Source: an uncultured Pseudobdellovibrionaceae bacterium (GTDB lineage: Bacteria; Bdellovibrionota_B; Oligoflexia; Oligoflexales; Bog-1112). Taken from it: a DNA stretch of 64,000 nt. Positions 1-64,000 of this stretch are shown here, in pieces; the first letter of the stretch is position 1, and each line of letters opens with the position of its first letter. The stretch lies in assembly GCA_964611335.1 (NCBI GenBank), contig CAZSXR010000003.1, forward strand, positions 461,265 to 525,264, written 5' to 3'. The notes under the pieces are model-generated. The model saw only the letters and a list, made by a program, of their open reading frames with translations, searched no databases and was not told where the DNA came from. Made by a program: the position numbers and the translations under genes.

Positions 1-9
1 TAACATTCG

Positions 10-1053
10 ATGAGATTGTTTGCAATGAAAATTCTATTTTTCCTTATATTTTCAAGCGTATTTTCAGGAATCTTATCCAGTTGTCATAAAGATGCAAAAC
101 ACCCAATACTTCTCCATTACCCAGGTTTTACTGAATTTCCTCTTCCACATTTCAATCCTATAAAGCGTACATGGGAAGTCCAAGTTCCTGATCTTGTGGG
201 AGCTTTCAATCCTGGATTTTTACCCTATAAAAATAGTTTTCTATTGATGCCCCGTTTCTATGGAATACAGGGTGCTCGTCATAAAAGTTATTTAGCTGCA
301 ACTAGGTTGAATTCTCATTTTGCACATGAAGGAAAAGTTCAGGTTTTAAAACCTCAGGTAAACGGTAAAGATTTTGATTTTATCGAAGACCCTCGTCCTT
401 TTTATTTTAAAGACGAATTGTGGGTTGCTGTGAGTGGTACTTCTGATTCGGTGATGAATAGAACTCAGCAGATGTTTCTTTCCAAATTGAATGTCGATGA
501 GAATGAAAATTTCCACACAGGACCTTTTCTTCACATGAAAGCATCTCATAAGATCATTAAAAATTTGGCTCCTTTCGAATACAATGGAGAATTGTATTTT
601 GTTTATTCCATGACGCCTCATCGCATTATCAAAGTCGACACACAAACTGGCCATGTTTCTGAAATTGCGAAGACGGAAGGTTTTACGTGGGATTATGGAA
701 AACCAAGGGGTGGTAGTACTGTTGTTCCTTTTGGTGAGGATGAATTTCTAGAAATATTTCATTCTTCAAAAGAATACAGTCTTCCGAATGGATCTAGTAT
801 TCGTATTTATGTGATGGGTGCGTATACTTTTGAAAACAAATTTCCTTTTCGCGTAACTCGCTACACCGAAAAACCGATCTGTGACGAAACGTATTACGAT
901 GAAAGAAACCAACATATGATCATTTTCCCCACCGGAGTTTATGTCAGAGGTGATAGTGTGTTTGTGAGTTTTGGGAAAAATGATGATTCTATGTTTATTT
1001 CAGAAATAGATAGAGATGCACTTGTAAATGGTATGACGGTGATTCCCCTTTAA
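10..1053 (+). CDS. Hypothetical exported lipoprotein (possibly a beta-propeller glycosidase-like fold)
   Basis: 347-aa ORF. The N-terminus MRLFAMKILFFLIFSSVFSGILSSC is a hydrophobic signal with a lipobox-like LSSC. The EDPRPF motif and repeated beta-strand patterns recall GH130/DUF377-type propellers, but this is unconfirmed. Confidence 0.55.
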   Translation: MRLFAMKILFFLIFSSVFSGILSSCHKDAKHPILLHYPGFTEFPLPHFNPIKRTWEVQVPDLVGAFNPGFLPYKNSFLLMPRFYGIQGARHKSYLAATRLNSHFAHEGKVQVLKPQVNGKDFDFIEDPRPFYFKDELWVAVSGTSDSVMNRTQQMFLSKLNVDENENFHTGPFLHMKASHKIIKNLAPFEYNGELYFVYSMTPHRIIKVDTQTGHVSEIAKTEGFTWDYGKPRGGSTVVPFGEDEFLEIFHSSKEYSLPNGSSIRIYVMGAYTFENKFPFRVTRYTEKPICDETYYDERNQHMIIFPTGVYVRGDSVFVSFGKNDDSMFISEIDRDALVNGMTVIPL

Positions 1054-1776
1054 TTAGAGTTTGCCTGGTACTGCGATCAACGCACCATTTACGGTTCTCA
1101 TGGAATCAGTAAAGAGAGAATCCATAATAGCAATCAGATCGTCAGGTTGAATCCACTTTGAAAAATCTTCTTTAGGCATGGCTTTACGATTGCTGAGACT
1201 GTCTATAACATTGGGCATCAATGCGTTGACGGTGATGCCATGGTTGGAAACTTCACGAGCAAGGCATTGTGTGAGCATGTTTAAAGCTGCTTTGCTTGCT
1301 AAATACAAACTCATACCTTCCGATCCTCTTCCTTGAGTGGAAAGAGTTGAAATGAAAATCACACAACCATTTCTTGCTTTTTTCATGTGAGGAATCACGG
1401 AACGGGAAAGGTGCCAACAGGATTTGAAATTGCTTCCAAAGAGAGCTTCATAATCTGCTTCCTGGGTATCCTCAATGATCGCGTGGCGAAAGGCGCCGGC
1501 TGTTGAAATTGCAGCGTCTATAGTTCCCAGAAAAGATATGGCTTTGTCTACAAGTTCTGCGCTTGATTTCTGAACACTGAGATCTCCTGCAAGAGCGAGA
1601 TGCTTATCGCTGTTGTGTAAGTTCCCAAGAAAGTGGATGAGTTCATCCCTCTGGGCTTGGGTTTGAACGATAGAAACAACGTGTTTTCCGTCACCTAGAA
1701 ATTTTTTTGCAGTTTCTCTTCCGAGATTTCCTGCTGCTCCAGCAACGAGTATGTTTTTTATTTGAGCACGATTCAT
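1054..1776 (-). CDS. Short-chain dehydrogenase/reductase (SDR) family oxidoreductase
   Basis: 240 aa. N-terminal Rossmann motif VAGAAGNLG, catalytic YLASK (YxxxK), and NALMPNVIDS typical of classical SDRs. Confidence 0.85.
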   Translation of the reverse strand: MNRAQIKNILVAGAAGNLGRETAKKFLGDGKHVVSIVQTQAQRDELIHFLGNLHNSDKHLALAGDLSVQKSSAELVDKAISFLGTIDAAISTAGAFRHAIIEDTQEADYEALFGSNFKSCWHLSRSVIPHMKKARNGCVIFISTLSTQGRGSEGMSLYLASKAALNMLTQCLAREVSNHGITVNALMPNVIDSLSNRKAMPKEDFSKWIQPDDLIAIMDSLFTDSMRTVNGALIAVPGKL

Positions 1777-1973
1777 GGCCGTCCCCTTTTTCCTATTCTT
1801 GACAAAAACTCATTTAGGATTATCTCTTATTCAAGGACCGAAACCAATAGAAGTGAGTGAGTCGCTGTCGCGAATTGGAACCTGCGGTTCTAAGTCTCCC
1901 TTTTTTATCGAGAGTTTTGTGAGAGTTTGTTCGATTTTTTTGTAAAAACTGTATTTCTCTACAGAGACGAGTT

Positions 1974-2852
1974 ATGGAAGATTATTATAAAATTTTAGGT
2001 GTAGATAAGTCTGCATCTCTTGACGAGATCAAAAAAGCATATCGCAAACTTGCATTGGAACACCATCCAGACCGTAATGCAGGGAATAAGAAAGCTGAGG
2101 AGAAATTTAAGGGAATCAGCGAAGCCTATGCTGTTTTAAGTGATCCTGAAAAAAGGCGTCAGTACGATACGGTCGGTGCATCTGGCTTTCATCAGAGATA
2201 CTCGCAAGACGATATTTTTAAAGGAACTGATTTTAGCTCTTTCTTCGATGATATGGGTGGGTTTGAAAGTATTTTCGGTCGCATGTTTGGCGGGGGAGGG
2301 GGTGGCTTTCAACAAAGAGCACCTTCTAAAGGACAGGATGTTGAATACGGGCTGCAAATTTCATTCGAGGAAGCTTATAAGGGTGTTGAAAAAGCCATAG
2401 ATGTTTCTTTGAGCAATGGTGAACGTAGACACTTCAAAATCAAAATTCCAGCAGGTGTTCGCGAGGGTGGACGTTTGCGAGTTGCAGGCAAAGGGGCCAG
2501 CGCAGGGAATTCGAGAGCTAAGCCCGGGGACCTGTTTGTTGTGATTCATATAGCCCCTGATGCTCGGTTTTCTCGCGTGGGAGACGATATCGAAGTGAAA
2601 ATGCCGGTAAAGTTCTCTGACATTTTTCTGGGTAATTCTTGTGAAGTCCAAACCTTGGACGGCTCTCGCAAGATTAAGGTTCCTGCAGGTGTCAAAATGG
2701 GTACGAAGATACGACTTCGTAATTTGGGATTTCCTCATGTTGGGAAAGCAACTCGTGGGGATCTCTTTGCTGTCGTAGACCTCGCGATTCCGAGCAAACT
2801 GAGTGATGCACAGTTGAAAGCTGTTGAGTCTTTGAAGGCTGTTGGCCTCTAA
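1974..2852 (+). CDS. cbpA: DnaJ-family co-chaperone, CbpA-like (J domain plus Gly-rich linker plus C-terminal substrate-binding domains, no zinc finger)
   Basis: DYYKILGV...HPDRN J-domain with the HPD motif, a GGGGGGF linker, two DnaJ C-terminal-type beta domains, and no CxxCxGxG repeats. At 292 aa the length is similar to CbpA. Confidence 0.8.
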
Positions 2853-3013
2853 TTTTAGCTATTTTGAAAGCTTCCCTCTTTATGCTCTAAGATTCCAACA
2901 TATTAGATATTTGCTATTTCTCCTTGGATGTGTTACCGAGGATCGTTAATTATATATGTTTAACTTTTTTCGCCACTCAGTCCACTTGGACCCAACAGGA
3001 GAACTTACGTTCT

Positions 3014-4789
3014 ATGAATCCAGCCACAACCTCTAAACTACCGGGCATCGGGTATGTAAAATGGGAAGATGCAGATAATGCCGCATTCGATGAAGATTTT
3101 GGAGATTCCAAAGAATTCAACGACTTGCTTGGAGAACTTGAAGAGAGTTCCGCTGTTAAAGAAGGAATGATCGTTGAAGGTCTCGTCGTAGGCATTAACG
3201 AAGATGTCGTGAGAATCGACATCGGTCACAAGACGGAAGGTGAAGTTCCGGTCCATGAGTTTCGTGCTCCAAGCGGCGAACTTAAGGTAAAAGTTGGTGA
3301 TAAAGTTGAAGTTTATTTAGACTCCTTCGAAGATGGCGATGGGGAAATGATCTTGTCCCGCGAGCGCGCAGAAATGTTGCGAGCTTGGGATCGTATCGAA
3401 GAAGCTTATGAAAAAGGTGAAGTTGTCGAAGGTATGGTTATGGCCCGTGTTAAAGGCGGTCTATCTGTCGACATCGGTGTAAAAGCCTTCTTGCCTGGGT
3501 CTCAAGTAGATCTTCGTCCTGTTCGTAATCTTGACAAGCTGATCAACAGCAGCTTCAGTTTCAAAATCATTAAATTCAACAAAAAACGTGGAAATATCGT
3601 ATTGAGTCGTCGTGCTCTTCTTGAGCAGGATCGCGAAAAACTCCGTTCTGAAACTTTGGGTAATCTCAAAGAGGGTGCGGTACTTAAAGGTATAGTCAAG
3701 AACATCACCGATTACGGTGCATTTATTGATCTTGGTGGTATCGACGGTCTTCTCCATATTACAGATATGTCATGGGGACGTATCAATCATCCTTCTCAAC
3801 TTTTCGAAGTGGGACAAGAGATTGATGTTAAAGTTCTCAACTACGATGAATCTCGTCAGAGAGTATCTCTCGGTTACAAGCAATTACAAATTGATCCATG
3901 GGAAAAAGCTTCTGCAAAATACCAAGTGGGAACAAAAACACGTGGAGCTGTCGTTAGCTTGACAGACTACGGTGCGTTTGTAGAGCTTGAAGATGGTATT
4001 GAGGGTCTCATTCATATCAGTGAGATGTCATGGTCAAAGCGTATTCGCCACCCATCTAAAGTTGTTTCTATCGGTGATGAAGTCGACGTAGTTGTACTTG
4101 CAATCGATCAGGAAGCACGACGCATCAGCCTCGGTATGAAGCAGATGGAACCAAATCCGTGGGAAATCGTGAAAGAAAAATATCGCGTAGGTGATATTAT
4201 TCGTGGTCATATCCGTAACATTACAGACTTCGGTATCTTTGTAGGTATTGAAGACGGAATCGACGGATTGATTCATATTTCTGATATCAGCTGGTACGAT
4301 CGTATTAAACACCCAGGTGACCTATACAAGAAGGGTGATGAGATCGAAGCGAAGATTCTGCAAATCGATACGGAAGGTGAGAAATTCTCACTGGGTATTA
4401 AGCAGCTTCAGGAAGATCCATGGAACTCTGCTGCGAAGGAATTCCCACAGGGATCCAAAGGTACGGGTAAAGTTACGAAGTTGACAGACTACGGAGCTTT
4501 CGTACAGTTGGCGCGCGGTGTAGAAGGCATGATTCATATCAGTGAACTTGATGTGAAAGAAGTTACAAAGCCCGGTGACGTTGTAAAAGAAGGCGACGAC
4601 ATTGATTTCGTAGTTCTTGCATGCGATGCTGAAGAACGCCGTTTCTCTTTATCAAGAAAAGCGCATCTTAAAGGTATCGACGGGGATGAACTGAAGAAGT
4701 ACATGACGACCATCAGTGAGCCACAAACTGTGTTTGCGAACGCCTTTACACAAGCTAAAGAAGACTTGGAAAAGAAGAACGTAAAATAG
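3014..4789 (+). CDS. rpsA: 30S ribosomal protein S1
   Basis: Six tandem S1 domains with recurring G.V..iTDyGaFV.l..GieGLiHiSEmSW motifs. I prefer ATG 3014, preceded by AGGAGA at 2997-3002, over the TTG at 2924 used by the ORF track. Confidence 0.93.
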   Translation: MNPATTSKLPGIGYVKWEDADNAAFDEDFGDSKEFNDLLGELEESSAVKEGMIVEGLVVGINEDVVRIDIGHKTEGEVPVHEFRAPSGELKVKVGDKVEVYLDSFEDGDGEMILSRERAEMLRAWDRIEEAYEKGEVVEGMVMARVKGGLSVDIGVKAFLPGSQVDLRPVRNLDKLINSSFSFKIIKFNKKRGNIVLSRRALLEQDREKLRSETLGNLKEGAVLKGIVKNITDYGAFIDLGGIDGLLHITDMSWGRINHPSQLFEVGQEIDVKVLNYDESRQRVSLGYKQLQIDPWEKASAKYQVGTKTRGAVVSLTDYGAFVELEDGIEGLIHISEMSWSKRIRHPSKVVSIGDEVDVVVLAIDQEARRISLGMKQMEPNPWEIVKEKYRVGDIIRGHIRNITDFGIFVGIEDGIDGLIHISDISWYDRIKHPGDLYKKGDEIEAKILQIDTEGEKFSLGIKQLQEDPWNSAAKEFPQGSKGTGKVTKLTDYGAFVQLARGVEGMIHISELDVKEVTKPGDVVKEGDDIDFVVLACDAEERRFSLSRKAHLKGIDGDELKKYMTTISEPQTVFANAFTQAKEDLEKKNVK

Positions 4790-4819
4790 TTTTAGCACAA
4801 TACATCTCAGTGTAAAAAG

Positions 4820-4860
4820 TCGAGGGGAGTTTTTAAAAAAGACTCCCCTCGATTTGTATT
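4820..4860 (+). terminator. Rho-independent terminator after rpsA
   Basis: Perfect 11-bp stem TCGAGGGGAGT (4820-4830) / ACTCCCCTCGA (4842-4852), followed by TTTGTATT. Confidence 0.7.
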
Positions 4861-4886
4861 AGGACAAAAAAATAGAGAGGGATTCC

Positions 4887-6260
4887 TTGAACGGAACTAA
4901 AGTCACTCTAGCAAGAGAGTTTGCGTACGATACGTTTATAAGTGTAGTCGAAGAGGGGAGATCTCCCGAGCTTTTGCTTGAAGAAGGTTACCGGAATTAC
5001 GGTGCTAATCTGAGTCGTCTCGACAAAGCCTTTATCAAAGAAATGCTTTATGGTGCTTTGCGTTGGTATTCGAAAATCTATTGGATTGTTCAAAATACTT
5101 CCAAACGTGATTTAAAAAAATCTTCACCTGAAATCCGTTCTGCTTTGGTTCTTGGAGCCTATCAAATTTTCTATATGGATCGAGTACCGGATAGGGCTGC
5201 TGTCAATGAAAGTGTGGAATATGTACGGAAAAAGGGGCAGGCATCAGGGAGCGGTTTTGTAAATGGAATCCTAAGGTCTATTGCACGTCGTGCAGAGTAT
5301 TTTCCAAAACCTGATAAGGATAAAAATCCTTCGGAATATCTTTCCTTACAATATGCACATCCGCAATGGATTGTTCAGCGTTGGTCAAAGTATTTCAATT
5401 TTGAAAAAATGAAAGACATATTATCCAGTAATAATCAAATTCCTCCCTGCACTGTTCGTATAAACAGTATGAAAGTTACTGCAGAAGGGTTACCCGAATT
5501 TCGTTCTTTGCTTTTGAAAGAAGAAAAGAACCACTCGGAACGTAAAGCCCTTCGTTCCTGTTTGCAGCTTAGGGAATTTCCTTCTTTTGAAGAAAAAAGT
5601 CTCTTTCAACGAGGCTATTACACCATTCAAGATGAGTCTTCTCAGTTGATTTCCCATTTGGTGGATCCTCAGAAGAGTCAATGTATCATCGATGCCTGTG
5701 CAGGTAAGGGTGGGAAAACAGGCCATATATACGAATTGGCTCAAGGGGATTTAAAACTCATCGCACTTGATAAAAGTCCTGCTCAATTAATTCTTGCTCA
5801 GGAGAGTATGAAGAGATTGGGGCATGAAGGTATAGAGTGGGTTGAAAGTGATTTTCTAGATTATAAACCATCTCAAATGCCCGATAAAATTTTACTCGAT
5901 GCTCCCTGTTCTGGTTTGGGTGTGCTCAGAAGGCATCCTGAAGGAAAGTGGCAGAAAACGCTTTCTATTATTCCTACACTGTCTCGTTTGCAGCGTTCTC
6001 TTATCACACATGCACTTGAAATTTTGAAACCTGGTGGAGAATTGATCTACTCCGTCTGTTCTTTTGAAAGAGAAGAGATGATGGAACATCTCGAATGGCT
6101 TTTGAAAACTTACGGAAAAAAAGTAGAACTGATTTCCCCTGTGTCTCGGCTTCCTGATTATTACAAACGGTTTGTCACTCGTGACAATGTTCTTCTCGTC
6201 TATTCGGGGAATGCAGATTCCATGGATGGATTTGCAGCGTTTATTGTTCGTAAACTCTAG
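4887..6260 (+). CDS. rsmB: 16S rRNA (cytosine-C5)-methyltransferase RsmB/Sun
   Basis: NusB-like N-terminal domain. SAM MTase motifs DACAGKGGKT, DAPCSGLGVLRRHPE and the catalytic YSVCS. TTG start. Confidence 0.85.
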   Translation: MNGTKVTLAREFAYDTFISVVEEGRSPELLLEEGYRNYGANLSRLDKAFIKEMLYGALRWYSKIYWIVQNTSKRDLKKSSPEIRSALVLGAYQIFYMDRVPDRAAVNESVEYVRKKGQASGSGFVNGILRSIARRAEYFPKPDKDKNPSEYLSLQYAHPQWIVQRWSKYFNFEKMKDILSSNNQIPPCTVRINSMKVTAEGLPEFRSLLLKEEKNHSERKALRSCLQLREFPSFEEKSLFQRGYYTIQDESSQLISHLVDPQKSQCIIDACAGKGGKTGHIYELAQGDLKLIALDKSPAQLILAQESMKRLGHEGIEWVESDFLDYKPSQMPDKILLDAPCSGLGVLRRHPEGKWQKTLSIIPTLSRLQRSLITHALEILKPGGELIYSVCSFEREEMMEHLEWLLKTYGKKVELISPVSRLPDYYKRFVTRDNVLLVYSGNADSMDGFAAFIVRKL

Positions 6261-6278
6261 TTTTTGAAAGGAGAGTAC

Positions 6279-6704
6279 GTGACCGACGAAGAGTTTAAAA
6301 AACTATATACCGATTGCTATCACTGTGACGTGCGGTGGGGTGATCTCGATGCAATGCAGCATATGAATAACACCGTATTCTTCAGATTTTTTGAAAGTTC
6401 CCGAATGGCGTTTTGGACTCGTCTTGAGCAGGCTATTCAAGGTCAGTATCCGAAAGAATGGGGTCCCATACTTGCTGCAACATCCTGTCAGTTCAAACGT
6501 CCCGTGTATTATCCTGACAATGTCATCACAGGTACAAAAGTTATAAAGATGGAAGAAGAACGTTTTGTGATGGAACATGCAATCTGGAGTGAGCGAGAGC
6601 AGAATATTGTTGCGAAGGGCGATGCTGTGGTTGTGAGTTATGATTACAGCACGAAGAAGAAAATTCCAGTTCCTAAAGTATGGAAGCAGTTTATGGGTTT
6701 TTAG
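6279..6704 (+). CDS. Acyl-CoA thioesterase, 4HBT/YbgC-like hotdog fold
   Basis: VRWGDLDAMQHMNNTVFFRFFESSRMAFW matches the 4HBT active-site region. The GTG at 6279, preceded by AAAGGAGAG (6267-6275), is preferred to the TTG at 6264. Confidence 0.72.
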   Translation: MTDEEFKKLYTDCYHCDVRWGDLDAMQHMNNTVFFRFFESSRMAFWTRLEQAIQGQYPKEWGPILAATSCQFKRPVYYPDNVITGTKVIKMEEERFVMEHAIWSEREQNIVAKGDAVVVSYDYSTKKKIPVPKVWKQFMGF

Positions 6705-7188
6705 GTGGTTTTGTGGTTAAATTCAATTTGCTATCTATCCAATAAATTTTCGAGTAGGTATCCCCACCATATCTTCCGCTACCAAAAATTTTGTGAAGTT
6801 CGTAGATTGCAAAAGGTATTTTTATTTGCTTACTGTATGTTATGAAGGCATTTGAAGTTAAATGTGCTCCGCTGAAAATTTGTGGAAATTTATTTTCCCG
6901 AATTCTGATAACGAGCGGGAATTCTAATTTTTCAGAGCTTGGATCATCATCTTCTTTGGATTCGAAAATGCGAACAGTTCCTGAACCTAGAATTTGTATT
7001 CTTTTTTCACTTTGGGAAGATCGGATGAAGAGTTCCTTATGATCCTTGCTTCTGGTAATGGTAAAACCATACTTTTGAACAAACCCAAACTTTTGAATTA
7101 TATCGTCACTTGAAGCTTGAAGAATAAGAGATGAGAATACACATGAGAACACACATGCAAATTTGGCAAAAATAAAATTCCTAAACAT
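6691..7188 (-). CDS. Hypothetical secreted protein
   Basis: An ORF with the internal start MFRNFIFAKFACVFSCVFSSLILQASS, a clean signal peptide. ATG at 7188. No recognisable family. Confidence 0.45.
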   Translation of the reverse strand: MFRNFIFAKFACVFSCVFSSLILQASSDDIIQKFGFVQKYGFTITRSKDHKELFIRSSQSEKRIQILGSGTVRIFESKEDDDPSSEKLEFPLVIRIRENKFPQIFSGAHLTSNAFITYSKQIKIPFAIYELHKIFGSGRYGGDTYSKIYWIDSKLNLTTKPPKNP

Positions 7189-7359
7189 AAAGACCCTTCT
7201 CTGGTAAAAGTAAAAACGACATAGTTTCCTAACAAGTTTCGTATAAATTACAAACCAAAAAATCAGCGCCATTCAAATGTAGAAGCACTTTTTGGAAAAA
7301 TTTTTAGCATGTGTTAGAATCTTCTTTATAATTTCTTTAAATTGAGAATAGAGGTAGAG

Positions 7360-7989
7360 ATGCGTTGGATTGTCTTCTTAGGTGGGAGTATTTATTTTTT
7401 TCTTGTGAAACCAACGACAGGTATTGCTGAAGATTTGTTTTTTCCTTCTTACAGAGTTTTGCAAAAAACACTCAGTAGCTATGTGGAAAATTCAAGCAAT
7501 CGTGTTTTCCTTGTAACTCGGACCATGAATGATCGAGATTTTGCGGAGACACTTATAAGTGCAAGAAAAAGAGGAGTGGATGTAAAGCTTCTATTGGGAC
7601 CTCTTCGAAAAGAGACGAAGGGGGCTACAAGTGTGCTGAACATGCTCACAGTAAACGATATACTCTTTAAATTTGACAGAGATCTAAGAGTTGAAACGAC
7701 TGCGGCTTTACTTTTTGACGACAGACTTTATTGGGTGAAAACTCTTTTAGGAGATCAAGCTTCCCACAGCCCGCTTATATTAGAATCTATAGAAAATAGG
7801 AGGAAAGTAGAAGCATTCAAGCGCTATTTTGATACGCATTGGGGTCAGCTCGACTCGTCCTCGCTTGCTCAATTGGAGTGGGATCAGCTTCCTTCTGTTT
7901 ATAATTATAAAACTCAGAAAAAAGTAAGAGCAGATCCTCATTTGACGAAGAAGTTACCAAAAAATTTAAAAAGTGAGTTAAGGGAATAG
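7360..7989 (+). CDS. Exported PLD-like domain protein with a degenerate HKD motif
   Basis: AETLISARKRGVDVKLLLG resembles the phospholipase D/Nuc family helix, but TAALLFDD sits where HxKxxxxD is expected. ATG 7360 after GAGGTAGAG. N-terminal hydrophobic segment. Confidence 0.35.
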   Translation: MRWIVFLGGSIYFFLVKPTTGIAEDLFFPSYRVLQKTLSSYVENSSNRVFLVTRTMNDRDFAETLISARKRGVDVKLLLGPLRKETKGATSVLNMLTVNDILFKFDRDLRVETTAALLFDDRLYWVKTLLGDQASHSPLILESIENRRKVEAFKRYFDTHWGQLDSSSLAQLEWDQLPSVYNYKTQKKVRADPHLTKKLPKNLKSELRE

Positions 7990-8104
7990 GCGTACTCACC
8001 AAACTATGTCATAATTGATAAGCAGGGTCTTTGAAAGAGGAGACGTATTCTGCACCAACACCATGGGAGGTATCCCTGCAAGGGTTCACATCTAGGGAGT
8101 TGCA

Positions 8105-8647
8105 ATGATGACGAAAGTCAGAGAACACTCTTTTAGTCTCTCTGCTCCAAAAATCCCCCTCTTCGAAAATTTCCCCGATCTCCTTCTTTCCACAAATTCA
8201 GATGGATTCATCCTTTCAGCAAACCTTCAACTCACACCGATCTTGGGTTTTAAAGTGGAGGATCTTTTAGGAACAAGACTAGATCCCGCTTTTTTTGAAA
8301 AGATAAAAAAAGATCTAAGATTTGAATGTAAGTTAAGAACTCAGGCAGGAACTTTAGTTCCTGTAGAAGTCCGAGTTCTCCTGCAAGAAGGCTCCTTTTT
8401 ACTTGTCGTACGTGATCTGCGTGATGCTTATCCTATGAATGAGTTTGCAAACAACATTTTACAGAAAATCCGCAATACGCTTTCCGTGTTGGGTGCGCAA
8501 CATTATTTTATGAAGCATAATGCGGATCGACTAGATACACAGAAATTTCTCGATGGATTGGATATTATTCAAAAAGCAAGTTCGAAAATGGAATCTTTCA
8601 CGAAGGAACTTCAAGTCCCCAAGGAAGAATTTTTTAGGCTCATTTGA
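8105..8647 (+). CDS. Small PAS-like domain protein
   Basis: 180 aa. FPDLLLSTNSDGFILSANLQLTPILGFKVEDLLG resembles a PAS core. There is no output domain. Confidence 0.4.
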   Translation: MMTKVREHSFSLSAPKIPLFENFPDLLLSTNSDGFILSANLQLTPILGFKVEDLLGTRLDPAFFEKIKKDLRFECKLRTQAGTLVPVEVRVLLQEGSFLLVVRDLRDAYPMNEFANNILQKIRNTLSVLGAQHYFMKHNADRLDTQKFLDGLDIIQKASSKMESFTKELQVPKEEFFRLI

Positions 8648-8671
8648 CTCTTATCAAAATGCCTTCTCGGT

Positions 8672-10270
8672 TTAGAAAATTTTCTGCAGAATCTCTAAAT
8701 TCATCTTATAAATTTCTTTAAACCTTTCTTTACTCCATAGAGGACCCTGTGTGATAAGTTTGATGGAATCATACAAAGGTTTGTATTCTGGATTTTGAAT
8801 TTGATTCTGTCCTGATAAAACAGACTCCTCATAGCCTCCAGGCACATCTCTTTTGAAATGCCCAATACGCCATTTATTCATAGACGGCAATCGCGCTAAA
8901 AAAGGATCGCTCATGCCTAGTGGATCGATGACGATTTTCTCTAAACCTACACAGTATCCTAAATATCCAATGCTGGTTCGATAGAAAAGTTTAGTTTCAG
9001 AATCTCTCATCTGTGTTCCATCTATGCACCAAGGATGTATGGGGAATGGCTTTGAAGAATCAGAATTCATCCATTCTTTTAAGGAAGTATAGGGATAAAA
9101 AGCCCAGTGCTCATCGGCAACCCCATGATTGTCTATTTTCCATTCGTAGTGATATTTATTCGTATGCAGAGGCGAGAAGGGAGAAAAAAATCCGAAGGCA
9201 CAGATCCAAATAAAGGCAAACCTATAACTTTTAGGATAATATTTGAAAACAAGCTTGGATGGAATCCCTTCAATGTTCAGAGATAGTTGGTATAGAAGGA
9301 TGATAAATGCCGTTAGAAAATCGACTGCAATAAATCGACCTGACATAAAGTCACCACCTACACGCAGGACATAAAGAATATGGATGGCAACTCCAGACAG
9401 AACGAAAAGTAACCATTCAGGTCCTTTTGTAGCTGTGTAATATAAAGAAAATATTACGACAAAGAGAGTTGGAAAGTCCCAAGTAAAAGAATTGTACAAG
9501 TAATTCCAACCCTGTATGAACATGTCAACTTCCAAAATTCCTGTATTCAATTTTGCATAAGCTGTATTGGGAAAAGGAAATCCAAAATAGAATGTTGCAA
9601 AAAGTGTCCATAAAGTGAAGGGAAGTGTGCAAAGTATCAGAGATTTTAACAATGATATTTTAGGAAATTTGCGATAGCGGTAGAGCACTAAACAAAAACC
9701 TGGAAAAAAGAGTCCTAGAAGATCATGTCGTGTAAGAAGTGCAAGAGTGAATGTTAATACCAGTTTTTGAAAACTGGATATTTCCAAATCTTTGTTTTTT
9801 GTGTTTTGCATCTTGAATATTTGAGCAAGAAATAGAGTTGTCAAAAGGAAAGAGAGAGGATTTTCAAGTCCTGAAGTGAGGAAATCCATCATAGATTTTG
9901 TGAAGCATAAGATGAGGACAAAAAACGCAAGGATTGTTGTATTTCTTAGGCTTTTATTTACAACGTAAATCATGGCTCCACAGCACAGTGTTGAGAGCAG
10001 TAGCATGTTTAAATAGTGTGATGTGGAAAAAGTTCTAAAAAGGACCAAGAGGAAGAACCAAAGAGGACTAGTGAAAACTTGTACACGTTCGTGCGGGTTC
10101 CAGACCAGTCCGTTTCCTGCAAAAAATTGTTCGATCATGCGGACTTGTATGTAAGCGTCTTCAGTTGCCCATGCGTGCTTGAAAAAGAGGTAGATGAAAA
10201 AGGCGAAGGAGAAGCTTTGGAAGAGTAGGATTTTATTTTTTATCAGGAGCAATCTAGGATTCATATTCAC
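8672..10270 (-). CDS. Polytopic membrane protein, putative GT-C type glycosyltransferase
   Basis: 532 aa with at least 10 hydrophobic helices, an acidic first-loop motif (ATEDAY), and a soluble C-terminal domain. The architecture resembles ArnT/arabinofuranosyltransferase-like GT-C enzymes. Confidence 0.5.
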   Translation of the reverse strand: MNMNPRLLLIKNKILLFQSFSFAFFIYLFFKHAWATEDAYIQVRMIEQFFAGNGLVWNPHERVQVFTSPLWFFLLVLFRTFSTSHYLNMLLLSTLCCGAMIYVVNKSLRNTTILAFFVLILCFTKSMMDFLTSGLENPLSFLLTTLFLAQIFKMQNTKNKDLEISSFQKLVLTFTLALLTRHDLLGLFFPGFCLVLYRYRKFPKISLLKSLILCTLPFTLWTLFATFYFGFPFPNTAYAKLNTGILEVDMFIQGWNYLYNSFTWDFPTLFVVIFSLYYTATKGPEWLLFVLSGVAIHILYVLRVGGDFMSGRFIAVDFLTAFIILLYQLSLNIEGIPSKLVFKYYPKSYRFAFIWICAFGFFSPFSPLHTNKYHYEWKIDNHGVADEHWAFYPYTSLKEWMNSDSSKPFPIHPWCIDGTQMRDSETKLFYRTSIGYLGYCVGLEKIVIDPLGMSDPFLARLPSMNKWRIGHFKRDVPGGYEESVLSGQNQIQNPEYKPLYDSIKLITQGPLWSKERFKEIYKMNLEILQKIF

Positions 10271-10399
10271 TCCAAATTATTGGTATGAAGTGATTATAAC
10301 ATGGATCCAATTCACAGGTTTATTGTTTCCTCAAGTCTTCGAGGAAAGAGCCTACGGGCACTCGCGTGGCTCCCCTTTCCGCTCCCAACTTCACCCTCC

Positions 10400-11596
10400 C
10401 TATTTTTTAATTTTATGTTTCTTCTGAAGTTTGCGTCTCTCGATTTCTTTCTTGATGGTCGAGAGTTCTCGTCCCATTTGACCTTGAACAGAAGTGTTCT
10501 CCTGAGATCTACGAATAAGATAGGGGATAGCGGAAACGACGGGACCGTAAGGTACATATTTTATAACACGGAATCCGCCTTTTGCGAGATTGAAAGTTAG
10601 TATGTCGCTCATTCCAAAAAGTTGAGAGAAAACTATGCGGGGATCGTTGCGTGAAAGCTCGGAATGCTCATCAACTTTTTTCACAAGATGCATAGTCGAT
10701 ATTTCATTATGTGTTCCGAGAAAAATGGAAATACGGTCAAGATGTTCCATACAGAAATCAATGCTAGCATTAAAATCTGCATCACAAGCTTCTTTCGTGG
10801 AATGAATAGGAGTGGGATAAGATTCTTTCTTAGCTCGCTCGTTTTCTTGTTCCATGTAAGCGCCTCTTACAAGTTTGAATCCGAGTTTAAAATTTTCAGC
10901 TTCCGCAATTTTATAGGTCTCTTTAATGAAATCTAAACGATCTTTTCTATACAACTGTGCTGTTTGGTAGATCACAGGTCTTTCTTTATTAAACTCACGC
11001 ATGAGTTCTAAAACCCACTGATCTATAGCTGTTTGGTACCAAGATTCCTCCGCATCAACCATAACGGAAAGTCCCAATTCTTGGGCTTTCACAACAATGC
11101 GTCGACCTCTTTTTTTACCGTTTTCGTAATCTCTTTTTTCTCTTTCTGTAAGATTTTGCCCTTTCGAAATTTTTTCAAGAACCTGTGATGACATAATACC
11201 TGTAGGCTTAAATACAGCAAAATGCTGTCCTGCTTCTTTGAGAAAAGTCAACGCGCTGAGAAGTTCTATACAACCCTTTTCTCGATTCTGCTCATTCTCA
11301 CTGGATTCGGCAGCATAGTCTAGCACAACATCCACATGAAAACGCTTGAGGTTTTCAATAAGTTTTTTGCAAGCTTCGAGAGTTTCTCCACCACAAAAAT
11401 GTGCGAAAAGCGTACGTCTCACAATCGGTGAAATGGGAAACTTATATTGAAAAGCCCACTGCAATGCGCGAGGACCCCACTTTGCAAGAAATGGTTTTTC
11501 TACAGTAGAAAAAAGCCAACATGCACGCATCATTGAATAGTCGTCAAGGTATTCATAAGCATATTCTGTGTTTGAAAAATCTATAGTTTTTAGCAT
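10400..11596 (-). CDS. Proline dehydrogenase (monofunctional PutA-type)
   Basis: LVRGAYMEQE, GTHNEIS, FSQLFGMSD and KYVPYGPVVSAIPYLIRRSQENTSV are hallmark ProDH barrel motifs. Confidence 0.85.
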   Translation of the reverse strand: MLKTIDFSNTEYAYEYLDDYSMMRACWLFSTVEKPFLAKWGPRALQWAFQYKFPISPIVRRTLFAHFCGGETLEACKKLIENLKRFHVDVVLDYAAESSENEQNREKGCIELLSALTFLKEAGQHFAVFKPTGIMSSQVLEKISKGQNLTEREKRDYENGKKRGRRIVVKAQELGLSVMVDAEESWYQTAIDQWVLELMREFNKERPVIYQTAQLYRKDRLDFIKETYKIAEAENFKLGFKLVRGAYMEQENERAKKESYPTPIHSTKEACDADFNASIDFCMEHLDRISIFLGTHNEISTMHLVKKVDEHSELSRNDPRIVFSQLFGMSDILTFNLAKGGFRVIKYVPYGPVVSAIPYLIRRSQENTSVQGQMGRELSTIKKEIERRKLQKKHKIKK

Positions 11597-12216
11597 CGTC
11601 TTTCATTCCATGGCTTGTATAATTCGTGTTTAAAACCCATCGTCTCAAGCACCTTTCCCGTCATAAAATCCACAAGATCGTCAATGGTCTTGGGATGTTG
11701 GTAAAACGGAGGAGCTAGAGGAATCACCTTAACTCCCATGCGGGCAAGCTCAAGCATATTTTCTAAATGCAAGACGCTCAAAGGAGATTCTCGAGGGCAT
11801 ATAATCAATTGTTTGGATTCTTTGAGAACTACATCGGCAGCACGTTCTATAAGCGTTTGCGAAATTCCCAAACGCACTCGTGCTAGTGATCCCATCGAAC
11901 AGGGTGTGATGACCATCACATCAGGTGCAGATGATCCGCTCGCAACTGGTGCATAAAAATCATCGTTTGAGAACACTCGAAGCTTCTCTGCAAATTCTCC
12001 TTGGTATTCGTTTTTCAAAATCTTAACGAGAGCAGAACTGCTTGGCAATTCGTAAGGAACAACGCTTGCACCCGTGAGACTTGCAACAACATAAACTCGC
12101 GAAACACGAGGAAGCAGCTCAAGTATTAATCTTTCAGCATACAGCGCGCCGGAAGCTCCTGTAATTGCGATGAGAATTTTAGAAGGCATTGAAATTCTTT
12201 CTAGAGTCATTTCCAA
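11590..12216 (-). CDS. ubiX: Flavin prenyltransferase UbiX
   Basis: ILIAITGASGALYAERL, ITPCSMGSLARV, RAADVVLKE, RESPLSVLHLENM. An alternative start at M10 (12189) is possible. Confidence 0.88.
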   Translation of the reverse strand: MEMTLERISMPSKILIAITGASGALYAERLILELLPRVSRVYVVASLTGASVVPYELPSSSALVKILKNEYQGEFAEKLRVFSNDDFYAPVASGSSAPDVMVITPCSMGSLARVRLGISQTLIERAADVVLKESKQLIICPRESPLSVLHLENMLELARMGVKVIPLAPPFYQHPKTIDDLVDFMTGKVLETMGFKHELYKPWNERRC

Positions 12217-13877
12217 AGATCAGGCATAGACATTCGTTTGGGTTTCAAAATTGAGTTGACATCTTTTTGTGTTCCTTCTTTCAATTCTATGTGTTCTGAT
12301 TGAAAACTCTCTTTTTTCAAAACTTCAAGAGGCAATCCCACATCGCGAAAAGCATAGATCAAAGATTTTTCTTGCTTTGTTGCAAATACGAAGGTCTCTC
12401 CATAATTAGCTTCAAAAGCAAGAGCTTTTGCAAAACCGGATTGATGTATCAAAGACCCTACATGGTCTTCCCACCCCTTATTCCCAGCGCTAAAAATAGG
12501 TATATCCATCACCAGAAATCCATTTGCATTCAAGTGTTTTCCTATATCTTTAAGAAATTCCTTGCTGTAAAGACGCAATCCTTCAAAGGTATAGGGATAA
12601 GGAAAATCAATGTAAATTGCATCGAAACTCTCATGACTGCTTCGCAACCATGTAAACGCATCCGCGATGTGAATATTCACGAGCCGATGATTTAAGGAAT
12701 TAGCATTAAGAGTAGAAAAAGGCAAAGAGTTCCCAAGTTCAATCATCTCTTTGTCGATTTCAACCAAATCAATTCGGCGAATGCGATCACCATATTTCAC
12801 AAGCTCTCTCGCAAGCAATCCATCTCCGCCACCCATAATGAGAATGCGCCGTGGAATATCTCCACTTAACATGATCGGAGCATGTGCAAGTGTTTCATGA
12901 TAGAAACGCTCTGTCTGTGATGAAAATTGAAAGTGACCATCTAAAAAAAGTTTCCATTCTTTCTTCTCAGAATCTTGCACCACATCCATCACCTGATAAG
13001 AACTTAAACGACGTTCTACAGGCGGAAGTTCTTTCGCCCACTTATGCAGTTTGTGGAGAGATACAGGACCATTCTGTTCGAAATTTCCATCTTTAAAAAT
13101 CACAGACATGGAATTGTAATAGAAATTTTTTATTTGTAAGTCTTTTAGTGATGTCCACCCTTGCTGCACACTTGCAAAAAATAACAGGAATAGAAATCCG
13201 ACTGTAGTTTTTTTCATCACACTTGCATGCATGGCATTTAAACACCAGAAGACAACAACACCATTGCAGAAGGATGCCATGCAAATCAGTTGAAAGGTGT
13301 CTATATGTTTATATAAGCAAAAAGCAAAAGACAAAGAAGCAAGTAAAGCGCCCAAGTGGTAGAGAACTAAAATGAAATAAGAGTGTTGATTAGAAATATT
13401 TTTTTCTTGAGAAGATAGCTCAAAAAGGCTTTGCAGTTCTAATCCCGATAAAAATCCAATGACTATGTTAGGAGCTTGGCAACTTAAAAGAACCCAATTG
13501 AGAGGTTTTAAAAACGCTGAATGAGGTCTGTAGTCCACTATATAAATGCGGTATGTGATATGAAGGAAAAAGATTAGAGGAAGAGTTAAAAGTCCTACTA
13601 TTGCGAGAAGGATTTCACTTTCAAAAAAAAAGGTAAGTGTATTTTTTTTTAATGAGAGATGCTTGTATAAGAAGAGACCTGCACCCGTAGCTGCAATAAA
13701 AAACCCAAGAGAAAGGCTTTCCCACAGAACGACTTCATCGCTCAGAAAGGAAAGCGTTTGTGCAAGAACCAATTCGTAAGACATGCTTGCAAAAGAAGTA
13801 AGAAGTGCAAGTAAAGCTAGGGTGTATGTATTAACCAAAGACGTACTCCACAAGAAGCTTTCTGAGTGAAGCTTCAT
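12207..13877 (-). CDS. Membrane-anchored spermidine synthase-like aminopropyltransferase (N-terminal polytopic domain plus SpeE-type MTase fold)
   Basis: C-terminal ILIMGGGDGLLARELVKY...VEIDKEMIEL...DAIYIDFPYP is the spermidine synthase fold. The N-terminal ~230 aa is multi-TM. The start is uncertain: ATG 13877 or the internal TTG 13838. Confidence 0.72.
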   Translation of the reverse strand: MKLHSESFLWSTSLVNTYTLALLALLTSFASMSYELVLAQTLSFLSDEVVLWESLSLGFFIAATGAGLFLYKHLSLKKNTLTFFFESEILLAIVGLLTLPLIFFLHITYRIYIVDYRPHSAFLKPLNWVLLSCQAPNIVIGFLSGLELQSLFELSSQEKNISNQHSYFILVLYHLGALLASLSFAFCLYKHIDTFQLICMASFCNGVVVFWCLNAMHASVMKKTTVGFLFLLFFASVQQGWTSLKDLQIKNFYYNSMSVIFKDGNFEQNGPVSLHKLHKWAKELPPVERRLSSYQVMDVVQDSEKKEWKLFLDGHFQFSSQTERFYHETLAHAPIMLSGDIPRRILIMGGGDGLLARELVKYGDRIRRIDLVEIDKEMIELGNSLPFSTLNANSLNHRLVNIHIADAFTWLRSSHESFDAIYIDFPYPYTFEGLRLYSKEFLKDIGKHLNANGFLVMDIPIFSAGNKGWEDHVGSLIHQSGFAKALAFEANYGETFVFATKQEKSLIYAFRDVGLPLEVLKKESFQSEHIELKEGTQKDVNSILKPKRMSMPDLWK

Positions 13878-14529
13878 AAAAAATAAGAGAAACGGAGATA
13901 AAGATCAGACCTGCGCATGTATAAAAATAAAAGTGTCTGCGAATATCTTTATAAATAAGAAGTATAAAGAGCGCGACGACGGCATTCAGCGCTCCTATGA
14001 GTGCTGCCCCTGCTACCAATCCTAAATACTCATAAATAAAGAGTGGAAAAGCAATGGCTCCTAAAAAAGTACCGATGTAATCGCTTGCAAGAATTTTTTG
14101 TGCTCCACTTTCTTCTTCTCTTTCTCTTCCCAACTCCATGAGTATGGGGACTTCTGCTCCACTGAGGAGTCCTATGAAAATAATTACTGAATGTGTAAAA
14201 ATCCACGAAGCCAAGGTGGAATGTAGTTGAGCTCTTAGAAACTGTTCACCTCCGAGCATAAGAAAGGGAAGTAAAAGTCCGAAGAGAGCGAGTATCATTT
14301 CGATATAGAAAAGAACTTGAGGATTTTTTTTTGATTTTGAAAACGCAAAGACAAGGGCACCCATTCCGAGAGAGAAGAGGTAGAGTCCTATGGTAATGGA
14401 GTAGCGAAGAACTGTATTTCCTAGTACTATAGAGAGGCACTGAGCGAGCATGAGTTCATAGACAATGCTACAGAAGGAAACGATAAGGGTGAGTGCTAGG
14501 AGAATATTCAAAGTAGCCCTCTTGATCAA
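13831..14529 (-). CDS. Polytopic membrane protein paralogous to the N-terminal domain of the adjacent spermidine synthase-like protein
   Basis: 232 aa, about 7 TM. SIVYELMLAQCLSIVLGNTVL aligns with SMSYELVLAQTLSFLSDEVVL of the downstream gene. It overlaps that gene. Confidence 0.55.
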   Translation of the reverse strand: MIKRATLNILLALTLIVSFCSIVYELMLAQCLSIVLGNTVLRYSITIGLYLFSLGMGALVFAFSKSKKNPQVLFYIEMILALFGLLLPFLMLGGEQFLRAQLHSTLASWIFTHSVIIFIGLLSGAEVPILMELGREREEESGAQKILASDYIGTFLGAIAFPLFIYEYLGLVAGAALIGALNAVVALFILLIYKDIRRHFYFYTCAGLIFISVSLIFYEASLRKLLVEYVFG

Positions 14530-14600
14530 TTCTGGTTTTGATACTATACATAGTCCTTCATATGTTTTTTTTTATCCACGAAATTTTTTAGGGAGATCCT

Positions 14601-15428
14601 ATGATAAAAATTTTTACTTTTTTCCCTCTTTTTTTAAGCGGCGTTCTTAATGCCCAGACGGCCGTAGTTAGCAGCCAAAGCCCGAAGGCGGAAGAATTTC
14701 TCTTGGAGTCCACTTTACGTAAGATCAAAATCACAAATGAATCCGGAAATGTTGAAATTGTTTCAGGCCCTGCAAATGTCTACAAAATTGAGTATACAAA
14801 AAAAGATCTAGAAACTTTTCAAAAGCATTGTCGCATAGATATCGTGAAGATTCGTAATAAAGTCCATGTGCGCAGTGAGAAGCTTATCAAAAAAAGTGGA
14901 CAGAATTGCGCCGTAGACTTGAAAATTATTTCTGAGAAAGATGATGACATCGAAATTTCTAATGGAAGTGGAAATGTAAAATTCTCGGGGGAGATTCAGG
15001 ATCTTGAGATTAAATTAGGATCAGGAAATTTTGAGGGAAAGGGTACTATCAGCAAGGCTGAAGTAACTTTAGGGAGTGGAAATTTCAAGTTGGAATCTCC
15101 CCTTATGGGAAACCTTAAATTGGAATTGGGTTCAGGCAATGCAGATTTGGATCTCGCATCCATGGTTGACAAATCAAAGATGAAAATACGCTCAGGCTCT
15201 GGAAATATTCATTTTCGTGCAAAGACTTTAGCAGCGTACGCAGAGTTGGATTTTAAAGCAGGTGCAGGAAATATTGACATCAAAGTTCCTCAGAGCGCAG
15301 TCTTTGAAAGCAAACTGCGCTCTGGTATGGGCCATGTGAAGTCAGATTTTGCAAGCACTCCGAACTCTCACGTTCGTATTGAAGCGAATGCGGGAGTGGG
15401 TAACGTGACTTTGAAAAAAGCCTTTTAG
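14601..15428 (+). CDS. Secreted DUF4097-like repeat protein (putative adhesin/beta-helix)
   Basis: Signal peptide MIKIFTFFPLFLSGVLNA. Seven periodic G(S/A)GN motifs (NGSGNVKF, LGSGNFEG, LGSGNFKL, LGSGNADL, SGSGNIHF, GAGNIDI, GVGNVTL). Confidence 0.55.
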   Translation: MIKIFTFFPLFLSGVLNAQTAVVSSQSPKAEEFLLESTLRKIKITNESGNVEIVSGPANVYKIEYTKKDLETFQKHCRIDIVKIRNKVHVRSEKLIKKSGQNCAVDLKIISEKDDDIEISNGSGNVKFSGEIQDLEIKLGSGNFEGKGTISKAEVTLGSGNFKLESPLMGNLKLELGSGNADLDLASMVDKSKMKIRSGSGNIHFRAKTLAAYAELDFKAGAGNIDIKVPQSAVFESKLRSGMGHVKSDFASTPNSHVRIEANAGVGNVTLKKAF

Positions 15429-17737
15429 GCCTCAGTCCAGTCGATTTTACGCACTTCAACATTAGCTCTGCGAGAAACAAAGTCATAGCGACCTGTCGTC
15501 GCATCTAGAAGTTCTATACGTTTGGAAAACGGATCTTTTTTGACAGAGTCAAAACATTCGACAGTCAAAATAAGATTTTTAGTGAGGAACTTCAAATCGA
15601 GTAAGTCAGGAGAGAAGTGATAATTCCAATCGAAAGGAATGACTTCATAACTTCCTGATGCATAGACTGCAATCAATTGTTCTTCACCAGAATATTTTCC
15701 AAGATAAACACCTTCGCCTTCTCCGTTGAGCTGGTTTTTCTTACGATCGAACCATACTCTTTGCGCTTGCAGAGTCGAGGCTCCTACCAAAAGACGGGTT
15801 ACGGCTTCCACTTTGTTCTGAGTGATCTCCGTTCCCACTAGCTGCCTTGATTTCAAAGCAATCTGACTGAAATCGAGATCTATTTTTGAAGCACCTTTCA
15901 GCAGAGAATTGCCTTTTAATGTTAGGCGAACTTTTTCCTGTTCCCCATTAGGATGAACGCTGAAATACAAAATACGACTGCCTTTAGTCCCTTTAGTCAG
16001 ATCATACATCTTATTGCGGATATACGAAGTGAAATGAAAGCGTTTTGCAAAGGTAGAACCGTCTTTACCATCTCTGTACAAGAGGTGATAGACAACACGC
16101 TCGTTGTTTTGAAATAGACCTGCGTATAAAACATTTTTTCCAACAAACATTTTATCGCAAACGCGATGCACCATCAGAGTTCCATCTTCTGCAAGCGTCA
16201 GCATTTCCGAAAATTCGGAAGCCATTCCAAGGCTTTCACATGCCTTGAGAGAGCTCCCTACGAAGCCTTCTTTTCTATCGAGGAAAACTTCAATGTTAGA
16301 AACTGCTGCTTTCGAAACAGAAACAGGAGCAAAAGAACTGATTTCTGTTTTACGGGGAAACAGTTTGCCATATTTTTTAAGCATCTCTTTAAAATATGTG
16401 ATGCAGTAAGCTGTCAAGTTCGAAAGATGCCCTTCGACTTCTGCTAGTTTCTTACGAAGCTCCGCAACGTTTTCTTCCGTTTTTGTAAGGTCATATTTTG
16501 CAATGCGTTTGATGCGAAGTTCTAAAAGTTTTTCGAGATCTTCTCTCGTCGCTTCTCGGAAAAGTTCTGCTTTATGAGCTTTGAAAGCTTTCTCTGTAAT
16601 AGAAAGTACAGATTCCCAATTTTCTGCACCTTCGATCTTTCTGTAAAGCCTCTGTTCTACGAAAATCTTTTCAAGCAAAGCCATGTGCAACTTGTCCTGA
16701 ATCACCTGTCTGTCATACTCTAAACTTTTTTTCAGAAGTTCTTTGGTTCTGTTGGTAGAACGAATGAGAAGCTCACTGATTCCGCAAAAAAGAGGTTTAT
16801 TCTGTGCAATTACACAACAGTTTGGAGTCAGTGAAACTTCACAATCTGTGAAAGCATATAAACCTGCAATAACCTGATCAGGTGAGGCTCCTGGATGCAG
16901 ATGTACGAGTATTTCGATGTCTTGTGCCGTGTTGTCTTCAATCTTCTTAATTTTGACAACACCCTTGTCATTCGCAGCGAGAATAGAATCAATAAGACTG
17001 CTTGTCGTTGTACCAAAGGGGATTTCACGTATGCACAATTGCCGACTGTTTGTAACCTCAATTTTCGCGCGGACTTTGATTTTAGAACCTTTGCGACCAT
17101 CGAGGTATTCGCTGTAGTCTGCAATCCCACCACCTGGGAAATCTGGGATCAATTGTGGTTTGTGTCCACGAAGTACTGCTATCGATTCTTTAATCAATTC
17201 ACAGAAATTGTGTGGAAGTATTTTGGTTGCAAGTCCTACAGCAATTCCTTCTGCTCCTAAAAATAAAAGCAAAGGAAAACGTGCAGGAAGAACCATGGGC
17301 TCTTTTGCTCGTCCATCATAAGAGGCTTGCCAGTCTGTGATAGCGCTGTGGAAAAGAACATCTTTTGCAAAAGGAGTAAGACGTGCTTCGATGTAACGAG
17401 GAGCCGCAGCCTGGTCGCCTGTAAGAGCATTTCCCCAGTTTCCTTGGGTCTCAATTAAAAGACCTTTTTGTGCAAGGTTTACAAGGGCTGCGGAGATTGC
17501 CATGTCTCCGTGTGGGTGAAAGCGCATCGTCTGACCGATGACGTTTGCAGCTTTGTTAAAACGTCCATCATCCATTTCATAAAGCGCATGCAGAAGTCTG
17601 CGTTGTACGGGTTTTAATCCATCGTCAACTTCAGGAATAGCTCTATCGAGAATTACATAACTTGCATAATCTAAAAACCACTCGCGATACATTGCATCGA
17701 CGTCGGGTGTTAAATGCTGTTGTAGATCGTCACCCAT
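15425..17737 (-). CDS. parC: DNA topoisomerase IV subunit A
   Basis: DGLKPVQRRLLHA, HPHGD, and the catalytic-Tyr motif AAPRYIEARL. It is 770 aa and lies immediately downstream of a ParE-sized GyrB-family gene. Confidence 0.82.
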   Translation of the reverse strand: MGDDLQQHLTPDVDAMYREWFLDYASYVILDRAIPEVDDGLKPVQRRLLHALYEMDDGRFNKAANVIGQTMRFHPHGDMAISAALVNLAQKGLLIETQGNWGNALTGDQAAAPRYIEARLTPFAKDVLFHSAITDWQASYDGRAKEPMVLPARFPLLLFLGAEGIAVGLATKILPHNFCELIKESIAVLRGHKPQLIPDFPGGGIADYSEYLDGRKGSKIKVRAKIEVTNSRQLCIREIPFGTTTSSLIDSILAANDKGVVKIKKIEDNTAQDIEILVHLHPGASPDQVIAGLYAFTDCEVSLTPNCCVIAQNKPLFCGISELLIRSTNRTKELLKKSLEYDRQVIQDKLHMALLEKIFVEQRLYRKIEGAENWESVLSITEKAFKAHKAELFREATREDLEKLLELRIKRIAKYDLTKTEENVAELRKKLAEVEGHLSNLTAYCITYFKEMLKKYGKLFPRKTEISSFAPVSVSKAAVSNIEVFLDRKEGFVGSSLKACESLGMASEFSEMLTLAEDGTLMVHRVCDKMFVGKNVLYAGLFQNNERVVYHLLYRDGKDGSTFAKRFHFTSYIRNKMYDLTKGTKGSRILYFSVHPNGEQEKVRLTLKGNSLLKGASKIDLDFSQIALKSRQLVGTEITQNKVEAVTRLLVGASTLQAQRVWFDRKKNQLNGEGEGVYLGKYSGEEQLIAVYASGSYEVIPFDWNYHFSPDLLDLKFLTKNLILTVECFDSVKKDPFSKRIELLDATTGRYDFVSRRANVEVRKIDWTEA

Positions 17738-17740
17738 ATT

Positions 17741-19564
17741 TTACCTCAAATTTTCCATGATGAAATCTTGTCGCGTTTGTGTGTTTTTACCCATGTAGAA
17801 TTTTAGTAGCTCACTTACACGCGTTTTTTTCTGTAAATGTACAGGTTCCAATTTCATAGCTTTGCCAATGAACTGACCAAACTCATCGGGAGAAATTTCA
17901 CCAAGCCCTTTAAATCGTGTGATCTCAGGATTGTTTCCCAATACTGCGATAGCTTTTTGTTTTTCTGCCTCGTCATAACAGTAAAAAGTCTTCGCTTTGT
18001 TGCGCACTCTAAACAGAGGTGTTTTCAAAATATAAACATGTCCCCGTTGCACCAATTCAGGAAAGAATTGAAGGAAAAATGTAAGCAGAAGAAGACGTAT
18101 GTGCATACCATCTTCGTCTGCATCGGTTGCAACAACAACACGGTTGTAACGCAGCTCGTCGAGAGACTCTTCGATGGAAAGAGCATGTTGTAAGAGATTA
18201 AATTCTTCATTTTCATAAACAATTTTTTTAGAAAGGCCAAAACAGTTAAGTGGCTTTCCTCTCAATGCGAATACAGCTTGTGTCATTACATCGCGAGATT
18301 TTGTTAGCGAACCGCTGGCACTGTCCCCTTCGGTAATGAAAAGAGTAGAATTCAATCGGTTGCTGTGTTTGGAATCCAAATGTGTTCTGCAATCTCTCAA
18401 TTTTTTGTTGAAGATATTCGCTTTTTTTGCACGTTCATTTGCGAGTTTTTTAATACCAGCAATCTCTTTGCGTTCGCGTTCGGACTGTTGAATTTTCTTC
18501 AATAAAACATCACGAACCTGTGGAGATCTATGCAAATAGTTGTCGAGTTCTTTCTTCAAAAAGTCCATGACGAAGCTGCGAATGCTAGGACCTTGTGGAG
18601 ACATTTCGGAAGAACCTAATTTTGTCTTTGTTTGAGATTCAAAAACAGGTTCTACAACACGAATGCTCACAGCCAGAATAAGTCCTGAGCGAACGTCTAC
18701 AGCTTGTAAGTCTTTTTGATAGTGGTCTTTAAGTGTTTTAACAATGCCTTCACGAACAGCAGCTAGATGTGTTCCTCCTTGGGTTGTGTTGGCACCGTTT
18801 GCGAAAGAGTATTGGCTTTCACCATATTGATTTCCGTGTGTGAAAGCGATTTCGAGATCTTTGCTCACAAGATGAATGATGGGGTAGCAAATTTCTTCAG
18901 AGTTCACACAGGAATTTAGTAAGTCCAAAAGACCATTTTGTGAGACGAATGTTTCACCATTGTAAATAATTTTTAATCCACGATTGAGATAGGTGTAGTT
19001 GCGAACCATCTCAAGAAGGTATTCATTCAAGAAGGAAAAATTAGGAAAAATGCTTGTATCTGGTTCGAATACGATTTCTGTTCCGTCAGCTTCTTTCGTG
19101 TCACGGATTTTGTATTCTTTGACAAGATTGCCTTTTGAAAATTCAGCTTCTTTGACCTTCCCTTCTCGGAAAGATCGTACTTGAAAAACGTCCGAGAGAG
19201 CGTTGACAGCCTTGGAACCAACACCGTTCAAACCAACGGACTTTTGAAAAGCTTGAGAGTCATACTTCCCACCTGTGTTGATTTTAGAAACACAGTCAAT
19301 AACTTTACCCAGCGGAATGCCTCGGCCAAAGTCTCGCACACGAACGCGGCGGTTTTCTATTTGTATGTGGATTTCTTTGCCGAACCCCATGGTGTATTCG
19401 TCGATGGTATTATCGACAATTTCTTTGACGAGGATATAGATGCCGTCATCTGCAGCGCTGCCATCACCGAGTTTGCCTATATACATACCAGGACGCAGGC
19501 GTATGTGTTCGCGCCAATCTAGGGAGCGAATATGTTCTTCAGAGTAGTTTGTTGCTTTAGCCAT
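17741..19564 (-). CDS. parE: DNA topoisomerase IV subunit B
   Basis: GHKL ATPase motifs ([15 protein letters not shown]), TOPRIM EGDSA and DADEDGMHI. At 607 aa it is ParE-sized rather than GyrB-sized. Confidence 0.85.
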
Positions 19565-19758
19565 TCGGAATTATGTCCTCCTATGTGAGCTTCTCTATGG
19601 GGAGGGAACTAGCTCCCCCTTTTTATCTTAAATCAGTAGAATGGAATGTATACAGACACTTCCATCATCAAATTTTGGGAAAGAGCTTTTATATAGCAGA
19701 AAAGCTGGGATTCGACGAAGGAATTTGCTCAGCATCTTAAAATAAACAGGGGATTTCC

Positions 19759-20766
19759 ATGGAAAAACTGAAGGTTGTTTTAAAAAGAGCCCTCGGAGAT
19801 GGGGCAACTCAGGTCAATCTGCGTACAGGGGAAAAGGCAACTATGTTGCTGAAATATCAGAGCATAGCTCTTCCTGAATTTGGAAAGATCGAACAGTCTT
19901 GGATCGAGGGCTTGTATAAAACTCTATTTCCACGGGACGGCCTTGCTATTTTGTCACAGCAGGTGCTACGCAGTCACTTTAGCATTGTAAATGTTGGAAA
20001 GGTTCACGTAGTTGCAGATCCTCGGCCACCGAAGTCGTTGTACTTATTTTTTCCTCCTAATGGTGAATTTTTGAGCCAAGACTATGTAGTAAGTCTGACT
20101 TCAACCTCAACGATCCAAGCACCTCCTCCGCCACCGCCTCCTCCTCAAGCGAGTCAAGCTCAGACAAAAACTGTACAAGCACCCCCATCTGCCCCTTCTG
20201 AAAGCGATGCTGCAACAACTCAAGTTTACAAAACATCAACGGTGCAAGCGCAAGCAACAAAACCGACATCAGCGACCAAACCAACGATGGCAACGCAGAC
20301 TCGAACACAGTTCTCATCCACTTCTGCTTCTCTTCCAGATGAAATTTTCGAGAACAAAAACAAATTGGGTCTGATTTTTACAAACAACACATCTATAGTT
20401 CCTCAGATTAAAATTGTTTTTTCATCGATGCAGGTTCACCCCTTTTCATCCGAAGATGCTGAGCAATGTATGAATATTATCGAAAGGGTTACTCCTTCTT
20501 TGGTCTTTATAGATGATAGTCACCCGAAATTTTCACAAGTATTTAAAATGCTCTATGATCTCGATATTTCAAGAAGATCTTTGATGACGCTTCTGATGCT
20601 CAGTAAAACTTATAAGTCTAGAGACTCAAAAAGTGCTTTTGTTACGAGTGTAGATGGGATTGTGAATGTGGAAAATCTGCATGAGTTAGAAAGTATCGCA
20701 GACAAAGCGCATAAAGAACGAACGGAAATTTTTCGAATTTGGTTAGATTTGGCATCAAAAATCTAA
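19759..20766 (+). CDS. Hypothetical protein: PilT-N-terminal-like domain, Pro/Thr/Gln-rich linker, C-terminal alpha/beta domain
   Basis: 335-aa ORF. GDGATQVNLRTGEKATMLL resembles the GASDLHL...P.IR region of the neighbouring PilT. It has a PPPPPPPPQ run and ATKPTSATKPTMATQT low complexity. Confidence 0.45.
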   Translation: MEKLKVVLKRALGDGATQVNLRTGEKATMLLKYQSIALPEFGKIEQSWIEGLYKTLFPRDGLAILSQQVLRSHFSIVNVGKVHVVADPRPPKSLYLFFPPNGEFLSQDYVVSLTSTSTIQAPPPPPPPPQASQAQTKTVQAPPSAPSESDAATTQVYKTSTVQAQATKPTSATKPTMATQTRTQFSSTSASLPDEIFENKNKLGLIFTNNTSIVPQIKIVFSSMQVHPFSSEDAEQCMNIIERVTPSLVFIDDSHPKFSQVFKMLYDLDISRRSLMTLLMLSKTYKSRDSKSAFVTSVDGIVNVENLHELESIADKAHKERTEIFRIWLDLASKI

Positions 20767-21980
20767 GACGTGTGTTTTGGATCAATAATATTTGCAGTGT
20801 TTGTGTGGATTTTTGTTTCGTATTGTGAATCGATTTGTAAATTTTCAACGTGTGTGGTCTTTTCACCTTTGACGTTTTTGACAAAGTCAATTTTTTGCCG
20901 CATCACGCTTTTACGAGTCGAGTTTCCAATAGCATTCTCTTCATTGATAAGATTGTCGCTATAAAGACGAAGCAAGCATGTTTCGAAAGACTGCCACCCT
21001 AAAGCTTCGGAAGCTTCGATGATGTTGAAAAAATTCTTACGATCATCTTCACCGTTGATAATCACTTCCACGCTTCGTAAGTTGCTTCCCATAATTTCGT
21101 GAGCAGCGACGCGACCTCCATCTATTTTTTTTATCAGACGTTGACAAATAACCCATCGCAGTGTTTCTGCAAGACGGGCACGGATCTGTTCTTCCTGTTC
21201 TTTTTCAAACATCCCTACAATTCTGTTGATGGTCTGTCCGGCGTTTACAGTGTGCAAGGTGGAAAGAACAAGGTGTCCTGTTTCTGCAGCTGACAGAGCA
21301 ATTTCCATCGTCTCACGATCACGCATCTCACCGACTAGGATCACTTTAGGAGCTTGCCTTAAAGCTGCCTTTAACCCTGTTGGAAAGGTTTCAAAGTCGG
21401 TGCCAAGTTCGCGTTGGTTGAAAGTTGCTGAAATGTTTTCATGTACGAATTCTATAGGATCTTCGAGAGTGAGTATGTGTATGGACTCCGTTTCATTCAG
21501 ACTGCGAAGCATCGCTGCGAGTGTGGTTGATTTTCCGCTCCCAGTAGAACCTGTGACAAGGATGAGACCGTTTTTTTCTTTCGCAATCTCTCTGAATAAA
21601 GCGGGGGCTTTGAGGTCCAATAAAGTTGGTACTTTGGTTTCCAATTTACGCAATACTATTGAGAAATTTTTCTTCGTTGAAAAAATGTTGACACGAAAAC
21701 GTGCCTGACTTCGCAATTGATACGCCAAATCGCAGGAACCTGTTTTCACAAAAGTTGTGAGCAATCTTTCGCTATTTCCCATAAGAAGCATTGCCATCTG
21801 AGCTGTTTGATAGGGTGATAGGTAGGAAAAAGCGAGTTTAGGTGAAGCTTCCACTTCCGAAAGAGCTCCTACATGCTCGACTTGTAGAGGTTTGCGTATG
21901 GAAAAAATAATATCGGATATGTCTGAAGGAAAAATACTGAGCATTTTTGAAAGTATGTCATCGAAATCTGATTTTTCCAT
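20763..21980 (-). CDS. pilU: Type IV pilus retraction ATPase, PilU/PilT-like paralogue
   Basis: Walker A GSTGSGKSTT, Walker B ILVGEMRD, GHLVLSTLHT, and a C-terminal extension. It lies directly downstream of pilT. Confidence 0.78.
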   Translation of the reverse strand: MEKSDFDDILSKMLSIFPSDISDIIFSIRKPLQVEHVGALSEVEASPKLAFSYLSPYQTAQMAMLLMGNSERLLTTFVKTGSCDLAYQLRSQARFRVNIFSTKKNFSIVLRKLETKVPTLLDLKAPALFREIAKEKNGLILVTGSTGSGKSTTLAAMLRSLNETESIHILTLEDPIEFVHENISATFNQRELGTDFETFPTGLKAALRQAPKVILVGEMRDRETMEIALSAAETGHLVLSTLHTVNAGQTINRIVGMFEKEQEEQIRARLAETLRWVICQRLIKKIDGGRVAAHEIMGSNLRSVEVIINGEDDRKNFFNIIEASEALGWQSFETCLLRLYSDNLINEENAIGNSTRKSVMRQKIDFVKNVKGEKTTHVENLQIDSQYETKIHTNTANIIDPKHTS

Positions 21981-21992
21981 AAAGTGAACCTA

Positions 21993-23069
21993 CTAGTCAA
22001 ATAAAGTTTCCGAACTTTTCTTAATCATTTTTGCAAATAAGTCTTTGTTTATCGCTTTTTCATAAGCAAGTTCAGGAGTAATGTATCTAGCATTTAACAA
22101 TTCCGTAATCGCATCATCGAGTGTGCGCATACCTACTTTTTTCTGTGTTTGCATGATGCTTGTTATTTGAAAAGTCTTCGACTCTCGAATCAAGTTAGCG
22201 ACAGCGCTGGTGCATCCTAAAATTTCCAAAGCTGCCACACGACCTCCACCCGTCTTTTTAAAAAGAGCTTGAGCAACCACACCTTTGAGCGCCTCGGAAA
22301 GGGTTATACGTACTTTTTCCTGTTGGTCAGCAGGAAATACGTCGACGATACGATCTATAGTTTTTGTTGCACTTTGAGTGTGCAAAGTTCCAAAGACAAG
22401 GTGTCCCGTTGCTGCAGCTTCCAAGGCTAAAGAGATGGTTTCTAAGTCCCTCATCTCACCCACCATGATCACGTTTGGATCTTCCCGCAAAGCGCCTCGA
22501 AGAGCTGCTGCAAAAGATTTTGTATTGGTTCCTACTTCTCTGTGATTGATGGAACACAGCAAAGGTTGGTGTACAAATTCGATAGGATCTTCGATCGTTA
22601 GAATATGGGCTTTACGTGTTTTGTTGATGTAATCCACCATAGCGGCCAGTGTCGTAGATTTCCCACTTCCTGTAGGCCCTGTTACCAAAACCATTCCTCG
22701 CTCGAGTCCACAGAAAGCTTTTAAGGAAGGAGGCATTCCCAATTCTTCTAAAGATAAAATTTTAGAAGGGATAAGACGGAAGACAGCTCCCATCCCTCTC
22801 AGTTGATTGAAAAGATTTACACGAAAACGTCCGACATTTGGTAAAGCGTAGGCAAAATCCACATCACCGGTTTCTTCAAATTGTTTGATCTTTATTTCAG
22901 GAGTGATTTCATAAAGAATTTGCTTCAAGTAATCTTCTTGGAAGGGGGGATGATCGATACGCTCTATATCACCATGTAAACGAATCATAGGTTGCTGAGT
23001 GGCTGCAAGATGTAAATCGGAGGCTCCCGTTTCTTTCACTAAGTTTAAAAAGCCATCGATAAAAGCCAT
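21993..23069 (-). CDS. pilT: Twitching motility ATPase PilT
   Basis: GASDLHL, GPTGSGKSTTLAAM, IMVGEMRDLETI, GHLVFGTLHT. The likely start is MAFIDGF at 23069; the ORF track starts at 23099. Confidence 0.9.
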   Translation of the reverse strand: MAFIDGFLNLVKETGASDLHLAATQQPMIRLHGDIERIDHPPFQEDYLKQILYEITPEIKIKQFEETGDVDFAYALPNVGRFRVNLFNQLRGMGAVFRLIPSKILSLEELGMPPSLKAFCGLERGMVLVTGPTGSGKSTTLAAMVDYINKTRKAHILTIEDPIEFVHQPLLCSINHREVGTNTKSFAAALRGALREDPNVIMVGEMRDLETISLALEAAATGHLVFGTLHTQSATKTIDRIVDVFPADQQEKVRITLSEALKGVVAQALFKKTGGGRVAALEILGCTSAVANLIRESKTFQITSIMQTQKKVGMRTLDDAITELLNARYITPELAYEKAINKDLFAKMIKKSSETLFD

Positions 23070-23169
23070 ATGCGTCTTCCATCTTTTGTTTTTCTCCATT
23101 CTAACAGAGGGGAAGAATTCGGAACTAGGAAAAAACTCTCACCTTGTTTTCAAGGAATTCAAAATCTTG

Positions 23170-24627
23170 TTAACGAAGCCAGTCTGCAACACCTGATTTT
23201 TTAATCTCACGTGATTTGTTTATATTTTTAGCATAGTAAACAATGACGTTATTTTCCAAACTCCATAATCGGAAGCGACAAGAAGCTTTATCAATATCAC
23301 AGTCCATGGAATTCCACTCATTGTTGTAACAATACACACCCAAGAGTTGTATAACCAAAGACCAAATGCATAGAAACCCGATCATAGTTTTTGCAAGTTT
23401 CGATGAGATCTGTTCTATAGAAGGTGCAAGAAATAAGCACAAAAAAGGGCATGTTTCTAAAAGTGTCCTGTATCCATAAGTCCATCCTCCCCACCAATCA
23501 AACCAACTTGCTTGAATGAGTAAAAACGCAAGAGGAAGAGGAAGAAGATAACGGAAGAGCCTCCATTTTTCTTTTTTTAAAATCTCCCAGATCCCCAAAA
23601 AACACAGCAAAAATAAAGGGGAAAAGACAAAGAGTCCTCGTGATGGAGAAAAAAGCATGGCAGGTAAGCTTTCTAAAAAGTTCCACTGCCAAACTTCTCT
23701 AAAACCCGTTTTGCTTTTTGCAATTTCAGATGCAGCTTCCGTTTGTGCAAAATAAAAGGGAGAGCCAAAGGCGCTATCATTGTAATACATCTGTAAAAGA
23801 AGAAAGGGTGTAAGACCTATTATAAAAAGAGGTATTCTCTTAAAATTACCAAGAGCCAAGAAACTCAAACCCAAAAGAGGAAGAAGCATAAAATTTGTAG
23901 GTCTGCATAACATTGCGAAACCAACAGAAAGAGCACAAAACAAAGTGAAATACTGGGTTTTCCTCATGTCATTTTCAGATTTCGAAAGTTCACTTTTCAA
24001 AAAGAAATAAACAGAAAGGATAAGAAAAAATATAGAGGGACTTTGTTGCCATAACGTTTGACTTGCAACGCTGTAAACACAGGTTCCAAATGCGTAGAAG
24101 AAGCTAATAAAGAGAGCGATGTTGGAACTTGTAAACAAACTTAATATGAGAAAGACAAGCATCACGGAAAGAGCAATATAGCTTGCTGCTGTGATTTTAC
24201 CTGTAAACCATAAAACTTTCTTACTGTTTAAAAGTTTATAATTGTAAGTTGCAAGTGCTGCATAAAAAGGAACAGCAGCTAAACTGCTACCGATTCCAAA
24301 AATGTTAGCAAATTTGTGATTGTTCTGTGTTTTTATAAAAGAATAGGTGTTGATTTCTGGTCTAATCAAACCTCCCAAAAAATATTCGGGATACATATCC
24401 ATGAGAATAGAGACGACACGAATGTTGATGGGAGTCCATTGGCTGTTGATGTGAAAACCCCAATTAAAGAGTTCGGGAAATTTATAAGCATCAACTGTGA
24501 GTTCACCATATTTAAAAATAGAAACGGGAAGATTGATGTTGGGAGTTGCGTCATTTCCGATGAGAAAGACTTTGTAATCGATGAGATAGACGCTCAGAGC
24601 GAAGAAGAAAACAAATATGGCTTTCAA
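23170..24627 (-). CDS. Polytopic membrane protein, putative GT-C/PMT-like glycosyltransferase
   Basis: 485 aa with at least 11 TM helices. TTG start. No soluble catalytic domain is recognisable, so the call rests on architecture alone. Confidence 0.45.
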   Translation of the reverse strand: MKAIFVFFFALSVYLIDYKVFLIGNDATPNINLPVSIFKYGELTVDAYKFPELFNWGFHINSQWTPINIRVVSILMDMYPEYFLGGLIRPEINTYSFIKTQNNHKFANIFGIGSSLAAVPFYAALATYNYKLLNSKKVLWFTGKITAASYIALSVMLVFLILSLFTSSNIALFISFFYAFGTCVYSVASQTLWQQSPSIFFLILSVYFFLKSELSKSENDMRKTQYFTLFCALSVGFAMLCRPTNFMLLPLLGLSFLALGNFKRIPLFIIGLTPFLLLQMYYNDSAFGSPFYFAQTEAASEIAKSKTGFREVWQWNFLESLPAMLFSPSRGLFVFSPLFLLCFLGIWEILKKEKWRLFRYLLPLPLAFLLIQASWFDWWGGWTYGYRTLLETCPFLCLFLAPSIEQISSKLAKTMIGFLCIWSLVIQLLGVYCYNNEWNSMDCDIDKASCRFRLWSLENNVIVYYAKNINKSREIKKSGVADWLR

Positions 24628-24633
24628 TTTTTA

Positions 24634-24672
24634 CCTCATTGGGAATCTTAATAAGATTATACGCCAATGAGG
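24634..24672 (-). promoter_or_regulatory. Two-tier stem-loop between glyQS and the downstream membrane-protein gene; it occludes that gene's GAGG ribosome-binding site
   Basis: CCTCATTGG (24634-24642) pairs with CCAATGAGG (24664-24672). An inner AATCTT/AAGATT stem is also present. On the minus strand the 3' arm contains GAGG 6 nt upstream of TTG 24627. Confidence 0.4.
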
Positions 24673-24679
24673 TCTATTT

Positions 24680-26200
24680 TTAGGCGAGGCTTTCGAGATG
24701 AGATTGGATTTTAGAAACAGCCTCTTCAATTGGAATCCGTTCTTGAAGAGTTGTATCTCGGTAACGCACTGTGACCTGATTGTCAGTCAAAGAATTTTGA
24801 TCGATTGTCATACAGTATGGTGTACCGATTTCATCATGGCGAGCATAGCGTCTCCCAATGGATTGGTTCTCATCATAACTGATTTTAATTCCCTTCTTCC
24901 GGAACATAGCTGCAATTTTACGAGCGAGTTCTGGTTGCCCATCTTTTTTCACAAGAGGGAGAATCGCAACTTTGTAGGGCGCAAGTCGGGGATGAATTTT
25001 TAAAACCGTACGCGTTTTTTCCGCACCGTTTGCATCCACCAAAGTTTCTTCGCAGTAGGCATCTAAAAGTGTGCAAAGCACCATACGTGTAAGACCTAAA
25101 GATGGTTCAATTACGTAAGGAACATATCTCCAACCTTTTTTACCAGACTGTGGATCTTCTTTTTCTGCATCGAAATAACTCAATTTTGTTCCTGAAGCTT
25201 TCGCATGCTGATTCAAATCATAATCTGTGCGAGAAGCAATCCCTTCGATTTCATCCCAACCCCATGGGTAAAGATATTCAACGTCGTCGCAACCGTCAGC
25301 ATAGTGTGCAAGTTCTTTGTCTTCATGTGGTCGCAAACGGAAATTTTCAGGATGGTTAGAATATTTGCGATGCCACGAAAGACGTTCTTGTTTCCAATAT
25401 TGGAACCACTCCTTTTGAGAACCTGGCTCACAGAAAAATTCAAGTTCCATCTGTTCGAATTCACAAGAACGGAAAACAAAGTGTTCAGTGATGATCTCGT
25501 TACGGAAAGATTTACCGATCTGTGCGATACCAAAAGGAATTTTGGCAGACATGCTTTGTTGTACATTTAGAAATTGTACAAACATAGCTTGTGCTGTTTC
25601 TGGTCGAAGGTAAACACTCGAAGGACCTTCTTGAATCTCAAAAACTTTTTGTTTGAGAGTTTCCTTGCTCGTGCCCTCTTCGTATTGTTTTTCAACATAT
25701 TCTATAAGAGGATCGATGGGACCCATCGTTGCACGAAACATCCCACGGAATTGTCGTTCTTCCGAAAGAGTCGAAGCTCCACACTTCGGACAAACATATC
25801 CACGTTCTACAATCCCAGTTTTCGTAGCACCTTTAGCAAGGCCTCCGACTTTGAATTCAACTTTAGAACCTACGTCTTTGCGAGGAGCTTTGTCTGCGCG
25901 GAAACGTTCCTGACAGTTGAGGCAGTCCACAAGGGGGTCTGTGAAATTTGCAAGATGGCCGGAAGCTTTCCATACATCTGTATGCATCATGATCGAGGCG
26001 TCCATTCCATAGACATCCTCGCGCTCATAAACCATGCGCCGCCACCATTCGTCAGCGATGTTTTTTTTCAACTCGGTTCCTAAAGGGCCGTAGTCATAGC
26101 AGGATTTCAAAGCACCATAAATCTCACTGCTTTGAAAAATAAATCCGCGTCGTTTGCATAAAGAAACTATCTTGTTCATCAGGTCTATAGAGTTCGACAT
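24680..26200 (-). CDS. glyQS: Glycine--tRNA ligase (dimeric GlyQS type)
   Basis: N-terminal RRGFIFQSSEIYGALKSCYDYGPLGTELKKNI, class II motifs (FRNEI, GLTR), the insertion with CLNCQERFRAD...CPKCG, and a C-terminal anticodon-binding domain. Confidence 0.92.
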   Translation of the reverse strand: MSNSIDLMNKIVSLCKRRGFIFQSSEIYGALKSCYDYGPLGTELKKNIADEWWRRMVYEREDVYGMDASIMMHTDVWKASGHLANFTDPLVDCLNCQERFRADKAPRKDVGSKVEFKVGGLAKGATKTGIVERGYVCPKCGASTLSEERQFRGMFRATMGPIDPLIEYVEKQYEEGTSKETLKQKVFEIQEGPSSVYLRPETAQAMFVQFLNVQQSMSAKIPFGIAQIGKSFRNEIITEHFVFRSCEFEQMELEFFCEPGSQKEWFQYWKQERLSWHRKYSNHPENFRLRPHEDKELAHYADGCDDVEYLYPWGWDEIEGIASRTDYDLNQHAKASGTKLSYFDAEKEDPQSGKKGWRYVPYVIEPSLGLTRMVLCTLLDAYCEETLVDANGAEKTRTVLKIHPRLAPYKVAILPLVKKDGQPELARKIAAMFRKKGIKISYDENQSIGRRYARHDEIGTPYCMTIDQNSLTDNQVTVRYRDTTLQERIPIEEAVSKIQSHLESLA

Positions 26201-26262
26201 ATAAGGTGCCCTTCGTTGCGTTAGAGAGGCAAAACTAGACTATCTTGTGTGCAGAGACAACA

Positions 26263-28023
26263 CTATTGTGTGAGGGAGTTTGTAACAAGATGGGTTCGAA
26301 GATCATCGAGTTCTTTGTATTCCGCATAAAGACGAGCGAGTGCCCCTTGTGCCGCAATCATATCGTTTGCAAATTGGTTCCAAGGATTGGAATCACCACT
26401 CAGTGAGAAAGCACCTCCAGCATAGAAAGATGCAAAGCTTCCTATCAGTATAGAAACAGCTCCCACTCCGTGGAGTATGTTAGATGTTTTTCCCATACTT
26501 TTTTTGAGGTCAGATGAGGAGAGTTTTTTGTCAGGTACATCAACTCCTGCAGCATTAGGTATTGTATGCCCTTCACCTATTGTGCTTCCGAATAAGGAGT
26601 TTTTTATTTTTGTAGAAATATCATATTTTGATGTCGTATTGGTCACGGGAACATCAGAAAGCACGTATCTTTTTTTGCCCGTTGTTGGGTCTGTTCCTAT
26701 TTCCGTTAGATGTTTCCCTTCATACAAAAATACTTTACGTGTGCCCTCAGCAGTAAAAGCCCACGAGAACTTTTTTGATTTAACGTTTTCGATAGGGGCA
26801 CCAGCACTGTCCACTAGTAAGAAGTCATTTTTTTTCCTAAACTCCTTCAAAGGCATAGCGTGTGCGTCTTTTATAATCTTTGCCGCTAAGTAGACTCCCC
26901 AAACTATAGAAGCACCCAGTAAAACACCTCCGAGTATTTCGTATTTCGAATTGTAAGTGGTGTTGTATCCAACCTTTGCACCATTCGCAACAGTACCACT
27001 CGTTGTCGTTGTACTCGTTCCTGTCGGTGTCAGAATGTTTAAAGCTGTGCTTGGATTACCTTGATCTCCATAATTTTGTCGTGCTGTATTTAAAATCTGA
27101 TCAAGGTTAAGACCTCCTCCTGTTACGCCTGTGTTGACTGTCACTGGTGTTTGACCAGAGTTGGTAGAGCTATCGACACAGGGACTCCCTGTCTCTGTAA
27201 GGTTTAGGTTTTGATCTTTTAAAGTATTTGCTGTGTTTGCAAAACCTTCATAAAGTTCAGAGGAGAAAATATCAACGAAGTCTGTCTGTCTTTGAGTGAA
27301 AAGTTGTGCAAGAGAAATTTCCATTTGCTGTGCGCTTGTGAGTTGAGGAGATTTTGTGTCGACACTGTTGAGAAAGTGATCCGCTGCATCTGCTAACCAA
27401 AGTGCAACGATCTTTCTTTCCTTTATGTTCTCCTGAATAAGAGCGAGTGTGTCCTGCAGCGTCGATTTGGAATTAACTTGATTCTGATAAGGGGTCGAAA
27501 CTTCAGGTCCACAAGGAGTGTCGGGTTCAAGCAGGCGGAATGTAGATGCACAAGCTTGGGCGCTGATAGTTAAAGTTCCTGACCTACAAGAAGAGGGCAA
27601 GTGGATTTCATCAAAAAATGAAGAGCCCGTTTGTCCGTTAAGACATATTTTATTGTTTGCATCGAGGATTTTGTATTTTGCAAAGTCAGGATATTCATCA
27701 GCATTTTTGGAAGCGATAGGACTTATTTGTAAAAGAATAGAATTTTGATTATCTGCATAATTTAAAGTCACATAACTAGGCGTTTGAATTTTTAAATTCG
27801 AAGCATGGATTTTTACAATAGGCGCAAGACCAAAAGCATTTTGTACCTGTTCGGGGGTGATAGAACACTGTGATTCTATGCTGCCTGTATTTAGCACAGC
27901 AGACTGATTTGATTTTTTTTGAGTGGGTGTAGGGTTTTTACATTGTAGAATAAAGAAAGATATAAAACAAAAAAACCAAGGACTTCGTAAAAATCGTAAG
28001 TGATAGAAATTGTGAGCGTGCAC
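26263..28023 (-). CDS. Hypothetical exported/membrane protein
   Basis: 586-aa ORF. N-terminal hydrophobic segment ending ILQC (lipobox-like), a Thr/Gly-rich middle, and two later hydrophobic helices. No family recognised. Confidence 0.45.
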   Translation of the reverse strand: MHAHNFYHLRFLRSPWFFCFISFFILQCKNPTPTQKKSNQSAVLNTGSIESQCSITPEQVQNAFGLAPIVKIHASNLKIQTPSYVTLNYADNQNSILLQISPIASKNADEYPDFAKYKILDANNKICLNGQTGSSFFDEIHLPSSCRSGTLTISAQACASTFRLLEPDTPCGPEVSTPYQNQVNSKSTLQDTLALIQENIKERKIVALWLADAADHFLNSVDTKSPQLTSAQQMEISLAQLFTQRQTDFVDIFSSELYEGFANTANTLKDQNLNLTETGSPCVDSSTNSGQTPVTVNTGVTGGGLNLDQILNTARQNYGDQGNPSTALNILTPTGTSTTTTSGTVANGAKVGYNTTYNSKYEILGGVLLGASIVWGVYLAAKIIKDAHAMPLKEFRKKNDFLLVDSAGAPIENVKSKKFSWAFTAEGTRKVFLYEGKHLTEIGTDPTTGKKRYVLSDVPVTNTTSKYDISTKIKNSLFGSTIGEGHTIPNAAGVDVPDKKLSSSDLKKSMGKTSNILHGVGAVSILIGSFASFYAGGAFSLSGDSNPWNQFANDMIAAQGALARLYAEYKELDDLRTHLVTNSLTQ

Positions 28024-28116
28024 TTCAAAGCCCTCATAATAGTTGAAAACGAGTCTGAGAATCTATCGGATGAATATCGAGGTTTTTGAGTAATGACCTT
28101 TCTGAAGGGATAGAGA

Positions 28117-28368
28117 ATGAGAAAAGAAGTCTTTCTTTACAGCGGGTTATTTCTAGGAATGAGCTTTTGTACACCTAGGAGTCAAGAGAGGAAAAAGGGT
28201 CCCGAAGGAACCCAGCAGATACAATGGGATAAAGACTTACAGAACAAAATTTCAGAAAATTATTTTGAAAAAGAGAAAAACCAAAAGTGTCCTTGTTCTT
28301 GCGGACAACAAACTGTCACAGTAACCATTACAGACACACAAACACAGACACACATACAAGCTGATTAA
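28117..28368 (+). CDS. Small hypothetical protein (doubtful)
   Basis: 83-aa ORF with a weak signal/lipobox (LGMSFC). The tail is encoded by CA-rich low-complexity DNA (TVTVTITDTQTQTH). Confidence 0.2.
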   Translation: MRKEVFLYSGLFLGMSFCTPRSQERKKGPEGTQQIQWDKDLQNKISENYFEKEKNQKCPCSCGQQTVTVTITDTQTQTHIQAD

Positions 28369-28472
28369 AAGACCCGCCTTCTCTCAAAGACTTGATCTTG
28401 CCTTCGCGAAAATTTCTTTGTACTATGCGAGCCCATTGATTCCTGTTTTAAATTCCGCGCCTGAGGACTCCT

Positions 28473-29867
28473 GTGCAATTCACTCTCACAGTATTAATAC
28501 CGCTATTTATGTTTCTCACTCTCTCTATGTCCTGCGAAAAATCTACAAGCTTTTCAAAAAAAGAAGAGGTTGCTCGCATAAATCAAGGAACTCCTCTTTT
28601 TTACCCCCTCGCGGATCCTGATTGCAGCGAAGAACATGCTGTTAAATCGATTGCAGACAAAGATGGCTTTATAAAAGTTTGGCTAGGTTCACAAAATTCC
28701 GTCCAATTAACGCATGTGCGTCTCTCACATGAGATTTCAGGAAGTGGATTGCAATCAGATTTTATGAGTGAGGCTATTTGGGGGCGAGAAGTTCAATATG
28801 AGCTAGCTTGTAAAACGCAGAAAGATGGTTCGGAGCTTTGCGGAGATTATAGCAATAAAGTTGTGTACCAAGGTAAGAGGCTTTTTTTCTGTAAGGTAGG
28901 AGGCGATTATCCTCGCGAGTCTTTGGAGAATGTGGCTCTTGCAAGTCTTGTAGGAATGTATAAGACCTATTCTATGCATCATCATTTGTATCCTGATAGA
29001 CCTCTTCCCAAAGTAACCTTGCTTGTTCACCCTCGTATCACGGATCGCAAATATACTAACAACCAAGCTATAAAAGACGCGGTTTCTTTTGATATCAGTA
29101 GAGTGCGAACAGACAATGCTTATTGGTTTCTTACGGGAAGTGATGGGATAGCGATTGCTGCTGTTCCTGAAAGTTTAGAAAAAAGAAGATTTTTAAAAGG
29201 AGATCAGGGCCATTTTTGGGAAATGCCTTCCATCATGGGGCATGAGTATGGGCACCACATGTTTCATTATTACGCGCCGTCGCTTTCTGTCTCTTCTGTT
29301 AATAATTTTGTGAACACACCTGACATGATACTTGCAAGTTCTGCGATCAATGAAGGATTTGCAGACCTCATTGCTTATTTTACATATCTTCAAGAATATC
29401 CGGACTTAGGTTGGTTTGTTTTGGACGATGTTCTGTTTAACAGAGAAGTTTCTAAGGCACATTTTTCGGATGGTTCTGAAAAAGCATTGGAAGAGTGGTT
29501 TTTACACCACTATTTTCGTCAAACGACACCCTTCCCTGCAAATAAACACCAAGCAGATCCTTCAGATGATCATGCAGTAGGCGCCATTCTTGCGCACGGT
29601 TTATACAAAATTTTTTATCCCACGACAAAGAGCTCCATATCTGAGGCCTTTCAGAAAAGTGTGGAGTGGGTTCAGAGAATGGAAGAGCATTTTCAAGAAG
29701 ATGCTCAATTGGAATCTTCACAGTTACTTGAAAAATCTGTGTTTCATGCAGTCTCTCTCGTCAAAGAGAATGAAGTTGACAATAAAGACAGTGCATACTG
29801 TGCGGTTATTCGAAAAGTATTTCCGACGTTTTTAGAACTTGGATGTACAGAAGGGATGTCTCCATGA
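28473..29867 (+). CDS. Putative zinc metalloprotease lipoprotein
   Basis: Signal plus lipobox LSMSC. HEYGHHMFHY is a HExxH motif, followed ~30 aa later by EGFAD (a possible third ligand). Confidence 0.58.
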   Translation: MQFTLTVLIPLFMFLTLSMSCEKSTSFSKKEEVARINQGTPLFYPLADPDCSEEHAVKSIADKDGFIKVWLGSQNSVQLTHVRLSHEISGSGLQSDFMSEAIWGREVQYELACKTQKDGSELCGDYSNKVVYQGKRLFFCKVGGDYPRESLENVALASLVGMYKTYSMHHHLYPDRPLPKVTLLVHPRITDRKYTNNQAIKDAVSFDISRVRTDNAYWFLTGSDGIAIAAVPESLEKRRFLKGDQGHFWEMPSIMGHEYGHHMFHYYAPSLSVSSVNNFVNTPDMILASSAINEGFADLIAYFTYLQEYPDLGWFVLDDVLFNREVSKAHFSDGSEKALEEWFLHHYFRQTTPFPANKHQADPSDDHAVGAILAHGLYKIFYPTTKSSISEAFQKSVEWVQRMEEHFQEDAQLESSQLLEKSVFHAVSLVKENEVDNKDSAYCAVIRKVFPTFLELGCTEGMSP

Positions 29868-30535
29868 GGGTATTTTTCACAGTTCTACTTTTCTTCTTAT
29901 CGAATCTCATTTTTGCGGTGCAATGGGATACGAGTGCTCAATTTGGTAAACGCTGGTCTGAAATGAACGAGAGAGTGTATTTGAGCAATCAGAGTTATTC
30001 TTTTGCTTTGCATGCAAATTTAAAAAACGCAAAGCAAATTCATTTTCTTTTCGGTCCCTCCTACGTGTTTGATTTTTATACGGAAGAAGATCTTTGTGAG
30101 ACAAGAGGATGTTTTTCTCAATCTCATCATAAAATAGGTATAGATTTCGGGAGTGGATTTGTTTTTGAAGGTCTCACTCTTTTTGCACTTGCTCGTGTTG
30201 TTCTTCACGGTCGTGGGAATCAAACTTTGAGTGGGAAATCGCGATTGGTTTTCCCAGCATCGTTAAAGCTTTTTGACAATGGAACGAACGAAGGTGAGTT
30301 GATCAGTCGGACTTTGGGTTATGATCTGATCTTTGGTGCCAAATGGTCATTGATTGATCAGCTTTTTCTAACGGTATCTTTTGAAAATGCGTATGAAAAA
30401 AATCGTATCATCGATGGCGAAGTGCAAATCCGCAATGGGAAAGGGGATGAGTTAACTTTAAATTCGAGCATGAACACGGAGTGGATTCGCAATAACTCCA
30501 GTGCTTTTTATTTTGGATTAGCGTATACAATTTAA
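29864..30535 (+). CDS. Putative outer-membrane beta-barrel protein
   Basis: Start MRVFFTVLLFFLSNLIFA (signal peptide) overlaps the upstream stop (ATGA at 29864-29867). It has alternating hydrophobic beta-strand patterns and a C-terminal FYFGLAYTI. Confidence 0.5.
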   Translation: MRVFFTVLLFFLSNLIFAVQWDTSAQFGKRWSEMNERVYLSNQSYSFALHANLKNAKQIHFLFGPSYVFDFYTEEDLCETRGCFSQSHHKIGIDFGSGFVFEGLTLFALARVVLHGRGNQTLSGKSRLVFPASLKLFDNGTNEGELISRTLGYDLIFGAKWSLIDQLFLTVSFENAYEKNRIIDGEVQIRNGKGDELTLNSSMNTEWIRNNSSAFYFGLAYTI

Positions 30536-30590
30536 GATGTTATGGCGGTAATGGCGTAGATTGGATCGAAATTATTGAAAGGTCTAATGG

Positions 30591-31949
30591 ATGATGTTTT
30601 CCAAGCTGATAGATATTTTCAAACCAGCCCCCTTTCTCCCCGAAATAAGTGACCCTGAAGAAGTTAAAAAACAGTACAAATATTGGCGTTTACGTATTTT
30701 TTATTCGATTTATATTGGTTATGTTGTTTTTTATTTCACGCGGAAGAGTTTCACTTTTGTAATCCCGCATCTTATTGATCTCGGTTATTCGATGGCGGAT
30801 GTTGGTTTTCTCGGCACGGTTCTCTATGTGTCTTATGGTGTGAGTAAGTTTGTAAGTGGTATTTTTGCAGATCGTGCTAATCCACGCTATATCATGTCTA
30901 TAGGTCTTATATTGACAGGTATTACAAATATATTTTTTGGATTCTCATCTTCAATCCTTTTATTTGCATTTTTCTGGGGACTGAATGGTTGGTTTCAAGG
31001 ATGGGGATGGCCTCCTTGTACAAAGCAGTTGACCTTTTGGTTTAGCAAATCGGAAAGAGGCAAGTGGTGGAGTTTAAAATCCACGTCTCACAATATCGGA
31101 GGTGCCGTAATTCCTTTGATTGTTGCGTACTGTTGTACGCTCTTCAGTTGGCGTTGGGGCATGTTTATACCTGGAATCATAGCGATCGTAGTGGGCTTAT
31201 GGTTGATTGAAAGGCTCCGAGATATTCCTCAAACTTTGGGTTTACCTTCCATAGAAACATTCAATGGTGAAGCTGAAGAAGAGGTTAAAGCTTCTTCTGA
31301 ACAAGAAGTGCTTTCTGCAAAAGAAATTTTGTTTAAGCATGTTTTAAACAACAAAGGTGTGTGGATTTTATCTCTTTCTTATTTTTTCGTTTATGTTGTG
31401 AGAACAGGATTGAATGACTGGTCTACAGTATATTTGACACGAGAAAAATCTTACTCGCTGGTTGCTGCAGCAAGTGGAGTTACGTGGTTTGAAGTAGGTG
31501 GATTTTTAGGAATACTTGTGAGTGGGTGGGCCTCCGACTATTTTTTCAATGGGAGACGTGTTCCTTTTATGATTTTTTGTGCACTTGGTCTTCTTTTAGC
31601 TATTGCCGCGTTTTACATGGTGCCACCAGGTTATATGTACCTCGACATGTTTCTGATGTCGGTTTTAGGTTTTTTAATTTTTGGTCCACAACTCTTAGTA
31701 GGACTTGCAGCTGCTGAATTTGTAGACAAGAAAGCTGCTTGTACTGCGAATGGATTTGCTGGGTGTTTTGCGTATATTGGCGCCGCAGCAACGGGCTATC
31801 CACTTGGAAAAATAATCGACACTTGGCATTGGGAAGGATTTTTTGTTAGTCTTTTTGTATGTTCTGCTGCAGTTTTTCTTGTTTTGATGCCACTCTGTTT
31901 TCAGAAGGGAGACACTCAGGACGTCTTGCAGCAATCACCAACATCTTAG
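30591..31949 (+). CDS. MFS organophosphate:phosphate antiporter (GlpT/UhpC family)
   Basis: YKYWRLRIFYSIYIGYVVFYFTRKSF, ADRANPRY and GLNGWFQGWGWPPC are typical of GlpT/UhpC. 12 TM helices. Confidence 0.82.
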   Translation: MMFSKLIDIFKPAPFLPEISDPEEVKKQYKYWRLRIFYSIYIGYVVFYFTRKSFTFVIPHLIDLGYSMADVGFLGTVLYVSYGVSKFVSGIFADRANPRYIMSIGLILTGITNIFFGFSSSILLFAFFWGLNGWFQGWGWPPCTKQLTFWFSKSERGKWWSLKSTSHNIGGAVIPLIVAYCCTLFSWRWGMFIPGIIAIVVGLWLIERLRDIPQTLGLPSIETFNGEAEEEVKASSEQEVLSAKEILFKHVLNNKGVWILSLSYFFVYVVRTGLNDWSTVYLTREKSYSLVAAASGVTWFEVGGFLGILVSGWASDYFFNGRRVPFMIFCALGLLLAIAAFYMVPPGYMYLDMFLMSVLGFLIFGPQLLVGLAAAEFVDKKAACTANGFAGCFAYIGAAATGYPLGKIIDTWHWEGFFVSLFVCSAAVFLVLMPLCFQKGDTQDVLQQSPTS

Positions 31950-31961
31950 GCAGATGCGTTC

Positions 31962-33209
31962 ATGCAAATATTTCGTAGCTTTTGTGTCTTATTTTTTCTT
32001 TTTTGTAGTGTGCAAAGTTATTCTTTCTTTGATCCTCTTCCCGACCCTGAACACGTTAGAGTCTCTTTGCTCACTGTCGATATAGGACCAGAGCTTCCTC
32101 AAAGTTATGGTCACACGATGCTGCGAGTTGAAAATCAAAAGACAGGAGAAGAGTATATACTCAATTGGGGGATGTATGATTTTAGCGAGCCCTATTTGTT
32201 TGTTCCACGTTTTTTAAAGGGTTTATTGCGATACTTTGTGTCGGAATCCACATTTGATTCCACCATTCGCTACTATCATGAGTATGAAAAAAGAAGTGTT
32301 TACCAAGACTCTCTCGTTTTAACAACACAGCAAAAAGACCGCTTATTAAGAAATATCAGTAAGAGATTAGAACCTGAAAATGTCTATTACTGGTATGAGT
32401 TTTTCTATAACAACTGTTCCACTATCCCTCGTGATATTTTGAATGATGCTTTAGGTGGAAAAATAGAAGAACGTTTTACAAATGTCCCAGCGACTATGGA
32501 TTTGCGAGCTTATGTGCGTAGAGATTTGAACGGTTGGTCTATAATACCTTTCTTTCTCGATATGATGTTGAATTCCGATGTGGATTTAAAACTCAATGCA
32601 TGGGGTGAGATGTTCCATCCTCTCATGTTGCAACACTACTTGAGTCAGCTTCCTCAGTTCGATGATGTTGGTAATGAAATCCCACACTCTCATCTTCTCC
32701 AAGACCATCATACGGTTGTTGAAGGAGGGGTGTATCCCAAGTCTTCTTTGAACTTTTTTATGTGCTTTTTTGCTGTATGTCTGATTGTTTTGTTGAGCAT
32801 AGTTCTTTTATTTTGGAAAAAGCATGTATATGCCCGTCCTCTATGGGGATCTTTTTATATTGCCTGGGGATTGTTTTCAGGCTTTATGGGTTGTGTATTT
32901 CTTGTCGGTTGGTTTGTTACCGATCACCATATGTTACAACACAATGCAAATCTATTTGTGCTTTGGCCTTTTGATTTTGCCTTCGTGTATTATGGAATCT
33001 GCATTTTGAAAAATAAAAATGCAGTCTACAAAGATATCTGGTCTTTTTTAATTTACGTACACCTTCTGAGCATTTTTATATTTTATGGGCTCTTTGCTTG
33101 GGGCTTTTTTGCACAAGATGTTTCGAATGTAGCTAAGTATGTTGCGTCCATTGCGGTATTATTTTATGGGTTCTGCTTTTTCCGTAAACGCATCAAGCGC
33201 GCGCATTGA
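31962..33209 (+). CDS. DUF4105 (Lnb N-terminal periplasmic domain) protein with a C-terminal membrane domain
   Basis: A signal peptide, LLTVDIGPELPQSYGHTMLRV, and the YEFFYNNCST motif characteristic of DUF4105, followed by about 5 TM helices. Confidence 0.6.
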   Translation: MQIFRSFCVLFFLFCSVQSYSFFDPLPDPEHVRVSLLTVDIGPELPQSYGHTMLRVENQKTGEEYILNWGMYDFSEPYLFVPRFLKGLLRYFVSESTFDSTIRYYHEYEKRSVYQDSLVLTTQQKDRLLRNISKRLEPENVYYWYEFFYNNCSTIPRDILNDALGGKIEERFTNVPATMDLRAYVRRDLNGWSIIPFFLDMMLNSDVDLKLNAWGEMFHPLMLQHYLSQLPQFDDVGNEIPHSHLLQDHHTVVEGGVYPKSSLNFFMCFFAVCLIVLLSIVLLFWKKHVYARPLWGSFYIAWGLFSGFMGCVFLVGWFVTDHHMLQHNANLFVLWPFDFAFVYYGICILKNKNAVYKDIWSFLIYVHLLSIFIFYGLFAWGFFAQDVSNVAKYVASIAVLFYGFCFFRKRIKRAH

Positions 33210-34424
33210 AAACTCAGGATTTAATCTCGAAACACCGATAAAACGTTTGTCAGACAGAACAACCTTAAAAGCACAAGCTCTGTCTATCCAATGAAAATTT
33301 TCTTCCAAATGCGTCTCACCCATATGCAAGGACAGAGTTAAAGTATAATCTCCAGGGCCGAGATTCATATCTAGCGCATAGGTTACTTCAAAAGTTGAAC
33401 CGATTTTGGGAGAACCTGTATCAATTCCAAGTATGTAAGAGTTTGTTCCAAAAATATCGTAGCCTAAACGGTCTCGAATCAAAATTCCAAAAGTAGGATT
33501 CTCAATATTTTCAGCGGAGGTTTTTACTTGGAAACGTATGTAGGCTTTCTCTCCTGATAAAAACACAGCTGTTGAAAGAAATGACGCGTTAAAAATATCC
33601 AACTTAATCACTTCGAGTTTTTTATTTCCAGATTCAAAGGAATCTGCAACGACTAAATTTTTATTCTCAGAAGCAAGCTTTCTTGCAGATTCCTTAAAAA
33701 AACTTGGGAGTAAGGCGTTGTATAAATCCAGACATTCCAGAGGACTTCCTGTATGTACGATACTTCCTGTTGAAAGAAGAGTGCAGCTATCACATAATTT
33801 TTTTACTGCAGGGAGATCGTGGCTAACGAAAAGTATAGTTACCCCCTTCTTTTTAAAATCTTGAATTTTTTTTAGACATTTCTGTTGGAAGTAAATGTCT
33901 CCCACAGAAAGAGCTTCATCAATAATCAAAACTTCAGGATCTACAGAAGTAGCGAAAGAAAAAGCAAGGCGTACATACATACCCGAAGAGTAAATTTTAA
34001 CGGGTCTGTCAAAGAAATCTCCGATTTCCGAAAAATTTTGAATGTCCGTCATTTTAGCTTCTATTTCTTTTTTACTAAATCCTAGCAAACTCCCATTGAT
34101 ATAGATGTTCTCACGTCCGGTGAGCTCAGGATGAAAACCTGTTCCTAATTCCAATAAGGAAGCCACAGTTCCGTTGACTTCAAAGGAGCCAGAACTGGGA
34201 TCCATCACACCAACCAGTATTTTGAGAAGAGTGCTTTTTCCTGCTCCGTTCACACCTATAATTCCGTGAATTTCTCCTTTGGCAATTTCTAAAGAGATAT
34301 TTTTCAGACTGTGTACGATATCGTAATCTTTCTTTTCTCGTGCAAGTCCTAAAGCACCCTTCACCATGGCTGCTTTGGATTTGTAAACTCTAAAATGCTT
34401 TGAGAGATTGGAAATCTTAATCAT
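33159..34424 (-). CDS. Polysaccharide/O-antigen-type ABC transporter ATP-binding protein (Wzt/TagH-like) with an extra C-terminal domain
   Basis: Walker A GVNGAGKSTLLK, signature YSSGMYVRLAF, Walker B LIIDEALSVGD. A ~190-aa C-terminal beta-rich extension is present. ATG 34424 overlaps the permease stop (ATGA). Confidence 0.83.
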   Translation of the reverse strand: MIKISNLSKHFRVYKSKAAMVKGALGLAREKKDYDIVHSLKNISLEIAKGEIHGIIGVNGAGKSTLLKILVGVMDPSSGSFEVNGTVASLLELGTGFHPELTGRENIYINGSLLGFSKKEIEAKMTDIQNFSEIGDFFDRPVKIYSSGMYVRLAFSFATSVDPEVLIIDEALSVGDIYFQQKCLKKIQDFKKKGVTILFVSHDLPAVKKLCDSCTLLSTGSIVHTGSPLECLDLYNALLPSFFKESARKLASENKNLVVADSFESGNKKLEVIKLDIFNASFLSTAVFLSGEKAYIRFQVKTSAENIENPTFGILIRDRLGYDIFGTNSYILGIDTGSPKIGSTFEVTYALDMNLGPGDYTLTLSLHMGETHLEENFHWIDRACAFKVVLSDKRFIGVSRLNPEFSMRALDAFTEKAEPIK

Positions 34425-35200
34425 AGGTGATCCCTCAGTAAGGAAATCGATCGAACATACACGAAACTTGAAGCAAGAAATGCAAGTACAGTCCACATAA
34501 GACAGAGAGTTAATAAGAATGCGCTAGGCATGGTGTGAAAAAATAAAACCTGATGCATACATTCGATATAAGAATACAGGGGATTCCAATACACAAACGC
34601 TTTTGCAAATTGTGGGAGAGAACTTTCCAAATACACTATAGGTGTAGCCCAAAAAAGGAGTTGGAAAAGAATCTGAATTGCATAGTAGACATCTTTCAAA
34701 AAAACATTCATACAGCCCAGCACTATAGCTGCAGACGTACCAAATATGCCCAGCAAGAACACAAAAAATAAGTAAGAAAGGTATTCCAGTAAAGTTGGAG
34801 GATCGAGAAAGATAAGAACGAAAGTATAGAGTGTGAATCCAATAAAAAAATTGAATAAACATGCTAAAGAAGAAGCAAAAAAGAGTATATATGGTTTGAA
34901 ACTTAATTTCTTTATGAAATCTTTGTTTTCACTGAGGGTTAGACATCCGCGATTTGCGAGTTCCGTAAAAAGATTCCATGCTAGCAGTCCTGAACACAAG
35001 TAAAGACTGTAAGCATATCGGGAAGTGTTCATTCCAAACTTTGATTTCATCATGCTTGAAAAGACAAGTGTATAGAGTGCGATCATTACGATGGGATGTA
35101 TAAGATGCCAATACACACCTACTATAGAACCTACATACTTAAGTTTAAAATCTCGTTCTGTAAGTGCTACTAAACTCCTAAGAAAACTTAGTTTTTTCAT
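34421..35200 (-). CDS. ABC-2 type polysaccharide export permease (Wzm/TagG-like)
   Basis: TERDFKLKYVGSIVGVYWHLIHP is the ABC-2 N-terminal motif. 6 TM helices. ATG 35200 follows AAGGAGA; the ORF track starts at 35233. Confidence 0.78.
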   Translation of the reverse strand: MKKLSFLRSLVALTERDFKLKYVGSIVGVYWHLIHPIVMIALYTLVFSSMMKSKFGMNTSRYAYSLYLCSGLLAWNLFTELANRGCLTLSENKDFIKKLSFKPYILFFASSLACLFNFFIGFTLYTFVLIFLDPPTLLEYLSYLFFVFLLGIFGTSAAIVLGCMNVFLKDVYYAIQILFQLLFWATPIVYLESSLPQFAKAFVYWNPLYSYIECMHQVLFFHTMPSAFLLTLCLMWTVLAFLASSFVYVRSISLLRDHL

Positions 35201-35352
35201 ATGTCTCCTTTTCTCTCCTTCTTTGTTTATCACAGACCCTTGCTTTATCGCCAGTCAAATTGACGGAATTTACATGAAGAACTTTTAAGTGTTAAAAAAG
35301 AATTAACACAATCGAATTATATGACATTTTTGAAAAGAAGAAGGCGGACAAC

Positions 35353-37161
35353 TTGTTGCAAGTTGATGCAAAAACTCTTCGATCCCTGAGACACCTTATT
35401 GGCAAGGAAGTTCAAAAACAGGGGTGGCGTTTTGCAGTCTATTTTCTTGTTATTGGGTTTGCAGGTATAGCAAGCATCCTTCCCCCCAAACTTTATGGCT
35501 ACTTCGCTGAACATATGGGAGCTATACAAAGTCTCAACGAGATTTCAGCTTCAGCTTTTCTGCATAATTTACTTCTTTTTGGAACTTTAATAGCAGTGAC
35601 TCTTTTCTTTTGTAATTTTGCAAGAGCTGTTACGGAAGAATGGATTTCTTTGCGTATTGAAGGAAGTCTTCGCATTCGATTTATGAGTTATATGCACCGT
35701 CTTCCTCTGGAATCTTTCGATGAATCTCAAAGGGGTGATTGGCTTACTCGGATGTCGGGAGATATACGGGCTGTAGAACAATTTATAGCGCTGCGACTTC
35801 CCAACCAGATCTCAGATGCGGTGGTGACTATTGCCATTGCAGTGATTTTCATAAGTCAAAATACTTGGGTCGCACTCTTTCTTATTCTCAGCACAGCGAT
35901 ACTTGCGTGCGTGAATGTCATCGTACAAGCGCGTTTAACTCCGATTCTGGATGAGCTGAGATTTCTGCATGGGGAAGTCTTACAAGGTTTACTTGAAAAC
36001 TTTGAAGGGATGCGTTCCATCCGTTCTTATCGTGCTGAAAATTTTATACTCACATTTTTTAAAGAAAGAGTTCAGATCATTATAGAAAAAGGTTTGCGTC
36101 TAATCCGCGTTATAGGTTTGCTTTTCGGAAGCAATTCTTTTCTTGTAAATATGCTTACGACACTCGCACTATCTTACGTTGCTTTCAAATTGCGAAACCA
36201 AGAGATTCTTGTTTCTGATGTGTTTCTATATCCATTCTATATTGGAATGTTCTACTCTTCCATCTTTGCGCTCGTTAGAGGTGTTTTTGATTGGAATGAT
36301 TTTGTGATTCATGCTTCGCGTTTGGATGAAGTTTTTCAATCAGCTACATCTGATCAGTACTTAGAAAAAGCTGTCTTTCAAAAACCTTTTGACACACTTG
36401 AAATAAAAAATGCAGTCATTGGTTATAAATCTTATGCGAAATTGACAAAGCCTTTTGATTTTAAAATTCAGAAAGGTGAGATTGTCGTCATTCGTGGACA
36501 CTCTGGTTGTGGCAAATCTACTTTTTTAGAATCGCTTGCAGGTTTAAGAGAATTGGAAGTTCAGTCTGCTCGACTCTTCCACCAAAATACGTTTGTTGAA
36601 AATTTCCCACAAAAAGACGGAAAAGTATCCTTACCAGTAGATCTCGGAGTATACGTAGAGCAGAAGCCTTATCTTCTCGAAGGTTCATTGAAAAACAATC
36701 TGCTTCTTGGTGATACTACACTTTCGGAAGATCGCCTGTGGTCTGCTTTAGAAGGTGTGAATCTACGCTCTTTTTTTGAAAAACGAGATGGTCTCTCCTT
36801 TTTTATCAAAGATAATGGACGCAATCTTAGTGAAGGTCAGAAACAACGTATAGGTATTGCAAGATCTTTGGTTCACTTACGCTCTCTTATTCTATTAGAC
36901 GAGCCTTTTGCTTCTTTAGATCAGGGTTCGATTTCCGTTCTTTCTAATGTGTTGAACAAGTTGAAATCCAATCATGGAATAGTGATTGTAAGCCATATTA
37001 TACCTGAAAGTTTGAGTTTCGATCGTGTAGTAGATTTCGATAGCTTTGTATATTCCAACGTATCGAAAGAATTTGAAGGTGATAATTTTTTTCAAAAAGA
37101 AAAATCTGAAATGTATTTAGCGGAAGCTCCTTTTGGAACTTTCGTTGAGTGTAATGTTTAA
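35353..37161 (+). CDS. Fused TMD-NBD ABC exporter (type I exporter); the likely exporter for the downstream peptides
   Basis: 6-TM N-terminal domain, Walker A GHSGCGKST, signature LSEGQKQRIGIARSL, Walker B LILLDEPFASLD. No C39 peptidase domain. The stop lies 17 nt before the first precursor gene. Confidence 0.85.
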   Translation: MLQVDAKTLRSLRHLIGKEVQKQGWRFAVYFLVIGFAGIASILPPKLYGYFAEHMGAIQSLNEISASAFLHNLLLFGTLIAVTLFFCNFARAVTEEWISLRIEGSLRIRFMSYMHRLPLESFDESQRGDWLTRMSGDIRAVEQFIALRLPNQISDAVVTIAIAVIFISQNTWVALFLILSTAILACVNVIVQARLTPILDELRFLHGEVLQGLLENFEGMRSIRSYRAENFILTFFKERVQIIIEKGLRLIRVIGLLFGSNSFLVNMLTTLALSYVAFKLRNQEILVSDVFLYPFYIGMFYSSIFALVRGVFDWNDFVIHASRLDEVFQSATSDQYLEKAVFQKPFDTLEIKNAVIGYKSYAKLTKPFDFKIQKGEIVVIRGHSGCGKSTFLESLAGLRELEVQSARLFHQNTFVENFPQKDGKVSLPVDLGVYVEQKPYLLEGSLKNNLLLGDTTLSEDRLWSALEGVNLRSFFEKRDGLSFFIKDNGRNLSEGQKQRIGIARSLVHLRSLILLDEPFASLDQGSISVLSNVLNKLKSNHGIVIVSHIIPESLSFDRVVDFDSFVYSNVSKEFEGDNFFQKEKSEMYLAEAPFGTFVECNV

Positions 37162-37178
37162 TTTCTTGGAGGTTTTTC

Positions 37179-37316
37179 ATGGTAAGAGAAGTGTCTGTTG
37201 AAAAAAATGAGTTTGGTATTGTGATCCGTCGTTGTGGACATCGTTGTGGACACCGTTGCGGACATCGTTGCGGACATCGTTGCGGACACCGTTGTAGTCG
37301 CTCTTGTCGTCGTTAA
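37179..37316 (+). CDS. Candidate RiPP precursor peptide 1 (45 aa): MVREVSVEKNEFGIVIRRCGHRCGHRCGHRCGHRCGHRCSRSCRR
   Basis: Not in the ORF track (<60 aa). ATG 37179 lies 6 nt after GGAGG (37168-37172); TAA at 37314. It has five in-frame CGHR units, with synonymous variation (tgt/tgc, cat/cac) between units. A DUF692 gene lies downstream. Confidence 0.75.
   Translation: MVREVSVEKNEFGIVIRRCGHRCGHRCGHRCGHRCGHRCSRSCRR
37230..37313 (+). repeat. 12-nt tandem coding repeat (cgt tgY gga caY) x5 plus a degenerate tail
   Basis: Read directly. Units start at 37230, 37242, 37254, 37266 and 37278, followed by the related cgt tgt agt cgc tct tgt cgt cgt. Confidence 0.9.
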
Positions 37317-37380
37317 ACTTCATTGAGTACAGAGATGGTCTTTGTACTGATTGAGTTCAATATTTTTTTGGAGCTTTTTC

Positions 37381-37530
37381 ATGGTAAGAGAAGTGTCTGT
37401 AGAAAAAAATGAGTTCGGTATTGTGATTCGTCGTTGCGGACACCGTTGTGGACAACGTTGCGGTGCACGTTGCGGTCATCGTTGTGGTCATCGTTGTGGT
37501 CATCGTTGTGGACGTCGCTGCGGACGTTAA
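37381..37530 (+). CDS. Candidate RiPP precursor peptide 2 (49 aa): MVREVSVEKNEFGIVIRRCGHRCGQRCGARCGHRCGHRCGHRCGRRCGR
   Basis: Not in the ORF track. ATG 37381 after GGAG (37370-37373); TAA at 37528. The leader is identical to peptide 1, with three silent nucleotide differences. Eight CGxR units. Confidence 0.75.
   Translation: MVREVSVEKNEFGIVIRRCGHRCGQRCGARCGHRCGHRCGHRCGRRCGR
37432..37527 (+). repeat. 12-nt tandem coding repeat (cgY tgY ggN nnN) x8
   Basis: Read directly. There are eight consecutive 12-nt units in frame with peptide 2. Confidence 0.9.
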
Positions 37531-37628
37531 TATCGCAGGCTCACTATAAACCATATGCGGTTTCGCAAAAGGTTTTAAGTGAGCATCCATTGAAAACTCT
37601 TATGTGTGGTTTGTGAAAGCGAGGCTTT

Positions 37629-38537
37629 ATGAAATCATTATACTTGGTGGACGACGTTAAAAATCAGCCGAAGTACGGTTTTGGCCTTGAGTGTTCGGGT
37701 GAACTCGCGAGAAGAGAAGATGTAGATTTATTGTTTAAAGAAGTTTCTTCTATCGAGATTATTCCTGAATCTTATTTTTTTAATAAACACTCAGAATTTA
37801 TTAGACGACTCGGAAATAGCCAAGTTCCCGTTATAGGTCATTGTGTAGACTTATCTCTCGGTACGGATGAGCCTCTAGATAAAAAGCACCTTGAACAAAC
37901 CAAAGAAGTTTTAGGTCAAGTCAATTGTGTGATCTTTAGTGATCATCTTTGTATGACAAGAGCTTCTGGAATTGATATAGGGCAACTTACAACTTTGCCT
38001 TTTACAAACAAAGTTGTCGATGTGGTCTGTCGCAATGTTGAGACTATTCAAAAAGAATTTTCTCAACCCTTTATGATTGAAAACATAACAAATCGTTTTA
38101 TTTATCCCGGAAATGAGCTGGACGAGCCCGCGTTTATCAATGCGGTCACGCGCAAATCAGGTTGCGGTCTTCTCTTAGATGTTACGAATCTTTATATCAA
38201 TAGCGTGAATCACAAATTTAATCCTTATCGCTGGTTGGATAAGATTGATGGCCGTTCTGTAATGGGTGTGCATCTTGCAGGTGGTATACAGGAAAAGGGT
38301 GTCCTTTATGATACCCACAGTCGTGCTGTTCCCAAAGCAGTGTGGGATTTGCTAGCTTATGCTCTTCAAAAAAGTAGGCCTGAAGTTTTGATCATCGAGT
38401 GGGATCAACATATGCCTAGTACAGAGCGATTGATTGAAGAATGCCGTTATGGTGAACACTTTATTTCGAAAGTACGTAGACCACGAATGCTCCCTTCTCG
38501 AATATCTCAGTTTGCTTCTACGGAGGTTACTTTATGA
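37629..38537 (+). CDS. DUF692 / MbnB-like multinuclear non-heme iron oxidase (MNIO), TIM-barrel
   Basis: Order and spacing of DUF692 hallmark motifs: GFGLE, IEIIPESYF, GHCVDLSLG, FSDHLCM, MIENITN, LLLDVTNLYINSVNHKFNP, GVHLAGG, LYDTHSRAVPKAVWDL, LIIEWDQ. His/Asp/Glu sit at the expected metal-ligand positions. Confidence 0.85.
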   Translation: MKSLYLVDDVKNQPKYGFGLECSGELARREDVDLLFKEVSSIEIIPESYFFNKHSEFIRRLGNSQVPVIGHCVDLSLGTDEPLDKKHLEQTKEVLGQVNCVIFSDHLCMTRASGIDIGQLTTLPFTNKVVDVVCRNVETIQKEFSQPFMIENITNRFIYPGNELDEPAFINAVTRKSGCGLLLDVTNLYINSVNHKFNPYRWLDKIDGRSVMGVHLAGGIQEKGVLYDTHSRAVPKAVWDLLAYALQKSRPEVLIIEWDQHMPSTERLIEECRYGEHFISKVRRPRMLPSRISQFASTEVTL

Positions 38538-39283
38538 GTTTGCATGGATTTCAAACAGCTCTTGCGGCTATTATTCGTCATCCTCGATTGAAATATAAAT
38601 GGGAACCTGAAGTGTTTTTCAAAAATTTTGAATTGAGTGGATCCGAGCGCAAAATTATTGAAACACTATCCCAGCATAAAGAATTAAATAAATACGGTAA
38701 AGACCAAGCTAACGGTCGTCTGGAAGTCATGTACAACCACTGTGATCGTGTTCCTAGACAGATACCTGATAGGGTTTTGAAAAATATCTGGTTTGATCTT
38801 TTCGAGCCAACAATTATGAAAACGCCAGGAGATCTTAAAGGTTCCTTCGAAACATCTCTCGCTTTTTTGAACTTTCTTGCAACAGATAAAGAAGCTCGTA
38901 AGCGACTGAAACGATCTGCTCCCTATTTTATTTTTGATCTTATTAAATTTGAAATTGCAGAATTGGAACTTTCTCGTCCTATTTTATTGGATGCTCCTTT
39001 GAAAGCAGAAAGTGTGCTTTCTCACCCTCACTTCCGCGTTATAGACCTCGAATTTGATGTTCCAGCTTGGCTAGCATCTTCGGAAGATGAAGATGAAATG
39101 AAATTTGAACGTTCTATGACGCTTGTTTTTGTAAAAGGGTCTGAATCCTATCCTAAAATTTTTGAAATTACACCGGAATATAGAAATTTCTTGCTTAGTC
39201 AAATATCAGGTGAGCAGAGTATAGATATGAGTGTTGCGATGAAATCAGATCTCGTAAAGATGGGACTTATTCTTCAGCACTAG
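38534..39283 (+). CDS. MNIO partner protein, DUF2063/MbnC-like (putative precursor-binding subunit)
   Basis: The start overlaps the DUF692 stop (ATGA at 38534-38537). N-terminal LHGFQTALAAIIRHP resembles the DUF2063 N-terminus. The position matches the partner gene of known DUF692 systems. The family call is tentative. Confidence 0.5.
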   Translation: MSLHGFQTALAAIIRHPRLKYKWEPEVFFKNFELSGSERKIIETLSQHKELNKYGKDQANGRLEVMYNHCDRVPRQIPDRVLKNIWFDLFEPTIMKTPGDLKGSFETSLAFLNFLATDKEARKRLKRSAPYFIFDLIKFEIAELELSRPILLDAPLKAESVLSHPHFRVIDLEFDVPAWLASSEDEDEMKFERSMTLVFVKGSESYPKIFEITPEYRNFLLSQISGEQSIDMSVAMKSDLVKMGLILQH

Positions 39284-41156
39284 TAATTCCCAATATTGCG
39301 AAAAAAACTTCGTTGTCAACAAACGCTGTATCGTTATCTTTCAACCCTCCTTGCGTGTACCATAAATCCTCAAGAACATTCCATCGGAAGACTTTCTTGT
39401 AGATATTGGTGATATCATCTGAGGCTTTTGAACACTGCTCTTGTCCTTTACATTCGGGTGCTTCTTTGTAAACTTCCATAAGCTGTCTCTCTAAAAACGC
39501 TTGTCCTCTGTAAAACTGAATGAAGGATTTAGGTAATAAAACCCCTAATTTTATAGCGCGATCGAAGAGTTCTTTGGCTTGATTGAGACCTGGGATTTTA
39601 GAAGCGGAATAGGAGTGAATCAATGCATTCACGTCTTCTTTTCTTACTCCCTCTTTCCAAGTCATAGCACCTTTGAGCCCATCTCCAATCAAACGTGCGT
39701 TCCCAAAAGAGATACCTAAAATAATTTTAAACAAAGATTTTGCTTCTTCTAAACTAAATTCACCCACACTTCCAAAGTCGATCAGAGTGAGCGTATATTT
39801 TGTAGGATTTTTGGTATCAGCATCTAAAAACACGTTGCCAGGATGCAGGTCTGCATGAAATACATGTTTACCAAAAATAGCTTCTCGAACCCACACATAC
39901 AATAATTGACTCAAGGCTTCTTTTTTAATTTTGTAAAATTCAGGGCCGAAATTTTGAATGCTTGATCCTTTAGCGCAATTTAAAAAAAGAACTTTAGATG
40001 TGGATTTTAGTTCCGAAACTTCACGATTAATTTTTAGATGGCCTTTTATTTGTCCATCGTAGAAAGATCCTTTGTGAATATTTTCGAGCTCGGTCAGAAA
40101 ATTCAATTCCTCAGTTAAAGCTTCTTCAAGATCTTTGATGAATTTTAAAATACTCTGATCTTCTGTGAGATTGCGGAGAACTGCGAATTCCCCTTCTGCT
40201 TTTTTATCAATTCCCGGTCTTTGAACTTTAATAATAACTTTCTGCCCCTTTAAATCTTCTACTAAATAAACCTGACCTACACTCGCTGCTGCTAGAGGCT
40301 TATCTGGAAAAGTTTTAAATACCGTTTCAAAAGAAACACCCATTTCCTGTTCTATAATCTCTTTTGCGAGAGGATTGGGAAACGCTTTGATGTTCTGTCT
40401 CAGTCTATTTAATACCTGTGTTAGTGCAGGTGAATTGACATCATTGCTAAACAATTGAAATGCTTTTTGAAGGACAGGACCGCAGTGATTTAAAATGACG
40501 CCAAGAACTTCTTGAGGTTCAGCATTTTCTTCAAGTAGGAGCACATCCGCCAATATAGAGCGTTTAGTTCCCATATCAAGTGCGTCAAAATATTTTTCTA
40601 AAACAAGTTGCAGGAAGTTTTTAAAAGCTTCAGGAACCTGGCTCAGATCGACTCCCTGTTCAGGACTCAGCAGCATAGTAATGGCTGTTGTTTTTGAAAA
40701 GTTAAAGTTCTTTACGGAAATATTGATAAGGGCGTCTAATTCCTCCAGAAGCGTGTCATCGAGAAGAGAACATATTTGAATCTGGGATAGAAAATTATAG
40801 GAAGCTCCTAAAAATTGGGAAGACAAAGAAGAAATTTGATTACCTGCAAGGGCGAGTAGGAGAGAGTTTAAAAGGGAATTATCACCTGATCCTTTTAAAA
40901 GTTCTTTGAGTCTTTTATCTTTTGCGATTTCATTCAGTGTTTGAGGATCTTTCAAGTAAAGCGCAACATCTCGAGTATCGCGAGTCAAAATATGTCTATA
41001 GGCTTTGTAAACTTCTTCTTTGGATCCGAGCCGGTCTTCACGAACGGCTACGAGTTTGGAGAGAAATTTTTGGAGTACATACTGTGGACTTTCCGCCTTG
41101 AGTGAAAAGGGAATAACAATAAAACTCAGAAGGTACAAAATACGCATGATTTTCAT
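39267..41156 (-). CDS. ABC1/UbiB-family atypical protein kinase with an N-terminal signal peptide
   Basis: AAASVGQVYLVE...KVIIKVQRPGI, FHADLHPGNVFL and LIDFGSVG are ABC1/aarF motifs. The N-terminus MKIMRILYLLSFIVIPFSLKA looks like a Sec signal. Confidence 0.78.
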   Translation of the reverse strand: MKIMRILYLLSFIVIPFSLKAESPQYVLQKFLSKLVAVREDRLGSKEEVYKAYRHILTRDTRDVALYLKDPQTLNEIAKDKRLKELLKGSGDNSLLNSLLLALAGNQISSLSSQFLGASYNFLSQIQICSLLDDTLLEELDALINISVKNFNFSKTTAITMLLSPEQGVDLSQVPEAFKNFLQLVLEKYFDALDMGTKRSILADVLLLEENAEPQEVLGVILNHCGPVLQKAFQLFSNDVNSPALTQVLNRLRQNIKAFPNPLAKEIIEQEMGVSFETVFKTFPDKPLAAASVGQVYLVEDLKGQKVIIKVQRPGIDKKAEGEFAVLRNLTEDQSILKFIKDLEEALTEELNFLTELENIHKGSFYDGQIKGHLKINREVSELKSTSKVLFLNCAKGSSIQNFGPEFYKIKKEALSQLLYVWVREAIFGKHVFHADLHPGNVFLDADTKNPTKYTLTLIDFGSVGEFSLEEAKSLFKIILGISFGNARLIGDGLKGAMTWKEGVRKEDVNALIHSYSASKIPGLNQAKELFDRAIKLGVLLPKSFIQFYRGQAFLERQLMEVYKEAPECKGQEQCSKASDDITNIYKKVFRWNVLEDLWYTQGGLKDNDTAFVDNEVFFAILGITSAEE

Positions 41157-42412
41157 TCTCCCTCAAACTTAAATAATGGAAGCAGATCATCGATATAAAC
41201 TTCCACGTTTGGTACGTTTGCATCTGGTGCGAGAGTGAGATGAGAATCTTTCCATCTCATAAAAAAACATTCCACCTTTGCGTTGCGTTTCACAACACAG
41301 ACTTCTTCGTTGAAATGTGCAATTTGAACGAGGGGACTTAGATCGGCAAGTTGCGTATTTACAGGAGTGGTGTTGGAGGGACCCCATATATGGGATAGAC
41401 CATTTTTACTAATTGAAAATCCTATATGAGCTCCCATTGCCATATAGATAATGGGACCAACTCTGTCAGGAAGGTGTAGGTTTGATGCGTAGGATCCCCA
41501 GCATTTCAGAGTGTCGTCTTCTAAAATAGCACAGGTATTGTATTCGCCTGAAAAAGCGCGCAAGACGGTATTAATGTCTTTAGGTATTTTCGTGGCACTC
41601 TCACTATTTTTTGATCCCCAACACCTTGGATGCATATCTTTATCGGTAACACAGACATGATGGTAACCAAGAGAAAATTGTGTAATAGGTCCTAAATCTT
41701 TAGGAATCGCTAAAACGTTTACCTCTAATTTTTCACCCCAAGCTTTTAAAACTCTGCTCTCTTCGAGTACGTAGGTCACATGAGGAACAGCAGAAACTTG
41801 CACGACTTTTCCTAGGTCGAGTGGAACTTCTCTTTCAATTTGACCCCAAGTGTAAACTTTCCCTTCTTCGGAGAGAGCACTTATATGATAGGAACCTGCT
41901 GATATTTCTTTGAGAGGGCCCATATTTTTAGGCATAATTTTGTTCGTTTCGGATTCTTCCTGAATCGACTTAGGTCCCCAACAGACCGCTTTTCGTTCTT
42001 TGTCAATGATGCATTTTTGACCCTCACTTATAGCAATACGTTGTGGGATATGACCGTTGTAATAACTGGTTTCTATTTTAGTTTGATCACGTTTCTCTTT
42101 GTCCTGTTTCTTTTTATTTATAAATTCTTGAATCCATATTTTTATATCTTCAATATCGAGTTCTTTTAATAAATGTTCTTCGAAAGTATCGTGATGCAGC
42201 GATCTTTCCGAGTCGCAGTGTTTTTGTTCGCAGTCTATGGGGTTAATCAGATTATTTTCTTTTATATGCTCTGCAAAAGATGTGAGTTCATCTTCTTCTA
42301 TAATTTTTAATTCGAAGAGTTGCGCAAAATAAGCTGTAAATTCTATAACAGGATTGTTTTGTGCGTTTGCAAGAAGGAATATACTTAGAAAGTAGAAAAT
42401 GCTTTTTTTCAT
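41153..42412 (-). CDS. Secreted RCC1-like repeat (beta-propeller) protein, paralogue A
   Basis: Signal MKKSIFYFLSIFLLANA. Periodic motifs CWGP, YTWGQ, KAWGE, RCWGS, KCWGS, HIWGP roughly every 45-50 aa. The N-terminal helical domain is shared with paralogue B. Confidence 0.6.
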   Translation of the reverse strand: MKKSIFYFLSIFLLANAQNNPVIEFTAYFAQLFELKIIEEDELTSFAEHIKENNLINPIDCEQKHCDSERSLHHDTFEEHLLKELDIEDIKIWIQEFINKKKQDKEKRDQTKIETSYYNGHIPQRIAISEGQKCIIDKERKAVCWGPKSIQEESETNKIMPKNMGPLKEISAGSYHISALSEEGKVYTWGQIEREVPLDLGKVVQVSAVPHVTYVLEESRVLKAWGEKLEVNVLAIPKDLGPITQFSLGYHHVCVTDKDMHPRCWGSKNSESATKIPKDINTVLRAFSGEYNTCAILEDDTLKCWGSYASNLHLPDRVGPIIYMAMGAHIGFSISKNGLSHIWGPSNTTPVNTQLADLSPLVQIAHFNEEVCVVKRNAKVECFFMRWKDSHLTLAPDANVPNVEVYIDDLLPLFKFEGE

Positions 42413-42575
42413 CTAGGTCTCCCAAAATCGCAACATGGAAGAAGATCTTCTATGTAAAGTTCTAAATTCTTAGGTGCTTGGTATTCATTGCTTCATAAAG
42501 ATCTTTCTTTGTTTTTCTTTCATACAAAAAGAAATCTACAAACCTTACTTTAAGAAAGATTTAAAATTGAATGCT
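42409..42575 (-). pseudogene. Frameshifted relic of the 3' end of a third RCC1-like paralogue
   Basis: On the minus strand one frame reads KVRFVDFFLYERKTKKDLYEAMNTKHLRI*, and a shifted frame reads PKNLELYIEDLLPCCDFGRPR*. Compare VECFFMRWK...VEVYIDDLLPLFKFEGE and PKELEIYIDDLLQKFK at the ends of the intact copies. Confidence 0.45.
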
Positions 42576-43832
42576 TTATTTAAATTTTTGGAGTAAGTCA
42601 TCGATATATATTTCTAACTCCTTAGGGGGAACAGGCATCTCCGTGTTAAGAAATACTTTTTGGTTTTTTCTTCCATTCACAGTTTCGTATCCGATATCGA
42701 AACCAAAACAATGAATTTTTGCCTTTGCATCGACTACACAGATTTGGGACGTCGAAGTGTACATGTAAACAATCGGGCTTAGAGCTTTTAAAAGGGGATC
42801 TAATTCAACAGGTAAACCTGAAGACCAACATTTCGGGACGCCATCTTTTTGAAGTGCGCAGGAATAAAATCGATCAGTAGCGATTTGAACCACAGGTCCC
42901 AAATCGGCTGGTGGTATAGATTCTCCCCATAAGCCACGTCCCCAGCATTCTACTTTTCCGTTTTCTAATAAAGCACAAGAGTGAAAAGTAGCGGCTGAAA
43001 TTTGTTTTAATGATCCAAGATTTGAAGGAATATCTTTTTGTTTGAAATCATTTTTTCCAAAACAGTGTCCATTCATATTGATATCGAGAGCACAAGCATG
43101 TTCTTCGCCAACAGAAATTTGAAAAAAAGTTTGATCAGAGGGTAGGGTTGCGTCATGGTAGTTATTAGAATCCAAAGATAAAGCTCTTCCTGTCTCATCC
43201 AGTACGTAGCTTACACGAGGACCTGAAGAGATTTGCACAATTTTAAGAGGTTGTGAGGATATTTTCCTAACACCCTTATAATTCCCCCAACTCTGTATGT
43301 CACCGCTTTCTTCCAAGGCGAAGAAAATTGAATCTTCAAAAGAGATTTCTTTAATATTCTTAGATGTGGGTATATTTCCTTTAGCACTTGGTCCCCAACA
43401 TACAATTTTGTGTTCTTTATCTATTGCGCAGGTATTTTCAGACCATCCTGCTACGCGTTGGGGCATGTTTCTTTTCCAAAGTGATTGAGTTTCTTCTTTC
43501 ATTTCATTGCGTTTTTGTTCATCTTGCTTTCTTCTTCTTAGAAAATTCTGAAGCCATATTTTAAGACTTTCTAAATCCAAGTCTTTTTCAAGATGTGATT
43601 CGAGCATTTCATAGTGGAGTGTTCTATCGGAATTACAGTGCTTGATTGTGCAGTTTATCGGATTGATAAGGTCATTTTTATCTAAATTGTCTGCGAAACT
43701 TATGATCTCTTCATCTGTAATTACTTTAATTTCAAGTAATTGCTTAATATAAGCTTCGAATGCTACTGTGGACTCTTCAAGAGTATTTCCAAGCATGAGT
43801 ATGCTTAAAATTAAAATTAATTTTTTCATCAT
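42576..43832 (-). CDS. Secreted RCC1-like repeat (beta-propeller) protein, paralogue B
   Basis: Signal MMKKLILILSILMLGNT. Motifs VCWGP, QSWGN, HCFGK, ECWGR and KCWSS. The N-terminal ~110 aa is clearly homologous to paralogue A (INPI(N/D)C..KHC(N/D)S(D/E)R(T/S)LH). Confidence 0.6.
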   Translation of the reverse strand: MMKKLILILSILMLGNTLEESTVAFEAYIKQLLEIKVITDEEIISFADNLDKNDLINPINCTIKHCNSDRTLHYEMLESHLEKDLDLESLKIWLQNFLRRRKQDEQKRNEMKEETQSLWKRNMPQRVAGWSENTCAIDKEHKIVCWGPSAKGNIPTSKNIKEISFEDSIFFALEESGDIQSWGNYKGVRKISSQPLKIVQISSGPRVSYVLDETGRALSLDSNNYHDATLPSDQTFFQISVGEEHACALDINMNGHCFGKNDFKQKDIPSNLGSLKQISAATFHSCALLENGKVECWGRGLWGESIPPADLGPVVQIATDRFYSCALQKDGVPKCWSSGLPVELDPLLKALSPIVYMYTSTSQICVVDAKAKIHCFGFDIGYETVNGRKNQKVFLNTEMPVPPKELEIYIDDLLQKFK

Positions 43833-46800
43833 TTCTCCACTCCACCTGCATAGTTTAAGAAGTGACGAAGCTGTTCCTGTTCGATGTCGTCGAACTCATT
43901 GAGTGGGATTCTTGTTAAAGTTTCCATATGAATCATCAGATCGTCGCAAACTTTTTCCAGAAGAGACCTATTTTTGAAAATATAGGATTTTGCAAAAATA
44001 CGGAGACGTTCTAAATGCTGAGCCAAAGGACGATTGTGTTTTATGTTTTTCCAAGACAAACTTTCCAAGTCTTTGTAGTATTGTAAAGGCAATTTGTGAG
44101 TCTTATTTATATCCTTGGCACGTTCCGATAGTAAAATCGCAAGTCGACTGGCTTCTTGAAGTTGTATAGAAACATTCGAACTCAAAGAAGATGTTGAGTG
44201 CTCAGTATAAAGAACGCTGCTGTCGACTTTTAAATCTTTTTTTGCTGCATCAAACAAATAACTATGCATAAGTTCTCTTGTAAACTCACTATAGAATCCA
44301 TTTTCAAAGCCAATGCTGCGTGAGTCCATTGCAAATTTGATAAGATCCTGATTGGTGTCTCCAATCGCTATAAACATAGCTTGAACAGGTGTTCTGCGAT
44401 CTATTGCGTTTCTAGCTTTTGTGAGTTCTTCGAGATTGACTTGTGAACCACCGTCGGACATCAGAACGATATTGGCAGCCGCAAGAGGCTCGCCTGCACG
44501 TTTTTCTGCGTCTGCAATAAGTGCAAGGGCCTGTATCATTGCTTTTTGAATGTCGGTTCCTCCACCGGCTCTAGCAAGTTTTGAAGCATAATTGTGTATG
44601 AGATCCAAAGCTTCTTGAGTCGTTGTGATACGTGTGGGTTCTCCAGGTTTGTCATCGAAAGGAATCAGAAGAACGCGATGCTTGTGATGTCCACTTGCAG
44701 AAATTTCACTTAAAGCACGAGCAGTGAAGGCAGAAATAAGACCTGCCTGAAATTTTGCAGGATCTCCACCCATACTTCCTGAAATGTCATAAAGCACAAT
44801 CGTGATTTTTTCCGAGTCTTCTTTTCCTCGTCCCGTAGGAAGCTGCAGGTGTTTACGGCGTGTCATAACATAAGCAGTATTTTCTTTAATATTATCTTCG
44901 ATACTGAGACCGGGTTGCATCAAGATAGCCCGTGCCATTTCCGCAAATCTTTGCAGAGGCATAAGATTGCGTCCCATAGGTCGAGGAAGGTCTCTTAGCC
45001 ATGAAAGCACTTCTTGAAACTCAGGGCGTGGAGTTGAACTCATAATAAAATCTGTAACAGGATATAAGCTTGCAAGTAGACGCAAGTCGTACATTTTTCC
45101 TTCGTGCATCAGTCTTGCTATTTCTTTAGTCGGAGCATTCGGACCTACAGTTTTTAAACTGTATTGCTGCTGTAAGTAGTTTTGAACTAAAGGAGGAAGA
45201 CTATCATAGAAAGCTTTGACGGCTGAAATCTCTTGAGAATCGACGTGTGATAAACCATAAATTTCGGACTGAACTTTATTCAAAGCATGGATCAAAGCAC
45301 TTGCAAGAGCTCTATCTGTTTCTTCATCCAGTACACTTGTAAAAAACTCTACTGACTTTTTAGCTCTGTAAACATCTTTGTAAGTGCTTGCTAAATCTCT
45401 TTTATTTAACATCAGGTCCGTATAACGGATCCAATTTTCCAAATTTTCATGTTCATTTTCATGGATACGTAAAGCTCCGTTATAAATTTCTTCAAGTTTG
45501 TTATCTTTTACACTTCTAAACAAAGATTTCGCCTTATTGAGAAGGTCCAAAGTCACACTCCCCTTATTGTTGGGATCGAGTATAACTTGCAAAAGAACAC
45601 GCAAAGCACGTTCACGGAATGGATTCCGCTCGGGACTCGGTTCGAGTTCCAAAGAACCCAATTCTAGTTTGCTTGCAAGTTCTTCGGAATTTATGTCGGA
45701 GAGTGCGTCTTTCTTATCTTTTGTATCCTCTGTTTTTGTTGAGTTCTTGTCTTTTGCAAAATCTTTAAGACGATCTTCCGTATCTTTTTTCAACTGCTCT
45801 TCTTTGGAAAGAGGTTTGTCCCTCTTTTCATCTCCTTTTGCCTGAGAGTCTGGAGTCCCATCTTTAGAATCTTTGTCTTCTTCCGGTGGCTCTACAAGAG
45901 GATTGGGAAGATCTCTATCAGAATATTCATCTTTTTCCCCCTCTTCGTCTTGTTTATCTTTCTTGTCTTTTTTTACAGGGGTTGGATCGAAAGGAATCCA
46001 ACGACCTTCATTATAAACTTCAACCCATGCGTGAGCTTCCCCAGGCATTACCAAATAACTTTTTTTGTCAGCGCCATTTTTATGTTTTTTTGCTCTGAAT
46101 CCACCCACCACTCGAGAAGGAATTTTATAGACATCACGAAGCAAGGACACCATTGTGTAAGCAGCCATATCACATTGAAAGGCCCCCGCTTCGAGTGCTT
46201 TGATGGGATCTGTTTCTGAACGTTCTCCGACACTGTACAGGTATTTGCTTGCAATATGTGCTGCGATTGCTTGAGAAAGATGTTCTACATTTTTTGTATG
46301 ATCTTCCTCAGGTTTGAAAGCTTGGAACAGAGTTGTTTTTATCAAACTTGGCCACTCTTCCAGTTTAAAACCTACAGGACGTGTGTAGATTTCTAACAAA
46401 GGTGGTGACAGTGTTTCGAGAGTTGAAGAACTCAAAGGTATAATCACTTCATCTAATTCTGTACTCATCGTGAGATCATAAGAACCCTTTGTGTTTCTAA
46501 GGACCTCCACTCTCGGATCTGAAGCCTGCAAAGGCTTATAGGAAGGAGGGAGAAAGATGCGTACCTTTTTATTTCCGTATGTATGAAGAATCAGCTGTGC
46601 ATTCGAATCTTTGTTAGTAGAAGGATTTTGAAAAATACCAGGAAGATTTGCTTCCTGAAGGGGATATTGTGCACCTCTTATAATTTCAGAAAAATACCTT
46701 TGACCAAAGTAAGGTGTTTCAAAATTCACTTCCGCAACTATATATTGATCTTCTTTTTCACCTTTACTCTTATCTTTTTCCGTGTCTTTAGTATTGGGCT

Positions 46801-47344
46801 TGTATTTGTCTGGGGTTTCGGGATAACGAGGCTTTTGTTTTTGCTTATCCCCTTTTGTATTTTCATCTTTTGTATCTTGGTCATCTTTTTTATTTTCGTC
46901 GTTTGATTTGTCAGATTCTTCTACAGCTTCGAAGCGTTGTAGATATTGAGAAAGAAATTGCAGTGCTAGAAGATTGGATTGCAAGTCAATTTGTGGGCAA
47001 CGTTTGCGAGTAATAAGGTTTGTCGAATCGCTAATAACTTCGTTAATCAGCTTTTTGTCGAGAGCTGTCTCCGAAGCTATGAAATTCTTCAGTGCAAAGT
47101 TGACCCTTGAAAGAGAGCTGCGCTGATTCATGCGTTCGAAAAGTGCTTTGCCGCTTTCTATCGAGAAGACTCGCGCAAAGGGATCGTGATGTGGAAACAA
47201 ACGCGTTGTATAAGCTTGGATGAGTATTTTTATTTTGGAGGAAGCTTCTCTTAGCTCAGAGTCGTTATTCTCAAGAGCAAAAGACAAATCTCTAAGAAAA
47301 AAAATGAAGATTAAAAAAAATATTTTCAAGCATCTACAACGCAT
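43829..47344 (-). CDS. Giant exported protein: transglutaminase-like cysteine protease core plus a C-terminal von Willebrand factor A domain
   Basis: TGase triad context GAFQCDMAAY, GEAHAWVEVYNEGRWIPFDPTP. vWA MIDAS ITIVLYDISGSMGG and VLMSDGGS. Two Lys/Asp/Glu-rich disordered linkers. N-terminal hydrophobic signal/anchor. Start is ATG 47344 (after GAGGGG) or GTG 47356. Confidence 0.72.
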   Translation of the reverse strand: MRCRCLKIFFLIFIFFLRDLSFALENNDSELREASSKIKILIQAYTTRLFPHHDPFARVFSIESGKALFERMNQRSSLSRVNFALKNFIASETALDKKLINEVISDSTNLITRKRCPQIDLQSNLLALQFLSQYLQRFEAVEESDKSNDENKKDDQDTKDENTKGDKQKQKPRYPETPDKYKPNTKDTEKDKSKGEKEDQYIVAEVNFETPYFGQRYFSEIIRGAQYPLQEANLPGIFQNPSTNKDSNAQLILHTYGNKKVRIFLPPSYKPLQASDPRVEVLRNTKGSYDLTMSTELDEVIIPLSSSTLETLSPPLLEIYTRPVGFKLEEWPSLIKTTLFQAFKPEEDHTKNVEHLSQAIAAHIASKYLYSVGERSETDPIKALEAGAFQCDMAAYTMVSLLRDVYKIPSRVVGGFRAKKHKNGADKKSYLVMPGEAHAWVEVYNEGRWIPFDPTPVKKDKKDKQDEEGEKDEYSDRDLPNPLVEPPEEDKDSKDGTPDSQAKGDEKRDKPLSKEEQLKKDTEDRLKDFAKDKNSTKTEDTKDKKDALSDINSEELASKLELGSLELEPSPERNPFRERALRVLLQVILDPNNKGSVTLDLLNKAKSLFRSVKDNKLEEIYNGALRIHENEHENLENWIRYTDLMLNKRDLASTYKDVYRAKKSVEFFTSVLDEETDRALASALIHALNKVQSEIYGLSHVDSQEISAVKAFYDSLPPLVQNYLQQQYSLKTVGPNAPTKEIARLMHEGKMYDLRLLASLYPVTDFIMSSTPRPEFQEVLSWLRDLPRPMGRNLMPLQRFAEMARAILMQPGLSIEDNIKENTAYVMTRRKHLQLPTGRGKEDSEKITIVLYDISGSMGGDPAKFQAGLISAFTARALSEISASGHHKHRVLLIPFDDKPGEPTRITTTQEALDLIHNYASKLARAGGGTDIQKAMIQALALIADAEKRAGEPLAAANIVLMSDGGSQVNLEELTKARNAIDRRTPVQAMFIAIGDTNQDLIKFAMDSRSIGFENGFYSEFTRELMHSYLFDAAKKDLKVDSSVLYTEHSTSSLSSNVSIQLQEASRLAILLSERAKDINKTHKLPLQYYKDLESLSWKNIKHNRPLAQHLERLRIFAKSYIFKNRSLLEKVCDDLMIHMETLTRIPLNEFDDIEQEQLRHFLNYAGGVEK

Positions 47345-47357
47345 GAGACCCCTCACC

Positions 47358-48815
47358 TTATTTTTGGCCTTGCATAATCAGAAATTCAAAATCGCTATCT
47401 GCGCAATGTGCACTGCCTAAGCAGCTGCCCGATGCAAGTTTGATGTGTTTTTGAAGGTCTGTGTATTTTGCAAGAAGAACATCACGGAATCTTTTTTGTT
47501 CCTCGATCAGATTGTGAATAAGACCTCTTTCACGTTCATCTCTCGCTTTGCTTGGATCTATAGTCCAACCGAAATCGATGTCGACTTGGCTTTCATCGTT
47601 TGTAAGCTTCAATCGAGTTGTACCGGGGCCGATTGTGGTCATGACGAGATAGGCTCTCCATAGAGAAAGAACACCGAGTTCTATAGGTTTCTGCGTGGAA
47701 ATAGTGAGATCATCTGCAAGATTCGAGAGTAAAAAATCTACAAAAGCGGAAAGTTGAATCACTGTAGGAATACGTAAAAGATTGCGTGTGTTGTAATCAC
47801 AAGAAGGGAAGTAGACAAAAGTTTCTTTGCGATCCTTTACATTTCTTTCAGAAATTTCGATCGCGTCATGTGTGATTTCACGCATTTTTGCAAGAAGTTC
47901 GTTGTAAGATAGGTCAAACATATGAGTCGTTTTCATCATGACTGTCGAAAGAAATCGCAGAGTTTCCCAATCAATGACTTCAGCCTCCAAAAAAACGCTG
48001 TTGTTTTGAGCCTTTTCTGAGACTTTCCTGAGTGCTGCGAGTTTGCGTTTTTCTTTTTCGCGCTTGAGAAGTTCTTCACGTTGGGTTTCATCAAGCCAGT
48101 TGTATGCAAAGACTTTGTAACGGAAACGGTTTAAAAAAGCGGGAGCAGTTGTGCCTAAACCATTCAGCATAAATTGTTCGAAAATTTCGGGAAGATTGGC
48201 ATTGCTTGTAGCAAAAATGGTTTCCGTTTTTGCTTTTATGAGTTTGTTACCAGCCATCACTTCTCTTTCTTCAAGGAGGCTGAGTAAGCTGGAGAGTGCT
48301 GCAGGGTTTCCTTTTTCCGCTTCATCGAGAAGTGCTACAGCGTAATCCGCAAGTGAACCTGTGGTGTTGATTTCGAATTGACCCAGTTTTGCTTTTTCAA
48401 AATTCTGACCACCTGTAAATGCCTGTTCGGTGATCATTTGATGGAGCTGCATCTGGAAAGTAGGATCTTTCTCTCCTTTAAGTATCCATCTTACAAGCGC
48501 AGACTTAGCACTTCCTGGAGGCCCGTAAAGGAACATATTTCCCTTATCTAAACGTGCAAGCGTTGCTGCGTGATGTACGGTTCCTAAATTCAAAAAGGTA
48601 TTGTCGAAAACACGAAAGCGTCTACGCAGTGTGTCTCGCAGTTCGGAAAGTTTAGTGATGCCTTCAGGGGTAAGGCCTTCAAATTCCATGGTTGTTTCGT
48701 TGATATTCACGAGAGAGTTCAGAGTTGAATTTGTAGGAATGTCTGCAAAGCTGGGGCTTGTCATAAAACTCAGAGCCGTATAGAAGCCTACGGTTTTGAC
48801 GAGCTTGAATCTCAT
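47358..48815 (-). CDS. MoxR/RavA-like AAA+ ATPase
   Basis: Walker A LYGPPGSAKSALV, Walker B ALLDEAEKGNPAALSSLLSLLEERE. It is followed immediately by a vWA-domain gene, the classic MoxR-vWA pairing. The N-terminus MRFKLVKTVGFYTALSFMTSPSFA is signal-like. Confidence 0.72.
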   Translation of the reverse strand: MRFKLVKTVGFYTALSFMTSPSFADIPTNSTLNSLVNINETTMEFEGLTPEGITKLSELRDTLRRRFRVFDNTFLNLGTVHHAATLARLDKGNMFLYGPPGSAKSALVRWILKGEKDPTFQMQLHQMITEQAFTGGQNFEKAKLGQFEINTTGSLADYAVALLDEAEKGNPAALSSLLSLLEEREVMAGNKLIKAKTETIFATSNANLPEIFEQFMLNGLGTTAPAFLNRFRYKVFAYNWLDETQREELLKREKEKRKLAALRKVSEKAQNNSVFLEAEVIDWETLRFLSTVMMKTTHMFDLSYNELLAKMREITHDAIEISERNVKDRKETFVYFPSCDYNTRNLLRIPTVIQLSAFVDFLLSNLADDLTISTQKPIELGVLSLWRAYLVMTTIGPGTTRLKLTNDESQVDIDFGWTIDPSKARDERERGLIHNLIEEQKRFRDVLLAKYTDLQKHIKLASGSCLGSAHCADSDFEFLIMQGQK

Positions 48816-48900
48816 GTTGAGTCTTCCTTTTTGAAATCAAAGATCTTTAAAGGAAGTCAATCTATGTGAAACTGTATGAGGGGATTATTATCAGGATATG

Positions 48901-49863
48901 TCAAAACAACACGGTCATTCCTGCTCCCATAGTTTGTCCTGCAAATAACGGATTGAAGAGATACACGGGTTCCACTCTTCGACCACTTTTATTTTTCAAA
49001 TTCGCTTCTTCAATTTTACGATAATTGTTCACAGCTATTTCTCCAAAGGCATAACCAATTCCAATTGCAAGTGGATAATCGCTGAACCAATGCACACCGT
49101 TGTTCATCATTTGAAAACTCAGTAGAGTTAATAAACTGATACCAAGAGGTTTGATGAATACATACTCAGGATAATTTTTTGCAATCACTGTGAGTGTCAT
49201 CGTACCCGTAGCTAGATGCCCTGAAGGAAAAGCATCATAAGCTGGAACATCTTTGTGATAAGCTCGTTGATTCGGAAAAAATCTCCATTGTCCGCGGTCG
49301 CGTGTTCGCACTCCTGGGCTTTCTCTTCCTGTAATATGTTTAAGAAACTGTGTTGTAAAACCTGTCGTCAACAAACCCTCAAAAATAGCGTAACTCGTGC
49401 TCCAAGCTCTATAATCTTCCGCAAAATATCCATATCCTAAAAAAGCAACAGCGAGGGAAAGATGAGTCCATCCATCTCCAATAAAATACATCCAAGAACC
49501 TAAATCTGTAGGACCTCGAACGTTGAAGGAAGAGATTTTAAAAAAAGTTTTAGTATTGTCTTTTGATGCAATGTTGAGTTTTTTCCCCCAATCTTGAGCA
49601 CCTATAAGCAAATCTTCATCATAGTAAATAGTAAGAGCTGTGCTTGCTGCAATCGCTAAGATGTGAGGAAGATGTTTACGATCGATGTCGTTTTCATAAA
49701 GGAGTTTGAAGTCTTTAAAAAAATTCGAGACGAAAGGAATACCGCTGGGTCTTGAATAATTATATGTCTCGTTCTCTGAAACTTTGTAAGTCTGAGTATC
49801 TTCCGCATGCAGTGCAGAAGATATAAGAAAGCAAAAGAAAAAAGATCTATAACGTAGCTTCAT
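48901..49863 (-). CDS. PAP2-superfamily phosphatase (exported)
   Basis: KHITGRESP, FPSGH and HWFSD match the three PAP2 motifs, approximately. The start MKLRYRSFFFCFLISSALHA (ATG 49863) gives a signal peptide. Confidence 0.6.
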   Translation of the reverse strand: MKLRYRSFFFCFLISSALHAEDTQTYKVSENETYNYSRPSGIPFVSNFFKDFKLLYENDIDRKHLPHILAIAASTALTIYYDEDLLIGAQDWGKKLNIASKDNTKTFFKISSFNVRGPTDLGSWMYFIGDGWTHLSLAVAFLGYGYFAEDYRAWSTSYAIFEGLLTTGFTTQFLKHITGRESPGVRTRDRGQWRFFPNQRAYHKDVPAYDAFPSGHLATGTMTLTVIAKNYPEYVFIKPLGISLLTLLSFQMMNNGVHWFSDYPLAIGIGYAFGEIAVNNYRKIEEANLKNKSGRRVEPVYLFNPLFAGQTMGAGMTVLF

Positions 49864-49908
49864 CAATTTTGAACTCCCAATATTTAAAATCCTGGCTATA
49901 ATAAAAAA

Positions 49909-51138
49909 ATGCAAATCCAAAAATCTTCAGAAAATTTGATTATTTTCATACTCTCGGGATTGTTTTTCTTTCACATCCTAGAGTTTATGATCATTATGCC
50001 TTTAGGTCCCCAATTGATGCAGGTTCTAGGGATCAATGCGACGCAATTCAGTCACCTTGTAGCTGTTTACAATTTTGCTGCGGCCACAAGTGGAGTTTTA
50101 GGTCTCTTTTGGATGGATCGCTGGGACCGTAAAAAAGTTTTGATCGTCGTAAATGTACTCTTTGCTTTTGGTACTGCAATCTGTTTTATGACGACAAGTT
50201 ATCCTGCGCTCTTAACTGCGAGGTTTCTTACAGGTGCTTTCGGTGGTGTAATTGGCGCACTCTGTATGACGGTTATCGGTGATCTTGTTCCTATGGAAAG
50301 ACGGGGTTTTGCTATGAGCAAACTCATGTCCGCGTTTTCTCTTGCATCCATAGCAGGTATACCTTTGGGCTTGAGTCTGGCGGCTCATTTTTCTTGGCAA
50401 ACGCCTTTTATCGTAATCACTTCTGGCAGTTTATTATTCTGCACTATTGCTTATTTTAAAATGCCCCCTTTGAGATCACACTTGCACGAAGGCATGAAAA
50501 CTTCTTTTAAAGACTTACTCGAAATTGTTTTAGATCATAAACATCATCTGTGTTTTGTTTTTATGGTGCTGCTCATGTTCAGTCAGTTTATGGTCATTCC
50601 CTTTATCAGCTCTGCGCTTGTTGGAAATGCAGGAATGACGCAGGGGCAATTGCCTCTTGTGTATTTGGTAGGTGGTCTTGCGACTGCAATTACAAACCCG
50701 AGCATTGGAAAACTTTCTGATTATTATAAGAAAGAATTTATTTTTAAAATTTGTGCTGTAATGGCGTGGATTCCCCTTCTCATACTGACACATCAAGGAG
50801 CTTCCTCTTTGTTTTTTTGCATCTTCGTAACAACATTATTTTTTATTTTCAACAGTGGACGTATGTCTCCTGCTATGGCTATCATTACATCGGTGGTTGA
50901 AGCGCATAAACGTGGACGCTTCATGAGTTTAAATTCTGCTGTGCAACAAGCGTCAGCTGGTCTTGCTGCATGGTTGGGTGGTATGATTGTCACAAGTGAT
51001 ACAAGTGGGAAACTGCACGGTTTATATTTTACTGGTTACATTTCCGTTCTTGCTGGCTTTTTGAGTGTCTACTGGGTGCGACGACTGTCCTTTACCTCCA
51101 CTGTTCAACGCACTGACAGTATTCAAGAAAGTGAGTAA
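49909..51138 (+). CDS. MFS transporter
   Basis: 409 aa, 12 TM helices, with a DRWDRKK loop motif between TM2 and TM3. Confidence 0.78.
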   Translation: MQIQKSSENLIIFILSGLFFFHILEFMIIMPLGPQLMQVLGINATQFSHLVAVYNFAAATSGVLGLFWMDRWDRKKVLIVVNVLFAFGTAICFMTTSYPALLTARFLTGAFGGVIGALCMTVIGDLVPMERRGFAMSKLMSAFSLASIAGIPLGLSLAAHFSWQTPFIVITSGSLLFCTIAYFKMPPLRSHLHEGMKTSFKDLLEIVLDHKHHLCFVFMVLLMFSQFMVIPFISSALVGNAGMTQGQLPLVYLVGGLATAITNPSIGKLSDYYKKEFIFKICAVMAWIPLLILTHQGASSLFFCIFVTTLFFIFNSGRMSPAMAIITSVVEAHKRGRFMSLNSAVQQASAGLAAWLGGMIVTSDTSGKLHGLYFTGYISVLAGFLSVYWVRRLSFTSTVQRTDSIQESE

Positions 51139-51181
51139 AAAATCCGATAGGCTATGTGGTTGAGTCTAAGAGGGGATCTTC

Positions 51182-53950
51182 GTGAGTTTTGAAAAAAGCT
51201 TAAAAAACAGGATCTTAGCATTAATAGGGGCTTTGTCCTTTATAATGGTGTTAACCCTAATGCTTACGCGTTGTGGTCAAGTTTATGATCCCTTTGCGAA
51301 CTCCAAAAATGCTGCAGCTCGGGAGATTGTTAAAGTTCCAGTGAGTTTTAGTTCGGGAGCAACAGGACTTGATCTTGCAACAGCTCTCAGTGATGTATAC
51401 CTCTCGATTACGGGATGCAGTTCAGGTTACACGCAATCGAATTTTTTATTTAATGGAAGCACGGTTAATTTTTATTTGAATGACACCGGTTGTTTGCTCT
51501 CTATTTGCTCTTTCACATACAACAGCGAGAATTACACAACGGCTTGTTCTAGTTTTAATACAACGGTTGGAGCTCTCACAACCTTCACGGGTACAGGGGG
51601 AGCGAATCCTGGTGGAGATACGGTTTATGCTTATGTTGGTACACAGATTACAGGTCCTATTACGGGAAGTGTAAGTGCAAGTTTTTATATCCTTGAAAAC
51701 GATAATTTTTCAAACTTCAATCTTCCGATAACTACGAATGTGATTCAGATTTCAAACAACACTCCGAGTTCAGCTCCCTATACCGTTCCTGCAGCAAGTA
51801 CAAGTTCCGTGCAATTTGGATTCAAACTGCTTTATCCTAATCCACCACCTTCAACGGCTGTTACCGTCAATTACAGTGTTGTAGGTTCTGCAGTAGCGGG
51901 AACAGATTACACAGCACCAAGCGGCAGTGTGACCATTCCAGCAAACGCTTCAACTGCGACAGCAACGGTCACCTTATTGACAACGAATACGCAAGCTAGA
52001 GAGACACAAAGTTTAGGTTTGCTTGTTGCGGGAAGTTCAGGATTTCAAGGTTCTGCAACTTATGTGGGTTATGGAAATCCAGCAGTCATGATTACAAATA
52101 CTTCTACAGCTATTCCTGCAGTAGGAAACCCAGGGTTAGCTTACCAAGGAACTCCAACAACGATTACTCCGAGTACCGGTACTGTGACAAGTTGGGCGGA
52201 TGCTTCTGGATCAGGGTTAGGAGTTGCATTTACAGCAAGTGGAAGCCCTACTGTAAATACAGGAGTGAATGGGATCAATAATTTGAGTGCTATTCAGTTC
52301 AGCGGATCCAATTATTTACGTATTACATCGAATAGAGCAGCAGTGAACTCTGCTACAAGCTATGCAAGTAAGCTGATATCCATGGTCTTCCAAACTTCCA
52401 GTGATGTGACGACACGACAAATTCTCTTCAACCAAGGAACAACAACGGACGGAATCAATCTTTATATTTATAATGGACAACTTTATGCAAATAGATGGGC
52501 AGCGTCAGGAAGTAGTAACGTAGCTTCTGCCTATATTTTACCAAATTCAGCATATAGCGCCTCTTTGTATTTCAGCTCTACAAATACAGTTCTCAAACTC
52601 TATATTTCGGGTGTTCAGGTTGATCAGGTCACTATTCCTAGTACAGCTTTAGCTAGATCGAATAATACAAATTCTGTGGGGATAGGTGGTGGTGCTGGTG
52701 GTGGTGCAAAGTTTGAAAACAATACAACTACGACAGCCGTTCAAGGATTTCAAGGTGAAATTGCTGAGATTCTTTATTTCAATAACCCTGTTTATACCGA
52801 TGTTCAGATTCGTGGTGTGCATGGTTATCTCGATGCAAAATATGCTTTGACCTATCCTGCTGTCACGATCAGTGCTGCAAATGCGAACATGGGTGAAAAT
52901 GATTCCTTTGCAAAAGGTTTTCTCATCACACGTTCCATTCCTACATCCAGTCCTCTTACGGTTTATTACACAACAAGTGGAACCGCTATTGCAGGAACGC
53001 ATTATACGGTTCTTCCAGGCTCTGTAACTATACCTGCGTACAATTCCAGTGTGTATACTTATCTAAGTCCCATCAACAATGGAACCATCGGTGATACACA
53101 CACACTAACGATGACACTTGCCAATGACGCAGGAAATGGAACAAGCCCACAAACCTATATAGGTGCACCTAACTCTGCAAGTCTCAATATTGTGGATTAT
53201 GTTGCCCCAACTTCTGCGACTCTCATTTCATGGTTGAATGCTGCATTAGGTGTAACAACTGCGGGCGGAAATGTTTCAACGTGGACAGATCAGAGTGGAA
53301 AAGCAATCAGCGCAACAGGAGCCTCTAGTCACTTTCCTACAAGTGTCACTTCCTCAACTCCAAACTATATTAACTTCAACGGGACATCGACTGCGAATGC
53401 TCAAGATTTTTCACTCGCAACAAGCGCTTTATTAGACTCTGCTGCAAGTTATACTCAGAAAACTTTTGCCTTCGTTTTCCGAACAGGAACGGACGTCGCA
53501 ACTCGTCAGATCATATACAAGCAAGGAAGTTCCACAAACGGAATGAATATTGTAATCAGTGGAGGTAATATTTATTTTACAGGATATGGAACGGGATGGG
53601 GTACAAGTCCCAACTCTATTTCTGCTGCTGTAAGTGCAAGCACAATTTATGAAGTGATCTTCGAATTCGATCAAGTGAATGGCCAACTGCGTGGAAAAAT
53701 GAATCGTTCCGTTATAACGCCTGTTACAACGGGAGTTGGAACTTTAACGGGTGTTGCAACAAGTACGGCAATCGGAGCGAATAAACTATCCAGTATTCGT
53801 TTCTTCGATAACACCACTACAAGTACTGCAAACGCAAACTTCTTAGTCACAAATTCTAGAATATATGAAGTCCTCCTGTTCAATGGAATTTTGAACTCCG
53901 ATGAATTCTCTACTCTTGAAAAGTACCTTTTAAATAAATATGGTCTTTAA
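51182..53950 (+). CDS. Large surface protein: N-terminal family module plus 2 x (Calx-beta plus LamG/ConA-like lectin) units
   Basis: GTG start after AAGAGGGGA; signal anchor. Calx-beta motifs are VNYSVVGSAVAGTDYTAPSGSVTIPA and VYYTTSGTAIAGTHYTVLPGSVTIPA. Each is followed by a homologous ~230-aa LamG-like block (SYASKLISMVFQTSSDVTTRQILFNQG and SYTQKTFAFVFRTGTDVATRQIIYKQG). Confidence 0.62.
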   Translation: MSFEKSLKNRILALIGALSFIMVLTLMLTRCGQVYDPFANSKNAAAREIVKVPVSFSSGATGLDLATALSDVYLSITGCSSGYTQSNFLFNGSTVNFYLNDTGCLLSICSFTYNSENYTTACSSFNTTVGALTTFTGTGGANPGGDTVYAYVGTQITGPITGSVSASFYILENDNFSNFNLPITTNVIQISNNTPSSAPYTVPAASTSSVQFGFKLLYPNPPPSTAVTVNYSVVGSAVAGTDYTAPSGSVTIPANASTATATVTLLTTNTQARETQSLGLLVAGSSGFQGSATYVGYGNPAVMITNTSTAIPAVGNPGLAYQGTPTTITPSTGTVTSWADASGSGLGVAFTASGSPTVNTGVNGINNLSAIQFSGSNYLRITSNRAAVNSATSYASKLISMVFQTSSDVTTRQILFNQGTTTDGINLYIYNGQLYANRWAASGSSNVASAYILPNSAYSASLYFSSTNTVLKLYISGVQVDQVTIPSTALARSNNTNSVGIGGGAGGGAKFENNTTTTAVQGFQGEIAEILYFNNPVYTDVQIRGVHGYLDAKYALTYPAVTISAANANMGENDSFAKGFLITRSIPTSSPLTVYYTTSGTAIAGTHYTVLPGSVTIPAYNSSVYTYLSPINNGTIGDTHTLTMTLANDAGNGTSPQTYIGAPNSASLNIVDYVAPTSATLISWLNAALGVTTAGGNVSTWTDQSGKAISATGASSHFPTSVTSSTPNYINFNGTSTANAQDFSLATSALLDSAASYTQKTFAFVFRTGTDVATRQIIYKQGSSTNGMNIVISGGNIYFTGYGTGWGTSPNSISAAVSASTIYEVIFEFDQVNGQLRGKMNRSVITPVTTGVGTLTGVATSTAIGANKLSSIRFFDNTTTSTANANFLVTNSRIYEVLLFNGILNSDEFSTLEKYLLNKYGL

Positions 53951-54006
53951 GATCGCCCCAAAAAAATCCTAATTTTGTTTTAAAAACAGCATTTTAACAT
54001 GATTTT

Positions 54007-54034
54007 TAAGTTTTTTCACAAGAAACTCCGTTAA
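54007..54034 (+). promoter_or_regulatory. Sigma-28 (FliA)-like promoter candidate upstream of surface-protein paralogue 1
   Basis: TAAGTTTT-N12-TCCGTTAA, compared with the textbook TAAAGTTT-N11-GCCGATAA. It lies 41 nt upstream of ATG 54076. Confidence 0.3.
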
Positions 54035-54075
54035 GGAGTGTGAACAATTGTGGGTGAAACAATTTAGGTTTGACT

Positions 54076-55206
54076 ATGAGACGTTTTGGTACAAATTGGC
54101 TTCTTGCAAGCGTAGCAGTAGCGCCTCTTCTGCTTGCAAAATATTCCTGTGGCCCGAAAGGCTCCTCTGGTGATTTGAGTTCAAGTTCCAACGCAACAGC
54201 GCTTCAAAAAATTACGATTCCTATTTCTTTGTCTCAATCCACTTCTAATATGAATGCTTTAAATCTCAATTCCTTATCACTTGCTGCTCCAGGTGGTGTA
54301 AGTGTGGATAGTTTTGTGATGACTCTTGCAAACTGTACTTCTGGTCTTTCAGGCACGAACTCTTCGCAAACCGTTATGAATGTATATTTGAACGACACGA
54401 ATTGTTTGGCAAAACTAACCTCTTTCGTTCTACATTCTCAGTCTTATATCCCCAGCGGAACAGGATCGAGTCCCTTTACAACATGGTTGGCAGGAGACAC
54501 AGCTATTTTTAGAGGCGCAAGCAATACAGATCTTATCAATGTGAAAGTTGTAAGTCAGTTGTCTTCGCCTATACTCACACCAGACGTGATCAGTTATGAA
54601 TTTACAATTTTAAAATCAGGTACCAACAGTGCGTCCATTACAGTCTCCAATGCATTGAGTATTTACACTGCTGGACAGGATGCTCCGAATTTTCAAATCA
54701 ATAGTGGTGGTGGACTTCTCACAGGACTTGTATCTTCAGGTGGATCTGCAGGTGCAGGTATTTTTACTTTTCAGTTGATATGTTCAGTCAGTGCCATGAC
54801 TGTGGGTGCGAATCCAAGTTATAACTCTTTCTGTCCAACTGTAACACCAGGTGGAACCATTGCAGGAGGAGCTTCGGGTGTAGATATAGGCAATGCAAGT
54901 GCATTCAGTTACAAATTGATTGCAGATCCTAACAATGCTCCGAGTGGAGGGACTTTAACATTAGCGCAAGCTATCGCAGCATTTGTTGCAGGTGGTGATA
55001 CGACTGTAACTTTAGGAGCTGGGGTGATCACTTCCGGTTCTACAGGATTCAATACTGTTGCTTTGACAGGGCCAGGACCCATAGCAAGCAATCAAAAAAT
55101 GATACTCATCTTACAAGCAAAGAATACAAATCCTACTTACTCATCGAATCCTAATTATTCATCTTTTCAATATTTCCCTATTACTTTACCGACCGTAAAT
55201 CCTTAG
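54076..55206 (+). CDS. Exported surface protein, tandem paralogue 1
   Basis: Signal MRRFGTNWLLASVAVAPLLLAKYSC. Conserved blocks: DSFVMTLANCTSGLSGTNSS, VYLNDTNC, KLTSFVLHSQSY, GANPSYNSFC, YSSFQYFPIT. Confidence 0.6.
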   Translation: MRRFGTNWLLASVAVAPLLLAKYSCGPKGSSGDLSSSSNATALQKITIPISLSQSTSNMNALNLNSLSLAAPGGVSVDSFVMTLANCTSGLSGTNSSQTVMNVYLNDTNCLAKLTSFVLHSQSYIPSGTGSSPFTTWLAGDTAIFRGASNTDLINVKVVSQLSSPILTPDVISYEFTILKSGTNSASITVSNALSIYTAGQDAPNFQINSGGGLLTGLVSSGGSAGAGIFTFQLICSVSAMTVGANPSYNSFCPTVTPGGTIAGGASGVDIGNASAFSYKLIADPNNAPSGGTLTLAQAIAAFVAGGDTTVTLGAGVITSGSTGFNTVALTGPGPIASNQKMILILQAKNTNPTYSSNPNYSSFQYFPITLPTVNP

Positions 55207-55231
55207 AAAAACAACAGCTTGGAAGAAAATT

Positions 55232-55258
55232 TAAGGTTTAGCAAAGGAATTCCGTTAA
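55232..55258 (+). promoter_or_regulatory. Sigma-28 (FliA)-like promoter candidate upstream of surface-protein paralogue 2
   Basis: TAAGGTTT-N11-TCCGTTAA. It matches 7/8 and 6/8 of the sigma-28 -35 and -10 consensus at canonical spacing, 45 nt upstream of ATG 55304. Confidence 0.35.
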
Positions 55259-55303
55259 GCTTAGTGGGTTTATCCGAATGGTTTTTTGAATTTAGAGGAA
55301 CAT

Positions 55304-56419
55304 ATGGGGTTCTTTGGGCGTTTGTGTGCAAATTCAAAAAGCCTAGTTTTTGCAAGTTTGGTTTTTGTTTTGGCATCTTGTGGTGGGGGAAGTGATGGAG
55401 GTGCTTCTTCAAGTGATGCAGCTTCAAGTGATACAACAGCTGGAGCAAGCTCCTCATATTCATCTAATGCAATTTCAGATAAACCAGGTTTTACGTTCAT
55501 TAATATTCCTATTATTTTATCCGTATCAACGGGACTTGAATTGACAAGTTCCAATCCGACTGCTGCAGATAGTTTTGTGATGACTCTAGCGAACTGTGCT
55601 TCAGGACTCTCGGGAACAAATTCTTCTCCTACAACGGTCAAAGTTTATTTAAATGACACAAGCTGCATTGTAAAATTGACATCCTTTGTTTTGAATTCCG
55701 AATCTTTCACACCCACAACGAATTTCACAACGTGGTTAGTAAACGACACAGCAGTGTTCACAGGTGCTACAAGTGGAAACAAAGTCAGTTTGAAAGTTAC
55801 AAATCAGCTGTCCTCTCCTATAGTAAACACAGACAGTGTTGGATATCTCTTCACAGTTATCAGCGCTTCTTCAACAAGTACTATTATTCCATCATCTCAA
55901 TCAGGAAGCCTTTCTGTTACGGGTATTCATGCTCCAGACTTCGTTATCAACAGTGGGAATGCGATATGGAACGGATTGCAAACTTCAGGTGGGCATACAG
56001 GATATGGAATCTTTAGCTTCACACTCACATGTTCTAGTGGCATCATGACAGTGGGAGCGAATCCAAGTTATAACTCTTTCTGCTCAACAACAACGGGATC
56101 TAATGACGGTGTAGATATTGGTGTTGCAAACTATTTTAGTTATAAATTGATCAACGATGCAAGTGGTGTAGGAACCCTCACTTTGTCAGCTGCGCAAGCT
56201 GCATTTACAGCAGGTGGTGACAGTGCGGTGACTCTGAGTACAGATATACTTGCGAATTCGAGCGGATTTAAAATTACGAATATCGATGGTCCAGGTCCTG
56301 CTCAGAGCAATCCAAAGATGTTGCTTGTTTTACAAAGAAAGAATCCTAATCACCCTGGTGATTCCACCTATTCTTCCTTCCAATATTTCCCAATAACGGT
56401 ACAAACTATCACTCCTTGA
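55304..56419 (+). CDS. Exported surface lipoprotein, tandem paralogue 2
   Basis: ATG 55304 after AGAGGA. Lipobox VLASCGGG. The same conserved blocks are present (DSFVMTLANCASGLSGTNSS, VYLNDTSC, GANPSYNSFC, YSSFQYFPIT). Confidence 0.62.
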   Translation: MGFFGRLCANSKSLVFASLVFVLASCGGGSDGGASSSDAASSDTTAGASSSYSSNAISDKPGFTFINIPIILSVSTGLELTSSNPTAADSFVMTLANCASGLSGTNSSPTTVKVYLNDTSCIVKLTSFVLNSESFTPTTNFTTWLVNDTAVFTGATSGNKVSLKVTNQLSSPIVNTDSVGYLFTVISASSTSTIIPSSQSGSLSVTGIHAPDFVINSGNAIWNGLQTSGGHTGYGIFSFTLTCSSGIMTVGANPSYNSFCSTTTGSNDGVDIGVANYFSYKLINDASGVGTLTLSAAQAAFTAGGDSAVTLSTDILANSSGFKITNIDGPGPAQSNPKMLLVLQRKNPNHPGDSTYSSFQYFPITVQTITP

Positions 56420-56550
56420 TAATTAAAAAATAAGCTCAGTTTTCTGTATTAGATAAGGGGGGTTTGTCCCTCTTTCTTTGGTCTATTCCCTCATCTTTTT
56501 CTAAAGCATACCGCTAAGTAGAGGGAAGCATTTCTCCAAGAGAGGTTGTT

Positions 56551-57609
56551 ATGAGAATTCTAGGTATGCTCTTAGTTATGGGAGTTTCTTACATCTCTTG
56601 TGGAAAAAGTTCTCAGAATACAACCCCTACAATTTCACTTCCCTTGGAATCTTCTTTGACACCTCGTGATATCCCCGTAAATGTCATACAAAACACGGGA
56701 AAGTTGAATCTGATTGATAAAAGTGGTTTGGGTTTAGTTGCTCCGGGAGGCGTGGGTGCGGATAGTTTTGTAATCAGTCTTGTGAATTGCAGTTCTGGTC
56801 TTACGGGAACAAACTCTTCTCAAAGTGTCTTGCATGTGTATTTGAATGATGCGAACTGTTTAGCGAAACTCAGCTCGTTTGTTTTGCATTCACAATCTTA
56901 TGTACCGACTGGAACAGGATCGAGTCCTTTCACAACATGGTTAGCAGGTGATACTGCGATTTTTAGGGGGGCAAGCAATACAGATCTTGTCAACGTGAAA
57001 GTTGTAAGTCAGTTGTCTTCTCCCATACAAATAAGTGACGTAGTAAGTTATGAATTCACAATTCTAACAGCAGGCACAAACAGTGCATCGATTTCTTTAG
57101 CAAGCAATCTCACCATTACTTCTGTGGGACAGGATGCTCCTAACTTTCAACTCAGTTCTGGAAATGCCTTTCTAAGTGGTATTGCGAGTTCAGGTGCAGG
57201 GATTTTTACTTTCAAACTGACTTGCGATTCAGGAACTATGAGTGTCGGGGCAAATCCGAGTTACAACTCTTTCTGTTCTACAACAACAGGATCGCCAAAC
57301 GGTGTAGATGTCGGTGTCGTCAACCAATTTAGTTACATACTCATTGCAGATCCTAACGGGAATGGAACCCTCACGCTTGCTCAAGCACAATCCGCTTTTG
57401 CAGGAGGAGGGGATACTACTGTGAATCTTGCAACCGATATACTCCCAGGATCTACAGGTTTTCAAACACAACCTCTTACAGGGCCAGGACCCCTGTCGAC
57501 GAACTTGAAATTGATTTTAATACTTCAATCCAAGAATCCTAACTTTCCAACGAATACAGCCTATTCTTCTTTCCAGTATTTTCCTATAACTCTTCCCTCT
57601 TCGAACTAA
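56551..57609 (+). CDS. Exported surface (lipo)protein, tandem paralogue 3
   Basis: RBS AGAGAGG. Signal MRILGMLLVMGVSYISC. The same conserved blocks are present. The central region is nearly identical to paralogue 1. Confidence 0.62.
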   Translation: MRILGMLLVMGVSYISCGKSSQNTTPTISLPLESSLTPRDIPVNVIQNTGKLNLIDKSGLGLVAPGGVGADSFVISLVNCSSGLTGTNSSQSVLHVYLNDANCLAKLSSFVLHSQSYVPTGTGSSPFTTWLAGDTAIFRGASNTDLVNVKVVSQLSSPIQISDVVSYEFTILTAGTNSASISLASNLTITSVGQDAPNFQLSSGNAFLSGIASSGAGIFTFKLTCDSGTMSVGANPSYNSFCSTTTGSPNGVDVGVVNQFSYILIADPNGNGTLTLAQAQSAFAGGGDTTVNLATDILPGSTGFQTQPLTGPGPLSTNLKLILILQSKNPNFPTNTAYSSFQYFPITLPSSN

Positions 57610-57618
57610 ATGAGTCCG

Positions 57619-58632
57619 TTAAGTCAAAGCTCTCACCAAATTGATATAGGTACACGTTACTATATCTTCTACAGTCGCTCCCCGTGAAAGATCACTGTAA
57701 GGTTTATTTAATCCTTGTAAGAGCGGTCCATAAGCTGCAAAAGAACCCAATCTCTGTGCAATTTTGTATGCAATATTTGCGGAATTTAAGTCAGGGAAAA
57801 TAAAAATATTTGCAGAACCAGCGACAGCGCTTCCAGGGGCCTTGCGTTTACCTACATCTCTGTCGAAAGCTGCGTCGAATTGCAACTCGCCATCTACAAT
57901 CCAGTTAGGATGCAAAGCTTTTACACGCTCTGCTGCTTCTGCCATTTTGATGCAAGACTTATGCTTCGCAGAACCTTTTGTAGAAAAGGAAAGAAAGGCC
58001 ATATGAGCTTCTTGCTTTGCTAGAAAGGGAATTGCATCCCATGTCTTTCTGGATTCGCAGGCGATGTCAACAAGCTCTTCCAAAGTAGGTTCTATGTTCA
58101 CTCCACAATCTGCGAAAAGAAAAATTTCTTCCTTACGTTGCATGATGAAAGAACCACTCACCGTACGAACCCCGTCTGCTTGTCCAATCATTCTCAGTGC
58201 AGCACGGATAACATGACTTGTTTCCGTGCAAGCTCCCGCTAATACACTATCCACCTTTCCCTGACTCAGTAAATAACCCGCTTTGTAGAGAGCAGATTCA
58301 GCAAGCTCTTTCAAAGCTGGTTCACTCACAGGTTTGTGCTTCATGCGTTCTCTTAAAAATTCTTCCAGATCCTTTGCAACTATGTCGTTATCTCCTTCAA
58401 GACTTCTTAAACACTCCGAATGTTTTCTCAAAAAATTCAAAGAGTGTTGTTTGGCTAAATCTAAAATCTTTTCTCGTGAATCAAAAATATAGATCTCAGA
58501 AACAATCTCATCTTTCAAAATTTGATTCATTGCTTGTAAAATTCTCAAGTCTGTGCTTTCAGGAAACGCAATCCTTGCATTCTTAGTTTTGATTGATTTT
58601 TTAAGATCTTGCAAAAATATACCCATCGGCAT
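57619..58632 (-). CDS. pta: Phosphate acetyltransferase
   Basis: ARIAFPESTD, LAGACTETSHVIRAAL, FADCGVNIEPT, LSFSTKGSAKH, IFIFPDLNSANIAYKIAQRL, GPLLQGLNKPYSDLSRG. Confidence 0.9.
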   Translation of the reverse strand: MPMGIFLQDLKKSIKTKNARIAFPESTDLRILQAMNQILKDEIVSEIYIFDSREKILDLAKQHSLNFLRKHSECLRSLEGDNDIVAKDLEEFLRERMKHKPVSEPALKELAESALYKAGYLLSQGKVDSVLAGACTETSHVIRAALRMIGQADGVRTVSGSFIMQRKEEIFLFADCGVNIEPTLEELVDIACESRKTWDAIPFLAKQEAHMAFLSFSTKGSAKHKSCIKMAEAAERVKALHPNWIVDGELQFDAAFDRDVGKRKAPGSAVAGSANIFIFPDLNSANIAYKIAQRLGSFAAYGPLLQGLNKPYSDLSRGATVEDIVTCTYINLVRALT

Positions 58633-58857
58633 TCTTCCTTTAAATTTGTGAAGGGAAAAGGAGCTGTCTATTCTTTAATCAAACAGGAGACTCTCCTTAA
58701 CACCAAGACTTTCGGAGGGTCATCCACCGACTTATCCACAGGCCCTGTGGATGACTTTAATATTCAGCACTTAGAGCGCACACAACGGCTAAGTCTGAAA
58801 ATAAAAACTTTTTTATAAAAAGGCGTAAATATTCCCAGAGTATAGCCGATAGACTCT

Positions 58858-60621
58858 TTGCTTGAACTTTACTCAAGAGCAGTATCGCGTATGATTTATA
58901 TTTTTGGTGAGAAAAATACGCTACTTCAAAAACTTCATGAGGACTTTAAAAGAACTCATCAAGTCTCAAGTGAGTTTATCAAAAGCAATCATCTCGAAAT
59001 CTTAGAGCAGATTTACAACACCAAAAGAGAAAGCAGCATTCAAGCGGTTCTTGCGGAAAGTTCTCTGAAGGGCGTGAATGATCAGATGTGGATAGATCTT
59101 TTAGAAGGTCTTGCGCGTCGCTTTCCTGTTCTTGTGCTGAGTGACGCTCTTCAAGACATGGGAACACAGCTTGAACCGACAAATGCTCTCACGTGGCTTC
59201 ATAAAGCGACAGAAACAGAAGTTTTGAACTTTCTCCGTTCTTGTGGAGCGTTGAGCGCTGAAAGAAGCAGTGTTTACAAAAACACGACGATCCCTGTTTA
59301 TAGTAGTTTGCTATCTACACGTTTGCTGAGAGTGAATGGTTTTCTCAGTATCATCAGTATACATGCAGCAGATTTCAGTAAAGTCTCCCTCGAATATGGA
59401 AGTGCGGTTTATCACCAACTTCAGGTTGCATTGCAAAAAATACTTTACGAGATGTGGGGAACTTCGGGAGCTTTTAGAAAAACAGATATTCTATGCAGAA
59501 GATCGATTACCAGTAATACGTTTTACATTTTACTCGAACGTTCACGTTCAGAAAATTATATGCCCATACCAGGAGATCTTGAAAGGCTTGCAGAACGTCT
59601 TTCAATCAAATTAGAAAATCTCATGTGGGAAGAACTCAATTCTGCATCGAACGAACGCATACTTCCGAAATTTTTAGAACTTGTTCCACGGTTTATAGTC
59701 GGATATGCATCTGCGTTGTTCAATCCTTGTGTAGATACGTATACAACTGTGGATGAACTTTTACGTTCCTGCCGAGACACTGCTAAAATTCAAGATGCCC
59801 GCATGATCAATCGACAGAAAGAGCTCATACAAACTCTGATTCAATCTGAAAATCTTATGACAGCGCACTTTCAAGGAGTCGTGGACCTACGTTATTTTTC
59901 CTTGGAAGATTTGAAAGATTGGGATGAAAAACTTTCGTTTACTAAGCACCCTAAAGCAATCTATGCTTTTGAATCTCTTGTTCGTATCAATAAGAACGAC
60001 CTGCAAAAATTGGTCGGTGAAGATATGAGTATGAACGTGGATTATCTGAATCCTGGGGTGCTTTTCGCTCGTGCGGAAGAAGTAAATTTGAAATTGGAAC
60101 TCGATCAGGCGTGCTTCAAACTTGCGATGCTGAGGTTTGCAAAATTACCTGGGAAGTTAATGGTCAACATTCTTCCTCGCAATTTTTATTTTATTGATGA
60201 CTTGAGATCTTCGATTCCGAAAGGAGTAGAGGTGATTTTTGAAGTTTCCGAGACGGAAGCTATAAATAATATGAGTTTGATACAAAGTATTCGTGACAAG
60301 ATTTCAGAAAGTTCGTATGGGATTGCTATAGATGATTTTGGAAAAGGTTATGCAGGTGTGGATCGTATTATTAAAATTCAACCTACAATTATTAAGCTTG
60401 ATCAAATTCTCATCAATCAGATTGATAAAGATACGCGCATGCAATCTTTTATTCGTGGTTTGGTGGAAGCAGCACGGAGCACACAGTCATTAGTTCTTGC
60501 TGAAGGTGTAGAGACTAAGGAAGAGCTTCTTTGCCTTGCAGCTATGGGTATTGATCTCGTTCAAGGTTACTATGTTCACAGGCCTGAGCCTCGAGAAGTC
60601 ATAGAGAAAAAATTGAAATAA
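58858..60621 (+). CDS. EAL-domain c-di-GMP phosphodiesterase with a large N-terminal sensory / degenerate GGDEF-like region
   Basis: C-terminal EAL-domain motifs: FESLVRI (ESL variant), VNILPR, EVSE, IAIDDFGKGYAG, IKLDQ, LAEGVETKEE, QGYY. The start is uncertain (TTG 58858 or ATG 58891). Confidence 0.75.
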   Translation: MLELYSRAVSRMIYIFGEKNTLLQKLHEDFKRTHQVSSEFIKSNHLEILEQIYNTKRESSIQAVLAESSLKGVNDQMWIDLLEGLARRFPVLVLSDALQDMGTQLEPTNALTWLHKATETEVLNFLRSCGALSAERSSVYKNTTIPVYSSLLSTRLLRVNGFLSIISIHAADFSKVSLEYGSAVYHQLQVALQKILYEMWGTSGAFRKTDILCRRSITSNTFYILLERSRSENYMPIPGDLERLAERLSIKLENLMWEELNSASNERILPKFLELVPRFIVGYASALFNPCVDTYTTVDELLRSCRDTAKIQDARMINRQKELIQTLIQSENLMTAHFQGVVDLRYFSLEDLKDWDEKLSFTKHPKAIYAFESLVRINKNDLQKLVGEDMSMNVDYLNPGVLFARAEEVNLKLELDQACFKLAMLRFAKLPGKLMVNILPRNFYFIDDLRSSIPKGVEVIFEVSETEAINNMSLIQSIRDKISESSYGIAIDDFGKGYAGVDRIIKIQPTIIKLDQILINQIDKDTRMQSFIRGLVEAARSTQSLVLAEGVETKEELLCLAAMGIDLVQGYYVHRPEPREVIEKKLK

Positions 60622-60690
60622 AATTGAAACTTGTTGCTTAAAAACACTCCTGCTATGATGAAAGTCTACTTTCACAAAGGAGTGTGTTGA

Positions 60691-61443
60691 ATGTTAGTTT
60701 CTTCAAATCCAACTTTTGGTCGAGATGTCTTTGCAAGTACTCGTGAATTTGGTTCAGAAACCATGACGGTGAGTGGAACTGTCAATAAATGTTTTTTCCT
60801 TTTAGCTCTTGTCTTTGCTTCCGCAGTCTGGTCTTGGCAAGAAACTTCGAAGCAAATTTTAGGCCTTGAGGGAGGATCTTTTCCAACTCTTGTTATGGTG
60901 GGAGCCATTGTCGGTTTTGTTCTTGGTTTGGTGACAGTCTTTTTTAAGAAAGCTTCTCCTTATACCTCACCAGCTTATGCCCTTGCAGAAGGTGTTGTAT
61001 TGGGAGCGATCTCTGCTGTGATGGAGCAGCGCTACGGTGGTATCGTATTTCAAGCGGTACTAGGCACTTTTGGCACCTTTTTCTTCATGCTTTTTCTCTA
61101 CAGAAGCAAGATGGTCCAAGCTACAGACTCTTTCAAAAGAGGAATGGGTGCAGCCCTTGCAGGAGTTTGTTTTATCTATCTTATTAGCTTTATTATGGGA
61201 CTTTTTGGAAAACATATACCGTATATCCATGAGAGTGGTCCCATTGGTATCGCGTTCAGTTGTATTGTGGTAGGTCTTGCCGCTTTTAGTTTCATTTTGG
61301 ATTTTGATAATATCGAGTCAGGGGAAAGGCTTCGTGCTCCGAAATATATGGAATGGTATGGAGCCTTCGGTCTGCTTGTAACCCTTGTATGGTTGTATAT
61401 CGAAGTTCTTCGATTGCTATCCAAATTTAGAGAACGACGTTAG
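60691..61443 (+). CDS. Bax inhibitor-1-like (COG4760-type) membrane protein
   Basis: N-terminal SSNPTFGR...MTVSGTVNK followed by 7 TM helices, as I recall for this family. Confidence 0.55.
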   Translation: MLVSSNPTFGRDVFASTREFGSETMTVSGTVNKCFFLLALVFASAVWSWQETSKQILGLEGGSFPTLVMVGAIVGFVLGLVTVFFKKASPYTSPAYALAEGVVLGAISAVMEQRYGGIVFQAVLGTFGTFFFMLFLYRSKMVQATDSFKRGMGAALAGVCFIYLISFIMGLFGKHIPYIHESGPIGIAFSCIVVGLAAFSFILDFDNIESGERLRAPKYMEWYGAFGLLVTLVWLYIEVLRLLSKFRERR

Positions 61444-61476
61444 GAAGGGAACTGTCTTTACGTTACCCTTCTATTT
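61444..61476 (+). terminator. Probable intrinsic terminator
   Basis: GAAGGGAAC (61444-61452) pairs with GTTACCCTTC (61462-61471) with one bulge, followed by TATTT. Confidence 0.45.
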
Positions 61477-61493
61477 CAAAGGAGAAGTGTAGC

Positions 61494-62453
61494 GTGAAGA
61501 TTTTCTTTCGTATTGTGAAAATACTCATAATCCTGTTTTTTTCCTTACTTCTTATCGGCTTTCTTTTCTTCGAATATGAATTTCCACGTGTGGGTCCTCC
61601 ACAAGAACTTTCCGTTAGTGTCACTCCAGAAAGGATGAAGAGGGGAAAGTATTTGGTGGAACATGTCACCGTGTGTCTATCCTGTCATTCCACAAGAGAC
61701 TGGAGCCATTTTGAAGGGCCTATACAAGCAGGTACAGAAGGAATGGGCGGTGAAGTTTTTGATGAATCTCTAGGTATCCCAGGAACTCTGTATGCGTCGA
61801 ATATTACACCTGCTGCTATTGGAAAATGGACAGATGGGGATTTGCTCCGAACCTTTACAGAAGGTGTAAATCCGAAGGGTAAGGCTTTGTTCCCTCTTAT
61901 GCCTTACAAAAATTATGCACATCTGAGTTGGGATGATGCCCAATCCATTCTTGTGTACATTCGTACTTTGAAATCGAAAGAGCATGAAGTCCCTCCAAGC
62001 TCTTTAAAATTTCCAATGAACTTTATTGTGAAAACTATTCCTACTCCTGCTCAGTTTTCGGACATACCAGAAAACACTGTGGAATATGGTCGTTACTTAG
62101 CAAACATTGCTTCTTGTGGAGACTGTCATACGCAAAGAGATCGCGGTCAACCTATAGCAGGAATGAATTTCGCAGGAGGTTTTGTCTTTTCTTTTCCAAA
62201 AAACATAACACGCTCCGCAAATATTACACCCGATAACGAAACGGGAATTGGTTTATGGAAAAAGGAAGACTTTATTGCACGATTCAAAACATATAAGACC
62301 CACAGTGTGGGAAACTCTGATTTTAAAACAAGAATGCCTTGGGATGAATATAGTGGTATGACTGAAAATGACCTTGGTGCTATCTATGACTATCTCAGAA
62401 CCCTCAAACCTATCCAGAACAAAGTAGAACACTTCACAGCGACTGCAAATTGA
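61494..62453 (+). CDS. Membrane-anchored dihaem c-type cytochrome
   Basis: GTG start after AAAGGAGAAG. N-terminal TM anchor. Two CxxCH motifs (CLSCH, CGDCH). Confidence 0.75.
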   Translation: MKIFFRIVKILIILFFSLLLIGFLFFEYEFPRVGPPQELSVSVTPERMKRGKYLVEHVTVCLSCHSTRDWSHFEGPIQAGTEGMGGEVFDESLGIPGTLYASNITPAAIGKWTDGDLLRTFTEGVNPKGKALFPLMPYKNYAHLSWDDAQSILVYIRTLKSKEHEVPPSSLKFPMNFIVKTIPTPAQFSDIPENTVEYGRYLANIASCGDCHTQRDRGQPIAGMNFAGGFVFSFPKNITRSANITPDNETGIGLWKKEDFIARFKTYKTHSVGNSDFKTRMPWDEYSGMTENDLGAIYDYLRTLKPIQNKVEHFTATAN

Positions 62454-62494
62454 GTTATCAATGGTATTCCCATTAAAACTCAATCAGGATTTTT

Positions 62495-63127
62495 ATGAAA
62501 AAACTTATTAAAGGTATCGTTGAATTCCGTAAAAATGTTCAGCAGGACTATCGAGAAGCCTTTGGTCGTTTGGCCTTAGGTCAATCCCCCGATGCTTTGT
62601 TTATAGCCTGTTCTGACAGTCGTGTTGTACCCAATACCTTTGCTTCTACAAATCCAGGGGATCTTTTTGTTGTTCGAAATGTGGGCAATCTGATTCCCTC
62701 TCCTTCGGAAGAAATAGAAAATTCAGAGTCGGTTGCCTTGGAATTTTCTCTCCTTACATTAAAAGTCTCAGATGTCATCGTATGTGGTCACTCTGAATGT
62801 GGAGCTATGCAAGCTCTTCTAAAAGATGCTCCTGATACGAAGATGAAACATCTTCAAAATTGGCTTCGTCATGCAAAAGAAGCTCTACAAAAATTAAACT
62901 CAGGTTTTGTTCTTGATTCCAGTTTAAGTAAGCACAATCAACTTTCTCAAATCAATGTTCTCGTACAAATGGAACACATAAATTCTTATCCCATAGTTCA
63001 AAAGCGCATTCAGGAAGGATCTCTCGCAGTTCATGGTTGGTGGTTCGATCTTGCTAACGCAGATGTTTATGCTTACGATTCTTCTTTGAAACGTTTTGCT
63101 TTAATTGAAGATAAAGAATCCTCTTAA
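62495..63127 (+). CDS. Beta-class carbonic anhydrase
   Basis: CSDSRV, VVRNVGN, and VCGHSECGAM (zinc ligands Cys/His/Cys). Confidence 0.88.
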   Translation: MKKLIKGIVEFRKNVQQDYREAFGRLALGQSPDALFIACSDSRVVPNTFASTNPGDLFVVRNVGNLIPSPSEEIENSESVALEFSLLTLKVSDVIVCGHSECGAMQALLKDAPDTKMKHLQNWLRHAKEALQKLNSGFVLDSSLSKHNQLSQINVLVQMEHINSYPIVQKRIQEGSLAVHGWWFDLANADVYAYDSSLKRFALIEDKESS

Positions 63128-63142
63128 GCTAGGAGAAAATCT

Positions 63143-63595
63143 ATGTTGAAAATTGGAGATAAGGCACCTGATCTGGAACTTAAAGATCAAACGGGTACAA
63201 CACGGAAACTTTTCGACATCAAAGGTGATCTGTATTGCATCCTCTACTTCTATCCTAAAGACGACACACCCGGTTGTACCGCGGAGTCCTGTTCCTTCCG
63301 TGATAATTTTGAAGATCTTAAAAAACACAACGCCTGTATTGTGGGTGTAAGTTCTGATTCCGCTGAGTCGCATGAAAAATTCGCTAAGAAATACAAACTT
63401 CCTTTCACATTGCTCAGCGATCCTCATGGCCATGCTAGAAAGCTTTACGATGTCAAGCATGCCATCGGTATAGTTCCCGCACGCGCGACCTTCGTCATTG
63501 ATCGGCAAGGAAAAATTATCCATGCATTTTCCTCCCAAACGAATGTGAAAAAACATGTAGACGACGCCATCAAGGTTATCAAATCGCAGGAGTGA
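63143..63595 (+). CDS. bcp: Thiol peroxidase Bcp (peroxiredoxin)
   Basis: RBS AGGAGA. YFYPKDDTPGCTAESCSFRD contains the peroxidatic and resolving Cys in the Bcp pattern. Confidence 0.9.
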   Translation: MLKIGDKAPDLELKDQTGTTRKLFDIKGDLYCILYFYPKDDTPGCTAESCSFRDNFEDLKKHNACIVGVSSDSAESHEKFAKKYKLPFTLLSDPHGHARKLYDVKHAIGIVPARATFVIDRQGKIIHAFSSQTNVKKHVDDAIKVIKSQE

Positions 63596-63740
63596 ATTTT
63601 TTTTACTGCTTTTTTAATTCGCACTTATCGCTTCATAAGCCTCTTAACACTTTCTAATCTTTCTCTTGACGCTCAGTTTTACAAGTTATAGTTCTCTCAC
63701 AGCGTTTTTGTTCGAATCAATTCCATTGAAAGGAAAAACA

Positions 63741-64000
63741 ATGAAACGTTTAGTTTGTACAGGTTTATTGACGTCTATCGTATTGGCTGTATCTTGTGGT
63801 GTCGAGAAAAAAGACAAAAAGAAAGTGCAAGTAAAAGAAGACAGCCAGTTTTGTTCGCAAGAACTTGTAGCTTCTAAAAAATCCATCGAAGAAGCTTTCG
63901 CGAAATTTGAAAAAGCTACAGACGAAGAGAAAGCAAAGCAAAAACCGGATCTACAAGCAGACATCAAGAAATTCTCTGAATCTTACAAAGAAATAGTTTG
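63741..64000 (+). CDS. Lipoprotein, 5' partial (runs off the window)
   Basis: ATG 63741 after AAAGGAAAA. MKRLVCTGLLTSIVLAVSCGVEKKD has a classic lipobox, LAVSC. The frame stays open to the window end. The listed minus-strand ORF 63686-63967 is its antisense shadow. Confidence 0.5.
   Translation, partial: MKRLVCTGLLTSIVLAVSCGVEKKDKKKVQVKEDSQFCSQELVASKKSIEEAFAKFEKATDEEKAKQKPDLQADIKKFSESYKEIV

Follow-up and report, generated by a model that had tools for sequence, protein, structure and literature searches.

A conserved MoxR-vWA gene unit with export-type signals in an uncultured Oligoflexia-like bacterium: a candidate ATP-driven system of the cell envelope or exterior

Gene content of the cluster

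The window analysed here, a stretch of 64,000 nucleotides of DNA from an uncultured Oligoflexia-like member of the Bdellovibrionota, carries five successive open reading frames (ORFs) on its minus strand, all recovered at the positions and with the N-termini that the original prediction had given. They encode a MoxR-type AAA+ ATPase, a protein that joins a transglutaminase-like (TGase) domain to a vWA domain, two RCC1-repeat proteins that we call third components, and an ABC1-type kinase.

47358..48815, minus: MoxR-type AAA+ ATPase, 485 aa (bpMoxR PF20030 8.8e-19, AAA_5 1.1e-15)
48744-48815, minus: predicted signal peptide of MoxR, aa 1-24
48063-48629, minus: AAA+ core of MoxR, aa 63-251
43829..47344, minus: transglutaminase-like + vWA protein (TGase-vWA), 1171 aa from the ATG (Transglut_core 3.8e-13; VWA_2/VWA_CoxE, Pfam)
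47276-47344, minus: predicted signal of TGase-vWA, aa 1-23
about 45983-46276, minus: TGase core
about 44351-44818, minus: vWA/MIDAS domain
42576..43832, minus: third component B (RCC1-B), 418 aa (Pfam RCC1_2 2.5e-17), with a hydrophobic N-terminus at aa 1-17/24
about 43473-43775, minus: helical adaptor of RCC1-B, about 100 aa
about 42633-43460, minus: RCC1-like seven-blade propeller of RCC1-B
41153..42412, minus: third component A (RCC1-A), 419 aa (Pfam RCC1_2 7.4e-13), adaptor and RCC1-like propeller following the signal
42362-42412, minus: predicted signal of RCC1-A, aa 1-17 (...LLANA/QNN)
39267..41156, minus: ABC1/UbiB-family atypical kinase, 629 aa (Pfam PF03109 3.2e-37)
41094-41156, minus: predicted signal of the ABC1 kinase, aa 1-21
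39696-40406, minus: ABC1 kinase domain, aa 251-487

The genes are tightly packed, with 13 nt between MoxR and TGase-vWA, 4-nt overlaps (ATGA) at TGase-vWA/RCC1-B and RCC1-A/ABC1, and a gap of 163 nt that sets the two RCC1 genes apart. A Shine-Dalgarno-like motif lies 4-10 nt upstream of each start: AGGAAG for MoxR, GGTGAGGGG for TGase-vWA, GGAG for RCC1-B, GGGAGA for RCC1-A, and GAGGGAGA for ABC1. The start of TGase-vWA is the ATG at 47344, and the GTG at 47356 chosen by the ORF finder falls within the ribosome-binding site of that ATG. Among the downstream starts examined near the five ORF starts, none would drop the hydrophobic segment.

Conserved unit and its components

The original prediction treated the five genes as one module, a view that the distribution of relatives narrows to four. 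MoxR, TGase-vWA, and third components recur together in about 20 loci, all in uncultured metagenome-assembled genomes labelled mostly Bdellovibrionota or Myxococcota, where the unit consists of the MoxR ATPase, TGase-vWA, and one to four adaptor/binder proteins. The TGase-vWA gene always adjoins the MoxR gene, and the third components come after this pair wherever the contig extends far enough; from this synteny only, we infer that the three components interact physically. Membership of the ABC1 kinase in the conserved unit was ruled out, four of its orthologues (50-73% identity) sitting in unrelated neighbourhoods, where their signals are retained. Judging from these relatives, the kinase is a member of a separate signal-bearing ABC1 subfamily and a mere neighbour of the MoxR system in this lineage, although its gene is probably co-transcribed with those of the system here.

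The catalytic sites of the enzymes are well preserved. The MoxR family is small: of 1.84 billion cluster representatives, only 157 belong to it at E<=1e-10. Its Walker A K104, Walker B D164/E165, sensor-1 N205, and arginine finger R230 are invariant in 138-139 of 139 members compared, some of them as low as about 25% in identity. The protein matches the bpMoxR model above threshold, and among solved structures RavA is nearest to it (E=1e-8). In 18 TGase-vWA orthologues, the Cys-His-Asp triad is kept in 17, 18, and 18 proteins, respectively, and the MIDAS residues (D-x-S-x-S, T, and D) in all 18, and a search by sequence for a solved homologue of this protein found none. The ABC1 subfamily keeps KxGQ, K310, HxDxHPGN, and DFG in 15/15 members, with COQ8/ADCK3 as the closest solved relatives.

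The two RCC1 proteins are paralogues (37% identity) with an N-terminal adaptor that aligns in 20 proteins around a near-invariant N-P; profile comparison of this adaptor with MoxR and with TGase-vWA found no common docking domain. The binder that follows varies among orthologous third components and, by Pfam, can be an FGE-sulfatase (lectin-like) domain, an LRR, or a different propeller in place of RCC1, an ankyrin domain occupying this position only in one distant locus (L022). An AF2 model of RCC1-B gives the propeller a pLDDT of about 75-85; in fold, it resembles UVR8, with the best E-value, and the CR4 ectodomain and BLIP-II, with the lowest rmsd. PDB sequence matches of RCC1-A include BLIP-II and ACR4, and BLIP-II and CR4/ACR4 are also the best sequence matches of one orthologue (L011). 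The original emphasis on Legionella effectors as the model for bacterial RCC1 proteins was thus too narrow, the closest solved structures being the secreted BLIP-II and the CR4 ectodomain. In the orthologous propellers, each blade has a pair of cysteines, and these pairs align with the crystallographic blade disulfides of the extracellular CR4 propeller, which the authors of that structure suggest may adapt it to the extracellular environment (10.1101/2020.08.10.245050); the window propellers have lost the pair in 2-3 blades, RCC1-B retaining it in 5/7. Because of this alignment, an oxidising compartment would fit the propellers better than the cytoplasm.

Export signals, ATP, and the site of action

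Signals were scored with a purpose-written heuristic that considers n-region charge, an uncharged hydrophobic core, and the -3/-1 rule. All five ORFs pass, each with a charged n-region, a core of 10-14 residues, scored at 10-12 by the heuristic, mostly A-x-A-type sites, and a predicted length of 17-24 residues, which is the size of Sec signals. RCC1-B has no canonical A-x-A site, its G-N-T aligning with A-N-A of its paralogue. The heuristic is permissive, and half of the other 44 ORFs of the window pass too, so that five passing ORFs in a row would by themselves give only P of about 0.03. The observation is nevertheless robust because the signals are conserved across relatives: the heuristic is passed by 123-127 of 138 full-length MoxR relatives (about 92%) and by 34/37 long tandem MoxR forms, compared with 0/120 for ParC and 1/25 for Clp-type AAA+ controls, as well as by 9/9 ABC1 orthologues at >=46% identity and, in the related loci, by 18/21 TGase-vWA proteins and 24/27 third components. 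Two apparent exceptions at one locus (L016) are due to assembly faults, namely a frameshift and a run of Ns, with the signal encoded just upstream. Across the family, the cores have a median of 12 residues and the signals a median length of 23, and A-x-A-type sites are common. The AAA+ signal is, as predicted, the weakest of the five (mean Kyte-Doolittle 1.41 over its core), and it is rescued by the fact that nearly all of its full-length relatives score as signal-bearing. At the level of sequence, the claim that all five genes start with secretion-type signals is therefore confirmed.

Family-wide signals together with an intact ATP-hydrolysis site in the AAA+ protein suggest a machine that is powered by ATP yet operates beyond the cytoplasm, and, with both the ATPase and the kinase catalytically intact, the ATP paradox is a genuine one. 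The textbook position, on which the original prediction relied, is that the periplasm has no usable ATP, and we know of no established supply beyond the cytoplasmic membrane that would reach the sub-millimolar concentrations at which MoxR enzymes typically work. That position needs correction for E. coli, for which a review describes ATP at micromolar levels in the periplasm and also in outer-membrane vesicles (PMC7432876); the Km of the viral MoxR protein ATV p618 is 0.55 mM (PMC4124505).

We favour, with a probability of roughly 0.6, the reading that the genes, all but that of the kinase, specify a MoxR-vWA "ternary" chaperone/processing system in a Sec-exported form. Such a system would comprise the MoxR ATPase, TGase-vWA as the co-chaperone, with its Cys-His-Asp domain fused to a MIDAS-containing vWA, and the two RCC1 proteins as target-binding subunits, each built from a family-specific adaptor and a propeller. 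Following Sec export, the components would come together in the envelope or extracellularly, where the binder subunits would capture a target; the vWA MIDAS site could then hold a peptide that belongs either to the binder or to the target, the MoxR hexamer would spend NTP to remodel or release it, and the TGase-like domain would cleave or cross-link it. The system might draw on low levels of ATP in the periplasm or outside the cell or, should its carriers be predators, on ATP from permeabilised prey.

The original prediction placed the site of action in the cytoplasm of another cell, with the proteins exported and delivered as a prey or host effector module whose ATPase and kinase act where ATP is plentiful. 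Export signals on ATP-dependent enzymes with intact sites would suit this, as would third-component modules typical of effectors (RCC1, LRR, and, at the distant L022 locus, ankyrin) and carriers almost all labelled as lineages of the Bdellovibrionota or Myxococcota type, which include many predators; the affiliation of the window's own bacterium makes a predatory lifestyle plausible, although Oligoflexia are not known as uniformly predatory. Against it, the cysteine pairs match proven extracellular disulfides and point to an oxidising site, none of the about 20 loci shows a linked translocon or injection system, and injected effectors are not usually routed by Sec signals. The adaptor-plus-binder modularity, moreover, resembles sensor/conflict systems and not effectors (PMC7159879). 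Delivery into another cell is thus improbable, if the strongest of the competing readings, with the envelope or the cell exterior the likelier site.

The paradox would vanish if the N-termini were uncleaved anchors of inner-membrane proteins with cytoplasm-facing domains, and the N-termini of TGase-vWA and ABC1 do reach a 19-residue mean hydrophobicity of 1.8-2.0, charged residues (R, D) occur in the c-region, and RCC1-B lacks a clean A-x-A. We consider this alternative, also raised originally, unlikely: the uncharged cores are too short for a stable helix, A-x-A-type sites are common in relatives, the propellers have disulfide-type cysteine pairs, and the positive charges lie N-terminal of the core, so that by the positive-inside rule even anchors would put the domains outside. 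Much the same low standing befits the idea that the exported ATPase and kinase turn over no nucleotide and serve as holdases or binding scaffolds, their motifs kept for folding or nucleotide binding, which would agree with the textbook absence of usable periplasmic ATP and with the many catalytically inactive enzyme domains of related conflict systems (PMC7159879); the near-invariant Walker B glutamate, sensor-1 asparagine, and arginine finger serve hydrolysis and not binding, and the kinase keeps its catalytic Lys, HxD, and DFG throughout. An annotation artefact, with true starts downstream and the hydrophobic N-termini untranslated, is very improbable. Although the longest starts proposed by the ORF finder at times reach too far upstream (the GTG of TGase-vWA, the TTG of PAP2), the signal-encoding ATGs are preceded by Shine-Dalgarno motifs, the next AAA+ Met lies inside or after the signal with no ribosome-binding site, and the leader, though not conserved in sequence, is always hydrophobic in more than 150 homologues whose genes were called independently.

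Comparison with known systems

Among the closest known systems are the MoxR-vWA-beta-propeller ternary systems of Kaur, Burroughs, Iyer & Aravind 2020 (PMC7159879), with which the unit shares the bpMoxR match, the adjacent vWA partner, a third component with a hydrophobic N-terminus and a propeller, and, as in the conflict systems described there, FGE-sulfatase, LRR, ankyrin, and propeller domains in the variable position. The differences are several: in those systems a propeller of roughly four blades follows the vWA on the C-terminal side of the same protein, whereas here that protein has an N-terminal TGase and lacks a propeller; the present family has GPPG[GSA]AK[ST] where theirs has the P-loop variant GxxxTAKS; the N-terminus of their third component is variable, whereas here it is the conserved part; signal peptides, present here on every component, go unmentioned in that paper; and those systems come from Bacteroidetes, Planctomycetes, Verrucomicrobia, and Proteobacteria.

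The ABC1 kinase resembles UbiB/COQ8 kinases in its KxGQ lid, A-rich loop, catalytic Lys, HxDxHPGN, and DFG, but scores 130 bits, far under the UbiB equivalog cut-off of 487.55 bits, has no ubiquinone-pathway neighbours, and bears an N-terminal signal where UbiB is membrane-anchored on the cytoplasmic side. The propellers share a compact seven-blade RCC1-like fold with Streptomyces BLIP-II and the CR4/ACR4 ectodomain, their lowest-rmsd and highest-identity fold matches and both protein or ligand binders, but differ in the novel adaptor domain that precedes them and in their genetic linkage to a MoxR-vWA pair. For a MoxR-vWA pair outside any cell, the only precedent for an extracellular MoxR that we found is p618 of the ATV virus, assigned with the vWA protein p892 to extracellular tail development (PMC4124505); that pair is similar in role, but is archaeal-viral, packaged in the virion and not Sec-exported, and without TGase or propeller partners. 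The most economical mechanistic template is the MoxR-vWA-YebA-like TGL operon, a proposed recruit-unwind-cleave system of membrane-proximal degradation (Zhang & Aravind 2012, PMC3495828), which likewise brings together unfolding by MoxR, substrate recruitment by a vWA protein, and the Cys-His-Asp domain of TGL; in YebA, a protein with eight TM segments, the TGL occupies a cytoplasmic loop, and MoxR too is in the cytoplasm, whereas here the TGL is fused to the vWA on a soluble signal-bearing protein and binder subunits are added.

Gene layout and export-type leaders

Five minus-strand open reading frames occupy 39267-48815, and they do carry the N-termini that the original prediction had quoted when it proposed that every product begins with an export-type signal.

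Genes of the region 39267-48815 and their Pfam assignments
MoxR-type AAA+ ATPase; minus strand; PF20030 bpMoxR (8.8e-19) and AAA_5
TGase-vWA, 1171 aa; minus strand; transglutaminase core and vWA
RCC1-A and RCC1-B; minus strand; RCC1 repeats
ABC1 atypical kinase; minus strand; PF03109 (3.2e-37)

Each of the five start codons is preceded by a Shine-Dalgarno-like motif; for TGase-vWA it is ATG 47344 that serves as the start, GTG 47356 falling within the ribosome-binding site. The intergenic distances are short and comprise two 4-nt ATGA overlaps, one 13-nt gap and one 163-nt gap, the last at the RCC1 pair. Promoter and terminator counts over 38900-50200 were at or below the shuffled expectation and are thus uninformative on operon boundaries. 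Directly upstream of the MoxR gene, on the same strand, lies a gene for a PAP2-family phosphatase (48901-49863, minus), whose signal-like start, MKLRYRSFFFCFLISSALHA/EDT, is found at an internal ATG, the longest reading frame beginning at TTG 49920; its adjacency to the system is not kept in other loci.

Leaders were called with a heuristic of our own that scores the charge of the n-region, a hydrophobic core free of charged residues and agreement with the -3/-1 rule. Every one of the five proteins passes, with cores of 10-12 residues, a net positive n-region and signal lengths of 17-24. The sites SFA/D (AAA+), SFA/L (TGase-vWA), ANA/Q (RCC1-A) and LKA/E (ABC1) fit the A-x-A type; RCC1-B offers no clean A-x-A, the options being G-N-T, aligned with the A-N-A of its paralogue, or a distant T-V-A. 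The AAA+ signal had been called the weakest of the five, and the mean Kyte-Doolittle hydrophobicity of its core, just 1.41, bears this out. Tat export was considered and rejected, the RR motif being absent from all five leaders. The heuristic is permissive, as half of the other window ORFs also pass, so that five passes in a row have a P of only ~0.03. A putative lipoprotein cluster at 51182-57609 (plus strand), comprising one protein of 922 aa and, after it, three paralogues of ~350-380 aa, all with lipobox-like N-termini (e.g., ...VSYISCG, ...FVLASCGG, ...LAKYSCGP), adds to this high background of signal-like N-termini.

It is homology that provides the decisive evidence for reading these N-termini as predicted signal peptides. 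Nearly all of the 71 word-index matches to the AAA+ protein have textbook leaders (MKYLFLMVFLFSGLAQA/TD and MFKTIFSILLLTTPVLA/QN, for instance), and an HMMER scan run exhaustively over 1.84 billion cluster representatives returned only 157 MoxR relatives at E<=1e-10. By the heuristic, 123-127 of the 138 full-length MoxR proteins are signal-positive, as are 34/37 long tandem-AAA+ forms, 9/9 ABC1 kinases, 18/21 TGase-vWA proteins and 24/27 third components (the adaptor and binder proteins, to which RCC1-A and RCC1-B belong), compared with 0/120 ParC and 1/25 Clp-type AAA+ controls. The MoxR-family negatives are mostly fragments or mis-called starts, and across orthologues the character of the leader is kept while its sequence is not. 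Set against near-zero controls, these family-wide leaders confirm the export-type N-termini proposed for all five products, as judged from sequence. The alternative that they are uncleaved membrane anchors, raised at the same time, is unlikely: the family-wide medians, a core of 12 residues in a signal of 23, are too small for a transmembrane helix, and the MoxR-family leaders are, by prediction, of Sec-signal size. Just one orthologous locus, L016, had a MoxR and a TGase-vWA gene that looked leaderless; it contains a frameshift, the leader being encoded just upstream in another frame, and an N-run where the gene starts (9600-10060, 11300-11560), which illustrates that assembly errors can mimic signal loss.

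Long, signal-bearing MoxR versions of ~1000 aa with two tandem AAA+ modules were also seen, at 9758-12838 of the related locus L022 and, similarly, in the relatives P0232, P0244, P0247 and P0250; in L022 a vWA protein and a third component with ankyrin repeats come after the tandem-AAA+ MoxR, with leaders on all three.

The conserved unit, its modular binders and the separate kinase

A scan of species-representative genomes yielded ~20 orthologous loci, all in MAGs, labelled Bdellovibrionales, Pseudobdellovibrionaceae, Bacteriovoracales, Oligoflexales, Myxococcales, Myxococcaceae, Deltaproteobacteria, Ca. Altimarinota or "uncultured bacterium". For ParC, the best named relatives come from a Deltaproteobacteria MAG (67%) and from Oligoflexales MAGs (51-55%), which makes the host of the window an uncultured, Oligoflexia-like member of the Bdellovibrionota. 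MoxR and TGase-vWA are adjacent in every related locus and, wherever the contig extends, are preceded or followed by one to four third components, which all carry, past the leader, a helical adaptor of ~100 residues containing a near-invariant N-P, and which differ between loci in their C-terminal modules.

C-terminal modules of the third components in the window and in related loci (L handles)
RCC1 propeller: window, L005, L007, L008, L011
Different propeller: L006
FGE-sulfatase: L002, L012, L019 (L019 weak, below the Pfam cut-off)
FGE-sulfatase and LRR: L015, L021
LRR alone (by Pfam): L017, L018
Ankyrin: the more distant L022 system

No further gene is conserved across the related loci, and profile-profile comparison of the third-component adaptor with MoxR and with TGase-vWA found no common docking domain, only signal segments being aligned. 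PADLOC defence profiles gave no match for the four system proteins and noise only for the kinase, and no T3SS, T4SS or T6SS apparatus genes were noticed in the related loci. The proposed five-gene unit holds for four genes (MoxR, TGase-vWA and the two RCC1 genes) and fails for ABC1, whose gene is absent from all related MoxR/TGase-vWA loci.

Orthologues of the kinase at 73, 56, 51 and 50% identity adjoin unrelated genes and all keep the leader, and the window kinase thus belongs, on sequence grounds, to a separate, putatively signal-bearing ABC1 subfamily; a role as conserved fifth member was rejected on these four contexts, which contain neither MoxR nor vWA. The subfamily, apparently an exported kinase that stands alone, was observed in four unrelated settings (L056/L057/L058, L059, L061 and L062; 46-73% identity to the window protein), with neighbours that include gidA with a beta-CASP nuclease, an ABC transporter, hipBA and a RIO1 kinase. 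In the window itself, the ATGA overlap indicates that the kinase is probably co-transcribed with the system. Its PF03109 match reaches 128.4 bits, and the UbiB equivalog level is not attained (the scores for TIGR01982/PRK04750 being 130.1 and 92.6 bits, with cut-offs of 487.55 and 667, respectively); NCBIfam searches gave only sub-threshold RavA and UbiB matches. A RiPP-like cluster adjoins the kinase gene on the opposite strand.

RiPP-like cluster of the window, 35353-39283
35353-37161, plus strand, ABC exporter
37179-37316 and 37381-37530, plus strand, two tandem small ORFs
37629-38537, plus strand, DUF692/MbnB_TglH_ChrH enzyme
38534-39283, plus strand, 249-aa partner protein

Its small ORFs encode MVREVSVEKNEFGIVIRR followed by 6-8 RCG[HQAR] repeats, and their product could be a multi-Cys/His metal-binding peptide.

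The catalytic residues of the enzymes are well preserved. Across 139 aligned MoxR members the Walker A lysine (K104), the sensor-1 asparagine (N205) and R230 (arginine finger) are invariant and the Walker B residues D164/E165 are kept in 136-138; the Cys/His/Asp triad of TGase-vWA is found in 17/18, 18/18 and 18/18 orthologues, respectively, and its MIDAS D-x-S-x-S, T and D each in 18/18; the KxGQ lid, catalytic lysine, HxDxHPGN and DFG of the signal-bearing ABC1 subfamily are present in 15/15. MoxR, TGase-vWA and ABC1 are therefore, to judge by these residues, not decayed pseudo-enzymes.

A single cysteine within a motif resembling C-x-x-[LF]-[LF] follows the predicted cleavage site by 2-12 residues in most sister systems (L002, L003, L004, L006, L010, L012, L019, L022 and many of the MoxR relatives P0006-P0332), carried alike by the MoxR, TGase-vWA and third components of one locus and absent from the window proteins. 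A cysteine within 20 aa occurs in 114/162 MoxR relatives versus 29/78 signal-bearing control ORFs, and the motif itself in 69/162 versus 6/78. No conserved partner for this cysteine exists within the MoxR chain, and lipoprotein sorting was rejected, as the preceding residues (K, D, N, E, Q) misfit a lipobox; the cysteine may serve the components as a common tag for tethering, sorting or mixed disulfides.

Location of action and the question of ATP

The propellers give evidence, independent of the leaders, on where the system acts. The RCC1-B model is of medium quality (overall pLDDT 68, propeller ~75-85, from a two-sequence alignment) and does not resolve the adaptor domain. Its top fold match by E-value is UVR8, a cytoplasmic plant photoreceptor, and, when solved folds are ranked by rmsd and sequence identity, the ectodomain of the CR4/ACR4 receptor and the secreted BLIP-II come closest. 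The orthologue from L011 matches BLIP-II best by sequence (9e-28) and then ACR4 (2e-20); for the window RCC1-A, eukaryotic RCC1/SRM1 match slightly better. Cysteine pairs of the form h-T-C-A-x...G-x-v-x-C-W-G recur in these proteins, with the L011 orthologue aligning Cys-for-Cys with ACR4 over six repeats and 4-5 of the 7 blades in the window propellers still carrying such a pair. In the CR4/ACR4 crystal structure each such pair is a blade disulfide, a possible extracellular adaptation according to its authors (10.1101/2020.08.10.245050). This correspondence favours an oxidising compartment, which may be the periplasm, the cell surface, the medium or the periplasm of prey. Delivery into the cytoplasm of another cell, which had been proposed to explain an exported ATPase and kinase as a prey or host effector module, is unsupported and somewhat disfavoured. 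Two premises behind that proposal, an ATP-free periplasm and extracellular space and the rarity of RCC1-repeat proteins in bacteria, with Legionella effectors as the best-known examples, need softening; the former, for example, stands against the micromolar ATP reported for a periplasmic/vesicle pool of E. coli (PMC7432876).

A more far-reaching reading, at a probability of roughly 30%, is that the AAA+ clade and, separately, the ABC1 clade genuinely consume ATP beyond the cytoplasmic membrane, with the ATPase, TGase-vWA and binders forming an ATP-powered extracytoplasmic capture-and-process machine. By analogy with the MoxR-vWA-TGL operon, proposed to be a recruit-unwind-cleave system (PMC3495828), and with the MoxR-vWA ternary systems, described as conflict systems (PMC7159879), the vWA domain would recruit the substrate, MoxR would remodel it and the TGL domain would process it, while the adaptor-binder proteins would provide target specificity. 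ATP might be drawn from a periplasmic or vesicle pool, or from nucleotides leaking out of permeabilised prey. The one precedent that came to light for an extracellular MoxR-vWA pair is p618/p892 of the ATV virion, whose Km of 0.55 mM (PMC4124505) calls for caution regarding extracytoplasmic ATP use. If this tentative reading is true, a usable nucleotide pool would exist in the periplasm, cell surface or prey compartment of Bdellovibrionota/Myxococcota-type bacteria, against the rule that envelope machines import their energy from the cytoplasm.

Comparison with known systems

The bpMoxR profile matches the window AAA+ at 67.8 bits (cut-off 27), and the closest solved relative is RavA. The GxxxTAKS P-loop of the beta-propeller and FtsH systems of Kaur et al. 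(2020) is absent, the window having GPPGSAKS and the family GPPGGAK[ST]. [quoted passage not shown] The window ATPase is a divergent bpMoxR, and its system lacks both the vWA-propeller fusion that defines the published ternary systems and their P-loop variant. The third component of those systems has a variable membrane-spanning N-terminus and a C-terminal TPR or propeller; the third components of the window have a hydrophobic N-terminus and a propeller, but across loci it is the N-domain that is conserved and the C-terminal module that varies, and TPRs are absent. The likeness to the MoxR-vWA-YebA TGL operon is in the linkage of MoxR, vWA and TGL, with the TGL fused to vWA here and its triad kept (17-18/18); in YebA, however, a protein with eight TM segments, the TGL occupies one of the cytoplasmic loops, while the sole hydrophobic 19-mer of the window TGase-vWA is N-terminal.

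Signal peptides are mentioned in neither PMC7159879 nor PMC3495828, the supplement of Kaur et al. contains no Bdellovibrio, transglutaminase, RCC1 or signal peptide, and phrase searches of the literature for an AAA+ or MoxR protein described as exported, secreted or periplasmic gave no match. What is new here is a MoxR-vWA-TGL system that is, by prediction, fully Sec-addressed and has modular binders, and besides it an unrelated, putatively exported ABC1 kinase family; the real conserved system can now be told apart from this neighbouring family.

In envelope biology the working assumption is that enzymes driven by ATP do not operate beyond the inner membrane, and the design of Lpt, Lol, TonB, Tol-Pal and Bam is understood on that account. 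Against this assumption stands a family of ~150 sequence clusters of AAA+ ATPases, nearly all full-length members of which carry a Sec-type leader while keeping the residues needed for hydrolysis, accompanied by a putatively exported TGase-vWA partner and apparently disulfide-adapted binder subunits. The system offers a cloneable test case for whether and where extracytoplasmic ATP is used and what bacteria of predatory lineages do with it, and it also bears on target recognition by the MoxR-vWA "ternary" systems, known so far from cytoplasmic predictions only.
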